From Minisyncoccota bacterium (GTDB lineage Bacteria > Patescibacteriota > Minisyncoccia > Phycocordibacterales > Phycocordibacteraceae), in assembly GCA_036405415.1 (NCBI GenBank), contig DASWXP010000002.1, positions 125,862 to 189,861 on the forward strand: a stretch of DNA of 64,000 nucleotides, given 5' to 3'. The first letter of the stretch is position 1; each line of letters opens with the position of its first letter. The position numbers and the translations under genes were made by a program. Below are positions 1-64,000 of the stretch, in pieces. Below the pieces are notes generated by a model. The model had not been told where the DNA came from. It worked only from the letters and a program-made list of their open reading frames with translations, and did no database searches.

Positions 1-613
1 TATTGCGGTCGTGATAATCGCCATGAGTAAGTGTATCGTTTGCCAGTTGAGGAGCTTCCGGGCTTGCGGCTACCTTATCCAGTTTCAGTGCAATGTAATC
101 CAGGAACTGCTCGTCTGCAGCATCTTGAGAGTCCTTACGCATGATGTGCGCACGGCGCTCTGTGAGTTCGCGGATAATGTTGTCAGGTTTAGGTATCTCG
201 AGCTTGTTCAAAAGAAGGAGGTCTGGCACTTCGGAGGCGCCTCGAAGATGTATATGTCCAAGTAAGATACCCATTGCGCGTACGTGTTCCTGCGTATACG
301 TATGAATAACCGCATTAGGTTTATAAGGATAGACGGTATAGACACTATTGCCGATTTCGAGAGAGACTTCTCCCGAAGCGTTTGCTTGCATGCATAGTGC
401 CGGAATTACGTCACTCGCGAAGAATTTCTCCGCTGCTGCGATATAGGGAATGCGAGACTGCTGCTTTTTGCGAACTGACTTTATAAAATACTCCCCCGTG
501 CTCGTTGTTAGGAAATAGTTTTTATTCAAAGCACCGGTATTGTCCTCGCGTATGGCTATAGTTTCGCCAAGCCCGAACTCTTCGCAGAGTTGCACAAGGT
601 GGACCGGGTCCAT
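1..613 (-). CDS. Phosphotransferase-family protein (APH / homoserine kinase II-like), partial; continues beyond the window start
   Basis: Hand translation of the minus strand from ATG at 613 runs open to position 1. It ends in the Brenner-type motif LTHGDYHDRN (HGDxxxxN) typical of aminoglycoside/choline-kinase-like phosphotransferases. Absent from the ORF track because no stop lies in the window. Confidence 0.5.
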   Translation of the reverse strand, partial: MDPVHLVQLCEEFGLGETIAIREDNTGALNKNYFLTTSTGEYFIKSVRKKQQSRIPYIAAAEKFFASDVIPALCMQANASGEVSLEIGNSVYTVYPYKPNAVIHTYTQEHVRAMGILLGHIHLRGASEVPDLLLLNKLEIPKPDNIIRELTERRAHIMRKDSQDAADEQFLDYIALKLDKVAASPEAPQLANDTLTHGDYHDRN

Positions 614-619
614 GTGATT

Positions 620-1681
620 CTATTTCAAAAGCGCAATAGCTAAGCCAAAGATACCCGCAATGATCGTGATGACCCAGTACCGCATCGTAACCTTGTACGC
701 AGGCCAGCCGATAGCCTCGAAATGGTGGTGGATAGGGGCGATACGGAAGAGCTTCCGCTTGAACACCTTCTTCGAGATAACCTGGAGCGCGTTCGCGATA
801 ACGGTAACGGTTAGCGGCAGCGCGATGATCGGGAGCACAGCGACGCCTACGCCTTCCCCGAGCACGTCCGCGGAGAACGCGGTTATGGTAAGCGCGACCG
901 TAAGCGCCATGCTCCCTGTCTCAGACAGGTAGAACCGGGCAGGCGGAATATTGAACCAGAGGAACGCGAACAGGGCGCCTGAGACGCAGGCTGCAAACGC
1001 CGCAAGCGTAGTCTGCCCCTGCGCGAACGCGATGCCCGCGTACGTCATGAATATGATTGCGAACACGCCGCCTGCGAGCCCGTCGATGCCGTCGATCACG
1101 CCGCCTGCGTAGATGGCGAGCATCACGACTGTAAAGAAGAGGATGAAGAGGCTCCCGAGCTCGAACGGCCCTACGAACGGGATACCCACGGAAGACACGC
1201 CGAGCTTCTCGTAGAACCACCATCCCGAGAACGCGCCGATAGCGGCGACCACCAACAGGCGCCAGCGGAGCCTCAAGCCCCCCGAAGAGCGCGTCACCTC
1301 ATAGATGTCGTCTATGAGACCCACAAGGCCTCCGGCAAGGAGCCCAAACAGCGGAAGCCAGGTCTGGCTGCGGCTCACGAAATCGAACGAGAAGAACGGC
1401 TCGCCGAAGAACGCGGCCAGAAGCCAGATAAGGAGCGCAGACCCGAGCGTGGACGCCCAGACGATGATGCCGCCCATGCGCGGCGTGGAGACCTCGCGCT
1501 CGGTATGGAGCTTGTCGAACAAGGGCGTGCCGTTTCCGTCGCCCATGCCGTTCCCCTTCCCGCCCTTTTTCTTCCAGGCACGGAACTTGTAGAGATAGTG
1601 CGTGAGTACGGGTGCGCAGGCGATACCTATGACGAAGGCGAGAACGGAAGGGATGAGGACTCGCGCAGCGTCGAAGATCAT
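620..1681 (-). CDS. mraY: Phospho-N-acetylmuramoyl-pentapeptide transferase
   Basis: 353 aa polytopic membrane protein with the MraY hallmark PIHHHFE near the C-terminus and DD(I/V)D-type motifs. Size is typical of MraY. Confidence 0.9.
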   Translation of the reverse strand: MIFDAARVLIPSVLAFVIGIACAPVLTHYLYKFRAWKKKGGKGNGMGDGNGTPLFDKLHTEREVSTPRMGGIIVWASTLGSALLIWLLAAFFGEPFFSFDFVSRSQTWLPLFGLLAGGLVGLIDDIYEVTRSSGGLRLRWRLLVVAAIGAFSGWWFYEKLGVSSVGIPFVGPFELGSLFILFFTVVMLAIYAGGVIDGIDGLAGGVFAIIFMTYAGIAFAQGQTTLAAFAACVSGALFAFLWFNIPPARFYLSETGSMALTVALTITAFSADVLGEGVGVAVLPIIALPLTVTVIANALQVISKKVFKRKLFRIAPIHHHFEAIGWPAYKVTMRYWVITIIAGIFGLAIALLK

Positions 1682-1687
1682 AGAGTG

Positions 1688-2662
1688 CTAGCGGTCAGTG
1701 CCCGCGAAGTATGCGTCAGTGCGCGCGATAAGCGAGCGCACGTCAGCAAAGCGGCCCTCGCGCGACGAGCCGAGCACTACAACCGCAACCGGGTGCCCGA
1801 TGCCTGCGTCATACACAACGGCGAGGTTGCCGCCTGCAAGGTCCGTAAAGCCGGTCTTCGAAAGGAGGATGCCCGGGACGCGCACCACGTCCTGGTTCGT
1901 GTTCGGGAGGCGATGCGTCACGCCTTCGAGAGACTGGATGGAGAACGAAGTCTCAACCGTAGCCTGTGCGATCTCTGGAGCCTTCTCAAGGAGCTTGCCG
2001 GCAAGCACGGCGACATCCTTCGCGGAGCCGTAGCCGCCAGATACTGAGAGGCTCTCGTCGAGGCCGGTGCCGTTAAGCGCATAGGTCTGCGAGAGTCCTG
2101 CGGTAGCGGCAGCGCCTGCTAGGAGATTCTTTCCGGAGGTCGCGCGCGCGATGCTTGCGGCTTCAGCGATAGCTGCGGTGGCGTCGTTAGACGAAGACAC
2201 GAGCGCGAGCTTTGCGAGCTCGTCGAAACGGAAGCGCTCTCCCAAAACAAACCCGCTCTCCCCTTCAGGAAGAAGCGCGGAATCGGTGATGGTAACGGTC
2301 GCGTCAGGAGAAAGGGCATCAGCTGCCGCGTATACGGTCAGGAGCTTCGTGAGCGAGGCGAGCGGGAGCTGCGAGCGGCTGTTCTTCTCGAAGAGCACTT
2401 CGCCGGTCGTAAGGTCGTATACAATCGCTGCTTTGCCTCCCACGTCAGCGCCTGAGAACGCTTCCGGATTCACGGCGATCTGTGGTACAGGCGCCTCTGC
2501 AACCGGCGCGGCCTGCTCCTCTTTCGCAAAGAGCGGCATGAGGAGCCCCATGAGGCCGAGTACGGCGGTACCCGCAACAAGCGCTGTTGCGGCCTGCTTT
2601 TTCTGGTGGCGCTTCTCGAGGCGCTGCACGAGCGTCTTTAGGTCAGGTTCCTGGCTGGTCAT
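1688..2662 (-). CDS. D-alanyl-D-alanine carboxypeptidase (S11 / PBP5-like), membrane-anchored
   Basis: 324 aa with an N-terminal TM anchor and the three penicillin-binding motifs SLTK (SxxK), SND (SxN) and KTG. The stop overlaps the scpB... actually the ATG overlaps the scpB stop (ATGA). Confidence 0.8.
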   Translation of the reverse strand: MTSQEPDLKTLVQRLEKRHQKKQAATALVAGTAVLGLMGLLMPLFAKEEQAAPVAEAPVPQIAVNPEAFSGADVGGKAAIVYDLTTGEVLFEKNSRSQLPLASLTKLLTVYAAADALSPDATVTITDSALLPEGESGFVLGERFRFDELAKLALVSSSNDATAAIAEAASIARATSGKNLLAGAAATAGLSQTYALNGTGLDESLSVSGGYGSAKDVAVLAGKLLEKAPEIAQATVETSFSIQSLEGVTHRLPNTNQDVVRVPGILLSKTGFTDLAGGNLAVVYDAGIGHPVAVVVLGSSREGRFADVRSLIARTDAYFAGTDR

Positions 2663-3213
2663 ACGTCTTGGGATACAGTTTCCTGCTTTGCCTCGTGTTC
2701 TGCAAGTGCCTTCGTAAGTTCCTCAAATCGCGGCAGGTCTTCAGGGCGGCTCGCGCCTAGGTGCGCGAGCGCGTCGATGGTCACGCGGTAGCGCGCGCGG
2801 CGCTTGTCGTTCTGGTCCTCGGTGCGCTCGATAAGGCCGCGCAACAGAAGCGCGCGGATGGCTGCAGTCGAGTTTACGCCGCGCACCCAGTCGATCTCCC
2901 CACGCGTGGCACCCCCTTTGTAGAGGATAAGCGCGAGCGTCTCGAGACTCGCTTTCCCAAGGTCCTTTGAGAGCTCGCTTTCGCGGAGTTTCTGCACCAC
3001 TTCGGCCGCGTCAGGCGCGGTACGGAGCTCAAGTTCCGTCTCGGTCTCGATGAGCGCGAGTCCTCGGTCCTGGAGCGCGATGCGCAGCGCGTTCGACGCG
3101 TCTCCGAGACTCTCCGGCGATACCTCAAGCAGCGCGGCAAGGCGCTTCTTCTGGATAGGTTCTCCAGACGCGAAGAGAACGGCTTCGAGCCGCGATGAGA
3201 GGGCGAGCGCCAT
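2659..3213 (-). CDS. scpB: Segregation and condensation protein B
   Basis: 184 aa, winged-helix ScpB-like sequence (LEAVLFASGEPI...). The partner scpA lies about 1 kb away. Confidence 0.8.
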   Translation of the reverse strand: MALALSSRLEAVLFASGEPIQKKRLAALLEVSPESLGDASNALRIALQDRGLALIETETELELRTAPDAAEVVQKLRESELSKDLGKASLETLALILYKGGATRGEIDWVRGVNSTAAIRALLLRGLIERTEDQNDKRRARYRVTIDALAHLGASRPEDLPRFEELTKALAEHEAKQETVSQDV

Positions 3214-3270
3214 GATGTTCCTAGCATACCGTCAAGGAGGTCCTCCGAAAACCCTTCCGTCGTGGACTGC

Positions 3271-3276
3271 TATACT
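3271..3276 (+). promoter_or_regulatory. Putative -10 hexamer TATACT 6 nt upstream of the uppP ATG (leaderless-type promoter)
   Basis: TATACT-catcga-ATG. Same arrangement recurs at tyrS, dnaJ, ddl and ORF 8024. Confidence 0.4.
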
Positions 3277-3282
3277 CATCGA

Positions 3283-4053
3283 ATGACCTGGCTCGACAGC
3301 ATCATCCTCGGCGTCATCGAAGGCGTCACCGAGTTCCTTCCTATCTCCTCAACCGGGCACCTTATCCTCGCGAGCGAGCTCTTGGGGCTTGAGCCGTCTA
3401 CCTTCCTCTCCTCGTTCCAGATCGCGATCCAGCTCGGCGCTATCGCAGCGGTGCTCGCGCTCTACTGGAAGCGATTCCTCGATATCCCGTTCCTTACGAA
3501 GCTCTTCGTAGCGTTCCTGCCAACGGGACTCGTCGGGTTCCTGGTGTATCCGTACGTAAAGGGATATCTGCTCGGGAACCTGAACGTAGTTGTAGCCTCA
3601 CTCTTCCTCGGCGGCGTGGCGCTTATCGTGTTTGAGCTCTTCCATAAGGAAAAGCCGGAATCGCTCGAAGGTGCTCGCGAGATTACGTATAAGCAGGCGC
3701 TTCTTGTAGGTGCGTTCCAATCGATCGCAATCATCCCAGGCGTTTCGCGCTCAGCCGCTACTATCGTAGGTGGCCTCCTCATCGGCATGCGTCGCGTCGC
3801 TATCGTCGAGTTCTCCTTCCTCCTTGCCGTGCCAACTATGGTTGCGGCAACCGGATACGATCTTCTGAAATCCGCAGATACGTTTGTGTTCGATCAGTTC
3901 GGCCTGCTTGCGCTCGGGTTCGTGACCGCCTTCCTCGTCGCGCTCCTTTCGATGCGCTTCCTCATCCAGATCGTGCGCAAGCATTCATTCGTACCGTTTG
4001 GCATCTACCGCATAGTGCTTGCGGCCGCGTTCTTCTTCATCGTTCTCATGTAA
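3283..4053 (+). CDS. uppP: Undecaprenyl-diphosphatase
   Basis: UppP/BacA signature EFLPISSTGHL and a polytopic membrane profile. Start placed at ATG 3283 (MTWLDSIILGV), which matches conserved UppP N-termini. TATACT lies 6 nt upstream. Confidence 0.85.
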   Translation: MTWLDSIILGVIEGVTEFLPISSTGHLILASELLGLEPSTFLSSFQIAIQLGAIAAVLALYWKRFLDIPFLTKLFVAFLPTGLVGFLVYPYVKGYLLGNLNVVVASLFLGGVALIVFELFHKEKPESLEGAREITYKQALLVGAFQSIAIIPGVSRSAATIVGGLLIGMRRVAIVEFSFLLAVPTMVAATGYDLLKSADTFVFDQFGLLALGFVTAFLVALLSMRFLIQIVRKHSFVPFGIYRIVLAAAFFFIVLM

Positions 4054-4322
4054 AAGTCACGACCCGCATCGCTGCGGGTCGCTCGTAGTTGTCGCGTTGT
4101 CGGCGCTAGCGCCTGAAGTGCGCGGCTCCGTAACGCCGATCCATCAGGATCGACTGGTGCCGCTGCCTCTTCACCTTCTTCGAATCGCGTTGTTTCGGTC
4201 CGCGTTTGTGGTTCCGGTGCTTGCGGCGGTTCCTGCTTCTCAGACTCATCTGCCCCTCCTCGGGCAAGCTGTTCCAGTCCTGTCTGCTGGAACCGCCATA
4301 AGAACATCAATACAGTGAAAAA

Positions 4323-5072
4323 TCAATAGCGCGGCATCGCTGCCGAGGTGTTCGTGATGCGAATGTCATCGAACGCTCCGTGCTGGAGCGCATCCACAGC
4401 TCCCTGCTTCACGAGCTCAAGGAGCGCGAGGAACGAGACGATAACCTCTACCTTTTCGGTGCTTCCAGCGGAGAACTCCTTGAACGAGAGATTCATGGCG
4501 CGCTGCACCCTTCCGAGAAGCGTATCCATCATCTCCTCGATGGTGACGAGAGGCCGCACGCGGACCTCCGGAAGCTTCTCCTCCGCTTTTTCAAGGGAGA
4601 GAAGCGCGTTCTTAAGCGCCTGAGACAGGTTCTCAAGCGTAAGGTCCCGCGAAGGCGCGAACATGGGTTCTGGAGCGCGCTCTCCGGCCGAGACCATAAC
4701 CATACGCCCGTATACGCGCGAGAGCTCCTCGCGCGCCTCGCGTACCTTCTCATACAGCTGGAGACGGCGTTTAAGGTCGTCCATGTCCTCCTCTTCTTCC
4801 ATCGAGAGCTCGAGCTCTGGGATGAGGGACTTCGACTTTATGAGAAGCAGGGTCGCCGCGACGCCGATGAACTGCGCCGCATCCTCCATCGGAAACGCCT
4901 CATGCCCTCGCACGAACGAGATGTAATCGTCGGTTACCTGCGCGAGTGAGAGCTCGTTAACCGAAAGCTTCCTGCGATCGATAAGGTCGAGCAGCAGGTC
5001 GTACGGGCCCTCGAAGGAACCGGCGCGTATCGTGAACCCCTGGTATTCGGTGATACCGTCCATGATACGCAA
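4323..5072 (-). CDS. scpA: Segregation and condensation protein A
   Basis: 249 aa with an ScpA kleisin-like N-terminus (YQGFTIRAGSFEGPYDLLLDLIDRRKLSVNELSLAQVTDDYISFV). Confidence 0.8.
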   Translation of the reverse strand: MRIMDGITEYQGFTIRAGSFEGPYDLLLDLIDRRKLSVNELSLAQVTDDYISFVRGHEAFPMEDAAQFIGVAATLLLIKSKSLIPELELSMEEEEDMDDLKRRLQLYEKVREAREELSRVYGRMVMVSAGERAPEPMFAPSRDLTLENLSQALKNALLSLEKAEEKLPEVRVRPLVTIEEMMDTLLGRVQRAMNLSFKEFSAGSTEKVEVIVSFLALLELVKQGAVDALQHGAFDDIRITNTSAAMPRY

Positions 5073-5084
5073 GTATAGCAGTGC

Positions 5085-6437
5085 TTATGCTTCCGGCTGC
5101 GCTTCGGAGAGGAGAAGGTCGATACGATTCATGTCGCGCGGGAACGTTGAAGCCTCCTTCACGTTCTGAAGCTCGAGCATGCGGCCCGTAAGGCGCTCAA
5201 GTCCCGTCGAACATCCGCCATGTGGCGGGATGCCGTACTTGAAGGCCTGGAGGTAGAAGGAAAACTTCTCCGGGTCCATGCTCTTCGCCTTCATCTTCGC
5301 TACGAGCTCGTCGTAGCTGTGGATTCGCTGCGCGCCGCTGTTGATCTCGAGGCCGCGGAAGAGAAGGTCGAACGAGAGCGAACGCTCTGGATCCTCAGGA
5401 TCCGCCATGGTGTAAAAGGCGCGCTTTGAGGTCGGGAAATGCGTGACAAATACGAAATCTGATCCGAGTTCGCGCTTCGCGTACTCGCAGATCTGGCGCT
5501 CGTGTTCCGGCTCGAGATCCGGCTCTCCTACGCATGTGTTTCCGAACTCGCGCTCGATAATCTCCTGCACTTCGCGAAGGGTGAAGCGCGGGAATTTTCC
5601 TTCTGGAAGCGCTGCCGGCGCGACACCGAACCGACTGAGAACATCGGCATGCTCAGTAGCGACCGCGGTCGAGATATCACGGGCAACACCCTCAAGCACT
5701 TCCATCACGTCCTCGTGGCTCTTTACGAAGCCCATCTCGAACTCGAGCTGTACGAGCTCGGAGAGATGGCGCGTCGTCGCGCTCTTCTCTGCGCGGAAGG
5801 TCTTCGCGATAGTCATGACGCGCTCGAACGGACCCACCATGATCTGCTTGTAGAGCTGGCCCGAGGTAGCTAGGAACGCACGCTTGCCGTAATAGTCGGG
5901 AATCTCGAACACCGCAGCGCCGCCCTCAGCGTCTCCTCCTACGAGTACCGGCGCCTGGAACTCGGTGAAGTCACGGGAGCGCAACGAGTTGCGGAACGCG
6001 CGGAGGATCGTCGCCTGGACCTTGAAAATGTCGCGATCGCGCTGGCTGCGAAGCGTGAACGGACGGTAATCGAAGCGGGTCTCAATGGTGAGATCATCCG
6101 CATCCTTATCGAATGGAAGTTCTTCGGGCGCGGAGAGTACATCGATTCTCTTTACTTCGAGCTCGATGTCGCCGTTTAGCTTATCCGCCTGCACATTCTT
6201 CTCTGGGCGCTTGTTCACGACGCCTTCGACCGATACTACGAAGTCGTTGCGTACGTCCTTAGCGGCTGCCATGAGCGCCTCGTCTCCCGGAAGCACTACG
6301 CCTTGTACGCTTCCGGTGCGGTCCCGGAAATCGAAGAAGACGAGCTTGCCCTGGTCGCGGCGCACATCCACAAAGCCCTTGATAACGACCTGTTCTCCGG
6401 CCTTGCCGGAAAGGTCCTTGATAAGCGTTCGTTCCAT
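5085..6437 (-). CDS. aspS: Aspartate--tRNA ligase, type 2 (archaeal-like, possibly non-discriminating); AsnRS not excluded
   Basis: 450 aa class IIb synthetase with an N-terminal OB fold. Motif 2 is FRAEKSATTRHLSE, motif 3 is GGCSTGLERL, and SGQLYKQ is present. The length fits a type-2 AspRS or an AsnRS. Confidence 0.7.
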   Translation of the reverse strand: MERTLIKDLSGKAGEQVVIKGFVDVRRDQGKLVFFDFRDRTGSVQGVVLPGDEALMAAAKDVRNDFVVSVEGVVNKRPEKNVQADKLNGDIELEVKRIDVLSAPEELPFDKDADDLTIETRFDYRPFTLRSQRDRDIFKVQATILRAFRNSLRSRDFTEFQAPVLVGGDAEGGAAVFEIPDYYGKRAFLATSGQLYKQIMVGPFERVMTIAKTFRAEKSATTRHLSELVQLEFEMGFVKSHEDVMEVLEGVARDISTAVATEHADVLSRFGVAPAALPEGKFPRFTLREVQEIIEREFGNTCVGEPDLEPEHERQICEYAKRELGSDFVFVTHFPTSKRAFYTMADPEDPERSLSFDLLFRGLEINSGAQRIHSYDELVAKMKAKSMDPEKFSFYLQAFKYGIPPHGGCSTGLERLTGRMLELQNVKEASTFPRDMNRIDLLLSEAQPEA

Positions 6438-6472
6438 AATAGCTACAAAATAGCACGCTAAGCGGATTCTGC

Positions 6473-7429
6473 TTAGGTAACGCCAACCGCCCTTCGCACC
6501 TCCTCCATCTTCTTGTTCGCCCGCTCGCGTGCGAGCTGCCCCCCGTGCTCAAGCACGTCTGATACGGTGCGGGGATCTGACGCGAGCTCGTGGTACCGCT
6601 CGCGCATCGGCGCGATGAACGTGTCGAGGTCCTCGATGAGCGCCTCCTTGAGCGCCTTGTACTTGCCCTTATGCTCCTCGTAGAGCGCCTCGAGATCCCG
6701 TTCGTCCTTTACGAGCTTGTGGATGGCGTACACGTTCTCAGGGCGGTCTCCTGAAGAATCCGTAACGATACCCATGACAAGCTCCTCGATATCAGAACGC
6801 GAGGCGAAGAGCGGAATGGTGTTCCCGTAGCTCTTGCTCATCTTCTGGCCGTCCGTGCCCGGTACGATCGCTACCTCAGGCACGATGTACTCCTCCGGGA
6901 TCGTGAACGTCTCGCCGAAGATCCGATTGAACTTCTCCGCGGTATCGCGGGCGAACTCGATGTGCTGCTTCTGATCCTGACCAACAGGAACCTTCGCCGC
7001 GTCATACAGCAGGATGTCCGCGGCCATGAGCATCGGATAGTTGAAGGTTCCTACGGATACGTCCTTGTTCTTGGCCTCCCCGTCCTTGAACGCATGCGCG
7101 CGCATGAGGTACGGCATGGTGGTGATGGTATCGAAGATCCAAGCGAGCTCGGTGTGCGCCGGTACGTCTGACTGCTTGAACAGGACCACCTTCTCCGGGT
7201 TGATGCCTGCGGCGAGGTACGTGAGCACGAGCTCGTGGGTGAGCTCGTGCATGTCGCCTGCGTTCTGGACGAAATTGAGGCTGTGGTAGTCCGCCACCAT
7301 GAAGTAGCACTGGTGCGAGCCTACCGTCTGGAACTCCACCCACTGCTTGATGGCGCCGAAATAGTTGCCGATGTGCGCGACACCGGTCGGCTTCACGCCT
7401 GAGAGGAGGATGGGCTTGTCGTCGTTCAT
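6473..7429 (-). CDS. trpS: Tryptophan--tRNA ligase
   Basis: Class I HIGN motif (GVAHIGNYFG) and KMSKS (GQKMSKSYGN). About 318 aa. ATG at 7429; the track's upstream start is TTG. Confidence 0.85.
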   Translation of the reverse strand: MNDDKPILLSGVKPTGVAHIGNYFGAIKQWVEFQTVGSHQCYFMVADYHSLNFVQNAGDMHELTHELVLTYLAAGINPEKVVLFKQSDVPAHTELAWIFDTITTMPYLMRAHAFKDGEAKNKDVSVGTFNYPMLMAADILLYDAAKVPVGQDQKQHIEFARDTAEKFNRIFGETFTIPEEYIVPEVAIVPGTDGQKMSKSYGNTIPLFASRSDIEELVMGIVTDSSGDRPENVYAIHKLVKDERDLEALYEEHKGKYKALKEALIEDLDTFIAPMRERYHELASDPRTVSDVLEHGGQLARERANKKMEEVRRAVGVT

Positions 7430-7465
7430 GGACAAACGATACCACGCTTAGAATGGCTAATGAAC

Positions 7466-7498
7466 AAGCGCCCTTAACACGAAGTATTAAGGGCGCTT
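7466..7498. terminator. Perfect 12-bp stem hairpin (AAGCGCCCTTAA / TTAAGGGCGCTT) downstream of minus ORF 7523..7897
   Basis: Inverted repeat read directly from the sequence; loop is cacgaagta. Confidence 0.4.
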
Positions 7499-7522
7499 AG
7501 TAGTGCTGCGGGCACGGCACGG

Positions 7523-7897
7523 TCAGAAACTGTAACCCAGAAGCGTTTTCCGGATTCCTTCTGGAAGCCGCCAGCTTGATCCGGGCACCTTCCCGACAGG
7601 CCCGTCCGTCCCGATGTGGGACGTGTTCAGGGTAAGGCGCTCCAGGCTCGCAAAGCCATGACCTTCAACCAGAAGGATGGCTTGGTGGCCGGGTTGTGGT
7701 CCCTTGCACTGGGTCCTGACGGATAGTTCGTCAGCGAAGAACGCGGTCAGCGCGCTCCGCAGTCCCACGGCTTGGACGTACAGCGACGTGATGCCGGGCG
7801 ACTTCGGCAGAAGCGACAGGACCGAGGCTCCAAAAGAAGCCAGGGAATGCCTTCCTGCCATATCCTGCAGGACGCTAGAGGTAGTGATTGTGGTCAT
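7523..7897 (-). CDS. Hypothetical protein (124 aa)
   Basis: ATG at 7897 preceded by a strong SD (GGGAGGG, 4 nt spacer). Followed by the hairpin at 7466-7498. No recognisable domain. Confidence 0.45.
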   Translation of the reverse strand: MTTITTSSVLQDMAGRHSLASFGASVLSLLPKSPGITSLYVQAVGLRSALTAFFADELSVRTQCKGPQPGHQAILLVEGHGFASLERLTLNTSHIGTDGPVGKVPGSSWRLPEGIRKTLLGYSF

Positions 7898-8010
7898 TAG
7901 ACCCTCCCAAGGATCATGCCGAAATCGGCTTTGGTCTGCATGCTACAACTTCTCTTCTGGCACGCAAGTTTCCTTTATATTTTCTCGAGATTTCTCCTAT
8001 CTCTGCTTTC

Positions 8011-8016
8011 TATACT
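8011..8016 (+). promoter_or_regulatory. Putative -10 TATACT 7 nt upstream of ATG 8024 (leaderless-type)
   Basis: TATACT-tcacgcc-ATG within an AT-rich stretch. Confidence 0.35.
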
Positions 8017-8023
8017 TCACGCC

Positions 8024-8500
8024 ATGAGTACAGAGCAAGCAAACAGCCAGGATCTGGCAGTAAAGGTTACGGAAATCAAGGAAAGCGCCCGGAGAATGCC
8101 CAATCCGGACGGACCGGACCCGGTTATCGGGAAATTCTGGTTCACTCTGGACGTTACTGCTCTCACGAGAGACCTGTATGTCCCGGTCTCGATCTCCTCG
8201 GGTAAGAAGCCCACAGGATTCTCGTATCTCATCGAAGGCACCGTCCCGGGATCCATAAAGACAACGGATATATCCTGCAAAGGAGAAGGCGTGACGCAGA
8301 TCACGCATGGCACCATTATCTACGCGAAGATACCTAAGGGATTCAGGGCTACGTTCTCTATCCGCATCGAGATGCGCGGTACGCTCGGAAAATCGTACCG
8401 AACGGTCCTGTACCAGATGCAGTACAAGTTGAGTCCTACGGATACCCGCTATCAGAAACTGCCGCTCGACATAAAAGGCAAGATGGAAAAGTTCAGATAG
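8024..8500 (+). CDS. Hypothetical protein (158 aa), compositionally atypical (GC visibly lower than surroundings)
   Basis: ORF in the 7916..8500 frame. ATG 8024 is preferred (TATACT -10 7 nt upstream; the alternative at 7916 has a poor SD). No signal peptide, beta-rich, no recognised motif. Divergent from ORF 7523..7897 and ends at a terminator next to tRNA-Tyr. Confidence 0.5.
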   Translation: MSTEQANSQDLAVKVTEIKESARRMPNPDGPDPVIGKFWFTLDVTALTRDLYVPVSISSGKKPTGFSYLIEGTVPGSIKTTDISCKGEGVTQITHGTIIYAKIPKGFRATFSIRIEMRGTLGKSYRTVLYQMQYKLSPTDTRYQKLPLDIKGKMEKFR

Positions 8501-8530
8501 CAAGAAGCCGCTCGAGTGAGCGGCTTCTTG
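8501..8530. terminator. Hairpin caagaagccgctc-gagt-gagcggcttcttg between ORF 8024..8500 and tRNA-Tyr (bidirectional)
   Basis: 13-bp perfect inverted repeat immediately after the TAG stop at 8498-8500. Confidence 0.5.
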
Positions 8531-8532
8531 CT

Positions 8533-8617
8533 TGGTGCGCCGGGAGGGATTCGAACCCCCGTAGGCAGTGCCAGCACGTTTACAGCGTGCCCTCGTTGAC
8601 CACTTGAGTACCGACGC
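8533..8617 (-). tRNA. tRNA-Tyr (anticodon GTA), long variable arm, CCA encoded
   Basis: Manually folded. Acceptor GCGTCGG/CCGGCGC, anticodon stem GCACG/CGTGC, loop CTGTAAA (GTA), 12-nt variable arm, T-arm GGGGG-TTCGAAT-CCCTC. 85 nt. Confidence 0.9.
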
Positions 8618-8647
8618 GAACCTGGGGAGTATACCCCAGAAAATCCC

Positions 8648-9898
8648 CTATTTCAAAGCCAGGATAACAGCATCCCGCTTCCCTTTCTTAAGCAGGGCAA
8701 GGCCTCCTAAGAAGTCGCTCTCAGCAAGCTTCTGGTCTACCGAATCAACCGTCTGGCCGTTCAGGCTCACGCCCTTGCCTTCAAGCAGACGTCTCGCGTC
8801 TCCCTTCGAGCTTGCGAGCGAAGAGGTGGCAAGCACATCGAGCACCGAGAGTCCTCCGGCAATATCCTTGCGCAAAACCGGAAGGGACGGCGCCTCCTTG
8901 AGGAGCGTTGCCCGCGCTCCCGCAGAGAGATTTCCGAGCGGCTCCTTTCCAAAGAGGGCTTCCGAGGCCGCTTCGGCATTCTTTGCGCTGTCTGCGCCGT
9001 GCACGATGCCGGTAACCTCGCAGGCGAGCGTCTGCTGCGCCCTACGCGCACCAGGATTCTTTCCGTGCTCCTCCATGAGCGTATCGATCGCAGAGACCTC
9101 GAGGAAGGTGAACATCTTGAGGTACTTCCCGACCATCTCGTCCGGCTGGTTGAGCCAGAACTGGTAGAAGGCGAACGGCGAGGTCTTCTGAGCGTCGAGC
9201 CAAACCGCGTTTCCTTCTGACTTCCCGAACTTCTTGCCGGTTGCGTCCGTTACAAGCGGGGTCGTAAGAGCGAACGCTTCCTTCCCTTCCTTGCGACGGA
9301 TGAGCTCCACGCCGGAGAGAATGTTCGTCCACTGGTCGCTTGCGCCGATCTGAAGGTCGACGCCCTTTTCCCGGTTGAGCACGAGGAAGTCGTATCCCTG
9401 AAGTAAAGAGTATGCGAACTCGGTGTACGAGATCGACTCGTCCGGAGTCTCGAGCCTCCTCTTGATGATGTCGCGCTTCACGAGCTCGTTCACCGTAAAG
9501 TGCTTCCCGATATCCCGGAGGAAGTCCACGAGCTTCACTTTGAGGAGCCAGTCCGCGTTATCGACGACGGTTACCCTCGCCCCCACGATGCGCTGCATCT
9601 GTGCCTTGAGCGCTCTCTTGTTACGCTCTACGATCTTTGTATCTGCCAATACGCGCTCGCCGCTTTCGCGTGGGTCGCCGATCATGCCGGTACCGCCGCC
9701 GACGAGAAGCACGATCTTGTGTCCTGCATCAGCAAGGCGCTTCATGGTGAGGACTACGAGCAGGTTCCCGGCGTGCATGGAGTCTGCGGACGGATCCACG
9801 CCGAGATACACAGTGCGCTTCTTTGAGAGCACCTCATCAATAGGAGCAGATACGTGCTCCACGAGGCCGCGGGCCTTCAGTTCTTCAGCCAGATTCAT
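8648..9898 (-). CDS. tyrS: Tyrosine--tRNA ligase
   Basis: 416 aa. N-terminus has GVDPSADSMHAGNLLVVL (HIGH-type), KFGKSEGN (KMSKS-type) and a C-terminal S4-like domain. TATACT lies 6 nt upstream of the ATG. Confidence 0.9.
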   Translation of the reverse strand: MNLAEELKARGLVEHVSAPIDEVLSKKRTVYLGVDPSADSMHAGNLLVVLTMKRLADAGHKIVLLVGGGTGMIGDPRESGERVLADTKIVERNKRALKAQMQRIVGARVTVVDNADWLLKVKLVDFLRDIGKHFTVNELVKRDIIKRRLETPDESISYTEFAYSLLQGYDFLVLNREKGVDLQIGASDQWTNILSGVELIRRKEGKEAFALTTPLVTDATGKKFGKSEGNAVWLDAQKTSPFAFYQFWLNQPDEMVGKYLKMFTFLEVSAIDTLMEEHGKNPGARRAQQTLACEVTGIVHGADSAKNAEAASEALFGKEPLGNLSAGARATLLKEAPSLPVLRKDIAGGLSVLDVLATSSLASSKGDARRLLEGKGVSLNGQTVDSVDQKLAESDFLGGLALLKKGKRDAVILALK

Positions 9899-9904
9899 GA
9901 AGCG

Positions 9905-9910
9905 AGTATA
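9905..9910 (-). promoter_or_regulatory. Putative -10 TATACT 6 nt upstream of the tyrS ATG (leaderless-type)
   Basis: Minus strand reads TATACT-cgcttc-ATG. Confidence 0.4.
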
Positions 9911-9916
9911 CCAGGC

Positions 9917-11560
9917 CTATGCCGGCAACTCGACCACGAACCGCGAACCCTTCCCTTCGCCCTCAGACTCTGCCCATACCTTGCCGCCGTGCGCCTCGAT
10001 TATGTTCTTCACGATATAGAGGCCGAATCCGGTCGATTCGACGTTCACCTTAGCTGAGTTCGCGCCATGACCTCCTTCAGTAAAGAGACGTGCCATGTCT
10101 TCCTTCGTGATACCTACGCCCGTGTCCTCAACCGTGAATCGGACCATCTTTCCTTCCTGTCTGAGCTTTACGCGGACTTCTCCGTTAGGCGTGTACTTGA
10201 TCGAGTTGTCAATAAGGTTCTTGAACGCGTTCACGAGCTGTGCGCGGTCGCCTGGGTACATGAGCGGCTCGGTACCCGTATCAACTGCAAGCGCAAGCTT
10301 CTTTGATTCTGCATTACCCTTCAGGTCACGTGCTATCTCGTCGATAAGTGCCTTGAGATCAAACGGCTCCTTCTTGTATTCCACCTTGCCGCTCTTGATG
10401 TTCGCCGCATTAAGGATTTCCTGAATCGTATTCACGCCCTTGGTGTCTGACCTAAAACCTTCCTCAATCATGGGTCGCATGGTGTCCGGAACGGGACCAA
10501 AGTCGCCATCAAGCACCATGGAAAAAATGTTCCTCGACTTGGTAACGAAGCCCTTGATTTGGTGGGTTATGAAATGGATAAGAGTCACCTGCTGACGATT
10601 TGACACCTGCAACTCCCTAGCAAGCTGCTCGATCTCCTTACGCTGCTGGATTTCGTGCTTAAAACTCTGAAGCAATATGTATCCGAGAATTGCGAGGAAG
10701 ACGAGGGTTGCTGCAACAATCCAGCGAACGACAGAGATGTTTTGAATGAAAAGAATGCTAAAGACTGCAAGCCACAAGCCAATAACAAGCACCTGAGCAG
10801 CCATTATTTGGCTTTTGCCAAGGAATCTGGCTTGGATAACGAAGTATGAGAGCGCGCCAATAGAAATCGGAATAACAAACAAGCCGTACTGGCCAATAGC
10901 CCAGTCCTCCGAGAAGCTACCGACAATATTGCCTGAAGCAAAGCCAAGGAGCAGCACGAGTGTAGATCCCACTACCAACAAGGACTGTGCGCGTTTTGTC
11001 GCGAGCTGTTTATTAGTCCAAGCCCTGAACCCAATCATCACGATCCAGAACACATACAGGATTTCGATGAGATAGTTGTAGTACGGAAGGGGGCCTTCGA
11101 TAACCTCGCGATCGCAGTTGGTGAGATTGAACCCAAGTATATTCCAGTGCGTGCCTGTAAGGCCAACGGTTGGCAACAGCGGGAGCACGATCAAGAGCTT
11201 CGTGCGCCAATGCACGTCCTTACCACTCACGAAAACCATCGTGAAATAGACGAAACCCGCATACACTATTGGCTCGATCATGTTCACGAGCGACCACGCG
11301 AACACAACCATTCTCCGGCTGTCAGTTGCCCAAAGAACAAGATCGAGCAATAGCCAGGTGCTCAGCACAAGCGCTATGAATAAAAGGATTCGGTTGAGGA
11401 GAGACTTTCGGTTTGAAAAGTAAATATAGAATCCGAGAATGAGCGAAACCAGCACCGGTGTCAGGTGCGAGTAGTAAATAAGAGGAGAGAAAACATTTTC
11501 TGAGAAGAACACGAGCGGGCTTGATCCCCATTCGCACGCCGCGATGAGTTCATCGATCAT
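9917..11560 (-). CDS. Sensor histidine kinase with a polytopic N-terminal membrane domain
   Basis: 547 aa. About 8 TM helices, a coiled-coil linker, an H-box region, then HATPase_c motifs (NLIDNSIKYTP... DTGVGI... GFGLYIV). The ATG overlaps the stop of the upstream 59-aa ORF (ATGA). Confidence 0.8.
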   Translation of the reverse strand: MIDELIAACEWGSSPLVFFSENVFSPLIYYSHLTPVLVSLILGFYIYFSNRKSLLNRILLFIALVLSTWLLLDLVLWATDSRRMVVFAWSLVNMIEPIVYAGFVYFTMVFVSGKDVHWRTKLLIVLPLLPTVGLTGTHWNILGFNLTNCDREVIEGPLPYYNYLIEILYVFWIVMIGFRAWTNKQLATKRAQSLLVVGSTLVLLLGFASGNIVGSFSEDWAIGQYGLFVIPISIGALSYFVIQARFLGKSQIMAAQVLVIGLWLAVFSILFIQNISVVRWIVAATLVFLAILGYILLQSFKHEIQQRKEIEQLARELQVSNRQQVTLIHFITHQIKGFVTKSRNIFSMVLDGDFGPVPDTMRPMIEEGFRSDTKGVNTIQEILNAANIKSGKVEYKKEPFDLKALIDEIARDLKGNAESKKLALAVDTGTEPLMYPGDRAQLVNAFKNLIDNSIKYTPNGEVRVKLRQEGKMVRFTVEDTGVGITKEDMARLFTEGGHGANSAKVNVESTGFGLYIVKNIIEAHGGKVWAESEGEGKGSRFVVELPA

Positions 11561-11736
11561 AGGTACTCTGAGAACATAGGAAACTCGCGTTCAATCGACT
11601 CACCAATCTCTTCCTCGGTCGTGAAGGTGGGAAAATTACGCGACAGGAAAGCATTCCAGTAAGTGTACGCCGTCACAACGAGCACAAGGAGGCACAAAAG
11701 TACGAACGGATCCAGAACTTCCTTAATTCCCTTCAT
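11557..11736 (-). CDS. Small membrane protein (59 aa), hypothetical
   Basis: ATG at 11736 gives MKGIKEVLDPFVLLCLLVLVVTAYTYW... (one TM helix plus an acidic tail). Sits between the SET gene stop (11723) and the HK start (11560) with overlaps at both ends. Confidence 0.4.
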   Translation of the reverse strand: MKGIKEVLDPFVLLCLLVLVVTAYTYWNAFLSRNFPTFTTEEEIGESIEREFPMFSEYL

Positions 11737-12229
11737 GTTTTGATAATACCTCACGCTCGTACACTTTCTGGAAGTACTTCGGGATAAAAGGGAGATACTC
11801 CCGATAGGTCTTTTCAGGAAGCGTTTGGATTGGGCCAATGAACTTGCGGAAAGCTGGCGACTCAGGCTCCTCAGTTTCGAAGCAGTAATCGACATCCTCC
11901 TCTGTGGTTGAATAGTCGATCGTAATCTCCTCCCCGGCCGCAATATCTCTCAAGGCATATAATCTCAACTTTCTCGAACCTTTCAGGCCGGCCGTCGGGG
12001 CGCAGGAGTGGTTAAGGTACTGAAACTCATCGATCGGATCGATCCAAGTATTCTTTCCGATTCCAATCCAATCTCCGTAGCGGTTGCTTTGTCCGTAGAT
12101 GGTCGGTTCGTAATATACCCGGGATCCCCGCAGCTCAGCGATAAACTGGCCACGCTTAAGCGCCTGGCGAGTGAAAACCCCGTAACCGTGTATTGGGCTT
12201 TCTAGTACTGAGAGTAAGGCCTTTTTCAT
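11723..12229 (-). CDS. SET-domain protein (putative protein-lysine methyltransferase)
   Basis: 168 aa with SET signatures GYGVF, YLNHSCAPT (NHSC) and ITIDYS (post-SET Tyr). Confidence 0.75.
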   Translation of the reverse strand: MKKALLSVLESPIHGYGVFTRQALKRGQFIAELRGSRVYYEPTIYGQSNRYGDWIGIGKNTWIDPIDEFQYLNHSCAPTAGLKGSRKLRLYALRDIAAGEEITIDYSTTEEDVDYCFETEEPESPAFRKFIGPIQTLPEKTYREYLPFIPKYFQKVYEREVLSKHEGN

Positions 12230-12319
12230 TACTTCAAACTGTTACTACTGATTCTTGCATCCATGTGTAGGGCTTTGCAACCTTTCGCCGTGTGTACTAA
12301 AGAAAAGCGCCCCCAACCC

Positions 12320-12970
12320 TCATCGGATCAGGGGCGCTGCTGGCAGAAACCAGCGACGCACGGAAATCACTCCGACCAAGCCATGCAGAGCGCTGTTCAA
12401 GACCGGATAGATCATGAATTCGCTCTCCCAGCCCGTCTCTTGCCATGTCACATACGCGAGCGTGGCGTATGCACAGGACCAGATGAGCCACGGCAAGGGG
12501 TGCTCGCATCGAGGATCCTTAATCGCCTCGCGGATGAGCGGGCCGAATGAGACGACCGTGCTGGCGTTCGTAAGCACAAGGAACGCCAGCGCGAAGAGGT
12601 CTTTGTCCTCCTCGGTCAGCACATTCTTCGATGTCAGGACCCAGATTCCGACGTACCCCATAGTAAGCAGGACATCGGTCAGGAACGCGCCGCGATCCAT
12701 CGGATGCTCGGGCCACTTGAGGCTGCCTCGCATCAAGCACTGAACCGCGACGAAGAGGCTGAGTGTCGCGCACGTTACCGGAAGAAGAAGCATCATCCAG
12801 GTCGCGTTCCGGTCCCACTCAAGCACGGTGAGCGTTGCGGTTCCGTATGCGAACATGAACCATGTGGTCGGGTTGGGCTTCAGCTCATGCCGCAGCGATT
12901 TGCGAACATAGACGAAGTACCCCAGGGCCTGCAGGAGGCCCGACGCAATTGCAAGCATCGCAAGCGACAT
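12320..12970 (-). CDS. Hypothetical polytopic membrane protein (216 aa)
   Basis: ATG at 12970 with a canonical SD AGGAGG 6 nt upstream. About 6 hydrophobic helices. No recognised family. Confidence 0.5.
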   Translation of the reverse strand: MSLAMLAIASGLLQALGYFVYVRKSLRHELKPNPTTWFMFAYGTATLTVLEWDRNATWMMLLLPVTCATLSLFVAVQCLMRGSLKWPEHPMDRGAFLTDVLLTMGYVGIWVLTSKNVLTEEDKDLFALAFLVLTNASTVVSFGPLIREAIKDPRCEHPLPWLIWSCAYATLAYVTWQETGWESEFMIYPVLNSALHGLVGVISVRRWFLPAAPLIR

Positions 12971-13006
12971 TGCTGACCTCCTAGGTCTAAGTGATGTGAA
13001 GAACAA

Positions 13007-13023
13007 AGAGGTTCAAACCTCTA
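13007..13023. terminator. Short hairpin (agaggtt-caa-aacctct) followed by a T-rich tract downstream of lysS
   Basis: Inverted repeat plus acTTTTcT on plus and tTTgTTcTT on minus. Confidence 0.35.
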
Positions 13024-13072
13024 CTTTTCTACTATAGCACAATCCAGAATAAATGCAAGTCTTGTGTAAAAG

Positions 13073-14536
13073 CTAATCCCTAGGCCGCATTAGCGGGAAC
13101 AGCTGCGCCTCGCGCACGTCCATATTCTGAAGGAAACTGAAAAGTCGCTCTGAACAGCCAAATCCAAACGCAGGCGGCATGCCGTACTCAAGCGCTTCGA
13201 CGAACTCCATGTCTGCCATCTGCGCCTCATCGTCCCCGGCATCACGCAGCGCCTGCTGTTTCTCGAAGCGCTCGCGCTGGTCGGTAGGGTTATTGAGCTC
13301 TGAGAAGCCCTTGCCCATTTCGCTGCCGGCGAGGATAACCTGCATGCGCTCCACGACCCTGTCGTCCTTCTCGCTCCTTTTGGCGAGTGGCTCGAGGTAT
13401 ACTGGCACCCCGATAAGGAACCCCGGACCGGACACGCCCTTGCGTACCCTCTTCCAGAGAAGGTCCACGCCGCGCTCTATGTTCATGGTATCCATGTCCT
13501 TCTCGATACCTGCGTTCTTGAGCGCCGCCTTCACCTCGTCGAGTGTCGCGGTAAGCGGGTCGAGATTGTACTCCTTGCGGATGATCTCGCAGAAATCATA
13601 GATCTCCCATTCCTTCGCCAGGTCAACCTCGTGCTCGCCGATGGTGAATTTGAGCGTTCCGAAGGTCTCCTGCGCAACGTATCGATACAGATCCTGCACC
13701 ATGCGCATGCCCTCTTCATAATCGGAATATGCCTGATAGAACTCGAGCTGTGTATAGTCCTGGAGATGCTCGCGGCTCATGCCCTCATTCCTGAAAATAC
13801 GGCCTATCTCAAAGGTCTTCGGGAGACCACCCACGAGAAGTTTCTTCTGCCACAGCTCGCCTGCCGAGATGCGGAGGTACACGTCGATATCGAGCGCGTT
13901 ATGGTGCGTCACGAACGGACGCGCTTCTGCGCCTCCTGTAGTGTTCTCGAGCACCGGGGTCTCCACCTCTACGAATCCGCGCTCAAGGAAGTATGAGCGG
14001 AACGCGTTCCAGAACACGGAGCGCCTGCGCGCGGTAGCAGTGGTCTGCTCGTTGAGGAGCATGTCGAGATAGCGCTTACGGAAGCGCTCGTCCTCGTCTG
14101 AAAGCCCGTACCACTGATCCGGAACCGGAAGCAGGGTCTTTGCGAGCATCCGCCACTCGGATACCTGGATGCTTTCCTGGCCGCTCTTGGTGCGTACGAG
14201 CGACCCTGCTGCTTCGACGAAGTCTCCGTTATCAACGGCGCTCTGGAAGAGGTCGAATGCCTCTTCCCCGATCTCGTCCTTCTTAAGAAAGAGCTGAATC
14301 TTTCCGGTGCCGTCCTCGATATCGACGAACGAAGAGCCGCCATGTGTGCGGATAGCACGGATGCGCCCGTCTGCGACTATGTGCGCACCGTTCGATTCGA
14401 ACGATTCGAAATCCGCGAGTATCTGCGCTATCTCATGCGTCCGTCGCGCGCGGTTCGGATACGGATTCATGCCCCTCTCCTCGAGGAGCCTGAGCTTTCG
14501 CATGCGTTCCGCACGTATCTCATCAAGCGCTGACAT
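13073..14536 (-). CDS. lysS: Lysine--tRNA ligase (class II)
   Basis: 487 aa. N-terminal OB fold, motif 2 FEIGRIFRNEGMSREHLQDYTQLEFY, motif 3 GFGCSERL. Confidence 0.9.
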   Translation of the reverse strand: MSALDEIRAERMRKLRLLEERGMNPYPNRARRTHEIAQILADFESFESNGAHIVADGRIRAIRTHGGSSFVDIEDGTGKIQLFLKKDEIGEEAFDLFQSAVDNGDFVEAAGSLVRTKSGQESIQVSEWRMLAKTLLPVPDQWYGLSDEDERFRKRYLDMLLNEQTTATARRRSVFWNAFRSYFLERGFVEVETPVLENTTGGAEARPFVTHHNALDIDVYLRISAGELWQKKLLVGGLPKTFEIGRIFRNEGMSREHLQDYTQLEFYQAYSDYEEGMRMVQDLYRYVAQETFGTLKFTIGEHEVDLAKEWEIYDFCEIIRKEYNLDPLTATLDEVKAALKNAGIEKDMDTMNIERGVDLLWKRVRKGVSGPGFLIGVPVYLEPLAKRSEKDDRVVERMQVILAGSEMGKGFSELNNPTDQRERFEKQQALRDAGDDEAQMADMEFVEALEYGMPPAFGFGCSERLFSFLQNMDVREAQLFPLMRPRD

Positions 14537-14557
14537 ATCGAGAATATCGTAGCACGG

Positions 14558-16342
14558 CTACTCCTTGATAAAGCCGCCCGCCTGGATGCTCCAGAGCTTC
14601 TGATAGAGGCCGCCTTGCTCTAGGACGAGCTCGTCATGAGTGCCGTCTGCGACCACCTTGCCCGCCTCGATAACCACGATGCGATCCATGGTCATGATCG
14701 TGGAGAGTCGGTGCGCGATCACGATAACCGTCTTCCCTTCCATGAGCACCTTGAGCGCGTCCTGGATTAGTGCTTCGCTCTCAGAATCGAGCGCAGACGT
14801 CGCCTCGTCGAGGATGAGGATCGGTGCATTCTTAAGTATGGCGCGGGCAATCGCGACGCGCTGGCGCTCGCCTCCTGAAAGCTTCACGCCGCGTTCGCCC
14901 ACATGCGTCTCGTACTTCTCCGGAAGGCTGTCGATGAACTCGTGGCAGTGCGCTTTCTTGGCAGCCTCGATAACCTCCTCGTCGGTCGCGTCCGGCTTGC
15001 CATACCTTATGTTGTCGGCGAGCGAGCGGTGGAAGAGAATCGGCTCCTGGGGAACGAACGAGATGTTATCCCTGAGCGAATCCTGCGTAACGTCACGTAC
15101 GTCCTGGCCATCGATGCGGACGCTCCCTTCCGTGACGTCGTACATCCTGAGGAGAAGTTTTGTGACGGTTGATTTGCCGGCGCCTGACGGCCCCACGAGC
15201 GCAGTCTTCTGTCCTGCGGGTATTGAAAGGTCAAAAGCCTTGAGGACCGCACGTTCACCGGTGAACGCGAAACCAACTTTCTCCATAGTGATCTCTCCGG
15301 CGGTCACGGTAAGCGCACGGGCGTTAGGCGCATCCATAACCGAGTGCGGAGTCTCGAAGATCTCGATCATCTCATGTGCATCGGCGAACGAGCTGAACAA
15401 GCGCCGCATGGAGCTTCCGATGCCCCAGATGCGGTTCACGAGGCCTATGATGTACACCTGAATGAGCACGAAGTCTCCTACGGAAATAAGGCCGCGCTGC
15501 CACAGGAACACCGCGCCAGCCAGAAGCGCCACTTCAATGACAATCGCCATGATGCCTTGCACCGCAAGGAGCCAGGTATCAGCGTTCCAGGAGCGGATCG
15601 TCGCGTCGTACCATTTCTGAAGCGCACTTCTGAGGATGCCACGCTCGTGCGTGCTCGCCGCGAACAGGCTCACGGTCGATTGGTTGCTGATCGAATCGGA
15701 AAGCACGCCGGTCACGTTGCTCTCTTCTTTCGATCGAGCGACACGCAACGGCTGACGCCATCGTGTCATTACTATCTGGATCCATATGAAGAAAAGGGTC
15801 CACGCGAGCACTCCTACACCGAGAAGGAGGTTCCGTTGGGAGAGCACGATGACGACGCCGATGCTGAAGACGGCGGTCGAGAAGAAGCCGAATGTAAAGA
15901 TGTCGATGACCGACTCGAAAGACTGGGCGTAGCGGCTTACGCGCCTCTGCAGGGAACCCGCGAAGTTCTTCGTAAAGAAGTCGTGTGAATGACGGATCAG
16001 ATGCGCGAACGCGCGGTTATAGAGATCTACCATCACCCTCGCTTCGAAATACTGGAGCGAGATCATCTGGACCCTCCTGCCTACCCAGCCCACCAATGCC
16101 ATGCCTGCATAGAGAATGAGGATCAGGAGAAGCGCTCGTACCGCTGCATCCGAAGCATCTCCCGAAGCGATACCGTCGATGAACTGCTTGATGTAAAGCG
16201 GCGAAGCGAGCGCTGCAAGCTCGATGAGAAGGCTTCCGGCAATGATCAGCACGAAAAGCCAAGGATACTTTCTCCCTGCCTTAGCGTAATCACGCACGAC
16301 CGGCCATGCACGGCCGGACTTCTTTTCATCGTCTGCCTTCAT
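14558..16342 (-). CDS. ABC transporter, fused permease/ATP-binding exporter (MsbA-like)
   Basis: 594 aa. Six-TM N-terminal domain, Walker A GPSGAGKST, signature LSGGERQRVAIARA, Walker B ILILDEATSALD. Confidence 0.85.
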   Translation of the reverse strand: MKADDEKKSGRAWPVVRDYAKAGRKYPWLFVLIIAGSLLIELAALASPLYIKQFIDGIASGDASDAAVRALLLILILYAGMALVGWVGRRVQMISLQYFEARVMVDLYNRAFAHLIRHSHDFFTKNFAGSLQRRVSRYAQSFESVIDIFTFGFFSTAVFSIGVVIVLSQRNLLLGVGVLAWTLFFIWIQIVMTRWRQPLRVARSKEESNVTGVLSDSISNQSTVSLFAASTHERGILRSALQKWYDATIRSWNADTWLLAVQGIMAIVIEVALLAGAVFLWQRGLISVGDFVLIQVYIIGLVNRIWGIGSSMRRLFSSFADAHEMIEIFETPHSVMDAPNARALTVTAGEITMEKVGFAFTGERAVLKAFDLSIPAGQKTALVGPSGAGKSTVTKLLLRMYDVTEGSVRIDGQDVRDVTQDSLRDNISFVPQEPILFHRSLADNIRYGKPDATDEEVIEAAKKAHCHEFIDSLPEKYETHVGERGVKLSGGERQRVAIARAILKNAPILILDEATSALDSESEALIQDALKVLMEGKTVIVIAHRLSTIMTMDRIVVIEAGKVVADGTHDELVLEQGGLYQKLWSIQAGGFIKE

Positions 16343-16378
16343 GAAGGCAGAATTATACCACGGAAATCAATTGTTTCC

Positions 16379-16885
16379 TTATCGTGCCGCCACGAACACT
16401 CCGATCAAAGGCGCCACGAACCACCAGAAGAAGAACCGGTCCGGTGCGAACAGCGCGTCCAGGGACGGCGTAAGCGGGATAACGGCCGCGATATTAAGCA
16501 CATGATACCCGAGCGCGAGCACGAACCCTCCCGTCACGAGCGCGAGCACGCCGAGCGTAAGCGGATGGATGCGCATCGAGCCTGAGGTCGAGACCCTGCG
16601 CAGAAGTACGTACGGGAAGAAGGTGAACACGCCGAACAATACGATGCCGCAGACCGCGCGCGTAAGCGCAGTATCCCCTACGAGAAACTGTTCCTTGTAC
16701 GGGAATACCGTAAAGAGCGCGAAGCCCACATAGAGCGCAAGGATGATGGAAATCAGCATCGAGCGCCCGGTGCGAAGCGCGAAGAAGAAGAGGATGCCCG
16801 CGATGATGAGGAGTACGAGGAAATTCCCGATAAAGGAAACGATATCAGCGAAGCCTCCGGTTGCGAGCGAATTGAGCGCGTCCAT
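16379..16885 (-). CDS. Small polytopic membrane protein, possibly CvpA family
   Basis: 168 aa with 4-5 TM helices. Loose resemblance to CvpA N-termini; weak call. Confidence 0.35.
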   Translation of the reverse strand: MDALNSLATGGFADIVSFIGNFLVLLIIAGILFFFALRTGRSMLISIILALYVGFALFTVFPYKEQFLVGDTALTRAVCGIVLFGVFTFFPYVLLRRVSTSGSMRIHPLTLGVLALVTGGFVLALGYHVLNIAAVIPLTPSLDALFAPDRFFFWWFVAPLIGVFVAAR

Positions 16886-16933
16886 GCGTGTAGCATACCA
16901 GACAGAAGGCGCGGAACTTCCCGCGCCTGTGTC

Positions 16934-18007
16934 TTAAAGTCCCTCGCCCTGCAGCTCTTCGATCGCTTTCTTCGCTTTACCTGAGAGCTTCTTCGGAAGC
17001 GTCACGGTAAGCCGGATGAGAAGGTCGCCGGACTGGTTATCTACGGTTACGCCCTTGCCCTTCAAGCGCAGCGTCTGCTGCACTTCCTGCATCGCTGGGA
17101 TCTTCACCTCGAGCTTCGTGCCGTCCACGAGCGTCACGGAAGCCGTAGTGCCAAGGAGCGCGTCCGTAAGCTTCACCGGCATCTGCATGGAGAGGTTCAT
17201 GCCTTCCTTGCGGAATACCGGATGCGGCTTCACGTGCACTTTCACATACAGGTCTCCGGCGCTCCCGTTCTTGACCGCCTCGCCCTTCCCCGGCATGCGG
17301 ATCATCTCGCCATCATCCATGCCTGGAGGAATCACGATCGAAAGCTCCTCTTCGCGCCGCAGCACCCCGTGCCCTGCACAGGCAGCACAGCGTTCTTTCG
17401 GCACCTTGCCGGTCGCGTCACAGGCCGAACACGCTCTCGTGCTTGCGATCTGCCCGAACGGCGTATTGCGCGCTTCCCGAAGGTGCCCCTGCCCGTTGCA
17501 CTGTTTGCAGGTCTCCATCTCAGTCCCGGGCTTTGCGCCTGACCCTTCGCAGGTCTCGCAGGAAGAGACCTTCGTTATGAGCACTGAGCGGGTGCCGCCA
17601 AGGATAGACTCCTTGAACGGGACCTCGATATCAATAGAAATGTCGCGACCGCGCTTCGCGCGCGTCCTGTGCGTGCCTCCGAAAATGTCCCCGAAGCCCT
17701 CAAAGAGGTCGTTTAGGTCGAACTCGACGCCTCCTTGGCCGAACCCAGAGAATTGCGACGGGTCGAATCCGCCGAAGCCTCCTGCGCCTGGCCCGCCGCC
17801 AGCGAAGGTCTGACCGTACGAGTCGTACTCGCGGCGCTTCTTGTCGTCCCCAAGGACGCTGTACGCCTCGGTTATCTCCTTGAATTTCGCCTCATCCCCG
17901 CCCTTGTCCGGATGATGCTTCTGCGCGAGCTTGCGGAAGGCCTTCTTTACGTCGTCCTTCGTCGCCTTCTTGTCGACTCCGAGAATGTCGTAATAGTTCT
18001 TCGCCAT
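16934..18007 (-). CDS. dnaJ: Chaperone DnaJ
   Basis: J domain (YYDILGV... HHPDK), G/F-rich region, four CxxCxGxG zinc-finger repeats and a C-terminal domain. 357 aa. Confidence 0.9.
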   Translation of the reverse strand: MAKNYYDILGVDKKATKDDVKKAFRKLAQKHHPDKGGDEAKFKEITEAYSVLGDDKKRREYDSYGQTFAGGGPGAGGFGGFDPSQFSGFGQGGVEFDLNDLFEGFGDIFGGTHRTRAKRGRDISIDIEVPFKESILGGTRSVLITKVSSCETCEGSGAKPGTEMETCKQCNGQGHLREARNTPFGQIASTRACSACDATGKVPKERCAACAGHGVLRREEELSIVIPPGMDDGEMIRMPGKGEAVKNGSAGDLYVKVHVKPHPVFRKEGMNLSMQMPVKLTDALLGTTASVTLVDGTKLEVKIPAMQEVQQTLRLKGKGVTVDNQSGDLLIRLTVTLPKKLSGKAKKAIEELQGEGL

Positions 18008-18015
18008 AGGAGGAC

Positions 18016-18021
18016 ACTATA
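18016..18021 (-). promoter_or_regulatory. Putative -10 TATAGT 8 nt upstream of the dnaJ ATG (leaderless-type); no SD present
   Basis: Minus strand reads TATAGT-gtcctcct-ATG. A terminator-like hairpin (gggcggctctc...gagggccgcc plus TTTT) lies just upstream. Confidence 0.35.
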
Positions 18022-18070
18022 ACAGAAAAGGCGGCCCTCGAAAGAGAGCCGCCCGTTTCGTCGTCTTGCG

Positions 18071-18697
18071 TTACTCTCCCTGGTACAGGAACCGGAAGCC
18101 GCCTTGGCGCCAGCGATCGCAGACTTCCTGGTTCTGCGGCTGGATTCGCCCGTAGCAGTTCTGGTTGAAGAACCTGCGCTGCTCGCGACAGAAGTCGGTG
18201 TTGTAGTGGCCGATGGCGCTGCGGTTGGCGTTGCAGTGGAAGGACTGGCTGCCATAAGGCGGCGGGTATCCTTGCCTCTGGTCGAGCTGCCGTAGCTGCA
18301 TCGCCGTCGAGGCGTTGATGGGCAGGATCTTCTGGAATCTCAGGAGACCCCCGGTCCGGCCCCATTCGAACTTCCCATCCGCGCAGCCCATTACCGGCCT
18401 GCCGAGGAAGTCCTCCCTCCTGCAGGACGCCAGGTTCGCGGTTTCGACCAGGATCTCGACGAGACTGGTGCGAGACGCGATCGTCGACAGCTGGTATAGA
18501 CTGTTGCTGTCCTGGCAGTAGAGTACGCGCTCGCCTAGGATTGTACGATCACGGCCGACGCCCCCGTCCGGACAGACGTTTGAGATGGTCCGGTCAGGGC
18601 TCTGGTCCTGCGCAGTGGCGAGGTTCGGTGCGACCAGCGTGAGCATGGCCGCCACGATCCCAAGCGCCCAAAGGCGCGAAGTAACGATATGCGACAT
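18071..18697 (-). CDS. Secreted cysteine-rich hypothetical protein (208 aa)
   Basis: Signal peptide MSHIVTSRLWALGIVAAMLTLVAPNLATA-QD, then 8 Cys in the mature region. Own promoter (TATAGAAT at 18746-18753, minus strand). Sits between dnaK and dnaJ. Confidence 0.6.
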   Translation of the reverse strand: MSHIVTSRLWALGIVAAMLTLVAPNLATAQDQSPDRTISNVCPDGGVGRDRTILGERVLYCQDSNSLYQLSTIASRTSLVEILVETANLASCRREDFLGRPVMGCADGKFEWGRTGGLLRFQKILPINASTAMQLRQLDQRQGYPPPYGSQSFHCNANRSAIGHYNTDFCREQRRFFNQNCYGRIQPQNQEVCDRWRQGGFRFLYQGE

Positions 18698-18770
18698 AAA
18701 GAGCTCCGTGGCTGCGTCCCCGAAGGGCCAATTGACGTTAGCTAGATTCTATAGCATAACTTGAGAAAGT

Positions 18771-18801
18771 CAAGAGCCGCAGCGTGGTGCTGCGGCTCTT
18801 G
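18771..18801. terminator. Hairpin caagagccgcagc-gtggt-gctgcggctcttg downstream of dnaK
   Basis: 13-bp perfect stem. A T-rich tract follows on the minus strand. Confidence 0.5.
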
Positions 18802-18814
18802 AATCTAAGGATTT

Positions 18815-20701
18815 TTAGTCTTCTTTTGGCTTCTCTTCGGTAAATTCTGCGTCAGTAGCCGCTCCTTCCTCCTTCGGAGCCTCTGCTGCCTGCTGCTCTT
18901 CCTTCATCATGCTCTCGCCAATCTTCGAGAGCGAGGTCGAGAGCTCCTCGGATGCAGTCTTGATCGCATCTACGCTATCGCCGTCGCGCGCGGTGCGGAG
19001 TGCGGCGATCTTCTCGTTCACCTCCTTCACCACGTCCTCCCCTGCCTTCTCGCCATTCTCCTTCACGGCCTTCTCGGCGGTGTAGATCATCTGCTCTGCG
19101 AGGTTCTTGACCTCGACGAGCTCCTTGCGCTTCTCGTCCTCAGCCTTGTTCGCCTCAGCGTCCGCCTTCATCTTCTCGATGTCGGCATCTGAGAGGCCGG
19201 TTGATCCCTCGATGCGGATGGACTGCTCCTTGCCGGTGGTCTTCTCCTTGGCCTTCACGGTTAGGATGCCGTTGCTGTCGACATCAAACGTAACCTCGAC
19301 CTGCGGCATGCCGCGCGGTGCCGGCGGGATGCCGTCGAGCATGAAGCGTCCGAGCGACTTGTTATCGGAAGCCATCGCGCGCTCGCCCTGCGTGACATGG
19401 ATTTCAACGGATGTCTGGTTGTCTGACGCGGTCGAGAACACCTGGGACCGCGAGGTCGGGACCGCGGTATTGCGCTCGATGAGCTTGGTCGCGACGCCGC
19501 CCATGGTCTCGATCGAGAGCGAGAGCGGGATCACGTCGACGAGAAGGATGTCCTTCACGTCGCCCTGCAGGATACCTGCCTGGATCGCCGCGCCGATAGC
19601 CACCACTTCGTCCGGGTTCACGTCACGATGCGGCTTCTTCCCGAAAAGCTTCTCTACCTCTTCCTGGATCTTCGGCATGCGGGTCTGGCCGCCCACGAGG
19701 ATGACCTCCTCGATATCAGCGGCCTTGAAGCCGGACGCTTCGAGCGCGCGCTTCGTGATATCGATGGAGCGCGCGATGTATTCGTCCGCGAGCGACTCCA
19801 AGGTCGCGCGCGAGAGCTTCACGAGAAGGTGCTGCGGTGTGCCATCGGAACCTACGGTCACGAACGGGATGTTCACCTCGGTCTCAGTTGCGGTAGAAAG
19901 CTCGAGCTTCGCCTTCTCAGCCGCTTCATCGAGGCGCTGAAGCGCGAGGGGATCCTTCGTGATGTCGAGCCCCGATTCCTTCTTGAACTCGTCGGCGAGG
20001 TGACGGACGATCTTCTGGTCGATATCGCGGCCGCCCATGTGGCTGTCACCGTCGGTAGCCTTCACCTCGATAACGTCGTCGCCGACCTCGAGCACCGACA
20101 CGTCGAACGTGCCGCCGCCGAAGTCGAACACGACGATCTGCTGGTCCTTCTTCTTGTTGAAACCATACGCGAGCGCTGCCGCAGTCGGCTCGTTGATGAT
20201 GCGCTTTACGTCGAGTCCTGCGACCTGGCCTGCTGCCTTGGTCGCTGCGCGCTGCGCGTCATCGAAGTACGCAGGCACGGTGATAACCGCCTCGGTGATG
20301 GTCTCGCCGAGCTTCTTCTCCGCGTCAGCCTTGAGCTTTGCGAGGATCATCGCGGACACCTCCTCTGGACGGTAATCCTTCTCGCCGAGATGTACCTGCA
20401 CGCCGCCGTCAGGACCTGCCTTGATCTCGTACGGCACGACGTCCTTGTCCTTCGTTACGACATCATCCTCGAAGCGATGGCCCATGAAGCGCTTGATGCC
20501 GTAGATAGTGTTCTTCGGATTCGTGACGGCCTGGCGCTTCGCGAGCGTGCCTACGAGGCGCTCGCCATTTTTTGCGATCGCGACGACCGATGGCGTAGTG
20601 CGCGCGCCTTCAGCGTTCTCAAGCACGCGCGGCTCGCCCCCCTCCATGATGGCCATGGCGGAGTTGGTAGTACCAAGATCGATACCGAGGATCTTTCCCA
20701 T
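18815..20701 (-). CDS. dnaK: Chaperone DnaK (Hsp70)
   Basis: [14 protein letters not shown]..., DLGGGTFD, and full Hsp70 architecture. The track start is TTG; the ATG is at 20701. Confidence 0.95.
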
Positions 20702-20784
20702 AGTCAAAAGAAGTTAGTGTGTAACTCTATATAAACGCCCACTGATTTCCCTATTTTACGCTTCCCGTTTTCAGCCTTCAAGGC

Positions 20785-21336
20785 CTATCCGGCGAAGCTC
20801 CCGACGCGCACCTTTGCAGGCCGCACCACGGCTTCTCCCGCCATCCAGCCCTGCTCGAGCACGGCGGTAACCGTATCGTCCTTCGCCTGCTCTGCCACCT
20901 CGTCCTGTCCGAGCGCCTCATGGCGCATCGGATCGAACGCTTCTCCAATCGAGCCAAACGGGGCGAGTCCGAGCGAGTTTGCCGCGTCATGCAGCTGCTT
21001 AGCAACCATCTGAAACGATTCCGGGATCTCGCCTGCCGCTTCTGCGCGTGTGAGTGTGTCGAGCACGGTTATGAACGCGCGTGCTGCCTTTATGGAGCCC
21101 TGTGCCTTCGCTTCTGTCTTCTCTTCTTCAAACCGCTTGAGCGCGTTTACGTAATCTGCCTTCGCACGCTGCCAGCCGTCCATGTATTCCTGACGCTCTG
21201 CCTTGCACTGCTCGAGCTCTTTGCGGAGCTTCGCGAGCTTCGTATCAGCACGGGATTCCTGCTCCTCAAGCTCAACTTCGCTCATTCCGTCTTCTTCAGC
21301 GCCATCGCGCTCCAAAACAACATCGTCTTCTTGCAT
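20785..21336 (-). CDS. grpE: Nucleotide exchange factor GrpE
   Basis: 183 aa. Coiled-coil N-terminus plus a GrpE C-terminal domain (VLDTLTRA... FDPMRHEALG). Confidence 0.85.
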   Translation of the reverse strand: MQEDDVVLERDGAEEDGMSEVELEEQESRADTKLAKLRKELEQCKAERQEYMDGWQRAKADYVNALKRFEEEKTEAKAQGSIKAARAFITVLDTLTRAEAAGEIPESFQMVAKQLHDAANSLGLAPFGSIGEAFDPMRHEALGQDEVAEQAKDDTVTAVLEQGWMAGEAVVRPAKVRVGSFAG

Positions 21337-21375
21337 GAGGAAACTATGCGCGAAAGCGCGCTTCCAGTCAAAAGG

Positions 21376-21906
21376 TTAGAACAGTCCCCCGAACCAAGCA
21401 GCAATGCTGGCCCAGATCCGAGCAAAGAAGCTCTCCTTTAGAGAAGCGGTAGTGGCCGCCTCAATGGAAGACGTCGCAAAGTTCGTCGCTACTGTTCCTG
21501 GTATAGGCAGCAATGATTTCGCTTTGGGCTCAGCCGTCTGATCTCCTTCATATGCAGTGCAGTATCCCGGTGCCGGATCTCCGGCACATGCCTTGAGCGT
21601 GCAGTACGAATCCCCGTCAGGTCCTCTCCCGCAAGAATTGCACCCGTCAAACCATGCGGTGCAATGTTCAGGCGGCACATATCCTTTTCCTGGGAGTTCT
21701 TGATCAGTGCATTCGCCCTGATGCTTAAACGTGCCGCCTTCTGCTCCGAGCGTGCAGCTATTCCCGTACGTCCTGTATGCGCCTTTCATATCCGTGCCGC
21801 ATACGGGCGCGTATTCCATGGTGCACATGACAGGCGTGCGCGCTTCAGTAAGGAGCGGCACGGATGAAATTACAAGCGCGCCAAGAATAATAGCGAGGTT
21901 CTTCAT
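21376..21906 (-). CDS. Secreted cysteine-rich protein with a Kazal-type inhibitor-like domain and a C-terminal hydrophobic tail
   Basis: Signal peptide MKNLAIILGALVISSVPLLTEA. Segment CTMEYAPVCGTDMKGAYRTYGNSCTLGAEGGTFKHQGEC matches the Kazal consensus (C..PVCG.D..TY.N.C.L....C). A second Cys-rich module follows, and the C-terminus is hydrophobic. Confidence 0.6.
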   Translation of the reverse strand: MKNLAIILGALVISSVPLLTEARTPVMCTMEYAPVCGTDMKGAYRTYGNSCTLGAEGGTFKHQGECTDQELPGKGYVPPEHCTAWFDGCNSCGRGPDGDSYCTLKACAGDPAPGYCTAYEGDQTAEPKAKSLLPIPGTVATNFATSSIEAATTASLKESFFARIWASIAAWFGGLF

Positions 21907-21943
21907 CTCGCTACAGTAGACGCACCAGGAACCCGTCCCTTAC

Positions 21944-22204
21944 CTAGAAATCAAAGAGGTCTGCGAGCGGATTCTCGCGGCGGTGTTTCTTATGTCCGTA
22001 GGAACCCTGGTCGCTATCACGGTATGCGCGCTCTGGGTACTCGGGCATACGGGGCGCAGGCTGCGCAGGAACGCCGCCGCGCTCGATGATCTTGTCGAGC
22101 TCGCCACGGTCAAGCCATACGCCCCGGCATTGCGGGCAGTAGTCGATCTCGACGCCCTGGCGCTCGGTCATCTGAAGCTCTGAAGAATCGATGGGGCATT
22201 TCAT
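21944..22204 (-). CDS. Zinc-ribbon domain protein (TFIIB-type Zn ribbon family)
   Basis: 86 aa: MKCPIDSSEL...EIDYCPQCRGVWLDRGELDKII, the typical CPxC...CPxCxGxWLD pattern. Confidence 0.6.
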   Translation of the reverse strand: MKCPIDSSELQMTERQGVEIDYCPQCRGVWLDRGELDKIIERGGVPAQPAPRMPEYPERAYRDSDQGSYGHKKHRRENPLADLFDF

Positions 22205-22216
22205 AGACGGTAGAAA

Positions 22217-22609
22217 TTATTCAGTAGTGTCTCCAAGGAACTCCTCGTGATCCTGCTCTGCGTCCGCCTTGGTCTTATGGACCGTACCGTCCTCATGATG
22301 CGGGGTAGCGTAAATTGAGTAGAGCTTGAGCGCACCCTCGCCCGTGTTCACGATATTATGTTTCGTGCCTGCCGGGATAACGGTAGCCGCATCGTCACGA
22401 AGCTCGTGCTCCACGCCGTCGAGTATCGCCTTTCCGCTCCCTTGTTCGACACGGATGAACTGATCCTGTCCGTGCACCTCCTCTCCGATGTCCTCATTCG
22501 CAGGGATGCTCATAACCACGAGCTGCATGTAGGACGCGGTATAGAGCACCTTCCTGAAATTCTCGTTCTCCAGGGTCTCTTTCTCTATGTCTGTGATGAA
22601 GCCTTTCAT
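22217..22609 (-). CDS. Cupin-domain protein
   Basis: 130 aa. Cupin motifs G(x)5HxH (EEVHGQDQF) and the second motif (PAGTKHN). Confidence 0.7.
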   Translation of the reverse strand: MKGFITDIEKETLENENFRKVLYTASYMQLVVMSIPANEDIGEEVHGQDQFIRVEQGSGKAILDGVEHELRDDAATVIPAGTKHNIVNTGEGALKLYSIYATPHHEDGTVHKTKADAEQDHEEFLGDTTE

Positions 22610-22652
22610 ATGCGTAATTCTACCTCATACCCGCTGAACGCTTCATGAAAGG

Positions 22653-22680
22653 AAAAGGTCCCGCGTGTGCGGGACCTTTT
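22653..22680. terminator. Bidirectional rho-independent terminator (AAAA-ggtcccgc-gtgt-gcgggacc-TTTT) after rpsI
   Basis: 8-bp GC-rich stem flanked by A and T runs. Confidence 0.6.
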
Positions 22681-22691
22681 CGTAAGAAATG

Positions 22692-23093
22692 CTAGCGCTT
22701 GCTCCACTGCGGGCGCTTGCGGGCCTTAAGAAGACCCGGCTTCTTGCGCTCCTTGGAACGCTGGTCGCGGGTGAGGAAGCCTGCTGCCTTAACCGTTCCG
22801 CGGCTGTTCTCCTCTGCCTTCGTGAGGGCGCGCGCAATGCCGTGGCGGACTGCCTCGGCCTGGGCTGCGATGCCGCCGCCCAAAACCTTAGCCTCAACCT
22901 GGTAGTTCTCCTTCCACTCGCCTGCGCGGAAGACGTCGCCCGTGACGCTCTCGCGCTCTGCGGTCTTGAAGTACTCGCGCGCGGACATGCCGTTCACGGT
23001 AACCGAGTTCTCCTTCGCCGGGGTGAGCTTCACGCGCGCGGATGCGGTCTTCCTGCGACCGACTGCGGTGACGTAGTTTTTCTGTTCAGCCAT
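22692..23093 (-). CDS. rpsI: 30S ribosomal protein S9
   Basis: 133 aa with a basic C-terminus ...KPGLLKARKRPQWSKR. Confidence 0.9.
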   Translation of the reverse strand: MAEQKNYVTAVGRRKTASARVKLTPAKENSVTVNGMSAREYFKTAERESVTGDVFRAGEWKENYQVEAKVLGGGIAAQAEAVRHGIARALTKAEENSRGTVKAAGFLTRDQRSKERKKPGLLKARKRPQWSKR

Positions 23094-23101
23094 AACGAAG
23101 A

Positions 23102-23479
23102 TTAATCGGTGATAGTAAGACGCTTCATGCGCTCCTTGCGGAGCTTGTTGCGCGGGATCATGCCGTCCACTGCCTTGCGGAGCGCTTCAGCGACGCCCTT
23201 ACGCTCAAGAAGGCGCGCGAGCGGCGTGATGCGGAGACCGCCCGGGTAGCCGGTGTAGTGCGTGTACTCCTTGCCCGCGATGCGCTTCTCGCTCATGACG
23301 AGCTGCTTCGCGTTCACGATCGCAACCTCTACCGGAAGTACGGCGTTCTGTACGTAGTTCGCGCTCTTCTTTCCGAGAAGGACGCTTGCAGCCTCCGACG
23401 CTACGCGGCCGAGGGACTGGCCGGCTGCGTCGATGGTGTAGAGCGTGCGCTCTCCGTTCTGTGTCTTGGTAGTAGTCAT
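23102..23479 (-). CDS. rplM: 50S ribosomal protein L13
   Basis: 125 aa with an L13-like N-terminus (TLYTIDAAGQSLGRVASEAASVLLGK). Confidence 0.9.
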   Translation of the reverse strand: MTTTKTQNGERTLYTIDAAGQSLGRVASEAASVLLGKKSANYVQNAVLPVEVAIVNAKQLVMSEKRIAGKEYTHYTGYPGGLRITPLARLLERKGVAEALRKAVDGMIPRNKLRKERMKRLTITD

Positions 23480-23481
23480 GG

Positions 23482-23835
23482 TTATACGAATGCGATGTAC
23501 GCGGTCTTGCGGCCGTCGGTTGCGGTTGCGGCACGCTTCACGATGCGGGTGTAGCCACCGGCACGCTCAGCGTAGCGAGGCGCGATGGTCTGGAAGAGCT
23601 TCGCGGTTGCCTCGTCATCGTTCCCGAGGCGCGCAAGCACGAGGCGGCGGTTCGCCACCGTGTCCTTTCGGGCGTGGGATACGAGCTTCTCGATAACCGG
23701 GCGAAGCTCCTTAGCCTTTGCCTCCGTCGTCGAGATGCGCTCGTGAATGATGAGGGAACGCATAAGCGAACGCATGAGCGCTACGCGCTGGTCATGCGTA
23801 CGTCCGAACGTCCTTCCTTTGTGATGATGGCGCAT
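23482..23835 (-). CDS. rplQ: 50S ribosomal protein L17
   Basis: MRHHHKGRTFGRTHDQRVALMRSL... is a canonical L17 start. 117 aa. Confidence 0.9.
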   Translation of the reverse strand: MRHHHKGRTFGRTHDQRVALMRSLMRSLIIHERISTTEAKAKELRPVIEKLVSHARKDTVANRRLVLARLGNDDEATAKLFQTIAPRYAERAGGYTRIVKRAATATDGRKTAYIAFV

Positions 23836-23884
23836 AAATCCTGTTTTAACACGATTCTCGACTGGAGTCCAAATCGCTTACCTA

Positions 23885-24844
23885 TTACTCGCCCTTGAGC
23901 TCGAGACCGAGCTGATCAAGAGCATCCTGAATATCTGCAACGGCCTTATCGCCGATGCCGTCGAGCTCCTTGAGCTGCGACGCGGTCTTCTTAACGAGAC
24001 CTGCCACCGACTTGATGCCTGCCTCGTCGAGCGCTGCCTCGACGCGCGCGCCAAGGTTAAGCTCGTCGATCTTCACCTTGGCCGGGTCCTTGCCTGCAGG
24101 CATATCAGCCGCGCTCGGCATGGATACTGCTGCCGAAGCCGGAGCTTCTGCAGCTGCCTCCTGGAAGCCGATGACCGCTGAAAGCTGCTGGATCATGGTC
24201 TCGATAGACTTCTCAAGCGCCTCACGCGGGGTGATGGTGCCGTTGGTCTCGATAAGGATGCGCAGGCGATTGAAGTCCGTACGGTCGCCAACGCGCATGT
24301 TCTCTACCTCGTAGTTAACGCGGCGGATTGGGGTGAAGGTCGCGTCAAGCGCGATGGTACCGATATCAACCTTCTCCTTGGTAAGCACCTCGCGCGGCAC
24401 GTAGCCGAGACCGCGCTCGATCGTTGCCTCGAGCTCGAACGAGATTTTTCCGGAGATGTCTGCGATGTGCGCCTCTGGATTTGCGATCTCAACCTGGCTC
24501 GGAAGCTTGAAGTCCGCTGCGGTGACCGCCTTAGGACCCTTAACGGATAGCGAGATGGTCTGCGCCTCGTCGCCATGAAGCGCGAAGTGCACGCGCTTCA
24601 AGTTAAGAAGCACCTCCATGACGGACTCGCGGACGCCGTCCATGGTCGCGAACTCGTGCGATACGCCCTCGATCTTCACCGAGGTGATAGCAGCGCCCGG
24701 AAGCGACGCATGGATGATACGGCGGAGCGAGTTGCCAAGCGTATGACCGTACCCTGGGTAGAGGGAGTCGATCTCATAAACGCCCTGGACGCCTTCTTCA
24801 GAGACGACGCGAGGCTTAGACGGGAGCGTGATGTGGTATTCCAT
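23885..24844 (-). CDS. rpoA: DNA-directed RNA polymerase subunit alpha
   Basis: 319 aa with an alpha N-terminal dimerisation domain and a C-terminal domain with HhH (ELNLGARVEAALDEAGIKSVAGL). Confidence 0.9.
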   Translation of the reverse strand: MEYHITLPSKPRVVSEEGVQGVYEIDSLYPGYGHTLGNSLRRIIHASLPGAAITSVKIEGVSHEFATMDGVRESVMEVLLNLKRVHFALHGDEAQTISLSVKGPKAVTAADFKLPSQVEIANPEAHIADISGKISFELEATIERGLGYVPREVLTKEKVDIGTIALDATFTPIRRVNYEVENMRVGDRTDFNRLRILIETNGTITPREALEKSIETMIQQLSAVIGFQEAAAEAPASAAVSMPSAADMPAGKDPAKVKIDELNLGARVEAALDEAGIKSVAGLVKKTASQLKELDGIGDKAVADIQDALDQLGLELKGE

Positions 24845-24888
24845 GACTCAATCGATATTAGACCAACAAAATAGCTGACTACTAAAAA

Positions 24889-25503
24889 CTAGCGGCTGTA
24901 GAACGAGAGCACCGCGACGAGGTCGCCGGCAGGACTTGCCGCCTCCTCGGTCGGCACCTCCTGGACGCCGCCCTCCATGGTCTTAGGATTCCAAGAAAGC
25001 CAAGACGAAAGGGTCGGGCGCTCCATGAACTTCTCTGCGAAGCCCTCGAAGAGCGGAAGACCCTTCGAACCCTCGCGAACCGCGATGCGATCGCCCACCT
25101 TCATCGCACGTGATGGAATGGTGGTCTTCACGCCGTTCACGGTGATGTGACCGTGAGAAACCATCTGACGAGCCGCACGACGCGTCGGCGCGAGGCCGAG
25201 GCGGTAGATAACATTGTCGAGACGAAGCTCGAGAAGACGATGAAGCGTCTGCGCAGGAGGTGCACCATGGGTCTTCATGGCGGTTGCTACAGAGTTGCTG
25301 AACTGCTTCTCCGAGATGCCGTAGGTGACGCGCACCTTCTGCTTCTCAAGGAGCTGCTTTCCGTACTCGGTCTGCTGGGAGCGGCGTCCTTTCTTCGCGC
25401 GCGCAGCACGCTCCTCTGCGAGGGCGAACTTCTGTGTCTGGGTCTTCTCGAAGACGGATGCGCCGAGGCGCTTCGCGATCTTGTACTTAGGTCCGATTTT
25501 CAT
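24889..25503 (-). CDS. rpsD: 30S ribosomal protein S4
   Basis: 204 aa with an S4 N-terminus and S4 RNA-binding domain (RLDNVIYRLGLAPTRRAARQMVSHGHITVNG). Confidence 0.9.
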   Translation of the reverse strand: MKIGPKYKIAKRLGASVFEKTQTQKFALAEERAARAKKGRRSQQTEYGKQLLEKQKVRVTYGISEKQFSNSVATAMKTHGAPPAQTLHRLLELRLDNVIYRLGLAPTRRAARQMVSHGHITVNGVKTTIPSRAMKVGDRIAVREGSKGLPLFEGFAEKFMERPTLSSWLSWNPKTMEGGVQEVPTEEAASPAGDLVAVLSFYSR

Positions 25504-25524
25504 AGGTAAGATTAGATGAGAAGA

Positions 25525-25959
25525 CTAGACGCGACGAGGCTTAGGCGGGCGCGGGCCGTTGTGCGGCACTGGGGTTGCGTCCTTGATAGCGCGGATAGCG
25601 ATACCCTTGCCTGCGAATGCGCGGAGCGCGGACTCGCGGCCAGCACCGATGCCGCGGATAACCACGGACGCCTCCTTGAGGCCGATAAGGAGCGCCTTGT
25701 CGCCAAGGAGCTCGCCCACCTTCGCTGCTGCGTACGGGGTGGACTTGCGGGCGCCGGAGAAGCCGAGCGCGCCAGCAGAAGAAGACATGATGGCATTGCC
25801 CTTGTCGTCGGTGAGGACGGCCTTCGTATTGTTGAAGGTAGCCTCGACATGAAGCACGCCGCGCTCAAGGCGCTTCTTGACGGCCTTGGACATGGCGCGG
25901 TCCTTGCGGCCCTGATCCATGCCCTTGCCTGACTTCTTGATGATTCGTTTCTTACCCAT
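25525..25959 (-). CDS. rpsK: 30S ribosomal protein S11
   Basis: S11 core HVEATFNNTKAVLTDDKGNAIMSSSAGALGFSGARKSTPYAA. Confidence 0.9.
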   Translation of the reverse strand: MGKKRIIKKSGKGMDQGRKDRAMSKAVKKRLERGVLHVEATFNNTKAVLTDDKGNAIMSSSAGALGFSGARKSTPYAAAKVGELLGDKALLIGLKEASVVIRGIGAGRESALRAFAGKGIAIRAIKDATPVPHNGPRPPKPRRV

Positions 25960-25985
25960 AGGAAATTAATGTAATGCGCAGCGGA

Positions 25986-26366
25986 TTATGTCTTCTCGAG
26001 CGTACGGCGACCGCTACCCATCGTCTTGCGGGTGTTGCCGCGGACGGTGCGAGAGTTGGTCTTGGTGCGCTGAGCGCGAACCGGGAGGCGGCGCTCATGG
26101 CGAATACCGCGTGCAGAACGGATGTCCTTGAGGCGCTTTACGTTCTGGCCGATCTCGCGACGAAGCTCACCCTCGATGGTGTATGCCTCAGAAAGGGTGC
26201 GGATCTTCTGCTCCTCGTCAGCAGAGAGGTCGCTGCCCTTGCGGGTCGGCTCGACACCAGCCTCCTTGAGGATGTCGAGGGCACGGGTCGGACCAATGCC
26301 GAAGATAAGCGGCAGCGAGTACGCGAGCTGCTTGTCGTCAGGGAGCGTTACACCGGCGATACGCAT
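25986..26366 (-). CDS. rpsM: 30S ribosomal protein S13
   Basis: MRIAGVTLPDDKQLAYSLPLIFGIGPTRA... 126 aa. Confidence 0.9.
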   Translation of the reverse strand: MRIAGVTLPDDKQLAYSLPLIFGIGPTRALDILKEAGVEPTRKGSDLSADEEQKIRTLSEAYTIEGELRREIGQNVKRLKDIRSARGIRHERRLPVRAQRTKTNSRTVRGNTRKTMGSGRRTLEKT

Positions 26367-26407
26367 GGGATAGAAGGATTAGGAAATAGAATACTTAAAA
26401 CTGGCGG

Positions 26408-26524
26408 CTAGCCCTGGCGTGCCTTGCGGCGCGGGTTGCGCTTATTGATGCGGTACAAGCGTCCGCGTCGGCGGACGATGATGTCTCCAGGCTGCTGGAC
26501 TTTGATGGATGCGCGTACCTTCAT
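26408..26524 (-). CDS. rpmJ: 50S ribosomal protein L36
   Basis: Hand-translated 38 aa: [38 protein letters not shown]. Below the ORF-track length cutoff. Confidence 0.85.
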
Positions 26525-26538
26525 CTTTACGGGTTTGT

Positions 26539-26754
26539 TTAGCTAAGCCGCCTCACGATACGAGCACGTCCTCCGTACGGGTCGATGACCAGCTCTACGC
26601 GGTCGCCGACCAGCACACGGATACGGTGCAGGCGCATCTTTCCTGCGAGATAAGCAAGCTGCAGCTCTCCCGACGGCATCCTAACGCGAAATAGCGAATT
26701 AGGAAGCACCTCCTCTACGGTGCCGGTATCAGCGTCTTCTTTACTTACCTCCAT
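26539..26754 (-). CDS. infA: Translation initiation factor IF-1
   Basis: [70 protein letters not shown] (S1-like OB fold). Start is ambiguous; ATGs at 26766/26769 are also possible. Confidence 0.85.
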
Positions 26755-26812
26755 GTGAAGCTTCATCATCCTACCAAGTGCGGTAGGAAGCGTCAAATGC
26801 TATATCCCCTAT

Positions 26813-28081
26813 TTACTTGGCGTTCTGGACCGAGACCTTGATTTTCTCAGGATCTGTCGGGAACGAGCCCTTCCAGAACGGGCGGATGACGAGCTCGGCC
26901 TGGTCTACCTCAGGGAACCCAGCAAGGAGCATCTTTGCGGAATCGCGGGTCTTTCCGGCTACGGCCGCGGAAATCTTGGCTGGATCGACGACCCAGAGGA
27001 TCTTCGTGCTGCCTGAGAGGGAGAAGGCGAATTCGGTAGCGCCCGCAACCGGAAGGTCTCCTACCGGAGCCAGGGTGAGGCCCGAATGGTCCGAAAGGGT
27101 AACCGGCTGGCCGCTGTAAGCGCCTACTACCTGGAACGCGATGGCGCGTGCGAGCGCTTCCGTCGGGAAGACGATGCCGCGCGCGATTCCCTTCTCAGAA
27201 AGCTCTACGTTATTGCCTGCAGCGGCAGCGTCCGGCTGCGCCTCGTAGGTAACGGTGCTTGCGCCCTTGAGGAGCGTGTACCCCTCAGGAACCGCTTCGA
27301 GAAGCGCCTGATCCATCTCGCCCGTAAGCTTCGTTCGAAGCTCACCTGCCTTAGACTCGCGCGTCGCTGCAGAGACGCTCGGACGCGGACCTGCGAAGCC
27401 GCCCTTCATTGCCTCAGAAGAGCGGGCCGTAACGAGCGTAAATGTCGCGCCACCCTTGAGGCCCGGAAGCGTGAAGGTAGTCGGACCTACATTGTAGGAG
27501 TCGCCGGTCGCGTCCGCATATACGGTAGCTTCAAGGCGTCCTGGCTGTCCGCCAGACGCTGCAGGTACGTTCACGGAGTCGCGGATGCGGAAGATAAGAC
27601 CTTCAGGCGTCTCGAATCGGGTGTTCTTGATGAGCTGCTGCGGGGTGTCCTGCTTGTTCTCGATCGTGATAGTGCCTTGGGCGGACTGGTTTACGGTCTC
27701 GGTGCCTTCAGACGGAACGGACGCGGTCGCTACCTTCTCTACCGTGATCACCTCAAACGGAAGGTCGCCGGTGCCCTGTGCTGCTACGAACTCGCCCTGG
27801 ACGGAAGAGGTGTTCTTAGTTGCGGTCACCTTTACCTCAGCTCCGGAGAACGCGAAGAGCGCGCCAACGGACACGAGCATTACGGCAAGCGCCGCGATGG
27901 CCGTACCCACCGGGAACGAGCGGCGCGGCTTCTGCGGGCGCTCGTACATCGGGCGGATCGGAGGAGGTACCACCGGCGGCATGTCGCCGCCCATGGAGGT
28001 GTACTGCGGGACATCAGGAGTGCCTTCGCCCATCGCGCGGCGGCGTGATGGCGGGATGATGTCGTTCAGGTTCTTTTGCAT
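26813..28081 (-). CDS. Hypothetical single-pass membrane protein (422 aa) with a Pro-rich cytoplasmic N-terminus and an Ala/Thr/Gly-rich extracytoplasmic domain
   Basis: ATG at 28081 (MQKNLNDIIPP...); the track start is TTG. One TM helix (VGTAIAALAVMLVSVGALFAF). No recognised domain. Lies downstream of the PilM/FtsA-like gene. Confidence 0.5.
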   Translation of the reverse strand: MQKNLNDIIPPSRRRAMGEGTPDVPQYTSMGGDMPPVVPPPIRPMYERPQKPRRSFPVGTAIAALAVMLVSVGALFAFSGAEVKVTATKNTSSVQGEFVAAQGTGDLPFEVITVEKVATASVPSEGTETVNQSAQGTITIENKQDTPQQLIKNTRFETPEGLIFRIRDSVNVPAASGGQPGRLEATVYADATGDSYNVGPTTFTLPGLKGGATFTLVTARSSEAMKGGFAGPRPSVSAATRESKAGELRTKLTGEMDQALLEAVPEGYTLLKGASTVTYEAQPDAAAAGNNVELSEKGIARGIVFPTEALARAIAFQVVGAYSGQPVTLSDHSGLTLAPVGDLPVAGATEFAFSLSGSTKILWVVDPAKISAAVAGKTRDSAKMLLAGFPEVDQAELVIRPFWKGSFPTDPEKIKVSVQNAK

Positions 28082-28179
28082 AGCAACGTAGAAAAAGCCT
28101 TGGATAGTAAGATGCCCAGTTCTATGCCTGAAAGTATACACCCCCAAACCTGTGTATTCGGGGTGGGCGGGTATAAACG

Positions 28180-29334
28180 CTAGGAAGCCTCGTTTCCCTT
28201 CTTTGCCGCGTACAGGGCGAGTACGGCAAGGTAGAGGTCCCCCTCGCCGAGTCCCCTCGTGGTTACTTTGGTAGCGAGGTTCGCAGGAGATACCGCGATG
28301 ACTGAAAGCGGCTCGTCTGAAAGCCAGAGCGACTTGAGTTCGCTCCCTTCAAGGGATCGCTTCAGGTATTCGCGCGCGCTTGGGTGCGCGAGCAAGAAAA
28401 GTGTCCGTGGCAATGCGCGGGTGCCGGAGAACGCGGCGAGAATCTCCTTAAGCTCGGTAAGCCAGACGCGCTCGATAGCTTCGGCTTCTTCCGCAAACGT
28501 CTTGTTCGCCTCTGGATCGAGCATCTGGTCAGCGCCCAGATGCGCGCGCTGTCCGGCTTTGCGCGCGGCTCGTTCAAGGTCATGGGTCCCGTACGCAACC
28601 GTACGGGCCTCGACCAGCATCCCGCGCTTTACGAGCGCCACGTCCGTGCCGGACCCTGACACGTCGAGCAGAAGAAAATCCTTCTGGTGCGGATAGAGGT
28701 CCCGGAACACCGTATAGGAAGCGGGTGAGAATGCGGCGAGCTCGATGCTTCCGGTATGGAATGCCTTGCGGACCGAGGCTTCGATCTGCCGGGCCGCTTC
28801 CTTCTCAAGGGAAGACGAGAGCACGACCAAATCCGCCCTAGTTACGCGCTTCCCGAACGGATTGGGCGTCTCGTATCCGTTCAGAACGGTTGCGATAACG
28901 GTCCTACCCGAGCGGATTCGGTCCTTCTTCAACGGCGCGCTCCCTACGGCGTCCAAGTGCGCATGCGTGAACGTAAACGGCTTCTTCTCCTCAAGATGCG
29001 TGGTTGCCACCTCGGTCTCTTGCCAGGGTGCTGATACCGATACGAGCACCTTTTCTACGGACCCGTCTCCGGTCTCGCGCCTGAGCGCGGGCGCTCCTTC
29101 GAGCACCATGAGCTGCTCGAGAAACGAAAGGGAACGCAGCATGCTCTCGAGGATTGTTTCGCCTTCTCGCGGCTCGACATCAACGCGCGCGGTGTAGTAG
29201 ATGACGGGAAGCGTTCCTTCCTCGTAGCGCACGTACGCTCCGCCTACTGACGCGGAGTTGATGTCGATAACGGCTATGGAAGTGCCCTTGCCTTTCTTGA
29301 ATGAGAAAAGACCCATGCGCGAAGTATAGCGCAT
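28180..29334 (-). CDS. Actin-like ATPase of the PilM/FtsA family
   Basis: 384 aa. N-terminus has IAVIDINSASVGGAYV (phosphate-1-like) and a later LLLDVSGSGTDVALV motif typical of the PilM/FtsA/MreB fold. The downstream single-TM protein fits a PilM-PilN/O-like pairing, but this is weak. Confidence 0.5.
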   Translation of the reverse strand: MRYTSRMGLFSFKKGKGTSIAVIDINSASVGGAYVRYEEGTLPVIYYTARVDVEPREGETILESMLRSLSFLEQLMVLEGAPALRRETGDGSVEKVLVSVSAPWQETEVATTHLEEKKPFTFTHAHLDAVGSAPLKKDRIRSGRTVIATVLNGYETPNPFGKRVTRADLVVLSSSLEKEAARQIEASVRKAFHTGSIELAAFSPASYTVFRDLYPHQKDFLLLDVSGSGTDVALVKRGMLVEARTVAYGTHDLERAARKAGQRAHLGADQMLDPEANKTFAEEAEAIERVWLTELKEILAAFSGTRALPRTLFLLAHPSAREYLKRSLEGSELKSLWLSDEPLSVIAVSPANLATKVTTRGLGEGDLYLAVLALYAAKKGNEAS

Positions 29335-29364
29335 GGGTCTTTTCGTTTCTTCGTGTTAGTGCAC

Positions 29365-31281
29365 CTATGCAAGAACGCCCTTAATCCTGCGCACCCCCGC
29401 AGCAACCGCTTCCTCCTTTTGGATACGGAATTTCATGCCTCCCTCGTGTATCTCGCGTGTGTTCGTGACATGCGGACCGCCGCAGAACTCGAGCGAAAAC
29501 GCGTTTGGGATATCTGGGTTCCCTTCAATCGCATGTGCAGGACCCACGGAATACACGGACACCATATCCGGGTACTTAACACCGAACTCCATTTCCGCTC
29601 CAAGCTTCTCTGCTTCCTCGCGCGGCATAACGGTCCTCGTAACCGGGAGGTCCTGATAGATGATCTCGTTCACGATCCTCTCCACTTCCGCTTTCTGCTC
29701 GTCCGTCATCTTTCCTGGAGACGCGAAGTCGATGCGCAGGCGTTCAGCCGTAATATTCGAGCCGCGCTGCTTTACTTCATGCCCAAGCACCATCTGCAGC
29801 GCCTTAAGGAGGATGTGGTGCGTGGTGTGGTACCGGACCGTCTGCGCTGAGTGATCCGCAAGGCCGCCTGCGAACTTCTGAGCCGCGCCGGCGCGGGACT
29901 GGCTCTGGTGCTCCTTCATCTTCGCGGCAACAGCCTCCATATCAAGCGCGATGCCGCGCTCCTTGGCGATCTCTTCCGTAAGCTCAACAGGGAAGCCGTA
30001 GGTAGTGAAAAGAGTGTACGCAGCGTCAGGCGTGAGCTGGTCTTTCGCTACGAGCTTCTCGAGCTCGCGCATTCCCTGCGCAAGCGTCTTTCTAAACTTT
30101 TCTTCCTCCTTCGCGAGCTCTTCGCGGATCATGTCTGCATGCGCGAGCACGTGCGGATAATGGTCGGCATACGCTTCGCCGTATCCTTTTGCTACGTCGG
30201 CAAGCACCGCATCCTTGATGCCGAGCCGATCCGCTTCGCGAATCGCGCGACGGATAAGGCGGCGGAGCACGTACCCTGCCTCGGTGTTAGATGGCTTGAT
30301 GTCTTCCGCGAGCATGAAGGACGCGGCGCGCATGTGGTCAAGGATGATGCGATACGCGCGCGTCGTCTCCTCGTCTGAGCCATACGCCTTTCCGGTGCGT
30401 GCTTCGAGCACGCCGCGCGCTGCATCGAATACGTCGAGCAGGAATGCGTCAGGAGTGCCTATAGATGCCATCCCGAGGCGCTCGAGACCGCCGCCGAAAT
30501 CCACGTTCTGCTTCGGAAGCGGGACGAAGCTTCCGTCCTCTGCCTTAACGAACTGCATGAACACCGAGTTCCCGATCTCGACGAATCGTCCGCAGTCGCA
30601 GTTCGGATGGCACTCAGGGCCCCACGAGGTATCGTGCGTAAGGCCGAAATCGTAGAAGATCTCGGAATCCGGGCCGCCCGGCTCGCCTGCCGGCATGTTC
30701 GCCGGAACCCCTGCGCGACTCCACCAGTTCTTCTTCGCGTCGTACGCGAAGATGCGCGCGCCCTGCATGCCCTTCTGGTATCCGTCCGCTTCAGAGCCGA
30801 TGTTCGCGAATCCTGCATCGATTCCCTTCTCTTTATAAAGGCGCTGCCAGATGGATACGGCCTCCATATCAGGACCCATGCCAGTGCTCTCGTCCCCGGC
30901 AAACACCGTTACATGGAGTCTTTCTGGATCAAGCCCGAGCCCCTCTTCTTTTGAGGTTAGAAATTCGAATACCCACGGAAGCTGCTCTTCCTTGAAATAG
31001 TCTCCGAGAGACCAGTTGCCGAGCATCTCGAAGAACGTGGTGTGGCGGTTGTCGCCAACCTCCTCGATGTCTCCTGCACGGAAGGAGAGCTGCGAGTCCA
31101 CGATACGGGTGCCTGCCGGGTGCGCTTCTCCGAGCAGGTACGGCACCAAGGGCTGCATGCCCGACGAGGTAAAAAGCGTGGTCGGGTCGTTTCCAGGCAC
31201 GATCGGCGCCGAAGGGATGATGGCGTGCCCGCGCTTCTCGTAAAAGGCGAGGAACCGGCTGCGTACGTCGCTAAGCTTCAT
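29365..31281 (-). CDS. alaS: Alanine--tRNA ligase (short form lacking the C-Ala domain)
   Basis: N-terminal AlaRS catalytic core (FTSSGMQPL..., FFEMLGNWSLGDYFK), an editing domain with HTTHHILLKAL and a CxxxH region. Only 638 aa versus about 870 typical. Confidence 0.9.
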   Translation of the reverse strand: MKLSDVRSRFLAFYEKRGHAIIPSAPIVPGNDPTTLFTSSGMQPLVPYLLGEAHPAGTRIVDSQLSFRAGDIEEVGDNRHTTFFEMLGNWSLGDYFKEEQLPWVFEFLTSKEEGLGLDPERLHVTVFAGDESTGMGPDMEAVSIWQRLYKEKGIDAGFANIGSEADGYQKGMQGARIFAYDAKKNWWSRAGVPANMPAGEPGGPDSEIFYDFGLTHDTSWGPECHPNCDCGRFVEIGNSVFMQFVKAEDGSFVPLPKQNVDFGGGLERLGMASIGTPDAFLLDVFDAARGVLEARTGKAYGSDEETTRAYRIILDHMRAASFMLAEDIKPSNTEAGYVLRRLIRRAIREADRLGIKDAVLADVAKGYGEAYADHYPHVLAHADMIREELAKEEEKFRKTLAQGMRELEKLVAKDQLTPDAAYTLFTTYGFPVELTEEIAKERGIALDMEAVAAKMKEHQSQSRAGAAQKFAGGLADHSAQTVRYHTTHHILLKALQMVLGHEVKQRGSNITAERLRIDFASPGKMTDEQKAEVERIVNEIIYQDLPVTRTVMPREEAEKLGAEMEFGVKYPDMVSVYSVGPAHAIEGNPDIPNAFSLEFCGGPHVTNTREIHEGGMKFRIQKEEAVAAGVRRIKGVLA

Positions 31282-31292
31282 ATACGGCTACT

Positions 31293-33338
31293 TTACTTGC
31301 CCGAAAGCTCGCGCGCTAGGGCGTCAGCCTTATACACGGTCTTCAGCACCGAATAGATACCCTGCGAGTGTACGCAGACCGTATGCTCCTTCTCGTCCGC
31401 CATATACATGAACGAATCTCCTCCCTGCGTATGCACGAGCCCGTCAAAAAGAAGTCCTACGATCTCCTTATTCGGCGTAAATACCGGACTGCCTGAGTTT
31501 CCGCCATGCGTGTCGTGCGTGGTGATGAAGTTGAACGCGGACTTGTCCTGTACAAGCTTCGCGCGCTGCTTCTCCCAGGACGCAGGAAGCTTCCATGGGA
31601 ACTCTCCCTTATGAAGCGCTGCGTGCGCGAACACCCCGCCGATAGTCGTGTAGTTTGGTTCAGGGACCTTTTCTACCGCATACTGCACGCTCTTACCGTA
31701 CGTAAGTCGAAGCGTGAAGGTTGCATCTGGATAGATGGACTCCCCGTACAGACTGAATAGGGCCTGCGCGATGCGACCGTACGCGTCTTCCATAACCGTA
31801 TCGACACGTGTCTCGACGAGCTTACGCACCTTGCGCGCGCGGGAATCGATTGAGAGCGCGAGCTGAATGAAGGGATCCTTCGATGCCCCTACCGCCGCCT
31901 TCCCGCCTTTCACGAGCTTCTTTCGCTCAGCCACCGAATCAAGCTTTGACCTCCCTACATATTCTTTGGCAACCGCTTCAACAGAGCGTCCTCCCAGGAT
32001 GCGCTTCACATCCTTGTCATCAAAGCCAAGCGTCTCGACGAGGTATCGAAGCGCATCAGTAAACAAATGTTCTTCAAGATCCTTATATATGGGCGTCGGC
32101 GCGTACAATTCCTCAAGAAGCGAGTCTCTTCGTGCGTCGCCGAACTCCTCAAGTCGCTTCGCGTTCGGCTTCGTATCCTCTTCAACGAGGCGAACGATGG
32201 TATGCGCGATGCCGAACAATTCCGAGCGGAATCCGCGTCCTGCCTCGAACATGAGGTATTCGTCACGATGTGCACGGAAGAGCTCGAGTGCTTCCTTGAT
32301 CTCGTCCCACGCCTTTCCCGTGCGCTTTGCAACGGCCGGGTTCTTCTTGATCGCAGCGCGAATCTCTTGTTCGCGCTTTTCGAGCGCGTCTGTAAAGCTC
32401 TGGGTTTGGATGGACGCGAGCTGACCAGCGTAGCGCTTCCGGACGTTCTGGATGGAGTGCAGGCGATCATCCGCTCGGCGCGCATGCTCCGGGGACCTGC
32501 CGGCAAACTGCTGCAAGAGCACCTCCTGGCGCCGAACATAATCCATGAGACGCGGCATGGACTCATTGCGCATGAGCACGATGCGGTCATAGGTCGAAAG
32601 ACGATCCGTACTCCCTGGATGCCCTGCTACGAACAAGGGTTCGCCAAGCTTCGGAGCGCGCGTAGACCATGCGAAATGACTCGGAGACTGGAGCGGCTTG
32701 CCGTTCTCGTATACGCGGAAGAATGTCACGTCGAGCGAGTAGCGGGGATACTCGTAGTTATCGATGTCGCCACCGAACGAGGCGATAGCGCTTTCAGGAG
32801 CGAACACGAGACGTACATCCGTGTATTTCATATACCGGTACAGGTGGTACTGACCGCCGTTATACAGCGTCACCACGTCGCTTCTCATGCCGGTACGCTC
32901 CTTCGATTCCTTCTCGATAGAAGCAATCACGGCACGACGCTTCTCCATGCGCTTCTCAAGATCCTTGATTCCCTTCAAAGACTCCTCTATCTGCTTCGTG
33001 ACGTCCTCAATCTCCCACAGCACGTTCACCTCGAGCTGCTTGGCTTTAAGCTCTTCCGCTCGTGTCTTCGCGAGGAAGCCATCTTTCATGTAGTCCTTCT
33101 CCTTCGAGCTCAGATTATAGAGGATGTCAGCTGCGACGTGATGATTGGTCGCGATAAGGCCGTCTTTTGAGACGAACGAGGCGGATCCGCCGTTGTTCAT
33201 GCGCACCGCAGCGCGCTGGATGTTCTCGATCCATGCGTCGTCTACCGATACCTTGTGAAGCTTCTTAAGTCGATCCTTTGGGACCATGTTTAGGGGCCAC
33301 ATGCCCTCATCCCCTTTGAGTATGGTGTCAGCATTCAT
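31293..33338 (-). CDS. Peptidase S46 family (dipeptidyl-peptidase 7/11-like), apparently without a signal peptide
   Basis: ATG 33338 gives MNADTILKGDEGMW..., matching the mature N-terminus of S46 DPPs. Catalytic His in DGLIATNHHV and Ser in TTHDTHGGNSGSPV. There is no room for a signal peptide, because ung ends at 33366. Confidence 0.8.
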   Translation of the reverse strand: MNADTILKGDEGMWPLNMVPKDRLKKLHKVSVDDAWIENIQRAAVRMNNGGSASFVSKDGLIATNHHVAADILYNLSSKEKDYMKDGFLAKTRAEELKAKQLEVNVLWEIEDVTKQIEESLKGIKDLEKRMEKRRAVIASIEKESKERTGMRSDVVTLYNGGQYHLYRYMKYTDVRLVFAPESAIASFGGDIDNYEYPRYSLDVTFFRVYENGKPLQSPSHFAWSTRAPKLGEPLFVAGHPGSTDRLSTYDRIVLMRNESMPRLMDYVRRQEVLLQQFAGRSPEHARRADDRLHSIQNVRKRYAGQLASIQTQSFTDALEKREQEIRAAIKKNPAVAKRTGKAWDEIKEALELFRAHRDEYLMFEAGRGFRSELFGIAHTIVRLVEEDTKPNAKRLEEFGDARRDSLLEELYAPTPIYKDLEEHLFTDALRYLVETLGFDDKDVKRILGGRSVEAVAKEYVGRSKLDSVAERKKLVKGGKAAVGASKDPFIQLALSIDSRARKVRKLVETRVDTVMEDAYGRIAQALFSLYGESIYPDATFTLRLTYGKSVQYAVEKVPEPNYTTIGGVFAHAALHKGEFPWKLPASWEKQRAKLVQDKSAFNFITTHDTHGGNSGSPVFTPNKEIVGLLFDGLVHTQGGDSFMYMADEKEHTVCVHSQGIYSVLKTVYKADALARELSGK

Positions 33339-33365
33339 AGTACAAGGACTGTACCACACGCCCGA

Positions 33366-34031
33366 TTAGGACCAATCTACAGGCTCTTTTCCGTGCTCTT
33401 TGAGGTACGCATTCGCCTTACTAAACGGCTTTGAGCCAAAGAAGCCGTTAGATGCGGAGAACGGGGACGGGTGCGCAGACTCGATAACCAAATGCTTGGC
33501 ACGGTCTATATGGGCTCCCTTGCTGCGGGCGTAATTGCCCCAGAGTATGAAAACGATGTGCTCGCGTTCTTCTGAGAGCGCCTTGATAGCCGCATCCGTG
33601 AATGCTTCCCAGCCTTTTCCCTGGTGCGAGCCTGCGGTGCGGGCACGAACTGTAAGCGTAGCGTTGAGAAGCAGTACGCCTTGCTTTGCCCAGCGCGAAA
33701 GATCGCCATGCGCACCCACCGGCGTCCCGAGATCGTCTGCAAGCTCTTTGTATATGTTACGCAAGGACGGCGGAAGCGTCATGCCTTCTTCTACCGCAAA
33801 CGAGAGGCCGATCGCCTGACCTGGTCCGTGATAGGGATCCTGCCCGAGTATCACCACCTTCACCTGACCGAACGGCGTAAGCTCGAATGCCCGGAATATA
33901 TTCTTCGGGTGCGGGTACACCGCACTGCTCTGGTATTCCTCTTTTACGAACTCCGTGAGCTCCTTAAAGTACGGCTTTTTGAACTCCCCTTCGAGCTTCT
34001 CCTTCCAGGACGGCTCTATACGCACCTCCAT
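33366..34031 (-). CDS. ung: Uracil-DNA glycosylase, family 1
   Basis: GQDPYHGPGQAIGLSFAV water-activating motif and the C-terminal HPSPLS-like motif (ESAHPSPFSASNG). 221 aa. Confidence 0.9.
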   Translation of the reverse strand: MEVRIEPSWKEKLEGEFKKPYFKELTEFVKEEYQSSAVYPHPKNIFRAFELTPFGQVKVVILGQDPYHGPGQAIGLSFAVEEGMTLPPSLRNIYKELADDLGTPVGAHGDLSRWAKQGVLLLNATLTVRARTAGSHQGKGWEAFTDAAIKALSEEREHIVFILWGNYARSKGAHIDRAKHLVIESAHPSPFSASNGFFGSKPFSKANAYLKEHGKEPVDWS

Positions 34032-34034
34032 ACG

Positions 34035-34817
34035 CTATTTCTTATTCTTTTGATGCAGCGCGAGCAGCTTCTTTCCTGACGCTTCGCGATACGGGCAGAA
34101 TTCGCACGCGCCGCCCACGGGCGGAATAGCCTCCGCCTCAAGTACGGCCTTGATCCTCGGGAGCACCTCGTCGATCCAGCCGGTCTGCCCTTCGCACTCG
34201 ACGACCGTTACCTCAAACTCGAGCTTCCCGTCGAACGCCTCCTTGTCCCCATCCGCGTTCGCGTACACGAGGTATCCCATGTTTGAGACGTCAAACCCGT
34301 TTTTCCGAAGGAGCCATTGGTACACGCCCATCTGGCGGCGGTACTGCTCGTTCCAGCTCGAGTCTCCCAGGATCTCGATCTTTCCTGGCTTGGAAGTGGA
34401 TTTGTAATCTACGACGATGAGCTGCCCGTTCTCGTCTACCCAGATATCGTCTACGGCTCCTGAGATAACGAATCCGGTCTCAGGATCCTTGTATTCGACA
34501 CCTTCGAAGTTCTCGCGCCAGGTATCCATGTTGGCGTGGCTGAACGGTACCGCCTTGATGCCGTACTGCTCCATCAACGGATGCGGCGTGCCTGCTTTGC
34601 GGTGTCCGTCGAATTCCTTCTTGAAGAGCTGGTCTACGGCCTTGTTAAGGGTGAACTCAGGGTAGCTAGGGCGCTTGGTGCCAAGCTTGTTATCAAGATA
34701 GAAGCAGCGCTCGCATTCGAGGAAGAACTCGATCTTCGAGCGCGAGAGGCGCCATTTCTTGCCGCCGTAGTTCCAGTCGGCGCTTCGGTTTGGGTTGTAT
34801 CGCTTCCAGTCCGCCAT
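34035..34817 (-). CDS. PD-(D/E)xK nuclease, Cas4-like / DUF83 family with a 4-Cys cluster
   Basis: Start at ATG 34817 (MADWKRYNP...); upstream ORF sequence overlaps the preceding gene. Motifs: N-terminal CERC, VDDIWVDENGQLIVVDYKS (D...DxK), QMGVYQWLL (QxxxY), C-terminal CEFCPY. Total 4 Cys, as in Cas4 Fe-S nucleases. Confidence 0.7.
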   Translation of the reverse strand: MADWKRYNPNRSADWNYGGKKWRLSRSKIEFFLECERCFYLDNKLGTKRPSYPEFTLNKAVDQLFKKEFDGHRKAGTPHPLMEQYGIKAVPFSHANMDTWRENFEGVEYKDPETGFVISGAVDDIWVDENGQLIVVDYKSTSKPGKIEILGDSSWNEQYRRQMGVYQWLLRKNGFDVSNMGYLVYANADGDKEAFDGKLEFEVTVVECEGQTGWIDEVLPRIKAVLEAEAIPPVGGACEFCPYREASGKKLLALHQKNKK

Positions 34818-34819
34818 AC

Positions 34820-35656
34820 CTATGCGTCTGCGCCGCAGAGCGTGTTCGTCTCTGCGACAACCGTGCCGATGCGCTCGGGCGTAAGGCCGATGCCGCGCAA
34901 AAGGTCCCGGTGCTCGCGCACCTGCTGGCAGGTGACGATGCCCTGGTCTATCAAAAGGCGCTTCTCGCTCTTCTTGAGCGTCGTGAGCGCGGTAACCGGG
35001 AAGAGTCCTGACGCCACGATGCGGTCGTAGAGGCTCGAGCCATGTGGATAGCTCCACCCGAGAAGCTGCATGCCAGAGCAGGTAGCAAAATCAATAGCGT
35101 CCTTCGTGAACTTGGTGTTCGTGATCAAGAATCCGATATCGACCGGACAGGTCTTCTGGTCCTCTTCCTTGCACTGCCAGATATCGTCAAAGCGCGCCTT
35201 CACATAGAGCGCTACCTTCACGTCCGTCTTATAGCCCGGGCTGTTGTGGTACTTAAGTTCCGCGGCGAGATGCTCGTTCCCGCGCTTCGCGTACACGTCC
35301 ACCTCGTGCGACACGCACTTCCCGGGGATCATACGGCGGCCCTCTACGGTCCAGCCTTCTTTCTTGAAGAGCTCCGCTACGAAGTCCTCGAACGGATGGC
35401 CCGTAGGGCCGAGGTCAAAGAGCGCACGGCGCAAGCTATAGCGTGCGGCTGCAGGACGTGCGTCCGTGCGGAGCATCTGGAACGCGCGGCGATAGATATC
35501 AGAGCTTTCAGCGCGCGGACCCATGGTCGCTTCGATCGTATGACGGATGCGTTCCGCCGTGACATCTGAGGCGCCTGCACGACGCAAAGAGCTCTCGAGC
35601 TTCACACCATCGAAGATCTCGACGGTCCCGTCTGCCTTGATGATCTCGGGCTTCAT
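34820..35656 (-). CDS. ATP-cone + restriction-endonuclease-like (Mrr-type PD-(D/E)xK) + HhH protein
   Basis: N-terminal ATP-cone (MKPEIIKADGTVEIFDGVKLESSLRRAGAS...), then a Mrr-cat-like core (FEDFVAELFKKEGW..., EVDVYAK..., AAELKYH = D...ExK), then a C-terminal HhH (LLRGIGLTPERIG). Its start abuts the mnmA stop. Confidence 0.7.
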   Translation of the reverse strand: MKPEIIKADGTVEIFDGVKLESSLRRAGASDVTAERIRHTIEATMGPRAESSDIYRRAFQMLRTDARPAAARYSLRRALFDLGPTGHPFEDFVAELFKKEGWTVEGRRMIPGKCVSHEVDVYAKRGNEHLAAELKYHNSPGYKTDVKVALYVKARFDDIWQCKEEDQKTCPVDIGFLITNTKFTKDAIDFATCSGMQLLGWSYPHGSSLYDRIVASGLFPVTALTTLKKSEKRLLIDQGIVTCQQVREHRDLLRGIGLTPERIGTVVAETNTLCGADA

Positions 35657-36676
35657 TTACCCTATGATACCACCCCCGATAACGCGGTCGTTTCTGTAGA
35701 TAACGAGCGACTGCCCTGCAGCAACCGGCTCAGGAAGCGGCCCCTCGGGAACGAATGCATTTCCTGAAAGCGTACCCTTAATAACGGGTCCGTGGTACCG
35801 GAACTGAGCCTCCACGAGTCCTTCTGCCTCTCCGAACCAGTTCAGCTGCGAAAGCTTGATGCGATCTGGCGGCGACACGCGATCCTTGGATACGACCAGC
35901 TCGTTCTTCTCGATATCCTTCCGAACCACGTACCACGGACCCTGCGAAGCGCCCTCTATCGCTATACGGCTCCCAAGCGTATGGAAGAGCGCGCCATCGT
36001 GCTTTCCGAGCACGTTGCTTTCGGTATCGCGCGCGATTCCCGGTTCCTGCTCGCCGAGCTCCTGGCGCAGGAAATCCTCCACGGAAATGCTCCCGAGGAA
36101 GCAGATGCCCTGACTATCCTTCTTGCGTGCGTTCGGGAGCTTGAAACGCTTCGCAAGCGTACGGGTCCCATCCTTCTTCATGCCTCCGAGCGGCATGAGC
36201 GTCATGGCAAGCGCTTCCTCGGGCACTGCCCAGAGGAAGTAGCTCTGGTCCTTGGCCTCGTCTGTGCCTCGAAGCAGCTTTCCGTCTTCCACGCGCGCAT
36301 AGTGCCCGGTTGCGATATAGTCCGCACCCTTCTCTTTGGCGAAGCGGTAGAACGCGCCGAACTTAACCTCTCGGTTGCACATGATGTCAGGGTTTGGCGT
36401 CCTTCCCGCCTTGTATTCAGCAAGAAGATAGTCGATTACGCCCTGTTTGTACTCCTTCGATGCATCAAGCGTAATGAAGGGAATTTGCAGCCGTGCTGCA
36501 ACACGCATCGCATCCCTGCGATCTTCTGCCCAGGTGCAGAGCATGCCAGGCGGATACCAGCCCTTTATGAATACGCCGATGACGTCTGCGCCTCGTTCCT
36601 TAAGGAGCGCTGCGGTTACGGCAGAATCGACGCCACCGGAAAGTCCTACGAAGATCCTCTTTCCCTTCAGGTTCAT
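35657..36676 (-). CDS. mnmA: tRNA-specific 2-thiouridylase
   Basis: PP-loop SGGVDS at the N-terminus, catalytic Cys region (ICFLGSI), 339 aa. Confidence 0.9.
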   Translation of the reverse strand: MNLKGKRIFVGLSGGVDSAVTAALLKERGADVIGVFIKGWYPPGMLCTWAEDRRDAMRVAARLQIPFITLDASKEYKQGVIDYLLAEYKAGRTPNPDIMCNREVKFGAFYRFAKEKGADYIATGHYARVEDGKLLRGTDEAKDQSYFLWAVPEEALAMTLMPLGGMKKDGTRTLAKRFKLPNARKKDSQGICFLGSISVEDFLRQELGEQEPGIARDTESNVLGKHDGALFHTLGSRIAIEGASQGPWYVVRKDIEKNELVVSKDRVSPPDRIKLSQLNWFGEAEGLVEAQFRYHGPVIKGTLSGNAFVPEGPLPEPVAAGQSLVIYRNDRVIGGGIIG

Positions 36677-36694
36677 GCCTGAAGATATACCACA

Positions 36695-38098
36695 CTACGT
36701 AGGAAGATTGCTTGGTGCCTCGCTCGTCGTGGACTGGATGCGAGGCAGGCTCGGGGTCGTAACCGAGCTCGACGGCACATGATAGAGCGTCGCCATCTCC
36801 TCGACGCTCATGACGTTGTAGTCACCCACATATGGCGGATGGAAGAACGCACGCATGCGGTAGTACAAGAGCACCATGTGCTTCATATGCTCGCTATGAT
36901 GCCCATGCGGATCCTCCCACGGATAGTCGTTGAAATGGTTGTCCCAACGGCCGTCGGCAGGCATGAGCGAGTTCGCGTTCTCCGAGTTGAACGGCTTGAA
37001 GATGTTCACCAGCACGCCGCCCATGGTGCCCTGCGCCACGTCCTTCGGCGCGAGATAGATGCCGCGGATACCCACGTCGAACGCCTGCTTGCCGGTGTTC
37101 TTCTCGATAGCCTCGATGCGCGTCGCCATGGCGCGCGTCGGATTCGGATAGGAAACTGAGGTGCGCTTCACGCCGTTGGCATCCACGTACTCGTTCTCCA
37201 CCTTGTCTTCCTCGCGGAGCTTCTTAATCTCTTCCTTTGCCGCATCCTTCCAGGACGACGGCTTCGAGTCCCATGGCTTCCCCTGGTGCACACGCACCAC
37301 GAACTGGAGCCACAGCTGCTCCTTGGGACCCAAGGATCCCATGATTTCTATCATCTGCGCCAAGGGATCGATCTGCTCTTCTGGCTTCTGCACCTTATCA
37401 AGACCGTACTCTACATACGTCTTCAAAGGATACGGATCCGGCTTCGTCTTTCGGAACTCGAAGGCCGTCATGGTGTACGGCTCATGAGACGGATCAACCA
37501 GACGGCTGTAGTCCATGGCTTCGATAACCTCAACGCCAGGGTACTGCGCGTACAGGTAGCTCTCGAGCGCGCGGCGCCAGCCGGAGCGCAGCCATACGAA
37601 GTAGTGCACGCGGCCGCCGATGGATACGATCTCGTACGAATACCACGGGCGGGCGCGTCCCTGGATGATGCGCTTGTACCAGGTGTTCTCGCCTCCGGCG
37701 ATATGCATGCTCGAGAACACGGTCTCCATCGCAAGCGGCGTGCGCCTCGTGTCGCGAGGCATCTTGATCTCAAGCAGTACGGTCTCCTGCTTCGCGATCC
37801 ACGCGGACTTGTTCGCGTCGACAAACCTCCTGAATCCGAACGTGAACAGGAGCGCCGGGATCCAGAGCGGGGAAAGGAACAGGAGGAACTGGAAGTTCGT
37901 TATGGTCTGACTCGGCGAGAAGAAGAAGAAAGCGACGAGCTCCGCGCCGAACGCAATCAAAAGCGGCTTCAGCTCGACCGAGCTGCCCCCGTCTTCGTGC
38001 GCCTTGTGCATCCACCCTTTAATAAGGTCATGCCCCGGAAGCATGCTTTTGCTGTGTCCGCCTGCTGACATGCGCAAAGTATAGCAACGAAACGACAC
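36695..38098 (-). CDS. Hypothetical membrane-anchored protein (467 aa)
   Basis: N-terminal hydrophobic segments followed by a large soluble domain. No family recognised. Confidence 0.45.
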   Translation of the reverse strand: MSFRCYTLRMSAGGHSKSMLPGHDLIKGWMHKAHEDGGSSVELKPLLIAFGAELVAFFFFSPSQTITNFQFLLFLSPLWIPALLFTFGFRRFVDANKSAWIAKQETVLLEIKMPRDTRRTPLAMETVFSSMHIAGGENTWYKRIIQGRARPWYSYEIVSIGGRVHYFVWLRSGWRRALESYLYAQYPGVEVIEAMDYSRLVDPSHEPYTMTAFEFRKTKPDPYPLKTYVEYGLDKVQKPEEQIDPLAQMIEIMGSLGPKEQLWLQFVVRVHQGKPWDSKPSSWKDAAKEEIKKLREEDKVENEYVDANGVKRTSVSYPNPTRAMATRIEAIEKNTGKQAFDVGIRGIYLAPKDVAQGTMGGVLVNIFKPFNSENANSLMPADGRWDNHFNDYPWEDPHGHHSEHMKHMVLLYYRMRAFFHPPYVGDYNVMSVEEMATLYHVPSSSVTTPSLPRIQSTTSEAPSNLPT

Positions 38099-38140
38099 GA
38101 GCCCCGAAACAATCCGGGGCTCGTGTGAGTAGAGAACGCG

Positions 38141-39250
38141 TTAAGCGACCTGGTAGGTGCCGTCCTTCTGACGCTTGAAGTGACGCGTGTCGCCGAGATT
38201 CACGAGGATGGTGTTGTCCTTCACGTAGCGGACCTTCTTTACTTCCTCGATGATCGCGTCGCGCGTGAGCGGCCCATGCTTCTCGAGCACCTCGCGGATC
38301 ACGTCGCGCACGACGCCCGGCTGGTAGCCCCACTCAGCGAGCGCGTAGAGGCCACGGCCCACGAGCACGAAGCGGGAATCCTTGATGAGCTCGTTATGGG
38401 TCGTCGCGACATGCGCCTTCTTATTGAAGACCTCAACGATGGAAGACGCAACGTCCGCAAAGTGCATCGGCTCGCCCTTCTGCTTGATGACGAGGTACGC
38501 GTAGTCGCGGATACCCTTGGTGCGAATCGCTGGCGCGTGCGCCTTGCCCCACTCAGAAAGCGGATTCTTTGCGATAGTCTTTGAAATGGTGAGCCAGCGC
38601 TTCAAGATCTCCTCGTTCTGATACGCCTCGTTCACGCCCTTCAGCTCCTCGAGGAAGCGGTTGATGATGTCGCCCTCAGAAAGGACCTCAGCATCGTCAA
38701 GCGTCTCGTAGAGGCGCGAGAGCGCGGTGTGCACCGCCTCAGCGGTCTTATGGTCGACGTGCCAGCGGGCGTAGAAGTCGTCGGTCTCGCGCTCGCGGAA
38801 GAACGCGCTGCCCACGACAAGCAGGAAACGGAAGCGGTTCTTCGCCTTCTCGTCTGACGCGAGACCTGCGAGAAGCACATCCTCAGGAACGATGCCGCCC
38901 TGTCCCTCGATATGGGACGCGAGCTCGTCGAACGCCTCCTGCGACTCCTTGAACGCCTTCGAATTGCGGATGGACTCGATGCCCGCAGCCTCGATCTGGC
39001 GCACGCGCTCGCGCGTGATGCTCCAGCGCTCGCCGATAGCCTCGAGCGTCTCGCGGCGCTGCGCCGTCCCGAGTCCGAAACGGAGAGTGAGCACCTCGCG
39101 GCCGCGCTCTGGAACCTCCGAAAGAAGCTTCTTCACGAGCGCTACCGTGTCGAACGAGAGGGATGCGCTGGCTGCCTTCGGTGCCTTCGCCTTCTTAGCG
39201 GCTGGGACCTTCTTTGAAGCGGCTGCCGGCTTCTTCGCTGATTTCGCCAT
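38141..39250 (-). CDS. DNA-binding protein with a histone-H1-like Lys/Ala-rich N-terminal tail and a sigma-70 region-4-like HTH
   Basis: N-terminus MAKSAKKPAAASKKVPAAKKAKAPKAAS; segment EVLTLRFGLGTAQRRETLEAIGERWSITRERVRQIEAAGIESIR resembles sigma70 region 4. About 230-aa C-terminal domain of unknown function. Confidence 0.5.
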   Translation of the reverse strand: MAKSAKKPAAASKKVPAAKKAKAPKAASASLSFDTVALVKKLLSEVPERGREVLTLRFGLGTAQRRETLEAIGERWSITRERVRQIEAAGIESIRNSKAFKESQEAFDELASHIEGQGGIVPEDVLLAGLASDEKAKNRFRFLLVVGSAFFRERETDDFYARWHVDHKTAEAVHTALSRLYETLDDAEVLSEGDIINRFLEELKGVNEAYQNEEILKRWLTISKTIAKNPLSEWGKAHAPAIRTKGIRDYAYLVIKQKGEPMHFADVASSIVEVFNKKAHVATTHNELIKDSRFVLVGRGLYALAEWGYQPGVVRDVIREVLEKHGPLTRDAIIEEVKKVRYVKDNTILVNLGDTRHFKRQKDGTYQVA

Positions 39251-39267
39251 ATAATTAGTGTGGTATT

Positions 39268-39296
39268 CTTATACCAGATTGCGTAATAATCGTCAA
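39268..39296 (-). promoter_or_regulatory. Canonical sigma70-type promoter TTGACG-N17-TATAAG upstream of gene 38141..39250
   Basis: Minus strand reads TTGACG attattacgcaatctgg TATAAG, then a 17-nt leader to the ATG at 39250. Confidence 0.5.
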
Positions 39297-39298
39297 AT

Positions 39299-42169
39299 CT
39301 AGCCTATAACCAGGCTGAGAATCCTCCCCGGGACGTACACAGCCTTCGATATTGCTCCGATTGTGAGGGCTTCACGTACGAATTGGAGGCCCCGAGCGGC
39401 CGCGATAACGTCCTCCTCCGAGGCAGTTTTCGGAAGGACGACTTCCCCGCGCTTCTTCCCGTTCACCTGCACTACTATCGTCATGCCGTCGTCTTCAGGC
39501 ACTTCGCGGGATGGCCACGAGGCTTGATGTACGGATCCCTCGTTGCCAAGCCCCTGCCAGAGATGATCGGCAAGATGCGGCGCAAGCGGCGCGAGCAGCC
39601 GCAAGAGCTCGCCATACGCTTCCTTCGATACCTGCTCCTGCTTCTCGAGATCGCGCACGAGCACCATGAGCGCCGAGATGGCGGTGTTGTACTTGAAGCG
39701 CTCGATATCCTCAGACACCTTCGCCGTTGCCTGCGCGAGTGCCTTCGCTTCGGCAGGTGCCGCCTCTCCTTCTATGACCTTCTCCTTGAGCGCATAGATG
39801 CGGTCGAGGAACTTGCGCATGGCTGTCGCGCCATCTAGGTTCCAAGGATAGGTGCCCGGCTCGTTGTACGGGCCGATGAAGGCGAGGTACATGCGTACCG
39901 CGTCCGCGCCGAGCTCCTTCACGACGGAATCCGGATTAATTACGTTGCCTTTGGATTTCGACATCTTCGCGCCGTCAGGACCGAGGATGAGACCGCGGTT
40001 GAAGCGCTCTACGAAGGGCTCCGCTACCGGCACGAGCGCGAGATCGTACAGCGCCTTCACGAAGAAGCGCGAGTAGAGAAGGTGCATGGTGGTGTGCTCG
40101 CTGCCGCCTGAATAGCGGTTCACCGGCAGCCACCGCTTCATGACGGACTGGTCCGAGAAGTCATGCTCGTCCTTAGGATCCAGGTACCTGAGGAAGTACC
40201 ACGAGGAATCCACGAAGGTGTCGAGCGTATCGTACTCCGGGGTCCAGCCCTCGCCGAAGATGCGCGTTACGCGCTCCTGAAGCTCCCTTGAGGTTGCAAG
40301 CGGCGACTTGCCGGACGGCGTGAAGTCGACGTCCGTCGGGAGAAGCCACGGCAGGTGTTCCGCTGGAATGACATGCGGATTGCCTTCGGGATCGTATACG
40401 ACCGGTATCGGGCAGCCCCAGTACCGCTGGCGCGACACGAGCCAGTCACGAAGGCGATAGTTCGTTACCTTCTCGCCGCCGACGAACGCGATGATGTCGT
40501 CGATCGCCTCGCGGTTGTCGCGGCCAGAAAACTCGCCTGAATTCCTGAGAAGACCGTCCCCTCCGTACGCGCCTGGCGTAAGGAATCGCGCGAGCGCGTA
40601 GCTATGAAGCGGATCCTTCACGTCGCGAATCGCGTCCGCAAAGGGAACCCATTCAACCTCGAACTTACCTTTCTCGTCCTCTTCGAGCTTCGGTTCTTCG
40701 CACGCCTCACTCTTCAAGCGGAAATGAAGGAGCGTGGTATGCGCTACCCATGCCTTATTCTTCGAGTGCGCGAAGTACTCGTGATGTACCTGCTCCTGGG
40801 CACGCTCTACAAGCTCGAGATCCGTGTATCCGGTTTCCTCAGCGATCTCTCGCATGGCTGTGTATGCAGGATCCTCGCCTTCTTCCGCGGTACCGCCGAC
40901 GGTAAGCCGTCCGCCAAGCTCGGGCCTCCAGTGGATAGTGAGCACCTTTCCTTCGTGCTCGACGATCGCGACGATCTTCTCCTTATCTTCCGGATTCTCC
41001 TGCTTGGATCCTGTTATCGGATCGATAACGCGTCGCACCGAGAGATTCATCTTCTTCGCGAACTCAAAATCACGCTCGTCATGCGCCGGTACTGCCATGA
41101 CCGCTCCCGTGCCGTATGACGCGAGCACGTAATCTGCTACGTATACCGGAATCTCTTCTTGCGTAGCGGGATTAATAGCGCTGATTCCCTCGAGGCGTAC
41201 GCCCGTCTTCTCCTTGTTCTCCTGACGCTCGCGCTCGGTCTTCTTTTGCGCGGCTTCAACGTACGCACGGACCTCGTCCTTATTTAAAACTGCGTCGTCA
41301 TGCGGAGTGTCCCAGGCGGCGCGCACCCACGGGTGCTCCGGAGCAAGCACGAGATAAGTCGCGCCGAAGATAGTGTCGGGGCGCGTCGTGAACACGGAGA
41401 CTTGAGACGGATTTCCGTCCTCGTCTCGCCAGGCATCCTTCTCTTCGTTCCCGAACACGAGACGGAAGGGGATCCGGGCGCCCTCTGACTTTCCTATCCA
41501 CGCGCGCTGCGCGTCCTTGATGTCCTCGCGCCACGGAAGCGGATCGAGGTCCGTGATAAGGCGGTCCGCGTACTTCGTGATGCCCATGAACCACTGCGTG
41601 AGGTTCTTCTCCTCGACCTCGGTGCCGCAGCGCTCGCACTTCCCATCGTTCACCTGCTCGTTGGCGAGCACGGTCTGGTCCTTCGGGCACCATTTGACCG
41701 GTGCGTTCTTCCGGTACGCGAGCCCGTGATCATAGAGCTTCGTGAAGAGCCACTGCGTCCACTTGTAGTACTCAGGGCTCGAGGTAACCACCTCCTTGGA
41801 CCAATCAACCGAAGTTCCCATGGAGCGTACCTGTGCGCGCATGGTCTCCATATTCGCGTTCGTCCACGCTGCAGGATCCTTCCCGTACTTTATGGCGGCG
41901 TTCTCCGCAGGAAGCCCGAAGGAATCGAAGCCCATCGGGAACAGGACGTTCTTTCCCTGCATGCGCAGCATGCGCGCGAAGATATCCGTGAGCGCGAACG
42001 CGTACCAGTGCCCGATATGAAGGTCTCCCGAAGGGTATGGGAACTCGAAGAGGAGGTAGTAGGGATCACGATCAGTATCGGCAAGGTCCGCGCGATAGAG
42101 ATCGAGCTCCTGCCAGCGCGCCTGCTGCGCCTTCTCGATCTCCTGATGGTCGAATCGCTCGCGCGCCAT
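39299..42169 (-). CDS. leuS: Leucine--tRNA ligase carrying an inserted NUDIX hydrolase domain
   Basis: HIGH (HIGH at residues ~51-54), CP1 editing motifs TTRPDT and AVPAHDERD, KMSKS (KMSKSKGN), an anticodon-binding domain, 956 aa. An extra ~140-aa segment with a perfect Nudix box lies between the CP1 exit and the conserved NSGEF region. Confidence 0.9.
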   Translation of the reverse strand: MARERFDHQEIEKAQQARWQELDLYRADLADTDRDPYYLLFEFPYPSGDLHIGHWYAFALTDIFARMLRMQGKNVLFPMGFDSFGLPAENAAIKYGKDPAAWTNANMETMRAQVRSMGTSVDWSKEVVTSSPEYYKWTQWLFTKLYDHGLAYRKNAPVKWCPKDQTVLANEQVNDGKCERCGTEVEEKNLTQWFMGITKYADRLITDLDPLPWREDIKDAQRAWIGKSEGARIPFRLVFGNEEKDAWRDEDGNPSQVSVFTTRPDTIFGATYLVLAPEHPWVRAAWDTPHDDAVLNKDEVRAYVEAAQKKTERERQENKEKTGVRLEGISAINPATQEEIPVYVADYVLASYGTGAVMAVPAHDERDFEFAKKMNLSVRRVIDPITGSKQENPEDKEKIVAIVEHEGKVLTIHWRPELGGRLTVGGTAEEGEDPAYTAMREIAEETGYTDLELVERAQEQVHHEYFAHSKNKAWVAHTTLLHFRLKSEACEEPKLEEDEKGKFEVEWVPFADAIRDVKDPLHSYALARFLTPGAYGGDGLLRNSGEFSGRDNREAIDDIIAFVGGEKVTNYRLRDWLVSRQRYWGCPIPVVYDPEGNPHVIPAEHLPWLLPTDVDFTPSGKSPLATSRELQERVTRIFGEGWTPEYDTLDTFVDSSWYFLRYLDPKDEHDFSDQSVMKRWLPVNRYSGGSEHTTMHLLYSRFFVKALYDLALVPVAEPFVERFNRGLILGPDGAKMSKSKGNVINPDSVVKELGADAVRMYLAFIGPYNEPGTYPWNLDGATAMRKFLDRIYALKEKVIEGEAAPAEAKALAQATAKVSEDIERFKYNTAISALMVLVRDLEKQEQVSKEAYGELLRLLAPLAPHLADHLWQGLGNEGSVHQASWPSREVPEDDGMTIVVQVNGKKRGEVVLPKTASEEDVIAAARGLQFVREALTIGAISKAVYVPGRILSLVIG
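40580..40996 (-). other. NUDIX hydrolase domain inserted within leuS (residues ~392-530)
   Basis: Nudix box GTAEEGEDPAYTAMREIAEETGY fits GX5EX7REUXEEXGU exactly. E. coli LeuRS has only about 25 residues at the equivalent position ([30 protein letters not shown]). Checked at the nucleotide level around 40880-40930. Confidence 0.7.
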
Positions 42170-42170
42170 G

Positions 42171-43142
42171 CTAGCGGACCGGCTTTCCGAACGGCGGGTA
42201 GCGCTCAGGGTCTATGGTGCGCGAGAAGCACACCTCGCCAGCTCCATGCTGCCAGTTCTCGTCCGGCATCATGCTCGGGTACGATACGTCGCGCGGGAAC
42301 GCGCCCTGGCCCTTCGTGTCAGGAGTCTCTTGGCTGAATACCGCGCAGAGATCGAACGAGCTGTCGCCCGTGCGTTCGTAGCGATACGGCGCGCCCGTCT
42401 CAGGATCCACCGGGACCATGAAGCTCGAAAGCGGATCATTAAGCTCCGCGATATCCGCCGGAACCGCTTCCTTCGACTGCCAGAAGTTCACGATCTGGTA
42501 CTGGATGGACTGGAGGTCCGAGACGCGCTGCTCGTCGTAGCGAAGTTCGCGGATGGTGCTCGGCGTACCTATAACGAAGAATCCGGCCGCAACCGCGGCA
42601 AGTGCGAGCACACCCGCGCCTGCGCCAACGAGATCCGCCTTCTTCGGATGCGCTGCCCAGTATCCCTTGAGATCCGCGAGGAAGTGGAGGAACACGCCGA
42701 GCGCTACCAGGAGCACGACTGCTACCTTGAGGCCGAAGCGGATCGAGAGCTCGCCGCCGAGGAAGGTGGTGATGAGCGTGATGAGATCGACGAGAATAAC
42801 CGCGATCGCGATGAACACCGTGAGCACGAGCGCCCAGCGACGCGCCCAGATATTCGCCTTGCCTGGCTCGTTCGCGATAGAGCCACGGATGATGCGAAGG
42901 AGGATGATCGTCGTCGGAACCAGCACGATCACCCCTGCCATCGCGGCACGCACCGCTCCGCCGTACGGATCGCCCCAGTATGCGAGCGGATCCGGGAACG
43001 CATGGTTCACGTACTCGAAGAGGAGCGTGATGAGCGAGAGCACCGAACCGTAGAGCGCGATGACCGCGCCAGCCCAGAGGAAGAAATCACGGGGAGTCGT
43101 ACGTGTAGGTGCCTGTTCCATAGTGCGCGGATTATACCACAA
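42171..43142 (-). CDS. Hypothetical polytopic membrane protein (323 aa)
   Basis: 5-6 TM helices plus a soluble C-terminal domain. Its stop abuts the leuS start, so likely the same operon. Confidence 0.5.
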   Translation of the reverse strand: MWYNPRTMEQAPTRTTPRDFFLWAGAVIALYGSVLSLITLLFEYVNHAFPDPLAYWGDPYGGAVRAAMAGVIVLVPTTIILLRIIRGSIANEPGKANIWARRWALVLTVFIAIAVILVDLITLITTFLGGELSIRFGLKVAVVLLVALGVFLHFLADLKGYWAAHPKKADLVGAGAGVLALAAVAAGFFVIGTPSTIRELRYDEQRVSDLQSIQYQIVNFWQSKEAVPADIAELNDPLSSFMVPVDPETGAPYRYERTGDSSFDLCAVFSQETPDTKGQGAFPRDVSYPSMMPDENWQHGAGEVCFSRTIDPERYPPFGKPVR

Positions 43143-43160
43143 AAGACCACATGTGACCCG

Positions 43161-43751
43161 TTAGTGCGTAACATTCAAATGTCTGAAGAACTTCGAGTTT
43201 CGCGGGTCTGTAAACGAACCAGTCTTGAGTGCCCGAACTTCGAGGTGATGCGCCGCGTGCTCGATACTCTCTGGGGAATTCGTGCGGTTCTCGACATGAC
43301 CGAAACCGGCCTCGTGCAGAATATCCTCGAGCAGTTCGAAGTAATACCCAAACTTATGGATGTCGTGCTCGTCCTGCTGCCAACCGAAAATACTTCCAAG
43401 CGCCCAGTAGCGATCATTCTGACCGCGTTGCGTTGTATAGAAACTCTCATGACTTCCTTCGAGCAATTGTCGTGCGTGCCATAACAGGTTTGGCGTAATC
43501 ACGTATAGCACTCCTCCGGGAGCCAGCGCCCGGTTCCATTCAGCGAGCACTTCGATGAACTCCCTAAGCGTAAAGTGCTCAATGAGATGCCGCGCATAGA
43601 TTTCGCTTATAGTGCCATCGTCAAACGGCAGCTTGTCCGCACTGCATACATGATCAACGCCCGGGATGGCTCGTATGTCGCATGACTCATAGCCCTCCCT
43701 AGGATTCCTACCGCAACCAATCTCTATCTTCCGTGTCGCCCCAGGGTTCAT
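43161..43751 (-). CDS. Class I SAM-dependent methyltransferase
   Basis: Motif I IEIGCGRNPREG, motif post-I/II and GGVLYVITP. 196 aa. Confidence 0.7.
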   Translation of the reverse strand: MNPGATRKIEIGCGRNPREGYESCDIRAIPGVDHVCSADKLPFDDGTISEIYARHLIEHFTLREFIEVLAEWNRALAPGGVLYVITPNLLWHARQLLEGSHESFYTTQRGQNDRYWALGSIFGWQQDEHDIHKFGYYFELLEDILHEAGFGHVENRTNSPESIEHAAHHLEVRALKTGSFTDPRNSKFFRHLNVTH

Positions 43752-43760
43752 GATTTCTGT

Positions 43761-44855
43761 TTAGCTGTGCAGGAAGACCATCACGTCCCCGTCCTTCACT
43801 TCGTACGTCTTCCCTTCGGTCTTTATGTCACCCTTGTCGCGCGCGGCGCTCCACGAACCGTCCTGAAGGAGCGTGTCCCACGCCACCACCTCCGCCCTGA
43901 TGAACTTGTCCTTGAAATCGTTATGGATAGCTGCTCCCGCGTCAGGCGCGAGCGCGCCGCGCCGTATGGTCCAGGCGCGCGATTCCTTCGGACCCGTCGT
44001 AAAGAAGGTAATGAGGCCGAGGGTCTCATATGCAGCACGGATAAGCGCATCAAGCCCGTCCACCTGCACGCCGAGTTCCGAGCGGAACATGTCCTTGTCC
44101 TCGTCCGCCACATCGTTGAGCTCATGCTCCGTGCGTGCGTCCACCTCCACGTAGTGGCTGCCCATGGATTCGACGAGGTCGTACGCGGCCTGCGCACGAC
44201 CGTCATTGAGTTCCGAGAGATTGTGTCCGCCTGCCTTCCCATTGAAGGAATAGAGGATCGGCTTCATGGTGAGGAGATTCAAGGACTTGATGCGCTTCGC
44301 GTCTTCCTCGGAAAGAGAGACTGAACGCGCGAGTTTCCCTTCCTTGAGCGCCTGCTCGATCTGCGCGAGCACCGCGTCTTCCGCGAGCGCGTCCTTGTTA
44401 TTCATCTTCACGTCGCGCACCAGCTTCTCGCGGCGGCCCGCTACGGACTGCGCATCCGCGAGGATCAGCTCGAGATTGATGATCTCGATGTCGCGCGCCG
44501 GATCCACGTCCCCGTGCACATGCGTCACGTCCGGATCGTCGAAGAAGCGCACCATCTCTAGGATCGCGTCCACCTCGCGGATATGGGAAAGGAACTGGTT
44601 GCCGAGGCCTTCGCCTTCGCTTGCTCCCTTCACAAGCCCCGCGATATCCACGAACTCGACCGCTGCTGGGACCACCTTCTCGCTCTTTGAAAGCGCTGCA
44701 AGTTGATCAAGACGGGTATCAGGGACGCCCACTACGCCTACGGATGGGTCGATGGTGCAGAACGGATAGTTCTCAGCAGGAACTGCCGCCTTGGTGAGCG
44801 CATTGAAGAGAGTGGACTTCCCGACGTTCGGGAGCCCGACGATGCCGATTTTCAT
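43761..44855 (-). CDS. ychF: Ribosome-binding ATPase YchF (Obg-like GTPase family)
   Basis: [21 protein letters not shown], a TGS-like C-terminus, 364 aa. Confidence 0.9.
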
Positions 44856-44958
44856 ATGCGTACAGTAACGGGAATGGTCGCTAAAGGCAAAGGCGCATCA
44901 TTGACGCGCAACATGTTCGCTGGTATTACTAACCCGACTTTGAAGAAAGGAGATTTCA

Positions 44959-45177
44959 ATGTTCAAGGTCGACACTAAGTTCTTTTTCATCAGCCTGGTA
45001 GGCATAGCGCTCGCGCTCATATTCTGGCCCTTCGCCGGAATGCATATATTCACGACGTTCACCTGGTGGCAGATCCCCGTATTCTGGGCAGCCATCAACC
45101 TACCCGGCCACATAGGCCACCATATTCTCTCGAACCTTTGGGAACGGTTCGAACTGAAAATGGAGGCCAGGAAGTAA
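44959..45177 (+). CDS. Small membrane protein (72 aa), hypothetical
   Basis: ATG with a canonical SD AAGGAG 6 nt upstream. Two predicted TM helices. One of the few plus-strand genes. Confidence 0.5.
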   Translation: MFKVDTKFFFISLVGIALALIFWPFAGMHIFTTFTWWQIPVFWAAINLPGHIGHHILSNLWERFELKMEARK

Positions 45178-45255
45178 TGAACTTCTCAGAGCCTCGTCTA
45201 AAGCACGCACGTCAGTACCGCCCGCTTTTCCGGGGCTCTGATCATTTAAATACGC

Positions 45256-45278
45256 AAAACCGCCTCAAGAAGAGGCGG
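45256..45278. terminator. Rho-independent terminator (AAAA-ccgcctc-aagaa-gaggcgg) serving the minus-strand flavodoxin-like gene; bidirectional
   Basis: 7-bp GC stem. On the minus strand it is followed by TTTT. Confidence 0.55.
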
Positions 45279-45372
45279 CGGTGCAGAGGTGCCCACTGGC
45301 GGGAGGCGCTACTGTCAGGAAGCCCGCGTCTTGGGCATCAGGGTGAGCACCCCTGCTCCCAAAGCATGCGCC

Positions 45373-45957
45373 CTAGCGGGCGCGCTTTGCAAGACGCGCT
45401 ACGGTGCGCTTCCAGCGTTCCTGCTTAGCTTCTGACGCGTGCTCTGCGTGCCCGAACGCGGACACCCAGGTACGCAATCCAGCAAACTGAAGCAAGGATC
45501 GCTTGATAGATGCGGTGAAGTCGCCGAACGCGAGGTGATCGAGGATAGCGGGATTTCCGCACGTGATCATCACGCGCGCAGTGCGGCCCTTCAGAAGCGC
45601 ATCCCACCCGAAACGGTTCTTCCACATGCGGAACGCGAAGCGCGGGAGGAACATGCGGTCCCACATGCCTTTGAGTGGCGCCGGCATCCCGCCCCACCAG
45701 TTCGGGTACGCGAGTACGAAATGCTCGCACCAGGAAAGGTTTTCCTGGACTTTCACGAGATCAGGCTCGAGCTCCTGGATAGCACGGTATCCCTTATGGA
45801 GCGTCGGATCAAACGAGAGATCAAAAAGATTCATGCGGCGCACGTCGTGCCCTGCTGCTTTCGCTGCAGCTTCGTAGCAGTCGGCAAGCTGCCGGCTCAT
45901 GGGCTCCGGTCCTGAGTCCGGATGCCCGAGCAGGATGAATATGCGCTTACTCCGCAT
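45373..45957 (-). CDS. Flavodoxin-like fold NAD(P)H-dependent oxidoreductase (Flavodoxin_2 / quinone reductase family)
   Basis: RIFILLGHPDSG...SR N-terminus and YPNWWGGMPAPLKGWDR motif typical of MdaB/KefF/NQO-like FMN reductases. Confidence 0.7.
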   Translation of the reverse strand: MRSKRIFILLGHPDSGPEPMSRQLADCYEAAAKAAGHDVRRMNLFDLSFDPTLHKGYRAIQELEPDLVKVQENLSWCEHFVLAYPNWWGGMPAPLKGMWDRMFLPRFAFRMWKNRFGWDALLKGRTARVMITCGNPAILDHLAFGDFTASIKRSLLQFAGLRTWVSAFGHAEHASEAKQERWKRTVARLAKRAR

Positions 45958-45959
45958 GA

Positions 45960-46196
45960 TTATTTCTGCACGAGCGTCGCGAGCTCGGTGCGGTACTTCT
46001 TCATGACCTCCATCGTTGCCTTCATCTGCGGCTCGCCTCCTTTAACGCGCTTCTCGACTTCCTCGCCGATACGCTTGAAGAGTTCCGGGTCCTTCTGCAC
46101 GAGCGCCATGATCTGCTCCTGCTGTTCCTTCGGAACGTCCTTCATCTTCCATTTCATCGCCTGCTTAAGCAGGAAGTCCTGTAGTGCCATATGCAT
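45960..46196 (-). CDS. Small hypothetical protein (about 78 aa, Lys/Glu-rich helical)
   Basis: ATG(s) at 46196/46190 (MHMALQDFLLKQAMKWKMKDVPKEQQEQIMALVQKDPELFKRIGEEVEKRVKGGEPQMKATMEVMKKYRTELATLVQK), tight behind the preceding gene. The longer track ORF overlaps the upstream gene. Confidence 0.35.
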   Translation of the reverse strand: MHMALQDFLLKQAMKWKMKDVPKEQQEQIMALVQKDPELFKRIGEEVEKRVKGGEPQMKATMEVMKKYRTELATLVQK

Positions 46197-46233
46197 GCAT
46201 AATACCATTTCGCTTATATGGAAAAAGCCCGCA

Positions 46234-46602
46234 TTACCTGCGGGCCCTTCCACGGCTCGCGCGGATAAGCCGTCCGCGCCAGCGATAGAAGAAGTCGGTA
46301 GCTTTGGACCGGATCTGCTGGTCTGACAAGTTCTCATGGATGACCACAATGCAGTGCTGATCGCCGTAGTGCGCGCGATCCTTTTCCATCCCAGCCAGTG
46401 AAGACTTGATCTGAACCGGAATTATTCCAGCATCGATAGTGACAAAGGCATCGACACCAGCTTGATCTTCCTCAGGCGTGGCTCTCCGACAGTCAATGTA
46501 CCAAAACGGAGGCCGCCATACCGGAGACTGCATGGCGCTGAAGAACCGAAGTTCGGTACTCCCGCCATGCAAATCGCCAAGGAGCGAAGACGATACACTC
46601 AT
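46234..46602 (-). CDS. Hypothetical protein (122 aa)
   Basis: ATG 46602 with a strong SD AGGAGGGTG 5 nt upstream. No recognised domain. Confidence 0.45.
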   Translation of the reverse strand: MSVSSSLLGDLHGGSTELRFFSAMQSPVWRPPFWYIDCRRATPEEDQAGVDAFVTIDAGIIPVQIKSSLAGMEKDRAHYGDQHCIVVIHENLSDQQIRSKATDFFYRWRGRLIRASRGRARR

Positions 46603-46683
46603 TTCACCCTCCTGTGCTTATACCCTACTTGAACGTAGCAGCCCCGCGAACCATCGCTCGCGGGGCTGTGCATTGCAAAATTG

Positions 46684-46931
46684 CTACAGAAGTACCGTCG
46701 CCTGTCCCCCAGACACCTCCGCAATACCGCCCTTGTGAAGCGTGTACGACGTCTCAGCTCCGTCCGCAGTCTTCACGAGCGCGATGCCCTCCTGAAGCGG
46801 TGTAACGAACGCCTCATGCCCTGCCATCACCGTAAAGACGCCTTCGGCGCCCGGAAGCGTCACGGAGACCGCCTCTCCTGAGAAGAGGTTCTCTCCAACG
46901 TTTGCGATAGTGAGATGGAAGGTCTTTGCCA

Positions 46932-46932
<1 letters not shown>
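46684..46932 (-). CDS. atpC: F-type ATP synthase epsilon subunit (short; beta-sandwich domain only)
   Basis: 82 aa, N-terminal epsilon beta-sandwich (MAKTFHLTIANVGENLFSGEAVSVTLPGAEGVFTVMAGHEAFVTPL). Lacks the usual C-terminal helical hairpin. Overlaps the atpD stop by 1 nt. Confidence 0.8.
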
Positions 46933-49246
<2,314 letters not shown>

Positions 49247-49252
49247 GAGTCG

Positions 49253-50809
49253 TTATGCGGAACGAGATACGAACGTATCAAGCGCGGCACGAAGATCCTT
49301 CTCCGTGGTCTCGCCGATCTCGCGCGTGGTGCGGATAGCGGCAAGGATGCCGGTCGCCTCGCGGTTGAGGTAGTCCTGAAGACGCTCCTCAGCAGCTGCG
49401 GTGTCTTCCGGCGCGAACGTGTCGAAGTACCCGTTCGTAGCGGCGAAGATAACCGCAGCCTGGAGCTCGAACGGAAGGGGCTTGCCGTTGCCCTGCTTCA
49501 AGATCTCCGTCATGCGGCGGCCGCCGTCGATCTGCTTCTTGGTGTTCTCGTCGAGGTCCGAAGAGAACTGCATGAAGGCCTCGAGTTCGCGGAACTGTGC
49601 GAGCTCGAGCTTGATCTTGCCCGAGACCTTCTTCATTGCCTTGGTCTGCGCCGCAGAACCCACACGCGACACCGAGATACCGACGTTCATTGCCGGACGG
49701 AAGCCCTTGTTGAACATATCGGTCTCAAGGAAGATCTGGCCGTCCGTAATGGAAATCACGTTGGTCGGGATGTATGCGGACACGTCGTTCTCCTGCGTCT
49801 CGATGATCGGGAGCGCGGTGATTGAACCGCCACCCTTCTCCTTGGAGAGCTTCGCTGCGCGCTCAAGAAGGCGCGAGTGGAGGTAGAACACGTCTCCTGG
49901 GTACGCTTCGCGTCCTGGCGGGCGACGGAGAAGGAGGGAGAGCTGGCGGTATGCGACTGCCTGCTTCGAGAGGTCGTCGTAGATCACGAGCGCGTCCTTG
50001 CCCTGCTCCATGAAGTGCTCCGCGATAGCAGCGCCAGCGAACGGCGCGAGGAACTGGAAGGCAGCCGGAGACGATGCTGGTGCCGTGACCACGATGGTGT
50101 AGTCCATCGCGCCTGCCTCTGCGAGCTGTGCGACGATCTTCGCGGTCTTCGACTCCTTCTGGCCAATTGCGACGTACACGCAGATCGGACGCGTTGCCGA
50201 GTCCTCGGACTTCTGGTTGAGGATGGTATCCACCGCGATGGTGGTCTTTCCGGTTCCGCGGTCTCCGATGATGAGCTGACGCTGTCCGCGGCCGATCGGC
50301 GTCATGGCGTCAATTGCCTTGATGCCGGTATGGAGCGGCGTGTTCACCGGAGCGCGGTCGATAACGCCGTATGCTTCCTTCTCGATTGGACGGAAGGTAT
50401 TCGCCTTCGTCGGACCCTTGCCGTCGACCGCTTCGCCGAGCGGATTTACGACGCGTCCTACCAACGAGTCGCCTACCGGGATGGATAGGAGGCGACCCAC
50501 ACGACGCACGAGCATGCCTTCGTAGACCTTGGAGGCGTCCCCGAGGATAACGGCGCGGACGCCGTCCTCTTCGAGGTTCAGCACCAGACCGTATACCGGA
50601 TCCGCATCCTTCAGAGCGTCCTCAAGAGAACGGTCGAAGGTCGGATCGAAGAGCACCATCTCCGTCATGATGGCGTTCGAAAGCCCGTCGATCTCCGCGA
50701 TACCGTCTCCGGTCGCACGTACGATGCCGGTCTCTTCAGCTCCCGCAGATGCTGCGGTACCTGGGAATGAGGCGATTTCTGCCTCGATGCGCTTGATGAT
50801 GCTCTCCAT
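49253..50809 (-). CDS. atpA: F-type ATP synthase alpha subunit
   Basis: Walker A GDRGTGKT. 518 aa. Confidence 0.95.
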
Positions 50810-50811
50810 AA

Positions 50812-51177
50812 CTAGTTCGTAATTCTCTGGTAAAGGTCTACTAAGCCTCTTTTAGCGGAGCGGTCTACGAGCGAGCTTCCGCTGCGCGCACGCCACCCGC
50901 GAATGAGGGACGGATTCACTGATACGTTCTCTGCCTCGATACCGAGTGCTTTCGCAGAGGAAAGCGCGGACGCCTTCTCTGCTTCGCTCGCTACCTCGAT
51001 AGAAGGAGCGAGGGACTGCCTGCGGGCATCAAGGGCTTTCAGTTCGCGAACGATGCCCGGAAGAAGCTTCATACGCCCCTCTGCTTTCAGGTGCGCGACG
51101 AGGCCGTCGACGAGTTTCTTCTCGTCCGTACCTATCGTGAGCTGCCGTGAAAGCGCGAGTGCGTATTCCTTCTCCAT
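50812..51177 (-). CDS. atpH: F-type ATP synthase delta (OSCP) subunit, short
   Basis: Position between atpF and atpA and OSCP-like helical content. Only 121 aa. Confidence 0.6.
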
Positions 51178-51179
51178 AG

Positions 51180-51626
51180 CTATTTCGTGTCGCGAAGCAC
51201 CTTCTCTGCGGCAAGAACCGCGAGACGTGCTACTTCCTTCTCGCTCTCACGAAGGGCACGGGCCGCGGTCTCCTCGGCACGCGCTTCCGCGTCCGCCTGC
51301 ACCTGCGCCGCGCGGGCCTCCGCATCCTTCACGATGCGTGCCTTCTCCGCGTTCGCGTGTTCGCGAGCGTTTCCGACGATGCTGTCAGCCTCATCCGAAG
51401 CGCCCTGCACCACCTTCTGCGCCTCCTGGTCCGCGTTTGCGGCCGCTTCCGCTGCGCGCTCCGCGTCCTCGACGCCCTGCCGAATCTTCGCTGCGCGCTC
51501 GTCCAAGGTCTTCATCACCGGCTTGTAGAGCAGCCAGGTGAGCGCCACGAAGAGCACGCCGAAGTTGACGAGCTGCGCGAGAAGCAGCTTCCCGTCTATG
51601 CCGAATGCGTCGAAGAGTTGTTCCAT
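51180..51626 (-). CDS. atpF: F-type ATP synthase subunit b
   Basis: Single N-terminal TM helix then a long Ala/Glu/Arg-rich coiled coil. 148 aa. Confidence 0.8.
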   Translation of the reverse strand: MEQLFDAFGIDGKLLLAQLVNFGVLFVALTWLLYKPVMKTLDERAAKIRQGVEDAERAAEAAANADQEAQKVVQGASDEADSIVGNAREHANAEKARIVKDAEARAAQVQADAEARAEETAARALRESEKEVARLAVLAAEKVLRDTK

Positions 51627-51645
51627 AGCGCAGCTCCTAATCTAG

Positions 51646-51897
<252 letters not shown>

Positions 51898-51940
51898 TTA
51901 AGTTTTTTGCTCCATCCCGGAGCCGCGTGGAGAGGCGGCG

Positions 51941-52828
51941 CTAATGCGCCTCCTGCCCATGCGGTTCCATGATCGATAGCTTGATGAAGAACAGGGTCAG
52001 CATCGAGAACACCACTGCCTGGATGAAGCCCACGAAGACCTCGAAGGCCATGAGTGGCACCGGCAACAGGTACGCGACGAAGAACCCGACCACCACGAGC
52101 ATCACCTCGCCCGCGAACACGTTTCCGAAGAGACGGAATGAGAACGAGATGAGGCGCCCGATGTTCGACACGAGCTCGATCAATCCCACGGCAAAATCGA
52201 TAGGCGAATTGAAGTTGATGTACTTGCCCGCATACTTGAAGAAGCCGAGAATCACCACACCCGAGATCTCGATCACGAGGAACGAGATGATCGCGAGCGC
52301 GAGCGTCATGTTGAGGTCTGCGGCCGGAGCGCGCAGCAGGGGCGTGAGTCCTCCGTGCCCATTGTCGATGCCAATCGAGCCCACGCCCGGAACGAACGCA
52401 AGCTGGTTGGCGAGGAAGACGAAGAGGAAGATCGTCATGATGAGCGGGAAGAACTTGCGTGCGAGCTTCTCGCTCTCCAGCGTCTCCGCCATGTAGTTGA
52501 GGACGCCCTGAAAGAGCATCTCGACGCCTGCCTGAAGCTTCCCTGGGATCATCGAGAGCTTGGAGCGCACCGCGTACGCAAACGCGAGCAAGAGGACGGT
52601 CGTGATAACCGTCATGATAAGGGAGTTCGTCACCGGGAACCCGAGTATATTGAAGACCTCCTCTGCCTTGAGGACCACGTGGATGCCAGAGCCATGGGAA
52701 GCGGCCGCTTCAGCAGCGTGCGCACCCTCTTCTACCGCATGCTCCGAAGCCTCCGTAGCGGCATGCGCTACGGAGATATATAGGTACGTATTGAAAAATG
52801 ACCCGATCTGGGCCAGTACCCCTGTCAT
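51941..52828 (-). CDS. atpB: F-type ATP synthase subunit a
   Basis: 295 aa polytopic. Conserved Arg region FSFRLFGNVFAGE. Confidence 0.9.
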   Translation of the reverse strand: MTGVLAQIGSFFNTYLYISVAHAATEASEHAVEEGAHAAEAAASHGSGIHVVLKAEEVFNILGFPVTNSLIMTVITTVLLLAFAYAVRSKLSMIPGKLQAGVEMLFQGVLNYMAETLESEKLARKFFPLIMTIFLFVFLANQLAFVPGVGSIGIDNGHGGLTPLLRAPAADLNMTLALAIISFLVIEISGVVILGFFKYAGKYINFNSPIDFAVGLIELVSNIGRLISFSFRLFGNVFAGEVMLVVVGFFVAYLLPVPLMAFEVFVGFIQAVVFSMLTLFFIKLSIMEPHGQEAH

Positions 52829-52876
52829 GAGGACAGTGTATCAGAGCCGGTTATATAGACAAAATGTGGGTAGCGG

Positions 52877-53410
52877 CTATTTCCCTGCCTTAAGCGCCTC
52901 AAGGTCCGCCAGTACCCTCGCTACGTCCTTCGTGAGCTGCTCGAGGGTCTCCGCCTTCGTCGGCTTCTTGCCTTTCGGCTTCTTTTCACGAGGCTCGTCA
53001 TCATCGTCCTCGTTGAGCTCCTCGACGTCTTCCTGGATCTCGTCGATGTCCTCGGAGATCTCCTCGATGTCCTCAGAGATCTCTTCGAGGTCCTCCTGGA
53101 TATCCTCCATGTCCTCACCGAGCTCCTCGACGTCCTCCTGGATCTCGTCGATGTCTTCCTCAACCTCGCGAAGGCTCTGGGTATGCTTGTTAACCGTTAT
53201 CTGGATGAAGATAGCAAGATAGATGGCTTCGAGGGAAAGTATGGTTGTGAGGACAAGGAGCATGAGCTCCCAGGAGAGGATGCCGAATACCGCGAGTAGG
53301 AAGAATGCAGCGAAGGCAGCGCTGTGCACGAAGAGAGACTGTACGGAGCCAACGCTTGATACGATGCGCTCAACCGCATTCGGAACATAGGGAGCTCGTG
53401 GCGTGCGCAT
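52877..53410 (-). CDS. Membrane protein, possibly DUF1003 family, with an acidic heptad-repeat tail
   Basis: ATG 53410 (MRTPRAPY...). Two TM helices then ...EDIDEIQEDVEELGEDMEDIQEDLEEISEDIEEISEDIDEIQEDVEEL... then a Lys-rich end. The longer track ORF runs antisense into mltG and is rejected. Confidence 0.45.
   Translation of the reverse strand: MRTPRAPYVPNAVERIVSSVGSVQSLFVHSAAFAAFFLLAVFGILSWELMLLVLTTILSLEAIYLAIFIQITVNKHTQSLREVEEDIDEIQEDVEELGEDMEDIQEDLEEISEDIEEISEDIDEIQEDVEELNEDDDDEPREKKPKGKKPTKAETLEQLTKDVARVLADLEALKAGK
52995..53170. repeat. Tandem approximately 21-nt coding repeats (7-aa acidic units EDIxEIx, 7-8 copies)
   Basis: Visible periodicity gatctc(c/t)tcgatgtcctc(g/a)ga... on the plus strand, inside gene 52877..53410. 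Confidence 0.55.
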
Positions 53411-53476
53411 TACGTTGACCGTACCACCGTACTCCGCACGCTGTCGAGGAACACCTGTGCGTATCAGTTCCTTTTT

Positions 53477-54559
53477 ATGAGATTCATGGGATACAATACG
53501 GAGCAAATGGCGAACATGCCGAGGCGCAATCTTATGCCGCATCCGGCGCTCAGGCGTCGTGCGAAGACGCGCGCAGACCTGCGTGCGGCAGGTTCCGCGA
53601 TCCTTGCGCTCGTGCTCGTATCGTTCGCACTCCTTTCCCTTCCCAAGGTGCTTCAGAACCAGGTTATCGTGGCAGCCGAGGAGCCGGCAAAGCCTCCCTT
53701 CCCGGTTACGGTTGACCCTATCAACGAGACTATCTCTGAAGACCCGGCCGTAGACGCGCTGTTCGGCGAGACGAACGAGTCGCTTGAGGCTGCCGCGTGG
53801 CTCGGCAGCGCCGCTATAACCAAGCTCGCGAACCTCATCGCTTCCATTCCGGGCTATTCCCAGATCGCAGGCTCCGATATCGCGTTCGTAGACATCAAGG
53901 CAGGATACCGCCAGGAAGAGGTTGCTCGCTCCTTTGGGCTTGCACTCGGATGGACGAAGGCGGAGCAAGAAGCGTTTCTGAAGCAGCTGAGCGAAACCGA
54001 GCCTGAACTCCTTGAGGGCGAGGCGGTGCCAGGTATCTATATGGTGTCTTCTGCAGCGAACCCGTCGTACGTGCAGGAACTCCTTTCAGACCGCTTCGAG
54101 CGCGATGTAGCGTCCCGCTACAGCTCAGAGGCGGAGAAGGTGCTTCCGCTTGAGGACGTGCTTACGATCGCATCCTTGCTTCAACGCGAGACCCGCGATC
54201 CGTCCGAGATGCGCCTCATCTCCGGCATCATCTGGAACCGTCTGTGGAGCGGCATGAACCTCCAGATTGATGCGACGCTGCAGTACGCAAAGGCCTCCAA
54301 GGGCGGCACGAAGACCTGGTGGCCGGTGCCGGTACCGAACGACAAGTACATCAAGTCCGAGTACAACACGTACCAGAACGAAGGGCTTCCTCCGGCACCT
54401 ATCGCAAGCCCCTCGACCGAAGCAATCCTTGCAGCGCTCAACCCGAAGAAGACCGACTGTATCTTCTATTTCCATGACCGCAGAGGGAACATGCACTGCT
54501 CTCCTGACTATCAGGGGCACGTGAAGCTGCTTAAGAAGTATTACGGACAGGGACGATAG
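53477..54559 (+). CDS. mltG: Endolytic murein transglycosylase MltG (YceG family)
   Basis: N-terminal TM anchor. YceG-like core with ASLLQRETRDPSEMRLISGIIWNRL and LQIDATLQYA; C-terminal FYFHD...G.H.FS-like motif. Confidence 0.85.
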   Translation: MRFMGYNTEQMANMPRRNLMPHPALRRRAKTRADLRAAGSAILALVLVSFALLSLPKVLQNQVIVAAEEPAKPPFPVTVDPINETISEDPAVDALFGETNESLEAAAWLGSAAITKLANLIASIPGYSQIAGSDIAFVDIKAGYRQEEVARSFGLALGWTKAEQEAFLKQLSETEPELLEGEAVPGIYMVSSAANPSYVQELLSDRFERDVASRYSSEAEKVLPLEDVLTIASLLQRETRDPSEMRLISGIIWNRLWSGMNLQIDATLQYAKASKGGTKTWWPVPVPNDKYIKSEYNTYQNEGLPPAPIASPSTEAILAALNPKKTDCIFYFHDRRGNMHCSPDYQGHVKLLKKYYGQGR

Positions 54560-54565
54560 GAAAAG

Positions 54566-54594
54566 CAAAAAAGGCGCTCCAAGAGCGCCTTTTT
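54566..54594. terminator. Bidirectional rho-independent terminator (A-run, ggcgctc-caa-gagcgcc, T-run) between mltG and tspO
   Basis: 7-bp GC stem with flanking A7 and T5. Confidence 0.6.
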
Positions 54595-54596
54595 GC

Positions 54597-55067
54597 TTAG
54601 TTGAGAACGAGAATTCCGATAGTAAGGCTCGTAGCGTACAGGCACCACAGGAGATACGGAACGAGCAGATAGCTCGCCGCATGTGAATGGCGCCAGAAGA
54701 GCTTGATGAGCAGCGCTACAAGCACGTCGAGCAACAGGATAACGATCGTCGCGAGCAGGAGCTCGTGCAGCGTGAAGAATACGATGGACCAGAGCGTGTT
54801 AACGACGAGATGCGCAACGAAGAGCCAGAGCACCGGATACTTCCCGAGCTTCTTGCTGCGAGACACCAGGAACGCAGCGGTTCCCATAAGCACGTAGAGC
54901 GTGGTCCAGACCGGACCGAACACCCAGTTCGGCGGCGTCCACGAAGGCTTCGTAAGGCCTGCGTACCAGGTGCCGATCTCGCTCATGGTGAACGCGGATC
55001 CAATGAAGCCCGCGCCAAGCGAAAGCAAGACGAAGAACAGGAGTGCGAAGAATGAGCCGAGGCGCAT
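54597..55067 (-). CDS. tspO: TspO/MBR family tryptophan-rich sensory protein
   Basis: 156 aa, 5 TM helices, with LTKPSWTPPNWVFGPVWTTLY. Confidence 0.8.
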   Translation of the reverse strand: MRLGSFFALLFFVLLSLGAGFIGSAFTMSEIGTWYAGLTKPSWTPPNWVFGPVWTTLYVLMGTAAFLVSRSKKLGKYPVLWLFVAHLVVNTLWSIVFFTLHELLLATIVILLLDVLVALLIKLFWRHSHAASYLLVPYLLWCLYATSLTIGILVLN

Positions 55068-55068
55068 A

Positions 55069-55479
55069 TTAGTAGCTGAGGAACTTCGTCGCGATCAGGT
55101 ACACGGACACGGACGTAAGGGCCGTGAATACGGTGCCCCAGATGAGGTCTACGATGGTAAGCGGAAGCGGCCAGCCCGTGATAGTCGCGAGGTTCGTAAG
55201 GTCGTAGGTCGCGTACGCGGCAAAGCCTAGGAACGCGCCCGCAAGGAGCGCATGCGTGAGTGACTTCATGCTTATTGCCGGCATGAGCACGAAGAACGCG
55301 ATGGCGAGCGCGTAGATCACGTAGAACGCGATGGCTGCCGGCCATACCACATCAAGACGGAGCATGGAGCCGAGCTGCGCGCGATAGAAGCCCTGCGCGA
55401 CGAGGCCGATCCAGATAAGGTCAATGATAAGAAGCATCGGGAACGCGATTCCTGCGAGGATGAGTGTCTGCATATGCAT
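55069..55479 (-). CDS. Small polytopic membrane protein (DUF2177-like)
   Basis: 136 aa, 4 TM helices, and a YDLTN motif reminiscent of DUF2177. Weak family call. Confidence 0.45.
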   Translation of the reverse strand: MHMQTLILAGIAFPMLLIIDLIWIGLVAQGFYRAQLGSMLRLDVVWPAAIAFYVIYALAIAFFVLMPAISMKSLTHALLAGAFLGFAAYATYDLTNLATITGWPLPLTIVDLIWGTVFTALTSVSVYLIATKFLSY

Positions 55480-55561
55480 AAAGTATATACCCCACCCGCG
55501 ATGGAAATAGGGTGAAGCATCTGGTATTGTGCGGAAGCTGAACGCTCGCGTTCAGCACCTC

Positions 55562-55635
55562 GGGATGTGGTATAGTGGTATTACGTACGCTTCGGGTGCG
55601 TATAACCCGAGTTCGATTCTCGGCATCCCGACCAA
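55562..55635 (+). tRNA. tRNA-Pro (anticodon CGG), CCA encoded
   Basis: Manually folded. Acceptor CGGGATG/CATCCCG, anticodon stem TACGC/GCGTA with loop TTCGGGT, T-arm CCGAG-TTCGATT-CTCGG, discriminator A. 74 nt. Confidence 0.9.
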
Positions 55636-55640
55636 TAGGA

Positions 55641-55668
55641 AAAGGCCTCGCAACTGCGAGGCCTTTTC
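55641..55668. terminator. Bidirectional terminator (AAAA-ggcctcgca-ac-tgcgaggcc-TTTT) after tRNA-Pro and after rlmH
   Basis: 9-bp stem flanked by A and T runs. Confidence 0.6.
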
Positions 55669-56112
55669 CTATGCGTGATGGTACTTGCCTCCCGCGCGTA
55701 TAGACCATGCTCTGTAGAGCTGTTCCGCAAGAATCAAACGAACAAGCATGTGCGGAAACACGAGCTTTGAGAGACTTATGGTCTTATTCGCTCGCGCTTT
55801 CACTTCCTCGCTTGCGCCGAACGCGCCGCCGATTACGAACACGAGACGCTTCGTACCGGCGTTCAGTTCCCCGTCCAAGAGATTCGCGAGTCCCGGACTA
55901 TCTATCTCCTTCCCACGCTCGTCAAGGAGAACAACCGCATCCTCAGGCTTAAGAAGCTTCAGTATCGCTGCGCCCTCGCTTTCCTTCGTGCCAATAGCTG
56001 GGAACGCCCATTCGATCGGAAGCGCGGATGAAAGGCGCTTCTCGTACTCTGCGATTGCATCGCGGAACTCAAGGCTATGCGCTTTTCCGGGAGAGACAAT
56101 GAGGAGTTTCAT
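55669..56112 (-). CDS. rlmH: 23S rRNA (pseudouridine1915-N3)-methyltransferase RlmH (SPOUT)
   Basis: ATG 56112 (MKLLIVSPGK...). RlmH-like core with the C-terminal motif LSKLVFPHMLVRLILAEQLYRA. 147 aa. The longer track ORF would run through tRNA-Ala. Confidence 0.8.
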   Translation of the reverse strand: MKLLIVSPGKAHSLEFRDAIAEYEKRLSSALPIEWAFPAIGTKESEGAAILKLLKPEDAVVLLDERGKEIDSPGLANLLDGELNAGTKRLVFVIGGAFGASEEVKARANKTISLSKLVFPHMLVRLILAEQLYRAWSIRAGGKYHHA

Positions 56113-56144
56113 AAAAGGAGAAAGCCCCTTTCGGGGCATTACTC

Positions 56145-56219
56145 GGTGGACCGTACAGGATTCGAACCTGCGACCCCCTCTTTGCAAAAGAGGTGCTCTA
56201 CCAACTGAGCTAACGGCCC
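56145..56219 (-). tRNA. tRNA-Ala (anticodon TGC), G3:U70 present, terminal A of CCA not encoded
   Basis: Manually folded. Acceptor GGGCCGT/ACGGTCC with the G3-U70 wobble. D-arm GCTC-AGTTGGTA-GAGC, anticodon stem CCTCT/AGAGG with loop TTTGCAA, T-loop TTCGAAT, discriminator A. Confidence 0.9.
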
Positions 56220-56222
56220 GCG

Positions 56223-57215
56223 TTAGCGAACGTGAGTACTGTATCGTTTCTTGCCGCTGAGAGCAAGGTCTACGAGGTGGGACAGGAAGTCCGGGAAGGA
56301 CACCCCGATAGCCCCCAGGGACTTCGGGAGGAGGGACTCCGTGGTCATGCCTGGAAGGGTATTCGTCTCGAGGAAATAGATGCCTTTCGGCGTAACCATG
56401 AAGTCGGAACGTGAGTAATGGCGGAGCCCCAACCCCTCATGCATGACCCGTGCCTGGCGCATGAGCTCCTCCTGCACAGTCTTCGCGAACCTGCCCGGCA
56501 CAATCTCGCGAGTCGCGCCTGAGTACTTCGCGCCATATGAGAAGAAGTCTCCTTGCGGCGGGACTATCTCTATAGGCGGGAGCGCGTACAACGATTCCCC
56601 ACGAAGGTGCTCCACGACGCCTGCCGTTGCCTCGGTACCGCGGATCAGTTCCTCTACGAGCACCCCGCCGGCGTCTTCCCCAAGAAGCGCCTCGAGCGCG
56701 TCATGGACCGGTTTGAACCCGCCCACGATAGAGATGCCTACCGACGAACCCCAACGCACCGGCTTCACTACAACCGGCTGATGGAAGGAGCGCACGATCT
56801 CCATAGCAGCAGCCTGCGTATCGCTCCCGTGCTCGACGAAGCGGTAGCGGGGCGTAAGCAGACCGAGCTCCTTCGCCTTCTCCTTCGTAAGCACCTTATG
56901 CATCGCAAGGTACGATGCGAACGAATCGGAACCGGTGTACGGCACCCCATGGCGCTCAAGGAGCTTCTGGACCTCCCCGTCCTCTCCGTATTCGCCATGC
57001 AGGCCGATAACCGCCACATCGATCTGCGGCAGCACGCGCACCGGATCCGTGACCCTTCCGCGCTCATGCCATATGCCATTGCGGTCTATGTAGAGATCGC
57101 GCACCGTAAAGCGGTCCTCGGGAAGGTTCTGGATGATGGCGTGCCCGGTCTTGAGAGACACCTCATGCTCCCGTGAAGGACCGCCTCTAAGAACGCCAAC
57201 AACCGTGCCGCGCAT
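56223..57215 (-). CDS. ddl: D-alanine--D-alanine ligase
   Basis: ATG 57215 (MRGTVVGVLRGGPSREHEVSL...). ATP-grasp motifs. The track start is TTG. Confidence 0.9.
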   Translation of the reverse strand: MRGTVVGVLRGGPSREHEVSLKTGHAIIQNLPEDRFTVRDLYIDRNGIWHERGRVTDPVRVLPQIDVAVIGLHGEYGEDGEVQKLLERHGVPYTGSDSFASYLAMHKVLTKEKAKELGLLTPRYRFVEHGSDTQAAAMEIVRSFHQPVVVKPVRWGSSVGISIVGGFKPVHDALEALLGEDAGGVLVEELIRGTEATAGVVEHLRGESLYALPPIEIVPPQGDFFSYGAKYSGATREIVPGRFAKTVQEELMRQARVMHEGLGLRHYSRSDFMVTPKGIYFLETNTLPGMTTESLLPKSLGAIGVSFPDFLSHLVDLALSGKKRYSTHVR

Positions 57216-57223
57216 ATGAAGAA

Positions 57224-57229
57224 AGTATA
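57224..57229 (-). promoter_or_regulatory. Putative -10 TATACT 8 nt upstream of the ddl ATG (leaderless-type), immediately after a terminator
   Basis: Minus strand reads ...TTTTCCTTTGC TATACT ttcttca ATG. Confidence 0.4.
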
Positions 57230-57236
57230 GCAAAGG

Positions 57237-57265
57237 AAAAGGCCGTCGCTTGGAGCTAAACGGCC
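57237..57265 (-). terminator. Rho-independent terminator (ggccgt-ttagctccaagcg-acggcc then TTTTCCTTT) ending the transcript upstream of ddl
   Basis: 6-bp GC stem (with extendable pairing) plus a T tract on the minus strand. Confidence 0.5.
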
Positions 57266-57578
57266 TTCGCCCTTGTGGGACTGAATCTCTCTAAATCCCT
57301 ATGGGCTTTTCAGGGACTTGCGTCCACTGTGTATTCGATAGCAATGTAGGTAGGCACGCATTAGTCAGGTGATGAGGGCTCTCTTGGCATTGCGCACTTG
57401 AGAATCTTCAACACCCGGCGGGGCGGGTCGCCGTTACGGCTCCGTGCTCCCGCAGCTCCGACTTCGCACGCACATGCGGAACATACTTTTCCTCCCCTGC
57501 TAACCCGGATACGCCAATGCGCACCCGATGGTCGTCAAGACTGACCACCAGGCGAGAATAGCACTCTGTAGAAATTTG

Positions 57579-58838
57579 TCACGAGCTTTTCCTCAGGTCC
57601 CTGGATCGGGCCTGCCGATGCTTCGTTATGGAGAACCGGTGCGCTTCAGCGTTCGCGAGGACCGCATCCGCATCAGAGACGCCGGCGCGCATGCCGCCCA
57701 AGACCTCGCGGGGCCTGTGCTTCTCGTCCTTCACCACGGCGATAACCGGAAGGCCGATGCCTGCTTCCTTGAGCACTTCTTCTGCCGCCTTCTTGTGCGT
57801 CTTCCCGCCGTCAACGATAAACGCCCTCGGTAAGGGCCACTCCGGATGCCCGAGCCTGCGCGACAGGATCTCCTTCAAGGACGCGATATCGTCGTTCGTG
57901 GACTTTCCTCCCAGACCTCGAATCTTGAAGGTTCGGTAGTCCTTCTTCTGCGGTGTGCCGTTCTCCACCACCGTCATAACGCCGATCGCATTCGTGCCTG
58001 AGATATGCGCCGTGTCATACGCTTCGATGCGCGGACCCGCATTCTCGCCCCGGTCCTCCTTGATGAGTGAGACGTCCTGGATATGATCGAGCGCGAACAG
58101 CTGCTTGCGCGCCTGTGCAGCCTCCTCGAACCGTTCTTCCTTGGCGAACGCCTTCATATCGCGCTCAAGCTGCGCGCGGAGCGCCTTCACGCGCCCCGAA
58201 AGGTACAAGGATACGTTCCTTATGGAGCGCAGATACTCCGAACGGCTCATATCCTTCGGATACTGCCCTATCTGCCGGTTGAACTCGACCTTCGCCAAAA
58301 GGTGCTTGTTCCCCTCGCCGACCGGCTTCGGCGTGTCATAGAACGGGAAGATGCGACGGATGAGCTTGAGGCCCTCCCGGAGCTGATACCCGGACGGGAA
58401 CGGACCATGCACGGCCTTATACGCTTCTCCCGTGAGGATGTTGCGCTTCGCTTTCATGTCGATCTCGGCGCCGCGCACCGCGAGCACGCGCGGGATCTCC
58501 TCGTCCGTTATAACGGCATACAGGAACGTCTTGTCGTCCTTGCCCATGGCGTTCGCCGGAGGCATGTGCTCCCGGATCAAGGCCGCCTCGCGCACCAGTG
58601 CCTCGAGCACCGTTGGCGTGACTTCATACGTGACGCCGTCCGCCTTCGTTACCATGTCCACGATACGGGGACCGCGGGTGGCGATGAGCTCGATATCGAA
58701 ATAGGAGCGTACGCGATCCCTCAAGGACGTCGCCTTACCGACATACAGGACCTTCTTCGCCTTTCCCTTGCCGAACGTAAAGAGATACACGCCCGGACAG
58801 TCCGGCAGGTCGAATTTCTTCAGGTCTTCCCGCTGCAT
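57579..58838 (-). CDS. uvrC: Excinuclease ABC subunit C, short form lacking the C-terminal (HhH)2 domain
   Basis: GIY-YIG domain (GVYLFTFGKGKAKKVLYVGKATSLRDRVRSYF), UvrB-interacting UVR motif (EEAAQARKQLFAL), RNase H-like endonuclease domain (EAYDTAHISGTN...). Ends right after EAHRFSITKHR. 419 aa. Confidence 0.85.
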   Translation of the reverse strand: MQREDLKKFDLPDCPGVYLFTFGKGKAKKVLYVGKATSLRDRVRSYFDIELIATRGPRIVDMVTKADGVTYEVTPTVLEALVREAALIREHMPPANAMGKDDKTFLYAVITDEEIPRVLAVRGAEIDMKAKRNILTGEAYKAVHGPFPSGYQLREGLKLIRRIFPFYDTPKPVGEGNKHLLAKVEFNRQIGQYPKDMSRSEYLRSIRNVSLYLSGRVKALRAQLERDMKAFAKEERFEEAAQARKQLFALDHIQDVSLIKEDRGENAGPRIEAYDTAHISGTNAIGVMTVVENGTPQKKDYRTFKIRGLGGKSTNDDIASLKEILSRRLGHPEWPLPRAFIVDGGKTHKKAAEEVLKEAGIGLPVIAVVKDEKHRPREVLGGMRAGVSDADAVLANAEAHRFSITKHRQARSRDLRKSS

Positions 58839-58898
58839 GCGCTTATCCTACCGCGCGGCAATGAAAGCGAAAGGCCCGTCCTGGGACGGGCCCCGCAG

Positions 58899-59234
58899 TC
58901 ACGCAACTTCTTCCACATACCTGCTCATGGCGAGGCGGTAATAGGAGCAGAGGTAATCGGGAACCTTTCCGCGATGGAACCAGAGCTCGAAGTCCTCCTG
59001 TGCCCGCTCGAGCACCCGAGGGTCATCCTTGCGAGCCTGATGGTACTTCGCATACGCGTATGCAAAGAGCGACGCGTCATCCATCTCAGGATCCCAGTCG
59101 CGGAATTCCCGGATGCGCGTATCGCCGAAGTATTCGCGAAGCACCGGAACGAACTGCTCGCGATGCCGGGGACACGCGGTGATGAACGCGCAATCGATCT
59201 GGTCGAATTCGTACCTCGTAATTTTCTTGAGCAC
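58899..59234 (-). CDS. Hypothetical protein (111 aa)
   Basis: GTG start with a strong SD GGGAGGG 4 nt upstream. No recognised domain. Lies between uvrA and uvrC. Confidence 0.45.
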   Translation of the reverse strand: MLKKITRYEFDQIDCAFITACPRHREQFVPVLREYFGDTRIREFRDWDPEMDDASLFAYAYAKYHQARKDDPRVLERAQEDFELWFHRGKVPDYLCSYYRLAMSRYVEEVA

Positions 59235-59278
59235 TGTACCCTCCCAAACAGCAGTATTCTAAGCCCTAAGGATAGCAC

Positions 59279-61951
59279 TTATTTCCCCTCTTTCTTCAAT
59301 GGCTTCCTGTGCTTCTTCAAAAGCTTCGCCAGGTACTCGCCCGTATGCGATCCCTCCACTTCTGCCACCTCTTCCGGCGTGCCCTTGGCGATAACCTTGC
59401 CGCCGCCGGTGCCGCCCTCAGGGCCGAAGTCGATGAGATGGTCCGCTGACTTGATCACGTCAAGATTGTGCTCGATCACCACGACCGTGTTCCCGCGGCG
59501 CACGAGCTCCTGGAGAATCTCGATGAGCTTGCGCACGTCCTCGTAATGAAGACCCACGGTAGGCTCGTCGAGCAGGTACAGCGTCTTCATCGTGATCGGC
59601 CGGTAGAGCTCGCTCGCGATCTTCACGCGCTGCGCCTCGCCGCCTGAGAGCGTCGTCGCGGACTGCCCGAGGGTCAGGTACTGGAGACCGGTCGCGTTCA
59701 GGCTCTGAAGCCGGTCTGCAACCGCAGGGATATCCTTGAAGAACTCCTCCGCCTCCTCGATCGTCATCTGGAGCACGTCATAGATGCTCTTCCCGCGGTA
59801 CGTCGCCTCAAGCGTCTCCTTCATATACCGCGTGCCGTTACAGACGTCGCAGGTCACGTACACGGTCGGAAGGAAATGCATCTCAACTGCGATCATGCCG
59901 TTGCCCTGGCATGCCTCGCAGCGCCCTCCTGCCACGTTGAAGGAGAAGCGTCCTGGCTTCCAGCCGCGGGCACGCGCTTCAGGCGTCGCCGCGAACAGGT
60001 CGCGGATATGCGTGAACGCGCCCGTGTAGGTTGCAGGGTTCGAGCGCGGGGTGCGGCCGATAGCGGACTGGTCGATAAGGACTGCTCGGCCGATGTACTC
60101 GGTGCCCGTGATGCTTGCCGCGTTCTCAACCTCCGCCTGACGCTTGGAGAGTCGTGCCGCCACGTTCTTGTGCAGCACGTCATAGAGGAACGTGGACTTT
60201 CCTGAGCCGGACACGCCCGTGATACAGACGAGCTTTCCGAGCGGCACCTCTACGTTCTGGTTCTTGAGGTTATGGAGCGTCGCTCCCTTTATCTTGATAG
60301 AACCTTTCTCGCCGGTACGACGCTCCTCGGGAAGTTCGATGCGCGCCTCCTCGCGCAGGTACGAGAGGGTATTCGAGCCGGAATCGTTCTTAGGCGCAGT
60401 AAGGAGGTCATCAAGCCACCCGGAGACGATCACCTCGCCACCATGCACACCCGCACCCGGGCCGATATCGAGGATATAGTCGGACGCGTAGATCGTATCC
60501 TCGTCGTGCTCAACCACGAGGATCGTGTTCCCGAGCTCCTTGAGATTGACGAGTGTCTTGATAAGGCGGTCGTTGTCGCGCTGATGGAGGCCGATCGTCG
60601 GCTCGTCCAGCACGTACAAGGCGCCTACGAGCCCCGTGCCAAGCTGCGACGCTAGGCGGATGCGCTGCGCCTCGCCGCCTGAGAGGGTGGCTGCCGAGCG
60701 ATTGAGGGTGAGGTAATCGAGACCCACGTTCAGCATGAAGTCGATGCGGCTCGTGATCTCGCGGACGATTGGAAGCGCGATCTCCTTCTTCATCTCGGAG
60801 AGCTCGAGCGTATCCATGAAATCCTTGGCCTCCTTGATGGACATGCCGGCGAAATCAACCACGTTCGTGCCGACATCGGTGATGTTATCTGGATCGACCG
60901 GCATCTTCTTATTGGTCGAGAGGTACACGCGGAGCGCTTCAGGGCGCAGGCGCTTGCCGTTACATACCGGACACGGATCGTCCGAGAAGAGCGACTTCGT
61001 GCCGAGACCGTTACAGGCAGGGCAGGCGCCGTACGGGCTGTTGAAGGAGAAGAGCCGCGGCTCGACTTCCGGGAACGACGCGCCGTCCACCGGACAGATG
61101 AACTTCGCAGAGAGTGTCTCCTCGGACCCGTCCGCGTGTCCGATCTTCACGAGCCCGTCGCTCTCCTTGAGCGCAAGCTCGAGCGCCTCAGAAAGGCGCT
61201 CGCGCGCTGCCTCGGAGTTGCGCTCGAATTCCGACACGTAGATAGCATCGACCACCGCGTCGATGTCGTGGCGCTTGTTGCGGTCGAGCTCTATCTTCTC
61301 GCGGAGGGAGTGCGGCTTCCCGTCTATGAGCACACGCTCAAAGCCCTTCCCGAGAAGGTCATACAGGAGCTGATAGTACTCGCCCTTGCGACCCACGACC
61401 ACCGGGGCGTAGACGGTTACGGCCGACTTATCCACCGCGACACCCATCACCTCGTCCTTCTTGCCCTTGGACCGCTTGTTCACGCGGTCCTGGATGAGAC
61501 GGATCATCTCCTCTTTGGAGAGCTTCTCGATCGGCACGTCATGGTTCACGCAGTACGGCTGTCCCGCGCGCGCGTACAGCACGCGGAGATAGTCATAGAT
61601 CTCGGTTACGGTCGCAACCGTCGAGCGCGGATTGTTGGAACGAGACTTCTGATCTATAGAAATTGCCGGCGCGAGTCCCGTGATCTCGTCCACGTCCGGC
61701 TTCTGCATCTGGTTCAAGAACTGGCGTGCGTACGCGGAAAGAGACTCCACGTAGCGGCGCTGGCCCTCGGCGAAGATGGTGTCGAACGCGAACGAGGACT
61801 TGCCGGACCCGGAAAGTCCCGTGACTACGGTCATAGCGCCCCGCGGAAACTCCGTGGAGATGTTCTTGAGGTTATGGGTACGCGCGCCCTTCACGCGGAT
61901 CCAATCCTCGCCCGTATGCTGTTCGTGTGTCTTCTTCTTCGCGTTTGCCAT
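59279..61951 (-). CDS. uvrA: Excinuclease ABC subunit A
   Basis: Two ABC ATPase modules (GLSGSGKSS... and GVSGSGKST...), zinc-finger Cys pairs, LSGGE signatures. 890 aa. Confidence 0.95.
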
Positions 61952-62031
61952 AAGTATGGAATGAGGATACCCCGTCCTTGGCGGGACGGGTGCACAACTA
62001 TTATACCATTTATGTTAAGGAAGCGTGAGGC

Positions 62032-62415
62032 TTACGCCGAAGGCGCGAGCATGCTCTCGATCTTCGCCACGATCTCCTCAACCGCGACCTCCGCCTTGAT
62101 GAGGTAGTCGTTCGCGCCGAGCGACTTCGCCTTCTCGATGTCAGTCTCGGCGCCCAGGTTCGATACCACGACGATAGGCACGTTCTTAAGCTCGTCCGTG
62201 CGAGCCCGGATGCTTTCTAGTACCGCGAACCCGTCCATGGTCGGAAGCATGAGGTCCAGGAGCACCAGCACCGGCTTGTTCGCCTCAAGCAGCGCGATAG
62301 CCTCGTTCCCGTCTGACGCGTACAGCGTCTGGTACTTGCCCGCAAGCGTATGCCCGAGGAGGTTCTTGAGGATCGGATCGTCCTCCACTACGAGAATGAA
62401 TTTGGTGTCTGCCAT
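62032..62415 (-). CDS. Single-domain response regulator (CheY-like receiver)
   Basis: 127 aa receiver. Acidic pocket (VVEDD), phospho-acceptor Asp in LVLLDLMLP, conserved T/K (VVVSNLG...KA). No output domain. Confidence 0.85.
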   Translation of the reverse strand: MADTKFILVVEDDPILKNLLGHTLAGKYQTLYASDGNEAIALLEANKPVLVLLDLMLPTMDGFAVLESIRARTDELKNVPIVVVSNLGAETDIEKAKSLGANDYLIKAEVAVEEIVAKIESMLAPSA

Positions 62416-62420
62416 ACCCG

Positions 62421-63503
62421 CTATTCTACCACCGGCAAGGACAAGGTGAACGTAGTGCCGGGACCGCTGCCGTTCGCCTCGAAATTAAGATCTCCGCCAT
62501 GATCGGTTGCGATGGTGCGGGCGATATAGAGCCCGAGGCCGTTGCCGCCGTTCTGCTTCGAGACCGCGTTAGACGCACGGTAGAAGCGCGTGAAGATATT
62601 CGCCCTGTCCGTGTCCGGGATGCCGATGCCCGTGTCGTGCACGCGCACGTAGGCGCGTCCTGCCGCAGCATCGCTCGTGATGCGCACTGATCCTCCTGCC
62701 GGCGTATAGCGGATGGCGTTCTCTACGAGATTGTTGAGCACCCAGCGGATACGCTCGCGATCCACGGAAACAACCGCGCTTTCCGATCCGGACTTCTCGA
62801 AGACGAAAGACACCTGCGCAGTCGCGGCCTGCGGCGCGAAGTCGCGCGCCACTTCCTCGAGGATGTCATCGACGCGGGTCCGCTTCATATCGTACTTGTA
62901 CTTGCCTGACTCGATGCTCGAGATATCGAGGAGCGTCCCCACGACGGACACGAGCTGATGGCTCTTCTCTACCGCACTCGCGACGAGCGCCTTCTGGCTC
63001 TCGGTAAGCTGTTCCATTTGAAGCGCCTCGAGCGCCCAGCGGATGCCCGTAAGCGGGGTGCGCAGCTGGTGCGCCGCGGTCGAGATGAAATCCGACTTCA
63101 CGCGCGATACTTCCATGTCGTGCTTATGGACCTCGTCCACGCGCCCGGTGTATCCGCTGAACGCAACCTCCAGTTCGCGCACTTCCTTGGGCGCCCAGAC
63201 CGTTATAGGAGCAGGCACCTGACCAGACTCGGCGAACGCGCGCATGGCGTTCGCTACGAGTCGGATCGGCTTGGCGATGAAGTGCCCGACCGCGAAGAAT
63301 AGCAGGCTGGTGAATGCGAGCACGAGCACTACCGAAGCCACCGAGATCTCGAAGATAACGAGCATTAGCTCCTGATTCGCCTCGATATCCGTGACCAGAG
63401 GCGCGAGCTGGTCCCTCAAGAAGAGGCCGGACACGAATATCGCGAGACCCGCGAGCGTGAGCACGCATACGAGGAGAAGCGCAGTGAAGACGCGTATGGT
63501 CAT
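62421..63503 (-). CDS. Sensor histidine kinase
   Basis: Two N-terminal TM helices, H-box AAHQLRTPLTGI, and HATPase_c motifs (NLVENAIRYTP, DTGIGI, GLGLYIA). 360 aa. Abuts the receiver gene. Confidence 0.85.
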   Translation of the reverse strand: MTIRVFTALLLVCVLTLAGLAIFVSGLFLRDQLAPLVTDIEANQELMLVIFEISVASVVLVLAFTSLLFFAVGHFIAKPIRLVANAMRAFAESGQVPAPITVWAPKEVRELEVAFSGYTGRVDEVHKHDMEVSRVKSDFISTAAHQLRTPLTGIRWALEALQMEQLTESQKALVASAVEKSHQLVSVVGTLLDISSIESGKYKYDMKRTRVDDILEEVARDFAPQAATAQVSFVFEKSGSESAVVSVDRERIRWVLNNLVENAIRYTPAGGSVRITSDAAAGRAYVRVHDTGIGIPDTDRANIFTRFYRASNAVSKQNGGNGLGLYIARTIATDHGGDLNFEANGSGPGTTFTLSLPVVE

Positions 63504-63520
63504 GGCATCATGCTAGCACG

Positions 63521-64000
63521 CTAGCGGCCGCGCCGGCGGGGCTGCGCTCTCTTCTTCGGAGCTTCTCCGGCTTCGAGCGCGTAAATCTCGTCGCGCAGGA
63601 TGGCTGCAGTCTCGAAATCGAGCGCCTCGACCGCGTCTGCCATCTGAGCCCGCTTGTCCTTGATGAAGGCGACCGGGTCTTCCTTGTAGAGCTTCTGATC
63701 GAGATCGAGCAGGCTTGCAACCGTCTTCTGATGCTCGGTGCGCATGGATTCCGCGATATCGCGGATCTCCTTCTTCACCGTAGCCGGCGTGATGCCGTGC
63801 TCCTTGTTGTATGCGATCTGGATCTTCCGGCGGCGCTCGGTCTCGCCGATAGCACGCTCCATGGAGCCGGTCATGGTGTCTGCATAAAGCACTACCTTGC
63901 CGAGAATGTTGCGCGCGGCGCGTCCGATCGTCTGGATGAGCGACGTTTCGGAGCGCAGGAACCCTTCCTTATCCGCGTCGAGGATACCGACGAGCTCCAC
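63521..64000 (-). CDS. uvrB: Excinuclease ABC subunit B, C-terminal part (partial; continues beyond the window end)
   Basis: Helicase C-terminal motifs ([11 protein letters not shown]) and a C-terminal UVR domain ([24 protein letters not shown]). Confidence 0.9.

Follow-up and report, generated by a model that had tools for sequence, protein, structure and literature searches.

Between trpS and the gene for tRNA-Tyr in a Minisyncoccota bacterium lie two small open reading frames of opposite orientation, ORF124 and ORF158, which raise the question of whether they arrived together on a mobile element or belong to the native gene complement. The original prediction, made on the 64,000-nt stretch of DNA analysed here (the window), favoured a small horizontally acquired cassette inserted next to the tRNA gene. 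Our results point elsewhere: the region probably consists of two independent native genes that are transcribed back to back, and the locus is ordinary overall.

Both ORFs were found where they had been placed, as were the strong SD before ORF124, the TATACT box before ORF158 and a hairpin after each gene. The features of the region are as follows.

6473-7435, minus strand: trpS
7466-7498, minus strand: GC-rich hairpin 3′ of ORF124, with arms of 15 nt that are 93% complementary and a weak T-run
7523-7897, minus strand: ORF124 (slot gene, type A), recognised by its coding pattern and encoding an apparently fast-evolving orphan protein of 124 aa
7898-7933, minus strand: putative 5′UTR of ORF124, with SD and stem-loop, kept in six of six occupied loci
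7902-7908, minus strand: SD GGGAGGG of ORF124, 4 nt before the ATG
7918-7929, minus strand: 4-bp stem-loop GCCGATTTCGGC in the putative ORF124 5′UTR, with conserved pairing
7940-7967, minus strand: promoter-like site for the slot gene, comprising a -35, a spacer and an extended -10
7962-7967, minus strand: -35 TTGCGT of the slot-gene promoter, with a 16-nt spacer to the -10
7940-7945, minus strand: hexamer of the extended -10 TGTAGCAT of the slot-gene promoter, a promoter-like match
8011-8016, plus strand: -10 box TATACT of ORF158, 7 nt before the ATG, leaderless-type
8024-8500, plus strand: ORF158, recognised by its homologues; 158 aa, member of an unnamed Paceibacteria beta-sandwich family
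8499-8532, no strand assigned: perfect hairpin with 15-bp arms, between ORF158 and the 3′ end of tRNA-Tyr
8533-8617, minus strand: tRNA-Tyr (GTA), found by ARAGORN and by Rfam (52.3 bits)
8648-9898, minus strand: tyrS

The terminators proposed after both ORFs are present as hairpins, but the canonical T-run is absent in both and a terminator scan called neither. Region 7440-7525, which contains the hairpin 3′ of ORF124, folds at -34.6 kcal/mol (z -4.4). The 8499-8532 hairpin folds at -28.9 kcal/mol (z -6.9), is 100% identical in sequence in the related population L001, and is probably a two-way terminator common to ORF158 and the convergent tRNA-Tyr gene.

ORF158 and its neighbourhood

ORF158 is a real gene. 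It has 39 full-length homologues in Paceibacteria/Parcubacteria (E 1e-99 to 1e-37 over 92-100% of its length), and full-length similarity, 20 invariant residues and the loop SGKKPTGF...EGT place it in an unnamed 158-aa Paceibacteria family. Across this family the extended loop S-[IV]-[AS]-S-G-K-K-P-T-G-F...E-G-T is almost invariant. As had been noted, neither ORF carries a recognisable domain, as judged by Pfam; searches of NCBIfam, PHROG and PADLOC with ORF158 likewise matched no family, and none of the 39 homologues reaches Pfam thresholds. AlphaFold2 models ORF158 as a generic Ig-like beta-sandwich (pLDDT 90). This analysis thereby documents an unnamed, Patescibacteria-restricted beta-sandwich family with a confident structure model.

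An upstream start at 7916 had also been considered, which would yield a 194-aa protein whose hydrophobic N-terminus could serve as a signal peptide. However, homologues are about 158 aa long, several loci carry an in-frame stop just upstream of the shorter reading frame, and the extension is not conserved, with 25-26-nt indels in relatives. The start is thus fixed at 8024, leaving an N-terminus that is not hydrophobic and has neither signal peptide nor lipobox. The antisense-type overlap proposed for the 5′ regions of the two genes depended on the 7916 start and therefore does not exist.

The gene adjoins trpS in each of the seven other related populations (L001, L023, L036, L037, L038, L039 and L004), in a small syntenic sample of eight that includes the window. 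In L004 the trpS neighbour is kept while tRNA-Tyr and tyrS are absent beside the ORF158 homologue, so the position of ORF158 does not depend on the tRNA. Across relatives, identities are 85, 73, 72, 69, 66 and 62% for ORF158 versus 98, 97, 97, 90, 85 and 83% for TrpRS. ORF158 changes more quickly than the aaRS genes beside it (66-85% versus 83-98% identity). Also in L004, an 860-aa gene directly downstream of the homologue matches PDC-S06, a candidate defence ATPase and the sole match in our scan with PADLOC-DB 2.0; the neighbourhood is therefore able to host accessory genes.

Farther afield, no neighbour is common to 17 more distant genome loci, and hence no conserved functional partner emerged there. 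Among 47 metagenome loci of ORF158 homologues, which were scanned for the window's own neighbours and tRNAs only, trpS occurs in four, namely three of the syntenic relatives and L044. It also lies near the homologue in L024. In our judgement this proximity of trpS is left over from synteny and does not reflect a functional connection.

The lower GC content reported for ORF158 was confirmed, at 0.520 versus 0.589 ± 0.027 across a reference set of 42 ORFs (z -2.5), but the foreign origin read into it was not. First positions of codons account for the deficit (GC1 z -3.6), whereas third positions do not (GC3 z -1.1), and the codon-adaptation score has a z of -1.9. ORF158 ranks third-lowest in GC among about 60 ORFs; the neighbours at 9917-11560 and 11723-12229 are lower still. 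Moreover, its homologues show the same 5-7-point deficit relative to flanking aaRS genes in each of five loci examined, so the deficit belongs to the gene itself and does not point to a foreign source. The low GC of ORF158 comes from amino-acid composition, and the gene looks native.

Its promoter appears equally at home. Boxes of the -10 type stand 6-8 nt before the ATG of ORF158, of trpS and tyrS, and of many further genes in the window, and a TATACT-type box occurs at 6-7-nt spacing in L001, L004, L023, L036 and L038, where the spacer sequence varies. These positions suggest that ORF158 is transcribed from a leaderless-type promoter, and that such promoters dominate in this genome. For leaderless transcription in the Candidate Phyla Radiation, the paper PMC12641178 has nothing directly relevant.

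A variable slot behind a conserved promoter and 5′UTR

The sole homologue of ORF124 among 5.8 billion proteins is a 124-aa protein of L001 that is 30% identical, although TrpRS and TyrRS on the flanks are 94-97% identical between the two populations. ORF124 is not in the NCBI annotation of the MAG and its protein is known from Logan gene calls only, so we weighed the view that it is a non-coding spacer or structured RNA that is open by chance. The single homologue, an unusually high GC2 (z +3.0; overall GC is normal and codon adaptation has a z of -2.5) and an AlphaFold2 model of low confidence (pLDDT 63; a pair of long helices and then three strands) would all fit such a view. However, the L001 ORF matches ORF124 in length, start and stop, and 31% amino-acid identity persists although the DNA is near random identity. 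Identity by codon position is 0.47, 0.56 and 0.30 for positions 1, 2 and 3, that is, highest at the second and lowest at the third, and 23 of 38 identical residues are encoded by different codons. Both patterns argue for a coding sequence, as do the conserved promoter and the strong SD at the correct spacing. Rfam, run at gathering thresholds and at E <= 1, finds only tRNA-Tyr and nothing over ORF124, and no RNase P, tmRNA, 6S or T-box RNA is seen. A non-coding ORF124 is thus very improbable; by its coding pattern it is a real small gene, one that the NCBI annotation of the MAG seems to have missed.

The slot that ORF124 fills contains the 124-aa type A gene in the window and L001, an unrelated ORF of 76-137 aa (type B) in L004, L037, L039 and L023, and no gene in L036 and L038; ORF124 is therefore absent or replaced in six of the seven relatives. 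By contrast, the 5′UTR, including hairpin and SD, is kept in all six occupied loci. Pairing in the hairpin is preserved in 23 of 24 cells, with two pairs changed on both sides. The promoter-like site at 7940-7967 is the only such match in the window and is conserved in the window, L001, L004 and L023, being weaker in L037 and L039; the transcription start of ORF124 presumably lies just downstream of it. Likewise, a canonical SD is found before ORF124 alone among the 44 ORFs listed in the window.

The ORF124 side is thus a variable, lineage-specific spot on the opposite side from the tRNA. Because the coding sequence behind the conserved platform differs among close relatives, ORF124 appears to be a dispensable, very fast-evolving accessory small protein. 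Searches of Pfam, PADLOC and PHROGs matched no family to it, and a fold search with the low-confidence model returned generic helical hairpins only. Turnover of coding content in a small intergenic slot, among relatives whose TrpRS is 97-98% identical and behind a fixed promoter and 5′UTR, is of modest interest for gene birth and loss in reduced genomes.

Integration, recombination and divergence

Several observations favour acquisition as a toxin/immunity or defence cassette beside tRNA-Tyr. ORF158 has 52% GC versus a mean of 59%, codon adaptation is poor in both genes, neither has a known domain, the ORF124-ORF158 region is far more divergent from L001 than its flanks, and a candidate defence gene adjoins the L004 homologue. 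However, every syntenic relative has ORF158, even L004 with no adjacent tRNA, and variation is confined to the part that lies away from the tRNA. ORF124 and ORF158 are in divergent orientation, have separate promoters and are not conserved together, unlike a type II toxin-antitoxin pair, and no significant match to a toxin or antitoxin domain was obtained from Pfam, NCBIfam or PADLOC. The 3′ end of tRNA-Tyr is not repeated elsewhere in 7300-8750, where only two-copy chance matches of 10-11 nt occur, none of them tRNA-derived. Between trpS and tRNA-Tyr there are only ORF124 and ORF158, neither with a Pfam match, and hence no integrase; the variable spot likewise bears no sign of site-specific integration. 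A defence system was rejected, as both proteins match no PADLOC family at E <= 1, as was a phage origin, with PHROGs empty and viral contigs scanned with both families yielding no relatives. The GC deficit common to the orthologues and the native, leaderless type of the ORF158 promoter weigh against acquisition as well. Of the original proposal, the variable, lineage-specific ORF124 spot survives; a joint pair, integration at the tRNA, mobility and a toxin or defence signature do not. The cassette reading is thus largely refuted and we consider it very improbable, and a false trail towards an island or defence system is thereby closed. The tRNA-Tyr gene adjoins the pair but is not where it integrated.

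The divergence of the region could instead reflect a recombination hot spot, in which both genes of block 7465-8440 are replaced by divergent alleles of more distant relatives through homologous exchange anchored in trpS and in tRNA-Tyr/tyrS, driven by diversifying selection such as host or phage contact. DNA identity to L001 is about 88-90% in trpS and tyrS, 40-50% in ORF124 and about 70% in ORF158, with sharp breakpoints near 7465 and, inside the 3′ end of ORF158, near 8440; over the last 60 nt of ORF158, identity jumps to 93%. At third codon positions, identity drops to 0.47 in ORF158 and to 0.30 in ORF124, versus 0.65-0.74 in tyrS and trpS. The nearby aspS gene is a mosaic with a breakpoint near codon 100, so recombination between diverged relatives does occur in this lineage, and proteins related to the ORF158 domain are secreted or cell-wall associated. 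However, ORF158 identity tracks aaRS identity loosely, so that a steadily faster clock also fits, and codon-optimised aaRS genes would themselves lower synonymous divergence in the flanks. ORF158 has no signal peptide and surface exposure is not evident. The argument draws on eight sequences, with breakpoints read from DNA identity to L001. We therefore regard a hot spot as unlikely, although replacement of the ORF158 allele by homologous recombination is possible, given its third-position divergence and the jump in identity at its 3′ end. A diversity-generating retroelement was rejected: no template/variable repeat pair lies nearby, and ORF158 divergence is spread along the gene and not clustered C-terminally.

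Two independent native genes thus remain the preferred reading. ORF158 would be a vertically inherited, clade-specific gene for a single-domain Ig-like beta-sandwich protein that has no signal peptide, with a leaderless mRNA that starts from TATACT and ends at the hairpin common to the convergent tRNA-Tyr gene. ORF124 would fill a slot that is prone to turnover and lies between the promoters of trpS and ORF158, and would be expressed from the conserved promoter, the small 5′UTR stem-loop and the SD, an arrangement that is unusual in an otherwise leaderless genome.

Comparison with known systems

Slot proteins of type B resemble, by eye, the C-terminal motif ...LxGxxxGDxVxLPxGxxxxYxIxxI of GreA, and the low-confidence ORF124 model (pLDDT 63) may recall GreA/GreB and Rnk in placing a helical hairpin at the N-terminus before a small beta domain, but its hairpin tip has no acidic residues. 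We rejected assignment to GreA because the likeness is by eye and has no statistical support: PF01272 was not matched at E <= 5, hhalign against E. coli GreA gave a probability of 0.4% (E 0.14), and a profile search of the PDB returned nothing relevant. Types A and B compare with each other at E 0.4. It is quite improbable, if conceivable, that they are one very fast-evolving regulator family, possibly Gre-like, that binds the RNA-polymerase secondary channel, is expressed from the conserved, structured, SD-dependent 5′UTR, and with ORF158 marks a locus under diversifying selection linked to an episymbiotic or phage-exposed Paceibacteria lifestyle.

The nearest fold class to ORF158 is that of the YcdA-like/DUF4352-type lipoprotein beta-sandwiches (PDB 3fbq, 4r4g), with ApaG/DUF525 second. 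These proteins have the same Ig-like beta-sandwich fold, but the alignment covers only about 105-110 of the 158 residues, with 6-11% identity, and Foldseek TM-scores are only about 0.3. ORF158 does not match the DUF4352/YcdA-like sequence model and lacks the signal or lipoprotein leader, and so the likeness is one of fold class and not of family membership.

More distant relatives identified by profile search (E 1e-41 to 1e-4) carry the domain in other settings. In secreted Patescibacteria proteins it follows a signal peptide and an LxxQLxxLQAQL helix, and in others it is a module of 600-1000-aa proteins with PG_binding_1 or PKD domains. Unlike the secreted relatives, the 158-aa subfamily has neither signal peptide nor helix and several loci have in-frame stops upstream, which suggests that ORF158 is probably cytoplasmic. 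Because distant relatives carry the domain with a signal peptide or with PG_binding/PKD partners, ORF158 may descend from a cell-envelope family and act as a non-enzymatic binding module, a role suggested by its predicted fold and this domain context. The SGKKPTGF...EGT loop is a candidate for the binding surface.

Like tRNA-associated islets, ORF158 lies beside a tRNA gene, at its 3′ end, is lower in GC and encodes a hypothetical protein. Such islets are expected to carry an integrase and an att repeat, both of which are absent here. Moreover, in this locus it is the tRNA-adjacent gene that is conserved, whereas the variable part lies 600 bp away, on the trpS side.

Synteny and composition of ORF158

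The 124-aa ORF124 and the 158-aa ORF158 lie among aminoacyl-tRNA synthetase (aaRS) genes, an arrangement that the original prediction read as a toxin/immunity or defence islet acquired at tRNA-Tyr. The sequence features on which that prediction rested prove largely correct, and the gene order is as follows.

5085-6437, minus strand, aspS
6473-7435, minus strand, trpS
7523-7897, minus strand, ORF124 (124 aa)
8024-8500, plus strand, ORF158 (158 aa)
8533-8617, minus strand, tRNA-Tyr(GTA)
8648-9898, minus strand, tyrS
9917-11560, minus strand, histidine kinase

An ORF158 homologue was recovered beside trpS in seven other related populations, designated here by the loci (L numbers) that carry it.

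Protein identities at related loci with an ORF158 homologue
L023: TrpRS 98%, TyrRS 93%, ORF158 85%
L001/L002: TrpRS 97%, TyrRS 94%, ORF158 72%
L036: TrpRS 97%, TyrRS 89%, ORF158 73%
L004/L005: TrpRS 90.5%, TyrRS absent, ORF158 69%, ScpA 88%
L037: TrpRS 85%, TyrRS 83%, ORF158 66%, AspRS 87%, kinase 82%
L039: TrpRS 83%, TyrRS not available (contig ends), ORF158 62%
L038: TrpRS 83%, TyrRS not available (contig ends), ORF158 62%

The tRNA-Tyr gene comes after ORF158 in L001, L023, L036, L037 and L039. At L004, an 860-aa AAA_13 protein replaces tRNA-Tyr and tyrS downstream of the ORF158 homologue, and because trpS and ORF158 remain together there, ORF158 is tied to trpS and not to the tRNA. A search for flanking direct repeats of the tRNA-Tyr 3′ end found none, no integrase is present, and the viral contigs scanned with both ORFs contain no homologue of either. 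These observations do not support acquisition at tRNA-Tyr, and nothing ties either ORF to toxin-antitoxin or defence systems as had been proposed.

The lower GC content predicted for ORF158 does exist (52.0%, z -2.5 relative to 42 long ORFs of the window taken as reference, whose mean is 58.9 ± 2.7%), but its third codon positions are ordinary (GC3 0.66, z -1.1). The deficit is located in first positions (GC1 0.465, z -3.6), where it reflects amino-acid content, and the codon-adaptation score devised in this analysis gives z -1.9. In all five syntenic loci examined, at any local GC, ORF158 lies about 5-7 GC points under the flanking aaRS genes, so the offset is a property of the gene and no trace of recent import. 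We conclude that ORF158 is a real, native gene conserved within its clade. ORF124 has normal GC (60%), unusually high GC2 (z +3.0) and poor codon adaptation (z -2.5). Elsewhere in the window, the histidine kinase gene (GC 50.2%) and an ORF at 11723-12229 (49.3%) both fall below ORF158 and have low codon adaptation; the stretch 9917-12229 is compositionally more atypical than the ORF124/ORF158 locus.

Across 17 more distant genomes the neighbourhoods of ORF158 homologues are unrelated and share no common neighbour; among 47 metagenome loci, the search was confined to the window's own neighbours and tRNAs. Two further loci, L024 (2301-6867) and L044 (705-1486), carry more distant homologues of 62% and 50% identity about 1.5 kb or less from a trpS-like gene; at L024, genes for a PALP enzyme and a fusion protein with CM_2 (chorismate mutase) lie nearby as well. 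This proximity may be left over from ancestral synteny, or it may reflect a weak link to genes for aromatic amino acids. The AAA_13 ATPase of L004 (4630-7212, GCA_964511895.1) hits PDC-S06, a candidate defence family in PADLOC, at E 2e-124.

Divergent promoters and a variable slot beside trpS

The predicted TATACT element of ORF158 is found at 8011-8016, 7 nt ahead of the ATG. Most genes in the window have a TGnTAnnnT box 6-8 nt ahead of the ATG and lack a Shine-Dalgarno (SD) site; examples of this layout are trpS, tyrS, ORF158, 14558-16342, 16379-16885 and 35657-36676, and individual sites lie upstream of 7429, 9898, 16342, 16885, 36676 and 8024. Judged from these motifs, leaderless mRNAs seem to predominate in this genome, and ORF158 shares this native, leaderless-type layout. 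Relatives keep the 6-7-nt spacing between box and ATG, with varying spacer sequence. In-frame stops just upstream of the homologue start in L001, L003, L010, L011, L012 and L020, together with indels of 25-26 nt that separate the intergenic DNA of close relatives, establish 8024 as the correct start and expose a hydrophobic N-terminal extension from 7916 as an artefact. The two promoters are divergent, with inferred start sites at ~7933 and ~8024, about 90 nt apart; the antisense overlap of 5′ regions once suggested for a start at 7916 is consequently not expected.

ORF124 alone among the 44 ORFs listed in the window has a canonical SD, which was correctly predicted (GGGAGGG at 7902-7908, 4 nt ahead of the ATG). 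Its only homologue in the protein collection searched is a 124-aa L001 protein at the same position with 30% identity. Start, stop and length are all alike, 23 of the 38 identical residues use different codons, and identity by codon position is 0.47/0.56/0.30, which together show that ORF124 is coding. Since the protein is known solely from Logan gene calls, it is apparently absent from NCBI annotation.

Contents of the slot between trpS and ORF158
Window and L001: type A (ORF124-like), 124 aa
L004, L037 and L039: type B, homologous to one another, 76-78 aa
L023: longer type B relative, up to 137 aa
L036 and L038: empty, trpS-ORF158 gap 111 nt and 96 nt

The coding sequences of the two types have no significant similarity (hhalign E 0.4), and only the upstream region is shared. 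Because type B is found at the greatest distances from the window as well as in one of its very close relatives, it probably represents the ancestral condition; on that view type A is derived and the slot gene was lost twice. The upstream region is common to all six occupied loci and includes the following elements.

Promoter-like site: -35 TTGCGT at 7962-7967, 16-nt spacer, TGTAGCAT, -10 hexamer at 7940-7945
5′UTR stem-loop with a 4-bp GC stem: 7918-7929 (columns 135-146 of alignment A8), then SD and ATG

The stem is paired in 23 of 24 cells across the six loci, and two pairs are altered on both sides (G-C, C-G and U-G variants). Its covariation score was reached in 3 of 500 shuffles, and shifted registers pair in merely 13-52% of cells. 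These six sequences support a conserved stem, although they fall short of proof. The stem-loop is kept even ahead of unrelated coding sequences. ORF124 is best described as a real gene, small, dispensable and fast-evolving, in a slot that is prone to turnover but keeps a conserved leader with an SD.

Type B proteins recall the GreA C-terminal motif by eye, and the architecture of ORF124 would suit a small Gre-like factor. Slot proteins have no Pfam match, a PDB profile search returned nothing relevant, and hhalign against E. coli GreA gave a probability of 0.4%. We retain the Gre-like assignment as no more than a lead.

Divergence and possible recombination around the locus

DNA identity to L001
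6505-7464, trpS: ~88-90%
7465-7863, ORF124: 40-50%
7864-8440, intergenic DNA and the bulk of ORF158: ~70%
From 8441, ORF158 3′ end, hairpin and tRNA: 93-100%
tyrS: ~85%

Third-position identity to L001 is 0.74 for trpS, 0.65 for tyrS, 0.47 for ORF158 and 0.30 for ORF124. The profile may reflect faster evolution of ORF124 and ORF158 than of the codon-optimised aaRS genes. Exchange of ORF124/ORF158 alleles through recombination would fit it too, and we rate this alternative as unlikely, although the sharp identity step near 8440 and the adjoining aspS mosaic both favour some recombination. A further reading, in which the pair forms a fast-evolving regulatory or interaction locus, is improbable.

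The final 60 nt of ORF158 (8441-8500) are 93% identical to L001, compared with ~70% for the remaining gene, and the adjacent hairpin and tRNA are 100% identical; this jump may mark a recombination breakpoint or a constraint that the shared terminator places on the sequence. The AspRS encoded in the window has 76-90% identity to its L001 and L004 orthologues over residues 1-100 but only 14-40% over residues 101-450, and the switch falls near position 6135 of the window. Those two orthologues are ~90% identical to each other along their entire length, and L037 carries the window type (87% identity). The clade therefore harbours two segregating types of catalytic core, a pattern that points to domain-level replacement via recombination.

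Hairpins had been predicted to terminate both ORFs. They are indeed present, at 7466-7498 (15-nt arms, region z -4.4) for ORF124 and at 8499-8532 (a perfect 15-bp hairpin, -28.9 kcal/mol, z -6.9) for ORF158, but neither is followed by a proper T-run or called by a consensus terminator scan.

Protein family and predicted fold of ORF158

A search of 5.8 billion proteins yielded 39 ORF158 homologues with 47-100% identity, nearly all 150-165 aa long, whose named sources are Paceibacterota or Parcubacteria; the identical sequence carries the annotation hypothetical protein VGE53_00855. The expected absence of recognisable domains is borne out by Pfam, which matches neither ORF124 nor ORF158, nor any of the 39 homologues. 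Searches of ORF158 against PDB sequences, NCBIfam, PHROGs and PADLOC likewise gave no match. The family alignment has 20 invariant residues and a very strongly kept loop, S-[IV]-[AS]-SGKKPTGF-x-Y-x-I-EGT. An AlphaFold2 model built from the 39-sequence alignment (pLDDT 90.4, pTM 0.84) has ten strands, and Foldseek against the PDB gave TM-scores of merely ~0.3; the predicted fold is a generic Ig-like beta-sandwich.

A profile search reached only 76 clusters among 1.84 billion cluster representatives. In the more distant clusters the domain is preceded by a signal peptide of the Sec type and by a short helix, LxxQLxxLQAQL, and others embed it in proteins of 600-1000 aa with PG_binding_1 or PKD domains. 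Drawn solely from the modelled fold and the domain context of these distant relatives, our best inference is that ORF158 would be a non-enzymatic binding module descended from a cell-envelope domain family, and we propose the invariant SGKKPTGF/EGT loop as its candidate binding surface. In contrast to its distant relatives, the 158-aa subfamily consists of the domain without signal peptide, helix or large multidomain context.

Follow-up and report, generated by a model that had tools for sequence, protein, structure and literature searches.

The window analysed here, a stretch of 64,000 nucleotides from a Minisyncoccota bacterium, contains a minus-strand unit in which the gene for a SET-domain protein is followed by a small open reading frame (ORF) and a histidine kinase gene, and the coordinates of all three were verified. 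The first gene (11723-12229) encodes a SET-domain SAM-dependent methyltransferase of 168 aa, the second (11557-11736) a single-pass micro-protein of 59 aa (TTEEEIGESIEREF...) that is probably a dedicated partner of the kinase, and the third (9917-11560) a sensor histidine kinase of 547 aa composed of a 9-TM sensor, a DHp domain and a HATPase_c domain. The 3' end of the SET gene shares 14 nt with the small ORF, which starts at ATG 11736, and the TGA of the small ORF overlaps the ATG of the kinase gene in the sequence ATGA at 11557-11560, so the physical coupling of this triad, as described in the earlier note, is borne out. Gene overlap in the triad is not a general trait of the window genome; three of the 18 junctions between neighbouring genes in the 620-21906 interval overlap, and two of these three lie within the triad.

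The unit is larger than the reported triad, as a fourth conserved gene (12320-12970, minus strand) is located just upstream of the SET gene and encodes a 7-TM membrane protein of 216 aa when read from ATG 12970; the ORF stays open further upstream to TTG 13006. In a promoter and terminator scan of the region, the site counts were not above those in shuffled sequences, and the sole notable site was a terminator-like hairpin that covers the 7-TM stop codon (12306-12338, minus strand; 14 pairs, nine of which are G-C, with a T-rich tail), a call made by consensus scan that may indicate a partial uncoupling of the 7-TM gene from the three downstream genes in the window genome. A 168-aa membrane protein without matches in Pfam or NCBIfam is encoded further upstream (16379-16885, minus strand), separated from the 7-TM gene by genes for an ABC exporter (14558-16342) and LysRS (13073-14536). 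Its family cluster covers 57 loci (46 loci by tblastn), and in most related loci the orthologue immediately precedes the 7-TM gene, which makes it a possible fifth component of the unit.

The four cassette genes travel together in Paceibacteria/Parcubacteria, where they co-occur in 70 of the 95 low-GC loci that are 7 kb or longer, and a full-length kinase homologue is located directly downstream of the SET gene in 69 of 80 genome loci. In independent metagenome loci fetched by the 7-TM protein, the SET gene follows the 7-TM gene in 62 of 64 cases, and the kinase and the micro-protein are present in 50/52 and 52/57 loci, respectively. The most constant partner of the SET gene is the upstream 7-TM protein. 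The two are joined in recurrent fusions (L051, L015 and L056, and 12 of 146 further family representatives), in which the SET domain is placed after the C-terminus of the 7-TM domain. Apparent fusions in L008 and L019 resulted from the extension of the longest ORF in another frame and were discarded. The 7-TM and SET genes also occur as a pair without the micro-protein and the kinase in L161 and in Alphaproteobacteria, where the pair adjoins membrane sensors (a CHASE4 kinase or a CHASE4-GGDEF-EAL protein), and one alphaproteobacterial protein has the 7-TM domain fused to CHASE4. Since the GC content of the window is itself 0.584, the alphaproteobacterial loci were recognised by their neighbouring genes and not by GC content alone. 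Conversely, the SET gene stays beside the kinase gene where the 7-TM gene is absent or has moved (L059, L071, L079 and L165). The cassette is located in a long conserved block of housekeeping genes (S9-GrpE-DnaK-DnaJ-...-TrpRS), a setting that fits poorly with the previous remark that bacterial SET proteins are usually effector-like. In L162, the block is rearranged and lacks DnaKJ upstream, and the cassette persists. DnaK and DnaJ were considered as partners of the SET protein, but their proximity was judged to be lineage synteny because they are absent from L162, L161 and the alphaproteobacterial loci.

The SET assignment was confirmed by a search against Pfam PF00856, which gave 52.5 bits against a cut-off of 22.4 (E = 7.1e-14) and covered the full model (1-105 of 105). 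The motifs G15-Y-G17, N73-H74-S75-C76 and D105-Y106 are intact and are invariant or nearly so among 27 homologues. Most family members carry the post-SET zinc cluster CxCx4C. However, the alignment shows that the cluster is gone in the clade of the window, which reads YCFETEEPESPAFRKF at this site, and that the cysteines are retained solely in more distant members. The SET protein of the window ends in a family-specific C-terminal extension (IGPIQxLPxxxYxxYLPFIPxYFQKxY). The best solved relatives of the family profile are the SET and post-SET domains of KMT2A (1.6e-18) and BurB (1.2e-12).

The small ORF is a real coding gene. When 35 copies were combined into a profile, the micro-protein was detected in the window and in 62 of 80 genome loci retrieved with the SET protein, and in about 54 of the 62 loci it takes the short form placed between the SET and kinase genes. 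For the six closest copies, pN is 0.30-0.44 and pS is 0.68-1.0, and since the synonymous sites are saturated no more than pN<pS can be stated. The SET assignment is thus supported, the small ORF has a coding signal and the triad is strongly conserved in relatives, so the earlier note's view of these genes as a unit stands. The micro-protein, which has no match in Pfam or NCBIfam, contains a short N-terminus, one hydrophobic span and, in the window copy, an acidic tail with a charge of -5. Averaged over 55 copies, the charge is +1.4 on the N-terminal side of the TM helix and -4.3 on its C-terminal side, being positive before the helix in 84% and negative after it in 93% of the copies; the predicted topology is N-in/C-out. 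Most copies have a lysine-rich cytoplasmic N-terminus (MDKKSK), but the window copy lacks the KKSK motif. Longer paralogues bear a Cys-rich ectodomain. Two features link the micro-protein to the kinase. In 47 of 49 loci, the genes are tightly spaced, with the stop codon of the former -13 to +12 nt from the start of the latter, and in one locus (L031) the micro-protein is naturally fused in frame to the N-terminus of the kinase. The spacing between the SET gene and the micro-protein gene is -17 to +22 nt in 42 of 48 loci. From the tight linkage and the fusion, we infer that the micro-protein engages the kinase.

The description of the third gene product as a polytopic 8-TM histidine kinase was correct in that the protein is a polytopic histidine kinase, whose HATPase_c domain (residues 437-546) matches PF02518 at 1e-27, but the structure model of the single chain contains nine TM helices rather than eight, in a putatively GPCR-like bundle. 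The sensor covers approximately residues 1-300 (nt 10661-11560), and its conserved, predicted external loops contain two invariant cysteines, C9 and C149, and an acidic D-R-E..E motif. The phospho-acceptor H333 in the DHp domain (nt 10562-10564) is at least 95% conserved in an alignment of 66 sequences, 66 homologues retain the N, G1 and G2 boxes, and the H-box consensus of the family, SHQLRGPLT, is similar to the canonical H-box. The Pfam HisKA model matches relatives but not the window kinase. The HisKA_7TM model (PF16927) gave no match for the window kinase at E<=0.01, while 19 of 51 aligned relatives match, the best at 1.7e-7. Precomputed HisKA_7TM matches are also present in homologues of the kinase. 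As noted previously, there is no response regulator gene beside the kinase gene, and the sole receiver domain in the window belongs to a CheY-like protein of 127 aa (62032-62415, minus strand), which is encoded behind a different kinase. Six relatives have a gene for a CheY-like or double-receiver protein behind the kinase gene (L031, L050, L079; L043, L053, L059).

The predicted structure of the 7-TM protein shows seven helices in a 3+1+3 arrangement, which is the fold of the PQ-loop/SWEET superfamily and the KDEL receptor, and its topology is predicted to be N-out/C-in. The fusions of the 7-TM protein to the SET domain and of the micro-protein to the kinase are both feasible given the predicted topologies. 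The 7-TM protein belongs to no Pfam or NCBIfam family, the PQ-loop and MtN3 models gave no match, and the PQ dipeptide motif was not found. At the repeat-equivalent sites there is an LQ in TM1 (Q14, nearly invariant) and an FxP in TM5 (P144, invariant), which is at most suggestive. By analogy with the KDEL receptor, we considered that the 7-TM protein might bind the acidic C-terminus of the micro-protein.

Loci in which the SET gene has been replaced, or in which other enzymes are placed next to it, may point to the chemistry of the system. In L164, the gene order is 7-TM, AdoMet decarboxylase, micro-protein, a methyltransferase of the NNMT_PNMT_TEMT family (PF01234, 6e-34) and kinase. The decarboxylase and this class-I small-molecule N-methyltransferase stand in for the SET protein, while the micro-protein remains together with a kinase that is 50% identical to the window kinase and has the same H-box. 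In L144, which has no SET gene, the order is 7-TM, Sacchrp_dh (saccharopine-dehydrogenase/homospermidine-synthase-like), micro-protein and kinase. In about 17 loci, polyamine genes border the cassette or lie within it. AdoMetDC is encoded directly upstream of the SET gene in L059 and L071, SpeE+DUF2617 is placed between the 7-TM and SET genes in L090, and genes for an Orn/Arg decarboxylase and for DS-like and agmatinase-family proteins are located directly upstream of the 7-TM-SET genes in L035. In L079, a tightly packed and partly overlapping run consists of AdoMetDC, EamA-like transporter, deoxyhypusine-synthase-like, arginase-family, SET, kinase and CheY genes, and in L161 an agmatinase above the NCBIfam cut-off is encoded near the 7-TM-SET pair. 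The gene context argues for a small-molecule amine as the substrate of the SET protein, rather than a protein lysine.

We therefore suggest, with a probability of about 0.45, that the cassette methylates, transports and senses a cationic amine, e.g. a polyamine. The SET protein would be positioned at the cytoplasmic opening of the 7-TM protein, where it would N-methylate a small cationic amine; polyamines, related diamines and basic amino acids are the likeliest candidates. The 7-TM protein, which shares its fold with carriers of cystine and cationic amino acids, would move either the substrate or the product through the membrane. The acidic external tail of the micro-protein and the external loops of the kinase would together form a sensor for the amine or for the resulting state of the surface charge, the kinase would signal onward to an unlinked CheY-like single-domain receiver, and the overlapping stop and start codons would hold the SET protein, the micro-protein and the kinase in co-expression. 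A bolder version, which we regard as speculative and rather doubtful, is that the SET protein, docked on its PQ-loop 7-TM transporter and in some cases fused to it, produces an N-methylated signal of the polyamine type for export, which the 9-TM GPCR-like kinase reads via the tether-like acidic micro-protein.

The suggestion in the earlier note that lysine methylation might modulate, or be controlled by, the kinase is disfavoured by the pairing of the SET and 7-TM proteins, the kinase-free pairs, the replacements of the SET gene and the alignments, which contain no invariant lysine in the 7-TM protein, the micro-protein or the kinase sensor. We consider it unlikely that the SET protein is a protein-lysine methyltransferase acting on one of these three proteins and tuning signalling in the manner of CheR on chemoreceptors, although the closest alignments of the family are to genuine lysine methyltransferases, most members have kept the post-SET zinc cluster, the codons of the SET, micro-protein and kinase genes overlap, a tether via the 7-TM protein would bring the SET protein next to the kinase, and the lysine-rich N-termini of most micro-proteins would offer target residues in the cytoplasm. 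Where the 7-TM-SET pair occurs without the kinase, in Alphaproteobacteria and L161, the substrate of the SET protein is not the kinase, and the micro-protein is likewise missing from the alphaproteobacterial pair. Moreover, a small-molecule N-methyltransferase or a polyamine enzyme can displace the SET protein while the kinase and the micro-protein remain, the window micro-protein itself lacks KKSK, and neither a demethylase nor a reader was found in the examined loci. Another candidate substrate is the amine head group of a lipid, such as phosphatidylethanolamine or a lysyl-lipid, which the 7-TM protein would present or flip, with the kinase and the micro-protein sensing the change in the membrane. 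An association with lipid-linked substrates exists for some proteins of the PQ-loop superfamily, the SET protein has an integral membrane protein as its fusion or gene-pair partner, and the sensor of the kinase is almost wholly intramembrane. However, the recurrent neighbours are soluble enzymes of the polyamine pathway and not lipid-synthesis genes, and the substitute in L164 is from a family known for soluble small amines, which makes a lipid substrate very unlikely.

It is also distinctly unlikely that the 7-TM-SET and micro-protein-kinase genes are two unlinked pairs, adjacent merely through the compact, co-directional synteny of CPR genomes. The location of the cassette within the housekeeping block, the hairpin between the 7-TM and SET genes in the window and the autonomy of the 7-TM-SET pair in other phyla would all fit such an arrangement, but the SET gene is found beside the kinase gene even without an adjacent 7-TM gene, the cassette of L162 outlasts the rearrangement of the block around it, and the alphaproteobacterial pair is again located beside membrane sensors, including the 7-TM-CHASE4 fusion. 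In the window, the junction between the SET and micro-protein genes is among only three overlapping junctions out of 18. Finally, the order of a polytopic protein, a small peptide and a polytopic kinase resembles agrB-D-C, and the acidic tail of the micro-protein is predicted to be external, as would be expected if the 7-TM protein processed or exported a micro-protein precursor, possibly modified by the SET protein, for the kinase to sense as an acidic peptide. We rejected the analogy to agr quorum sensing as highly improbable on account of the 7-TM fold, which is of the transporter or receptor type and not that of the AgrB peptidase, and the fusion in L031. The strong TM anchor and this fusion favour a resident subunit over a released signal, the longer paralogues have their Cys-rich ectodomain, AgrB and AgrD gave no Pfam match, and a LytTR regulator was not found in the window or in related loci.

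Several parts of the amine-sensing cassette have counterparts in known systems. In the pairs MgrB-PhoQ, SafA-PhoQ and MzrA-EnvZ, a short single-pass N-in/C-out protein acts on a sensor kinase via its TM helix and external tail. The micro-protein is likewise a single-pass protein with a predicted N-in/C-out topology and would act on its kinase in a similar way, but it has no sequence relationship to these proteins and differs in that its gene directly precedes and overlaps the kinase gene, in being conserved across a class-level lineage, in its occasional fusion to the kinase and Cys-rich longer paralogues, and in not being known as a feedback target of its own system. The kinase is similar to the HisKA_7TM kinases (PF16927) in that a polytopic sensor precedes the HisKA/HATPase core. 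However, the window kinase is below significance for this family and is modelled with nine helices and a GPCR-like core, and its subfamily is defined by the linkage to the SET protein, the 7-TM protein and the micro-protein. Unlike PQ-loop, SWEET, cystinosin, PQLC2 and KDEL-receptor proteins, the 7-TM protein has no Pfam PQ-loop or MtN3 match and is fused to a methyltransferase or CHASE4 in some species, and it is a bacterial full-length 7-TM form as compared to the 3-TM SemiSWEET.

The SET protein is most similar in sequence to KMT2/Trithorax, with which it has the GxG, NHSC and DY motifs in common and, in most family members, CxCx4C, but in the window it has lost the post-SET cysteines, has a C-terminal extension of its own and is placed in a context of membrane signalling without chromatin proteins. 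BurB (PDB 9l4t), a stand-alone bacterial SET protein of 172 aa, is a methionine S-methyltransferase that acts on a free small molecule and sets a precedent for SET enzymes with a free amino acid as substrate (PMC12542666). It is a similarly small SET protein, within reach of the family profile. However, BurB is a soluble tetramer in a DMSP/secondary-metabolite pathway, whereas the SET protein of the cassette would be membrane-associated through its 7-TM partner and is closer to the KMT2 type. In P. aeruginosa, the speD2-speE2-PA4775 operon is located upstream of pmrAB, and its polyamine product acts at the cell surface (PMC7179292). Here too, genes for a SAM decarboxylase and an aminopropyl-transferase are linked to a cation-responsive two-component sensor, a precedent for the gene neighbourhood proposed for the cassette, but this system contains no SET enzyme, PQ-loop protein or micro-protein, and PmrB has a periplasmic sensor domain and an adjacent response regulator in contrast to the 9-TM bundle of the cassette kinase. 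No published description of the cassette was found in the literature on SET proteins with CPR, PQ-loop proteins, Hsp70/DnaJ or polyamines.

These results place a four-gene sensor cassette in nearly all Paceibacteria examined. The CPR/Patescibacteria represent a large share of bacterial diversity and have tiny genomes with very few signalling systems, and a cassette that is so widespread among them is therefore likely to be central to the perception of their surroundings or hosts. For bacterial SET proteins, it provides a conserved non-effector context with testable partners and predicts polyamine-type amines as a new class of substrates. It also identifies a full-length bacterial PQ-loop protein that would work together with an enzyme, and the micro-protein and the kinase, with their natural fusion, offer a defined model for the gating of polytopic GPCR-like sensor kinases. 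The predictions are testable with recombinant proteins, so the organism need not be cultivated. If the SET protein does methylate and the 7-TM protein export a signal of this type, it would be the first polyamine N-methyltransferase of the SET family, and the cassette would represent an unrecognised autocrine or host-directed chemical circuit that is nearly universal in the episymbiotic CPR lineage Paceibacteria.

The SET methyltransferase (11723-12229, minus strand, 168 aa; Pfam SET, 7.1e-14) retains G15/G17, N73-H74-S75-C76, and D105-Y106, residues that vary little or not at all across 27 homologs, and its sequence is the same as that of an NCBI MAG protein from Candidatus Paceibacterota (100% identity). 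It overlaps by 14 nt with a 59-aa ORF (ATG at 11736, stop at 11557, minus strand), the TGA of which overlaps the start codon of the histidine kinase (ATGA at 11557-11560; kinase at 9917-11560, minus strand, 547 aa; HATPase_c, 1e-27). The H-box histidine (H333) and the N, G1, and G2 boxes of the kinase are conserved in 66 homologs. The SET assignment, its motifs and coordinates, and both junctions are thus as described in the earlier note. Only 3 of the 18 gene junctions in 620-21906 overlap, and two of these belong to the triad.

The SET protein was used as query to retrieve 80 genome loci, which are related and should be counted as non-independent observations. A full-length kinase homolog, including the sensor domain, is located directly 3' of SET in 69 of them, covering Parcubacteria, Paceibacteria, and Kaiser-, Nomura-, Moranii-, Harrison-, and Komeilibacteria. 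The SET-kinase gap of 150-200 nt encodes an ORF of 46-65 aa with a constant design, and a profile built from these peptides matched 62 of the 80 loci as well as the window. Conservation of the triad, which the earlier note named as a check, is thereby confirmed. The peptide starts -17 to +22 nt from the SET stop in 42/48 loci, and the distance from its own stop to the kinase start is -13 to +12 nt in 47/49 loci.

The cassette is larger than the triad first reported, since most loci also encode a 216-aa polytopic 7-TM protein 5' of SET (12320-12970 in the window, minus strand). An independent set of metagenome loci, retrieved with this protein as query, contained SET after the 7-TM gene in 62/64 cases, the kinase in 50/52, and the peptide in 52/57, and of the 95 low-GC loci that span 7 kb or more, 70 contain the complete four-gene set according to profile HMMs. 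Retrieval from the kinase side added three further contexts, again with SET, the 7-TM protein, and the peptide, although SET is inverted in one of them (L165). We consider it very probable (roughly 0.9) that the cassette represents one functional membrane unit. A strong terminator-like hairpin (12306-12338, minus strand; 14 pairs, nine of them G-C, with a T-rich tail) covers the 7-TM stop codon, before the 90-nt spacer 5' of SET.

The peptide has a basic N-terminus (often MDKKSK), one transmembrane segment, the motifs YYRY and DFxIFT(D/E)EExIP, and an acidic tail. The mean charge in 55 copies is +1.4 before the membrane segment and -4.3 after it, and an N-in/C-out orientation is predicted. In the kinase sensor, for which the structure model is of moderate quality, the conserved motifs are C9-x-W and FSxNVFxPLIYYSH at the N-terminus, NLTNC149DREAIEGPLxYYxY in loop 4-5, and WxIGQYG in loop 6-7. 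In locus L031, an in-frame fusion joins the peptide to the N-terminus of the kinase. This agrees with the predicted topology, in which the peptide ends and the kinase begins on the outer side. A 108-aa EamA/SMR-like transporter with four transmembrane segments, just under the Pfam thresholds, is placed between SET and this fusion (L031, 6009-6335). Tandem kinase paralogs can have their own peptide (L034). Where SET abuts the kinase and leaves no room for a peptide between them, the same locus encodes a longer paralog 1-4 kb upstream (L053, 2697-3272; L071, 1386-1964; L079, 1809-2237; L043, 4049-4876; L015, 4416-4844; L059, 2977-3489). These proteins share the N-terminus and membrane segment, followed by a Cys-rich, very acidic ectodomain (CDPxxExCFVYxCDPE...), and matched no Pfam family.

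As the earlier note stated, no response regulator is adjacent to the kinase. A receiver profile search of the 64 kb identified a single CheY-like protein of 127 aa (62032-62415, minus strand), immediately after a second, conventional histidine kinase of 360 aa (62421-63503, minus strand). Its sequence is 38% identical to a stand-alone receiver 3' of the SET-linked kinase in L050, and it could therefore be shared with the SET-linked kinase. Six relatives have a stand-alone or double receiver after the kinase, and it is therefore probable that the kinase signals to a CheY-like receiver encoded elsewhere.

When 1.84 billion representatives were searched exhaustively by profile, the 7-TM family was found to comprise 727 members. 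Fusions of the 7-TM protein to SET occur in L051, L015, and L056 and in 12 of 146 newly retrieved members, which places SET at the cytoplasmic C-terminus of the 7-TM protein. The natural fusions give the pairing of the peptide with the kinase and of SET with the 7-TM protein. Tandem SET arrangements also occur, as a SET-SET fusion with no kinase nearby (L073, 6001-6963, 320 aa), a 7TM-SET-SET fusion (P0334, 530 aa), and two consecutive genes in several loci, including L002, L006, L015, L025, and L053. In alphaproteobacterial MAGs, a 7TM-SET bicistron is present without peptide or kinase, which makes the cassette kinase an unlikely SET substrate and disfavors the earlier proposal that SET methylates it. 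These pairs (L067, L074, L062, L019, L008) are divergently adjacent to a CHASE4 kinase or CHASE4-GGDEF-EAL protein and convergent with an OPT transporter, and in one representative protein (P0205) the 7-TM domain is fused to CHASE4. The link to membrane sensors thus recurs.

The rare rearrangements within the cassette mostly involve polyamine enzymes. In L164, SET is displaced, and the order is 7-TM protein, SAM decarboxylase, peptide, a class-I small-molecule N-methyltransferase (NNMT_PNMT_TEMT, 6e-34), and a kinase that is 50% identical to that of the window and shares the H-box HFITHQIKGF. L144 lacks SET and has a 477-aa saccharopine-dehydrogenase (homospermidine-synthase-like) protein between the 7-TM protein and the peptide-kinase pair, while L090 has spermidine synthase and DUF2617 between 7TM and SET. 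L079 contains a tight, partly overlapping series of SAM decarboxylase, EamA-like transporter, deoxyhypusine-synthase-like, arginase-family, SET, kinase, and CheY genes. Directly 5' of SET, L059 and L071 carry a Sacchrp_dh-like gene and then SAM decarboxylase, and L035 has Orn/Arg decarboxylase, DS-like, and agmatinase-family genes directly 5' of 7TM-SET. The non-CPR pair in L161 is near a bona fide agmatinase, a gamma-glutamylputrescine-synthetase-like protein, an amine oxidase, and a PotA-like ATPase.

In total, 28 polyamine-type genes from eight families (SAM decarboxylase, spermidine synthase, DUF2617, two saccharopine-dehydrogenase types, deoxyhypusine-synthase-like, arginase-family, and Orn/Arg decarboxylase) occur in 17 of 166 loci, only about 10%, in at least eight arrangements, the NNMT-like methyltransferase being additional. 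None is present in the 64-kb window. The DUF2617 gene lies between or beside SAM decarboxylase and spermidine synthase (L104, 3497-4012; L090, 6939-7532), an arrangement resembling that of the uncharacterized PA4775. In P. aeruginosa, speD2-speE2-PA4775 is located upstream of the cation-sensing two-component system pmrAB (PMC7179292).

The analysis shows the gene linkage, the fusions, the folds, the catalytic motifs, and cases in which other amine enzymes take the place of SET. Relatives of the PQ-loop fold, to which the 7-TM protein belongs, carry cationic amino acids. We tentatively propose, at somewhat less than even odds, that SET would methylate a small cationic amine, putatively of the polyamine type, which the cassette would translocate in one or the other direction and sense via the acidic tail of the peptide. 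A SET enzyme acting on a free amino acid is known in BurB (PMC12542666). However, the SET family most resembles protein-lysine methyltransferases, which counts against an amine substrate and suits the rival explanation of a methyl-lysine on the sensor complex. Against that rival, the alignments contain no invariant lysine in the 7-TM protein, peptide, or sensor. Other rivals are methylation of lipid head groups, an agr-like signal provided by the peptide, and mere synteny.

In most CPR loci, including L163, L165, and L166, grpE-dnaK-dnaJ, preceded by ribosomal protein S9, is located directly 5' of the cassette (window block, 16934-20707; DnaJ, 16934-18007; DnaK, 18815-20707; minus strand). Since neither L162 nor the surroundings of the pair in other phyla contain this block, it was rejected as a partner and read as lineage synteny. 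A 168-aa membrane protein of no family (16379-16885, minus strand) may be a fifth component; at least 46 related loci carry its ortholog (about 162 aa) directly 5' of the 7-TM gene, from which it is separated in the window by an ABC exporter (14558-16342) and LysRS (13073-14536). LysRS adjoins the 7-TM gene in the window, L001, and L022, and an LL-diaminopimelate-aminotransferase-like gene is 5' of it in L103 (4623-5804, directly adjacent), L105, L137, L016, and L133, so that a lysine-related neighborhood recurs. On the other side of the cassette, tRNA-Tyr(GTA) (8533-8617, minus strand) lies 30 nt 3' of the tyrosyl-tRNA synthetase gene (8648-9898, minus strand), and the 1.2-kb stretch between TrpRS and this tRNA (7440-8530) has no minus-strand gene and a plus-strand ORF of 194 aa with no Pfam family (7916-8500).

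Literature searches gave no description of the four-part combination, of SET proteins from CPR bacteria, or of any link between a SET enzyme and polyamine genes, and HisKA_7TM is mentioned only as an uncharacterized sensor domain. The parts all belong to known superfamilies or classes, namely SET, PQ-loop/SWEET, HisKA_7TM kinases, and small-protein kinase partners. We rate the cassette as a two-component sensor whose accessory proteins have no precedent, with a fair, though less than even, chance that it is a new kind of methylated-amine signaling circuit.

Follow-up and report, generated by a model that had tools for sequence, protein, structure and literature searches.

The canonical heat-shock operon, grpE-dnaK-dnaJ, is under HrcA/CIRCE control. 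In the stretch of DNA analysed here (64,000 nt, hereafter the window), which derives from a Candidatus Paceibacterota MAG, an ORF for a 208-residue, cysteine-rich protein stands between dnaK and dnaJ. An identical protein is annotated as "hypothetical protein VGE53_00905" (622-kb contig). What is this gene, and why does it lie inside a chaperone locus? The original prediction offered co-regulation of a secreted factor with heat shock, or an insertion hotspot. Our analysis leads to a different answer, which we consider probable: the ORF is the cargo of a hypervariable secreted-protein slot between dnaK and dnaJ, exchanged by recombination within one clade of Paceibacterota (Patescibacteria/CPR).

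All sequence features named in the original prediction are present at or near the positions where it had placed them (Table 1). The dnaK terminator hairpin, which it gave as 18771-18801, is a perfect 14-bp inverted repeat that extends one nucleotide further on each side. The separate promoter of the 208-residue protein, with a terminator on either side, the second terminator-like hairpin before dnaJ and the leaderless-type dnaJ promoter were likewise recovered. The gene upstream of grpE encodes a Kazal-like protein as proposed (Pfam Kazal_1, E 9.3e-8, 32.4 bits versus a cutoff of 21), and is kept at the same place in nine related loci and in L147. The true start of dnaK is probably the ATG at 20701.

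Table 1. Coordinates of the slot between dnaK and dnaJ and of its neighbours in the window, in the direction of transcription.
Feature	Position	Strand	Description
Secreted Kazal-like protein	21376..21906	-	Upstream of grpE; context only, outside the slot
grpE	20785..21336	-	Own promoter TTGACT-17-CATAGT, 7 nt before the ATG
dnaK (Hsp70)	18815..20707	-	Upstream conserved flank; ORF and translation, PF00012 on orthologues
dnaK intrinsic-terminator hairpin	18770..18802	-	14-bp stem, 5-nt loop; 100% complementary; dG -28.7 kcal/mol, z -7.8 versus shuffles
Slot-gene promoter	18746..18773	-	-35 TTGACT (18773-18768), 16-nt spacer, -10 TAGAAT (18751-18746)
Leader, ~42 nt	18698..18739	-	AACGTCAATTGG box, hairpin, SD, spacer
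Leader box	18739-18728	-	AACGTCAATTGG
Leader hairpin	18727-18718	-	CCC-UUCG-GGG
SD	18707-18704	-	GGAG
SD-ATG spacer		-	6 nt, pyrimidine-rich
Slot gene (ORF)	18071..18697	-	208 aa, ATG start; 8 Cys: C42, 61, 92, 105, 155, 170, 181, 193
Signal peptide (predicted)	18611..18697	-	Codons 1-29, MSHIVTSRLWALGIVAAMLTLVAPNLATA followed by Q; n, h and c regions; -3/-1 = A/A
Mature protein (predicted)	18074..18610	-	179 aa, family F1; 8 Cys, pI 8.7, 11% Arg
Slot-gene terminator	18029..18054	-	11-bp stem and T-tract; dG -25.2, z -5.0
dnaJ promoter	18016..18024	-	Extended -10 TGtTATAGT, ends 8 nt before the ATG; leaderless geometry
dnaJ	16934..18007	-	Conserved flank downstream of the slot

The slot ORF is a real coding gene under purifying selection. 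Two orthologues, 77% and 80% identical, keep all eight cysteines, and differences by codon position (23/24/63, 29/28/82 and 33/28/79) are dominated by the third position. Measured against these two orthologues, dN/dS is 0.16-0.18 over the full gene and 0.13-0.14 when only the mature part is counted, and it ranges from 0.09 to 0.31 across ten pairwise cargo comparisons within allele types. The ORFs that overlap 18071-18697 in other frames (e.g. 17892..18365) were rejected as artefacts of high GC, since it is at third positions of the annotated frame that substitutions accumulate. The composition of the gene is native: GC content runs through it without a break, and GC3 is 0.82, compared with 0.80 in dnaK. 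Scanning the surrounding 4.1 kb for repeats revealed neither an IS element or integrase nor direct repeats on the two sides beyond chance matches, and a PHROGs search gave zero matches for the protein, which is encoded by a single-ORF unit. Absent repeats, native GC and GC3 and the lack of a PHROGs match rule out insertion by a mobile element, be it an IS, an integrative element or a phage. The same scan found no long repeat pair; variation in the slot covers whole domains and is not site-specific, unlike that expected of a diversity-generating retroelement target.

The encoded protein has the features of a Sec/signal peptidase I signal peptide, in line with the original prediction, as judged heuristically from n, h and c regions, Kyte-Doolittle hydropathy and the A-x-A rule. 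Its n-region carries one basic residue, R8, the Kyte-Doolittle maximum is 2.71 over 10 residues, and the predicted cleavage site is A-T-A before Q. Across a 15-member alignment of its family, here called F1, the -1 alanine (A29) and +1 glutamine (Q30) are invariant. When members of a second family found in the slot, F2, are included, alanine stands at -1 in 21 of 21 sequences, and almost all of them have a small residue at -3. The lipobox [LVI][ASTVI][GAS]C is absent; no cysteine occurs in the c-region and the first mature cysteine is residue 42. A bacterial lipoprotein processed by signal peptidase II is ruled out by the missing lipobox.

Mature proteins of both families have even cysteine counts, with eight in most F1 and all F2 members and six or four in short F1 forms. 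Their pI is mostly ~8-9.5 (range 6.3-9.5) and their Arg content 10-17%. AlphaFold2, run on an 11-sequence alignment, predicted a beta-rich N-terminal core at residues ~36-123 (block pLDDT 62-87), followed by an Arg- and aromatic-rich C-terminal part with four cysteines, where confidence was low. The models of both families are weak, with a mean pLDDT of 59.8 for F1 and 54.9 for F2, and confidence in the F2 model was too low for a fold search. An F1 subfamily of 164 residues lacks one segment that holds both C92 and C105; because the two residues are lost jointly, this deletion suggests that they pair as a disulfide.

Searches of curated collections assigned the slot protein to no known family. 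The best Pfam match of the window protein was DUF6754 (E 0.22, 11 bits versus a cutoff of 27), and the best NCBIfam match (E 0.012, 15.8 bits versus 105) covered the signal peptide region only. A family scan of all 11 F1 members found no shared family, and F2 likewise gave none. PADLOC, PHROGs, PDB sequence-profile and fold searches also returned no match for the slot protein. It lies outside Kazal, Pacifastin and the other curated disulfide-rich domains of Pfam and NCBIfam, so that a positionally conserved gene of no known family is what the domain search left. By sequence comparison, F1 and F2 are two newly documented 8-Cys families.

Where context is available, members of both families lie in one place. 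F1 has very few members: searches over 1.8-5.8 billion proteins, run directly, exhaustively and with profiles, gave about a dozen clusters, locus and metagenome scans added few, and in all there are ~16 distinct proteins in 5.8 billion. Wherever the context of an F1 member can be read, the gene is found between dnaK and dnaJ and on their strand (L001-L012, L016, L017, L020, L021, L049, L100, L117 and L132). F2 is also a secreted 8-Cys family, and all of its members with context occupy the same slot (L013, L019, L025, L026, L038, L063, L130, L141 and L145-L147). On long contigs the neighbourhood matches that of the window, with S9, cupin, Kazal, grpE, dnaK, the slot gene, dnaJ, a 168-aa membrane protein, ABC and lysS in order; in L147 it is identical to the window's, with F2 as the cargo. 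The gene is therefore conserved in place in related genomes. As to an insertion hotspot, the dnaK-dnaJ junction does act as a variable site, but a private or recent insertion is contradicted by the presence of the same family in all relatives found. A DnaJ scan with one genome per species yielded 80 loci. Among more distant relatives (DnaJ ≤58% identical) most junctions measure 3-90 bp; those of closer clades usually span 400-1600 bp, with varied, unrelated genes inside. Sister-clade junctions contain membrane proteins, lipoproteins and small cytosolic proteins.

The two families are not detectably similar in sequence. An hhalign comparison of F1 with F2 aligned the signal peptide only, with a probability of 23%, and a jackhmmer search from the window protein against all ORFs of 92 loci converged on F1 and did not reach F2. 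The secondary-structure patterns in the two AlphaFold2 models differ, both models being of low confidence, and a shared fold is conceivable given how weak they are. Common to both families are the length class, eight cysteines, a basic pI and an Arg/Tyr-rich C-terminus that ends in Cys and then basic residues.

Upstream of the ORF, F1 and F2 loci share one expression cassette. It comprises the terminator hairpin with compensatory stem changes, TTGACTTT, a TATGGTATATTAT-type -10, a AACGTCAAT box and a tetraloop hairpin, and continues with ACGGAG, a pyrimidine-rich spacer before the ATG and a signal peptide ending in A-x-A before Q. The 3' arm and T-tract of the dnaK terminator run into the -35 box of the slot gene. 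In relatives the terminator stem covaries (AAGAGCCGCAGC, AATAGCCACGAC or AAGGACCGCAGC, with matching 3' arms), and TTGACTTT, unchanged in all 10 loci aligned, occurs in each of the 20 listed cassette copies. The promoter agrees with the consensus at 10 of 12 positions; in 6 kb, five promoter-like sites were found versus 1.4 expected. A metagenome scan by promoter pattern recovered true cassettes in 5 of 52 cases, the rest being mostly unrelated consensus promoters, many on gut phage-like contigs. The -35 box is covered by an inverted repeat, CTTGAC...GTCAAG, for which an operator was considered and rejected, as the repeat occurs only in the window and L001 and is not conserved.

The leader hairpin covaries. 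Among 17 distinct sequences, pair 3-12 is GC in six, UA in six and CG in five and is never unpaired, and the covariation score is 0.45 versus 0.107 in shuffles (0/500). These values come from explicit pair counting on loop-anchored 14-nt segments, anchored by hand. RNAalifold on a MAFFT alignment of the leader predicted no structure, the hairpin arms being misaligned there. Taken alone, the window copy of the hairpin is not unusually stable (z 0.37). It lies upstream of the SD and not over it. The AACGTCAATTGG box is not found above chance frequency elsewhere in the 64 kb, and an Rfam scan of 6 kb (E≤10) gave no family match for the leader and only sub-threshold noise on the terminator.

The downstream end of the slot is also conserved. 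A hairpin with a T-run follows the slot gene at the same place in 12 of 12 aligned loci, and GTATAGT stands 8-9 nt before the dnaJ ATG in 11 of 12. In a crude survey of 60 ORFs of the window, an SD-like motif was found in only ~8. In many, a TGGTATAMT-type -10 box lies 6-9 nt upstream of the ATG, a pattern to which grpE and dnaJ conform. The genome thus appears mostly leaderless, with per-gene promoters as the norm. The original prediction had stressed the interruption of a normally compact operon; the division into separate units stands, but it is less remarkable here because per-gene promoters with leaderless mRNAs appear normal. The slot gene is the unusual one, with its near-consensus promoter, structured leader of ~42 nt and canonical SD, which is rare in this genome. 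These promoter, leader and SD features suggest that it is highly expressed.

The cargo departs sharply from its surroundings. DnaK is 87-97% and DnaJ 77-98% identical in amino acid sequence within the clade. On the DnaJ tree, a single-gene NJ tree, F1 and F2 loci form one clade and are intermixed inside it. L063, an F2 locus, has a DnaJ that is 97-98% identical to those of the F1 loci L005 and L011, whose own cargo proteins are 50% identical while their DnaJ proteins are 98% identical. L016 carries a 127-aa cargo form with four cysteines, and its DnaJ is 95-96% identical to those of L005, L011 and L063. Comparison of L005 with L007, L063 and L016 gave 81-99% identity for the cupin, GrpE, DnaK, DnaJ, 168-aa membrane, ABC and LysS proteins; for the cargo, identity is 78% with L007, undetectable with L063 and 33% over part of the length with L016. 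At the nucleotide level, L005 and L063 are 85-95% identical in the dnaK and dnaJ flanks and 30-50% identical across the slot. The stretch of low identity reaches from the 3' tail of dnaK to a point ~30 nt short of the dnaJ ATG. Divergence covers the whole interval from the dnaK tail to dnaJ, and no sharp breakpoint of recombination was seen.

The genealogy of the cargo also conflicts with that of its flanks. Three-taxon site patterns in dnaJ group L005 with L011 (154, versus 32 for L005=L007 and 34 for L007=L011), as do those at the 3' end of dnaK (64, versus 39 and 37). In the cargo, L005 groups with L007 (132, versus 35 for L005=L011 and 43 for L007=L011). Synonymous differences (pS) are discordant with the flanks in both directions: between L005 and L011 pS is 0.32 in dnaJ and 0.69 in the cargo, and between L005 and L007 it is 0.74 and 0.48, NG86 dS being near saturation in several pairs. 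In the sublineage formed by the window, L001 and L002, all three carry the same cargo allele type, and there we infer a replacement solely from lower synonymous divergence (window-L001 pS 0.63 in dnaJ and 0.42 in the cargo). The locus thus displays both marks of a replacement locus, conserved flanks around a divergent centre and an incongruent genealogy. All genomes compared are MAGs or metagenome contigs, and assembly chimeras might conceivably arise where a locus is variable; however, the same pattern recurs on many independent contigs.

An explanation of the locus has to account for the anatomy of the slot, its conserved position and cassette, its unrelated cargo families, its outlier divergence and its incongruent genealogies. 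Vertical hyper-divergence, in which F1 and F2 are a single orthologous resident gene under fast diversifying or relaxed evolution, never exchanged between lineages, would account for the shared cassette, signal-peptide end, length class, eight cysteines, basic pI and Arg/Tyr-rich C-terminus, and for the lack of sharp breakpoints. The Kazal neighbour, too, evolves faster than the housekeeping genes. However, unrelated cargo is found next to DnaJ proteins that are 97-98% identical and within flanking DNA of ~90% identity, and a dN/dS of 0.1-0.3 within allele types indicates more constraint than would allow similarity to vanish over that distance. The intermixing of F1 and F2 on the DnaJ tree and the conflict of cargo genealogy and pS with both flanks, in both directions, also make this explanation unlikely. 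These comparisons point to discrete functional alleles exchanged by recombination, which would fit better than unbroken vertical descent. The small, basic, disulfide-rich product, predicted to be exported and hypervariable with discrete allele families, could alternatively be an antagonistic effector, a bacteriocin- or toxin-like small disulfide protein directed at competitors or the host, with an arms race driving allele diversity. The strong promoter and SD suggest high output. Yet the unit is monocistronic, with no adjacent immunity gene or dedicated exporter, and PADLOC, PHROGs, Pfam toxin families and the PDB hold no match, so we rate an effector as quite unlikely. A partner or immunity role was considered for the downstream 168-aa membrane protein and rejected because its conservation is independent of slot content: it is kept whatever the cargo, also in genomes without one.

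The strict conservation of the dnaK-dnaJ position over ~25 independent loci might instead reflect a chaperone partner, a secreted factor whose location follows from regulation or function shared with the heat-shock genes. The conserved pyrimidine-rich spacer between SD and ATG could pair weakly with GGAG, in the manner of an RNA thermometer. This pairing (GGAG/CUUC(C)) is predicted in some copies, but amounts to at most 4 bp including G-U pairs and cannot form in the window copy. The position, moreover, is not specific evidence of coupling because the whole neighbourhood is syntenic in the clade, and dnaK-dnaJ junctions are compact in more distant relatives. The cargo can be replaced by an unrelated family, and the membrane proteins, lipoproteins and small cytosolic proteins of sister clades occupy the same junction. 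Regulation argues in the same direction: a search for CIRCE (TTAGCACTC-N9-GAGTGCTAA) with up to three mismatches gave 0 matches in the whole 64-kb window, and the slot gene carries a sigma-70-type promoter of its own, with strong terminators before and after it. The co-regulation with heat shock put forward in the original prediction finds no support here. Joint action of cargo and chaperones is not apparent, and we regard a partnership between them as very unlikely.

We therefore return to the recombination-exchanged slot as the probable explanation. The slot is a self-contained expression and export cassette, made up of the overlap of dnaK terminator and -35 box, the -10, the leader, the SD, the signal peptide and its own terminator, after which dnaJ restarts with the geometry of a leaderless transcript. 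The product is predicted to leave the cell through Sec, to be cut by signal peptidase I and to fold outside into a small basic protein with four disulfides. Its mature part, far more variable than the surroundings, comes in at least two families (F1 and F2) without detectable similarity, each with deeply divergent alleles, and each allele type is held under purifying selection. Because the genealogies are incongruent, we infer that homologous recombination carries alleles from one lineage to another, the crossovers probably falling in dnaK and dnaJ, the highly conserved genes on either side. The weakest step, drawn from the evolutionary pattern alone, is that the protein is probably abundant and engaged in an extracellular interaction under diversifying selection. 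It might attach to or recognise host cells, or be something that phages or host defences target. It is possible, though we hold it only tentatively, that an episymbiotic CPR clade keeps a fixed, strong "socket" in its chaperone locus, into which structurally unrelated disulfide-rich proteins are plugged through recombination in dnaK and dnaJ. Under frequency-dependent selection, the cargo would then determine host range or surface recognition, or serve as a decoy against phages or host defence.

An attached life on host cells is assumed for CPR/Patescibacteria, yet very few of their interaction proteins are known. With its consensus-like promoter and predicted export, the slot locus may supply a candidate. 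The slot gene is the divergence outlier among about ten syntenic genes and is easily located between the conserved dnaK and dnaJ. As a general principle, very conserved housekeeping genes can act as recombination anchors for a variable gene. For this lineage, the locus further documents a leader with conserved structure and a gene organisation in which leaderless transcripts apparently prevail.

How does the slot compare with known systems? Replacement islands for surface structures include the pneumococcal capsule loci between dexB and aliA and the enterobacterial O-antigen loci between galF and gnd. Like these, the slot has conserved housekeeping flanks, a non-homologous or deeply divergent centre, an incongruent genealogy and a predicted extracellular product. 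Unlike them, it is one protein gene of ~0.6 kb, not a biosynthetic cluster, and it lies inside a chaperone locus; its promoter, leader and signal peptide are conserved and only the mature part is swapped. Compared with the canonical heat-shock operon, the order grpE-dnaK-...-dnaJ on one strand is the same, but here there is no CIRCE, the genes have their own promoters, a terminator follows dnaK and an extra gene is present. Kazal-type proteins (PF00050) are likewise small, secreted and disulfide-rich, as the slot protein is predicted to be, but cysteine spacing and length differ and there is no Kazal match. Among CPR, local hypervariability has been described in a Gracilibacterium (BD1-5) gene whose product is predicted to be extracellular and is read by the authors as attachment-related; there, nucleotide hypervariation within a population affects a PTD repeat array and the amino-acid sequence is conserved (PMC6851277). 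The slot resembles that case in being a hypervariable CPR gene with a predicted extracellular product; it differs in that whole, non-repetitive mature domains vary between species-level lineages. A literature search found no description of such a slot for secreted proteins in the dnaK-dnaJ interval. It is of a kind already known, the replacement island with conserved flanks; new here are the single secreted-protein gene, the conserved socket, the dnaK-dnaJ site, the occurrence in CPR and the two undescribed 8-Cys families.

The slot gene, which encodes the predicted secreted eight-cysteine protein between dnaK and dnaJ, differs from dnaJ in its synonymous differences (pS). Values were lower for the slot gene than for dnaJ in several pairs, both between the window and the related dnaK–dnaJ locus L001 (0.42 vs 0.63) and among the related loci L005, L007, L009 and L010 (L005–L007, 0.48 vs 0.74). 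This is contrary to the expectation for a faster-evolving protein, and from the sequence comparison we read the low values as recent allele sharing. In the leader of the slot gene, the spacer between the Shine–Dalgarno (SD) motif and ATG (18698..18707) is pyrimidine-rich, with the consensus TCCTTCC, and is kept at equivalent positions in about 25 loci. A spacer of this type could pair weakly with GGAG.

Across the whole window, the SD motif is absent upstream of most genes, and a TGGTATAMT-like −10 box is found in its place, 6–9 nt before the ATG. The scarcity of SD motifs together with the proximity of the −10 box to the ATG suggests that the window genes are mainly leaderless, with one promoter per gene.

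At least 10 related loci retain the Kazal-like gene upstream of grpE. The product of this gene carries a signal peptide at the start and a hydrophobic tail at the C-terminus, and has 50–83% identity between loci, evolving faster than the adjoining housekeeping genes. On the 3′ side of dnaJ, the gene for a 168-aa membrane protein, which had no match in a Pfam search, is kept next to dnaJ in 60 of the related loci, independent of slot content. The SET-domain-like protein has a 175-aa orthologue in L001, in the same neighborhood, for which PF00856 is recorded. The RHS-repeat/YD-shell protein of L005 is a candidate polymorphic toxin.

Features of the chaperone neighborhood and of related loci
Feature	Location	Strand	Remarks
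Kazal-like secreted protein (predicted)	window 21376..21906	−	Kazal_1 match; weaker Pacifastin-like match
Multi-pass membrane protein, 168 aa	window 16379..16885	−	directly after dnaJ; −10 box near ATG
SET-domain-like protein, 168 aa	window 11723..12229	−	PF00856 on L001 orthologue
Example gene	window 8648..9898	−	−10 box near ATG
Example gene	window 14558..16342	−	−10 box near ATG
Example gene	window 35657..36676	−	−10 box near ATG
Example gene	window 36695..38071	−	−10 box near ATG
Example gene	window 56223..57215	−	−10 box near ATG
CYTH-domain gene	L001 758..1321		grpE–dnaK junction
137-aa ORF	L005 4937..5350; also L016		Kazal gene–grpE junction
Additional segment	L020 about 4040..4380		dnaK–cassette junction
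RHS-repeat/YD-shell protein, >1267 aa	L005 13749..16582		directly downstream of lysS
Ala/Pro-rich membrane-anchored proteins	L051, L056		dnaK–dnaJ gap
Lipoproteins	L031, L056		dnaK–dnaJ gap
Small proteins, possibly winged-helix-like	L033, L044		dnaK–dnaJ gap

Extra genes were also found at junctions of the chaperone locus other than the dnaK–dnaJ slot (L001, L005, L016 and L020). In sister clades, the dnaK–dnaJ gap itself contains unrelated genes (L031, L033, L044, L048, L051, L055, L056 and L064), which often have the same layout as the cassette preceding the slot gene, namely a terminator overlapping TTGAC, a leader and an SD motif.

Follow-up and report, generated by a model that had tools for sequence, protein, structure and literature searches.

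A putative ATP-cone-bearing PD-(D/E)xK nuclease and its Cas4-like neighbour, candidate housekeeping genes of Patescibacteria

Two neighbouring genes on the minus strand of a 64 kb stretch of patescibacterial DNA (the window) encode distinct predicted PD-(D/E)xK nucleases. The product of gene A (34820..35656; 278 aa) combines an ATP-cone with an AF1548/Mrr-type nuclease core and an (HhH)2-like C-terminal domain, and that of gene B (34035..34817; 260 aa) belongs to the Cas4/RecB family and carries four invariant cysteines (CxxC...CxxC). In the explanation that we consider best, and to which we give about as much credence as doubt, both would be housekeeping genes, conserved and single-copy in Paceibacteria-type Patescibacteria, neither a dedicated pair nor a defence system, with A acting in nucleic-acid turnover. 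To our knowledge, ATP-cones are understood solely as switches that set the activity of ribonucleotide reductases and of their repressor NrdR; a nuclease governed by an ATP-cone, if such it is, would bring this regulatory logic to the degradation of nucleic acids.

With thousands of homologues each (2459 scored matches for A and 7913 for B), A and B are real genes and not chance open reading frames, and both were found at the positions originally given. They lie within a putative seven-gene transcription unit on the minus strand (29365..38098), in the order DUF8128, mnmA, A, B, ung, S46 peptidase and alaS, in which all genes are co-directional and separated by gaps of 0–18 nt. The two flanking genes named in a preliminary description of this DNA were confirmed at equivalog level by NCBIfam models: mnmA, encoding tRNA 2-thiouridine(34) synthase (35657..36676, minus strand; 349 bits), and ung, encoding a family-1 uracil-DNA glycosylase (33366..34031, minus strand; 334 bits). 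As read directly, the TAA of mnmA abuts the ATG of A (0 nt), the A–B junction is TAG-gt-ATG, with the 2 nt gap originally described, and the B–ung junction is TAG-cgt-ATG (3 nt). Strong hairpins with T-tracts flank the unit (38126-38095, on the minus strand, and 29305-29344), and no minus-strand hairpin with a T-tract was found between its genes. Judging from this layout, A and B are probably co-transcribed in one long operon.

The ATP-cone of A spans approximately residues 1–80 (35417..35656, minus strand). The Pfam profile PF03477 matches 29 of 31 diverse members of the A family at E ≤ 0.01, with a best value of 4.6e-10; the protein in the window itself scores 19.1 bits, below the GA of 25.8. 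In an AlphaFold model built with 90 diverse sequences (a run with 18 close homologues gave a pLDDT of 59 and was not used), the N-terminus is predicted to fold as a β-hairpin capping a four-helix bundle, which superposes on the cones of ribonucleotide reductases and NrdR, and the ATP-cone residues K7, G10, F15 and K19 are conserved. Positions 1–54 of the N-terminal profile align, in a weak match, with NrdA residues 7–62; compared with the PDB, the same profile retrieved mostly designed helical-repeat proteins, along with weak, in-register matches to NrdD and NrdA. The cone of A differs from those of NrdR and the reductases in that the common KRDG motif reads KADG in the A family, and the alanine in place of arginine could alter or abolish ligand binding. 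The output also differs, being a Zn-ribbon repressor or a reductase in NrdR and in NrdA, NrdB and NrdD, and a nuclease domain in A.

The nuclease core (approximately residues 86–205; 35042..35401, minus strand) is matched by Mrr_cat (PF04471) at 25.1 bits, above the GA of 21, and aligns with the solved structure of AF1548 from Archaeoglobus fulgidus (PDB 1Y88). Residues D120, E133 and K135 line up with D38, E51 and K53, the predicted catalytic residues of AF1548, which was itself predicted to be a restriction endonuclease in 2007 (PMC1821046). Together with E90, these putative catalytic residues are invariant in 31 and again in 90 sequences of the A family (33–51% identical), and H117 and E118 are likewise invariant across the 90, down to 36% identity. 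The positions found invariant in diverse homologues comprise K7, G10, G83, G86, F89, E90, G112, C114, E118, D120, E133, K135, Y151, R155, D158, N180, C193, W201 and P204. As part of the same evenly balanced explanation, the conservation pattern leads us to view A as a catalytically competent AF1548-type PD-(D/E)xK nuclease. The C-terminal (HhH)2-like domain (AF1548-like_C, PF22357; approximately residues 206–275; 34832..35041, minus strand) may suggest duplex DNA as the substrate, whereas the β-CASP partner found in other phyla carries an RNA-specificity domain. The three domains proposed at the outset are all borne out.

AF1548 shares Mrr_cat and AF1548-like_C with A but, at 199 aa, lacks an ATP-cone; being a structural-genomics target without known activity, it offers no functional precedent. 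Literature searches on the domain architecture of A, its operon and the function of AF1548 returned nothing relevant beyond the 2007 prediction, nor any paper characterising A, B or the pair, in keeping with the original remark that the arrangement is uncharacterised. XPF/Mus81/Hef and NucS/EndoMS belong to different sequence families, A having no ERCC4 or NucS Pfam match, and no PCNA-type partner is evident for A.

The description of B as a Cas4-like nuclease with four cysteines also stands. PDDEXK_1 (60.4 bits, GA 22) and Cas_Cas4 (25.7 bits, GA 22.7) both match above threshold, and in 24 homologues the RecB motifs (G120-A-V-D123, D137-Y-K139 and Q162-xxx-Y166) and the cysteine pairs C35-x2-C38 and C238-x2-C241 are invariant; from its sequence, the four-cysteine site probably binds a metal or an Fe-S cluster. 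A PDB search returned only noise with the single sequence and no match with the profile. B shares with Cas4 and with the nuclease domains of AddB and AdnAB the GxxD, DYK and QxxxY motifs, four cysteines that flank the core and a CPR-type first cysteine; however, the Cas4/AddB pattern is C...CxxCx5C and that of B is CxxC...CxxC. Unlike AddB and AdnAB, B is a stand-alone protein of 260 aa, not fused to a helicase, and has a very conserved 30-residue N-terminal extension. Unlike Cas4, it is not CRISPR-associated and does not reach the equivalog level of the NCBIfam cas4 model (TIGR00372, 33.7 bits against a cut-off of 65). The 64 kb window contains no CRISPR repeat-spacer array, CRISPR RNA family or cas gene, and related B loci are similarly devoid of CRISPR/cas neighbours; in the window, B adjoins A and ung. 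Since its usual companions are a minimal O6-alkylguanine transferase (Ogt) and a uracil-DNA glycosylase, B most likely serves repair by processing DNA ends or flaps.

Both genes are under very strong purifying selection. The best 120 of the 2459 homologues of A and the best 120 of the 7913 homologues of B all share 69% identity or more with the respective query and are named Paceibacterota, Parcubacteria or Patescibacteria; at one same distance, A and MnmA each retain 45% identity and B retains 56%. Of 47 distant patescibacterial loci (40–50% identical), 34 have B downstream of A, yet the two genes are immediate neighbours in only 7; mostly, MgtC or DUF7282 genes intervene. The genes upstream of A are better kept: mnmA and DUF8128 in 42 of 42 loci each and sigma-r4/HARE in 41 of 42, and in 56 of 57 distant loci counted for this gene alone, mnmA precedes A. 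The adjacency of A and B is therefore weaker than the background synteny of the block; the co-location of the two nucleases recurs in relatives but was not seen outside Patescibacteria. The close translational coupling seen here and in close relatives would nevertheless fit a functional partnership. Of the 47 loci, 29 carry an Ogt-like gene with a PCHRV motif, and 29 a family-1 or family-4 uracil-DNA glycosylase. Where B is missing from the locus, some Patescibacteria have, after A, an HD-domain gene, weakly resembling 5'-deoxynucleotidase, and a family-4 uracil-DNA glycosylase. As the same stretch also carries MgtC, DUF7282, PCMT, HD hydrolases and peptidases of four kinds, it is a mixed housekeeping region. 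A tRNA-related role of A, as the 98% linkage to mnmA might imply, was considered but not adopted, the linkage being no stronger than that to DUF8128 or sigma/HARE and absent outside Patescibacteria.

In other phyla the surroundings of A are of a different kind, and B, ung and mnmA were never found beside it at the loci examined. In Bacteroidota and Chlamydiota, A heads operons that encode a β-CASP RNase-like nuclease, an archaeal-type nucleoside/nucleotide phosphorylase and PRPP synthetase; the annotations of Pontibacter actiniarum, Criblamydia sequanensis and Cyclobacterium marinum show this same operon. In 30 of 65 loci outside Patescibacteria, a β-CASP gene, whose product carries an RNA-specificity domain, begins no more than 400 nt after A, about half of the loci in these other phyla being without a β-CASP neighbour; a thymidine-phosphorylase-family (TP-family) gene and PRPP synthetase are present in 10 and 9 of 40 loci, respectively. 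Genes adjoining the operons encode phosphoketolase, acetate kinase, PFK, PPK2, Usp, PFOR and a Ca-type P-type ATPase, and the A operons of Bacteroidota and Chlamydiota sit inside islands of low-oxygen type. In Bradyrhizobium, bll3115-3117, which encode an MBL-fold hydrolase, PRPP synthetase and a thymidine-phosphorylase-family protein and resemble the A-operon genes by product names, are induced at low oxygen (PMC6515984), and the low-oxygen lxa locus of Burkholderia includes a metal-dependent RNase, a cation ATPase and acetate kinase (PMC3721108). A Mg2+ theme common to the phyla, with MgtC in Patescibacteria and the P-type ATPase in Bacteroidota, was discarded: the ATPase beside A scores 511.6 bits with the PMCA model (cut-off 507), and the Mg-type model stays well below its cut-off. 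Cultured carriers of A are Cyclobacterium marinum, Pontibacter actiniarum and Algoriphagus ratkowskyi.

Given the operons of Bacteroidota and Chlamydiota that bring A together with a β-CASP nuclease, a phosphorylase and PRPP synthetase, we regard nucleic-acid turnover as its most likely role. In the mechanism that we propose, the (HhH)2-like domain would grip the nucleic-acid backbone and the ATP-cone would bind adenine nucleotides (ATP as opposed to dATP or ADP); by analogy with NrdR and ribonucleotide reductases, binding would shift the oligomeric state and in this way switch cleavage on or off, so that A might couple nucleic-acid turnover to the cell's nucleotide or energy economy. The nucleotide-salvage context seen in other phyla need not carry over to Patescibacteria, where the neighbours of A differ and include DNA-repair genes, mnmA, MgtC and peptidases. 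Patescibacteria cannot make their own nucleotides, and the A family is conserved in these nucleotide auxotrophs and tied elsewhere to nucleotide-recycling genes in low-oxygen-type islands. A more ambitious reading, which we put forward tentatively and consider possible but doubtful, is that A represents a widespread class of adenine-nucleotide-gated nucleases that degrade the cell's own RNA and/or DNA according to energy and nucleotide status. At low oxygen or under starvation, the chain in Bacteroidota and Chlamydiota would then run from the nuclease through the β-CASP RNase and the nucleotide/nucleoside phosphorylase to PRPP or pentose and finally ATP; in Patescibacteria A would act as a core regulator of nucleotide salvage, encoded beside DNA-repair genes. 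With such a nuclease, if it exists, an ATP-cone would for the first time control something besides ribonucleotide reduction.

The company of ung and the Ogt-like gene raises the alternative of a dedicated DNA-repair module, in which A would be a structure-specific DNA endonuclease, combining nuclease and HhH2 domains like XPF/Mus81/Hef or NucS and licensed by the dNTP/ATP pool through its ATP-cone, that works with B as exonuclease and with Ung and Ogt on uracil or alkylation damage, incision taking place only when nucleotides are on hand for resynthesis. We consider this unlikely, albeit not implausible. The genes lie in a mixed housekeeping region, B is retained less than the background synteny, and in Bacteroidota and Chlamydiota A has RNA-type β-CASP and nucleotide-metabolism genes instead of repair neighbours. 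The initial suggestion of a uracil/BER-linked repair module accordingly survives in part for B, which travels with Ogt and a uracil-DNA glycosylase, and is less well supported for A.

It is improbable, in our view, that A is a nucleotide-sensing transcription regulator analogous to NrdR, in which the restriction-endonuclease fold and the HhH2 domain merely bind DNA while the ATP-cone sets promoter occupancy. NrdR does combine an ATP-cone with a DNA-binding module, in Bacteroidota and Chlamydiota A often opens the operon with β-CASP, TP-family and PRPP synthetase genes, as regulators typically do, and several Pfam families of inactive restriction-endonuclease-fold DNA-binding proteins match weakly (for example, NA-iREase1 in 5 of 31 members). 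However, inactivated folds of this kind normally lose their catalytic residues, whereas E90, D120, E133, K135, H117 and E118 are all retained in the 90 sequences, and in Patescibacteria A occupies a mid-operon position after mnmA.

Finally, neighbouring nucleases in a compact genome do not make a defence system on adjacency alone, and the proposal in the preliminary description that A and B sense nucleotide pools for defence, such that infection-induced changes in ATP or dATP registered by the ATP-cone would release both nucleases against phages or plasmids, finds no support here and is very improbable. There is no defence island, the neighbours in the window being tRNA synthetases, mnmA, ung and peptidases; defence genes are patchily distributed and evolve fast, and the high conservation and fixed position of A and B are the opposite of this pattern, their pairing being moreover lineage-specific. 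A shares its catalytic-domain family with the Mrr-like type IV restriction endonucleases, but it has the ATP-cone at the N-terminus instead of their winged-helix reader of modified DNA, and neither its housekeeping setting nor its distribution resembles theirs. The ligand-gated PD-(D/E)xK effectors of type III CRISPR and CBASS systems (Can2, Card1, Cap4 and NucC) sense cyclic oligonucleotides through CARF or SAVED domains, whereas the ATP-cone of A is a predicted adenine-nucleotide sensor with no cyclase or CRISPR partner and a non-defence context. With PADLOC-DB 2.0, no system was matched and no partner genes of known anti-phage systems were present; the hits were at domain level, A matching only the ZorD nuclease domain (E 0.0035) and B only generic Cas4 models and, weakly, DruK. 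Among 50,697 phage records A was absent and B had no tblastn match, and neither was found in the 2.9 M contigs of IMG/VR. Just two of 72,556 plasmids carry A, in both cases within metabolic operons.

Gene A (34820-35656, 278 aa) and gene B (34035-34817, 260 aa counted from an internal ATG) lie on the minus strand of the window between mnmA (35657-36676) and ung (33366-34031), both of which the ORF list places on the same strand. The junctions read directly in the sequence, TAA immediately followed by ATG for mnmA/A, TAG-gt-ATG for A/B and TAG-cgt-ATG for B/ung, agree exactly with the tight packing claimed in the preliminary description. In minus-strand order, mnmA is preceded by genes for a sigma-70 region-4/HARE-HTH protein (38141-39250) and a DUF8128 protein (36695-38098, 467 aa; this copy has no Pfam match), both lineage-typical and uncharacterised in Patescibacteria, and ung is followed by an S46 peptidase gene and alaS. 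The only strong hairpin terminators on the minus strand are those at 38126-38095 and ~29344-29305, and the seven genes that they bracket, from DUF8128 to alaS, form one putative transcription unit. The gene content of the window is of the compact Patescibacteria type, and its G+C content is 57–61%, apart from one 2-kb stretch (10001-12000) at 49%.

Compared with Pfam, the window's protein A exceeds the threshold for Mrr_cat and falls slightly under that for the ATP-cone; across 31 homologues that are 33–51% identical, the ATP-cone is recognized in 29, Mrr_cat in 28 and AF1548-like_C in 24. Residues 92-275 are homologous to Archaeoglobus fulgidus AF1548 (PDB 1Y88; E-value 4e-26, or 5e-49 with a profile), a structural-genomics protein. 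The predicted catalytic residues of AF1548, D38/E51/K53 (PMC1821046), align with D120/E133/K135 of A, and these three residues and E90 are invariant in 90 sequences. From a shallow alignment AlphaFold first gave a poor model; the model obtained from 90 diverse sequences has a pLDDT of 93 and a pTM of 0.89. Taken together, the profile matches, the AF1548 homology and the model make the predicted three-domain architecture, with an ATP-cone, an Mrr-like PD-(D/E)xK nuclease and an HhH2-like domain, a solid one, as had been proposed from the sequence. K7, G10, F15 and K19 are conserved in the ATP-cone, which aligns in register with NrdA residues 7-62, and from these features we infer that it would bind nucleotides; the motif that commonly reads KRDG has Ala in place of Arg. 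Four cysteines of the family (C114, C193, C243, C274), two invariant and two nearly so, are spread across the nuclease and C-terminal domains; AF1548 retains three of them, and they could bind a metal or act as a redox-sensitive site.

Protein B scores above the Pfam thresholds for PDDEXK_1 (60 bits) and Cas_Cas4 (25.7 bits) and far under the cut-off of the NCBIfam cas4 equivalog. Its RecB motifs (GAVD123, D137-Y-K139, Q162xxxY166) and its four cysteines (C35xxC38 and C238xxC241) are invariant in 24 homologues, which, with the Pfam scores, confirms its description as a Cas4-like four-cysteine nuclease. The first cysteine occupies the 'CPR' position typical of Cas4, whereas the fourth ligand is shifted to the N-terminal side relative to the canonical C...CxxCx5C arrangement. 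There is no CRISPR array within the 64-kb window. The most fitting view of B is that of a stand-alone repair exonuclease of the RecB/Cas4 family.

Scanning GTDB with one genome for each species returned more than 597 relatives of A, and 80 loci with 40–50% identity to A were analyzed, 64 from Patescibacteria and 16, mostly Bacteroidota, from elsewhere. Relatives that are 71–76% identical maintain the order mnmA-A-B-(small ORF or minimal Ogt)-ung as part of a wider syntenic stretch running from leuS to alaS. The upstream side is nearly constant: mnmA directly precedes A in 56 of 57 loci, and where at least 5.5 kb of flank is available, mnmA and DUF8128 are each present in 42/42 loci and the sigma/HARE gene in 41/42. 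Downstream, B is found on the same strand within 1.5 kb in 37 of 51 loci and within 5 kb in 34 of 47, but directly adjoins A in 7; non-adjacent copies are separated by an MgtC-family and/or a DUF7282 gene (MgtC/SapB-family membrane protein in 25/47 and DUF7282 protein in 12/47 of loci L010-L089; for example, L037 6826-7326 and L042 6957-7568). Given this retention and these intervening genes beside the invariable mnmA and DUF8128, the A-B adjacency carries no signal above background synteny.

A minimal Ogt with an intact PCHRV motif follows B in 29/47 loci; at 87–90 aa it comprises the C-terminal catalytic domain alone (L046 3174-3446, L006 9657-9920), and it is absent from the window. A UDG is likewise encoded downstream of B in 29/47 loci (family 1 in 16, family 4 in 13), and one clade that lacks B at this position combines A with an HD-domain gene resembling 5'-deoxynucleotidase and a family-4 UDG. 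The variable stretch also contains PCMT and M3, M13, M16 and S46 peptidases, and the region downstream of A in Patescibacteria is a mixed maintenance region in which a DNA-repair flavour is clear.

Neither mnmA, B nor ung is found near A in any of the 16 loci outside Patescibacteria. Plasmids of Pontibacter actiniarum and Criblamydia sequanensis carry an operon of A (annotated 'ATP cone domain-containing protein'), an MBL-fold beta-CASP hydrolase, a thymidine phosphorylase (TP) family protein and ribose-phosphate pyrophosphokinase, flanked by a 2-hydroxyacid dehydrogenase or by a P-type ATPase, phosphoketolase, glycogen phosphorylase and acetate kinase. The beta-CASP protein is similar to the aCPSF1 and Cas14 catalytic modules and bears an RMMBL RNA-specificity domain; the phosphorylase belongs to the archaeal-type subfamily (NCBIfam NF003338, 668 bits) and approaches the AMP phosphorylase model but remains under its cut-off (480 vs 535). 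The operon is conserved in Bacteroidota and Chlamydiota (L090 1972-6597, L091 5998-10605, L173 10001-14755, L020 5980-10645), in islands with phosphoketolase, acetate kinase, PFK, PPK2, Usp, PFOR and a Ca-type P-type ATPase. Among 80 loci of this branch recovered from metagenomes, the beta-CASP gene starts within 400 nt downstream of A in 30/65, the phosphorylase is present in 10/40 and PRPP synthetase in 9/40, with Ca-type P2 ATPase, PFK, 2-hydroxyacid dehydrogenase and PPK2 recurring; in cultured carriers, PFOR is an additional neighbour in Cyclobacterium marinum and a Usp gene in Algoriphagus. These islands resemble low-oxygen/dormancy loci: a comparable set of genes makes up the Burkholderia lxa low-oxygen locus (PMC3721108), and expression of the Bradyrhizobium trio bll3115-3117, whose annotated products are the same, rises at low oxygen (PMC6515984).

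The cross-phyla signal is strongest for A together with a second nuclease and nucleotide/pentose metabolism, in islands of energy-stress type. As A combines an ATP-cone with this context, its most economical reading is that it would be a nuclease gated by adenine nucleotides and active in nucleic-acid turnover or nucleotide economy, which fits its retention as a core gene by a nucleotide-auxotrophic Patescibacterium. The principal alternative is that A works in repair together with B, Ogt and UDG, in line with the uracil/BER-linked module suggested in the preliminary description; the local Patescibacteria context supports this, but the contexts of A elsewhere do not. A regulatory role analogous to NrdR is unlikely because the catalytic residues are invariant. 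Defence by A and B has essentially no support and was not borne out: tblastn found no match for either in 50,697 phage genomes, neither was detected in 2.9 million IMG/VR contigs, A has no PHROG and B matches exonuclease and Cas4-like ones only weakly, PADLOC matches are at domain level only, and 72,556 plasmids contain A in 2 and B in 1. Homologues of each number in the thousands; the best 120 of each, with identities of 69% or more, all belong to Paceibacterota/Parcubacteria MAGs, in several of which the locus tags of A and B are adjacent. We agree that the pair matches no characterised system, and we do not regard it as a system of any kind.

The architecture of A is already visible in databases, in Pfam domains and the NCBI product name, and an identical copy is on record as 'MAG TPA: restriction endonuclease [Candidatus Paceibacterota bacterium]'. 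No published study of this architecture was found, and what is new is the ATP-cone on a nuclease and the gene contexts described here.

The sole plasmid homologue of B, on Flagellatimonas centrodinii NZ_CP092105 (L175 5965-6969, 41% identity), is a longer PD-(D/E)XK protein of 334 aa. Its gene lies among several hypothetical genes, with a helicase-related protein and a nucleotide-kinase-domain protein encoded alongside, and may represent a mobile-element context for this nuclease family. The leucyl-tRNA synthetase of the window (39299-42169, minus strand) contains, directly after the CP1 editing domain, a NUDIX hydrolase domain at residues 402-520 (46.3 bits vs a GA of 21.1) that is shared by the relatives L004 and L006. 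A tandem repeat at 53006-53168, with a 21-nt unit, a 63-nt super-period and ~7 copies, lies within the minus-strand ORF 52877-53968 and probably encodes an acidic peptide repeat.
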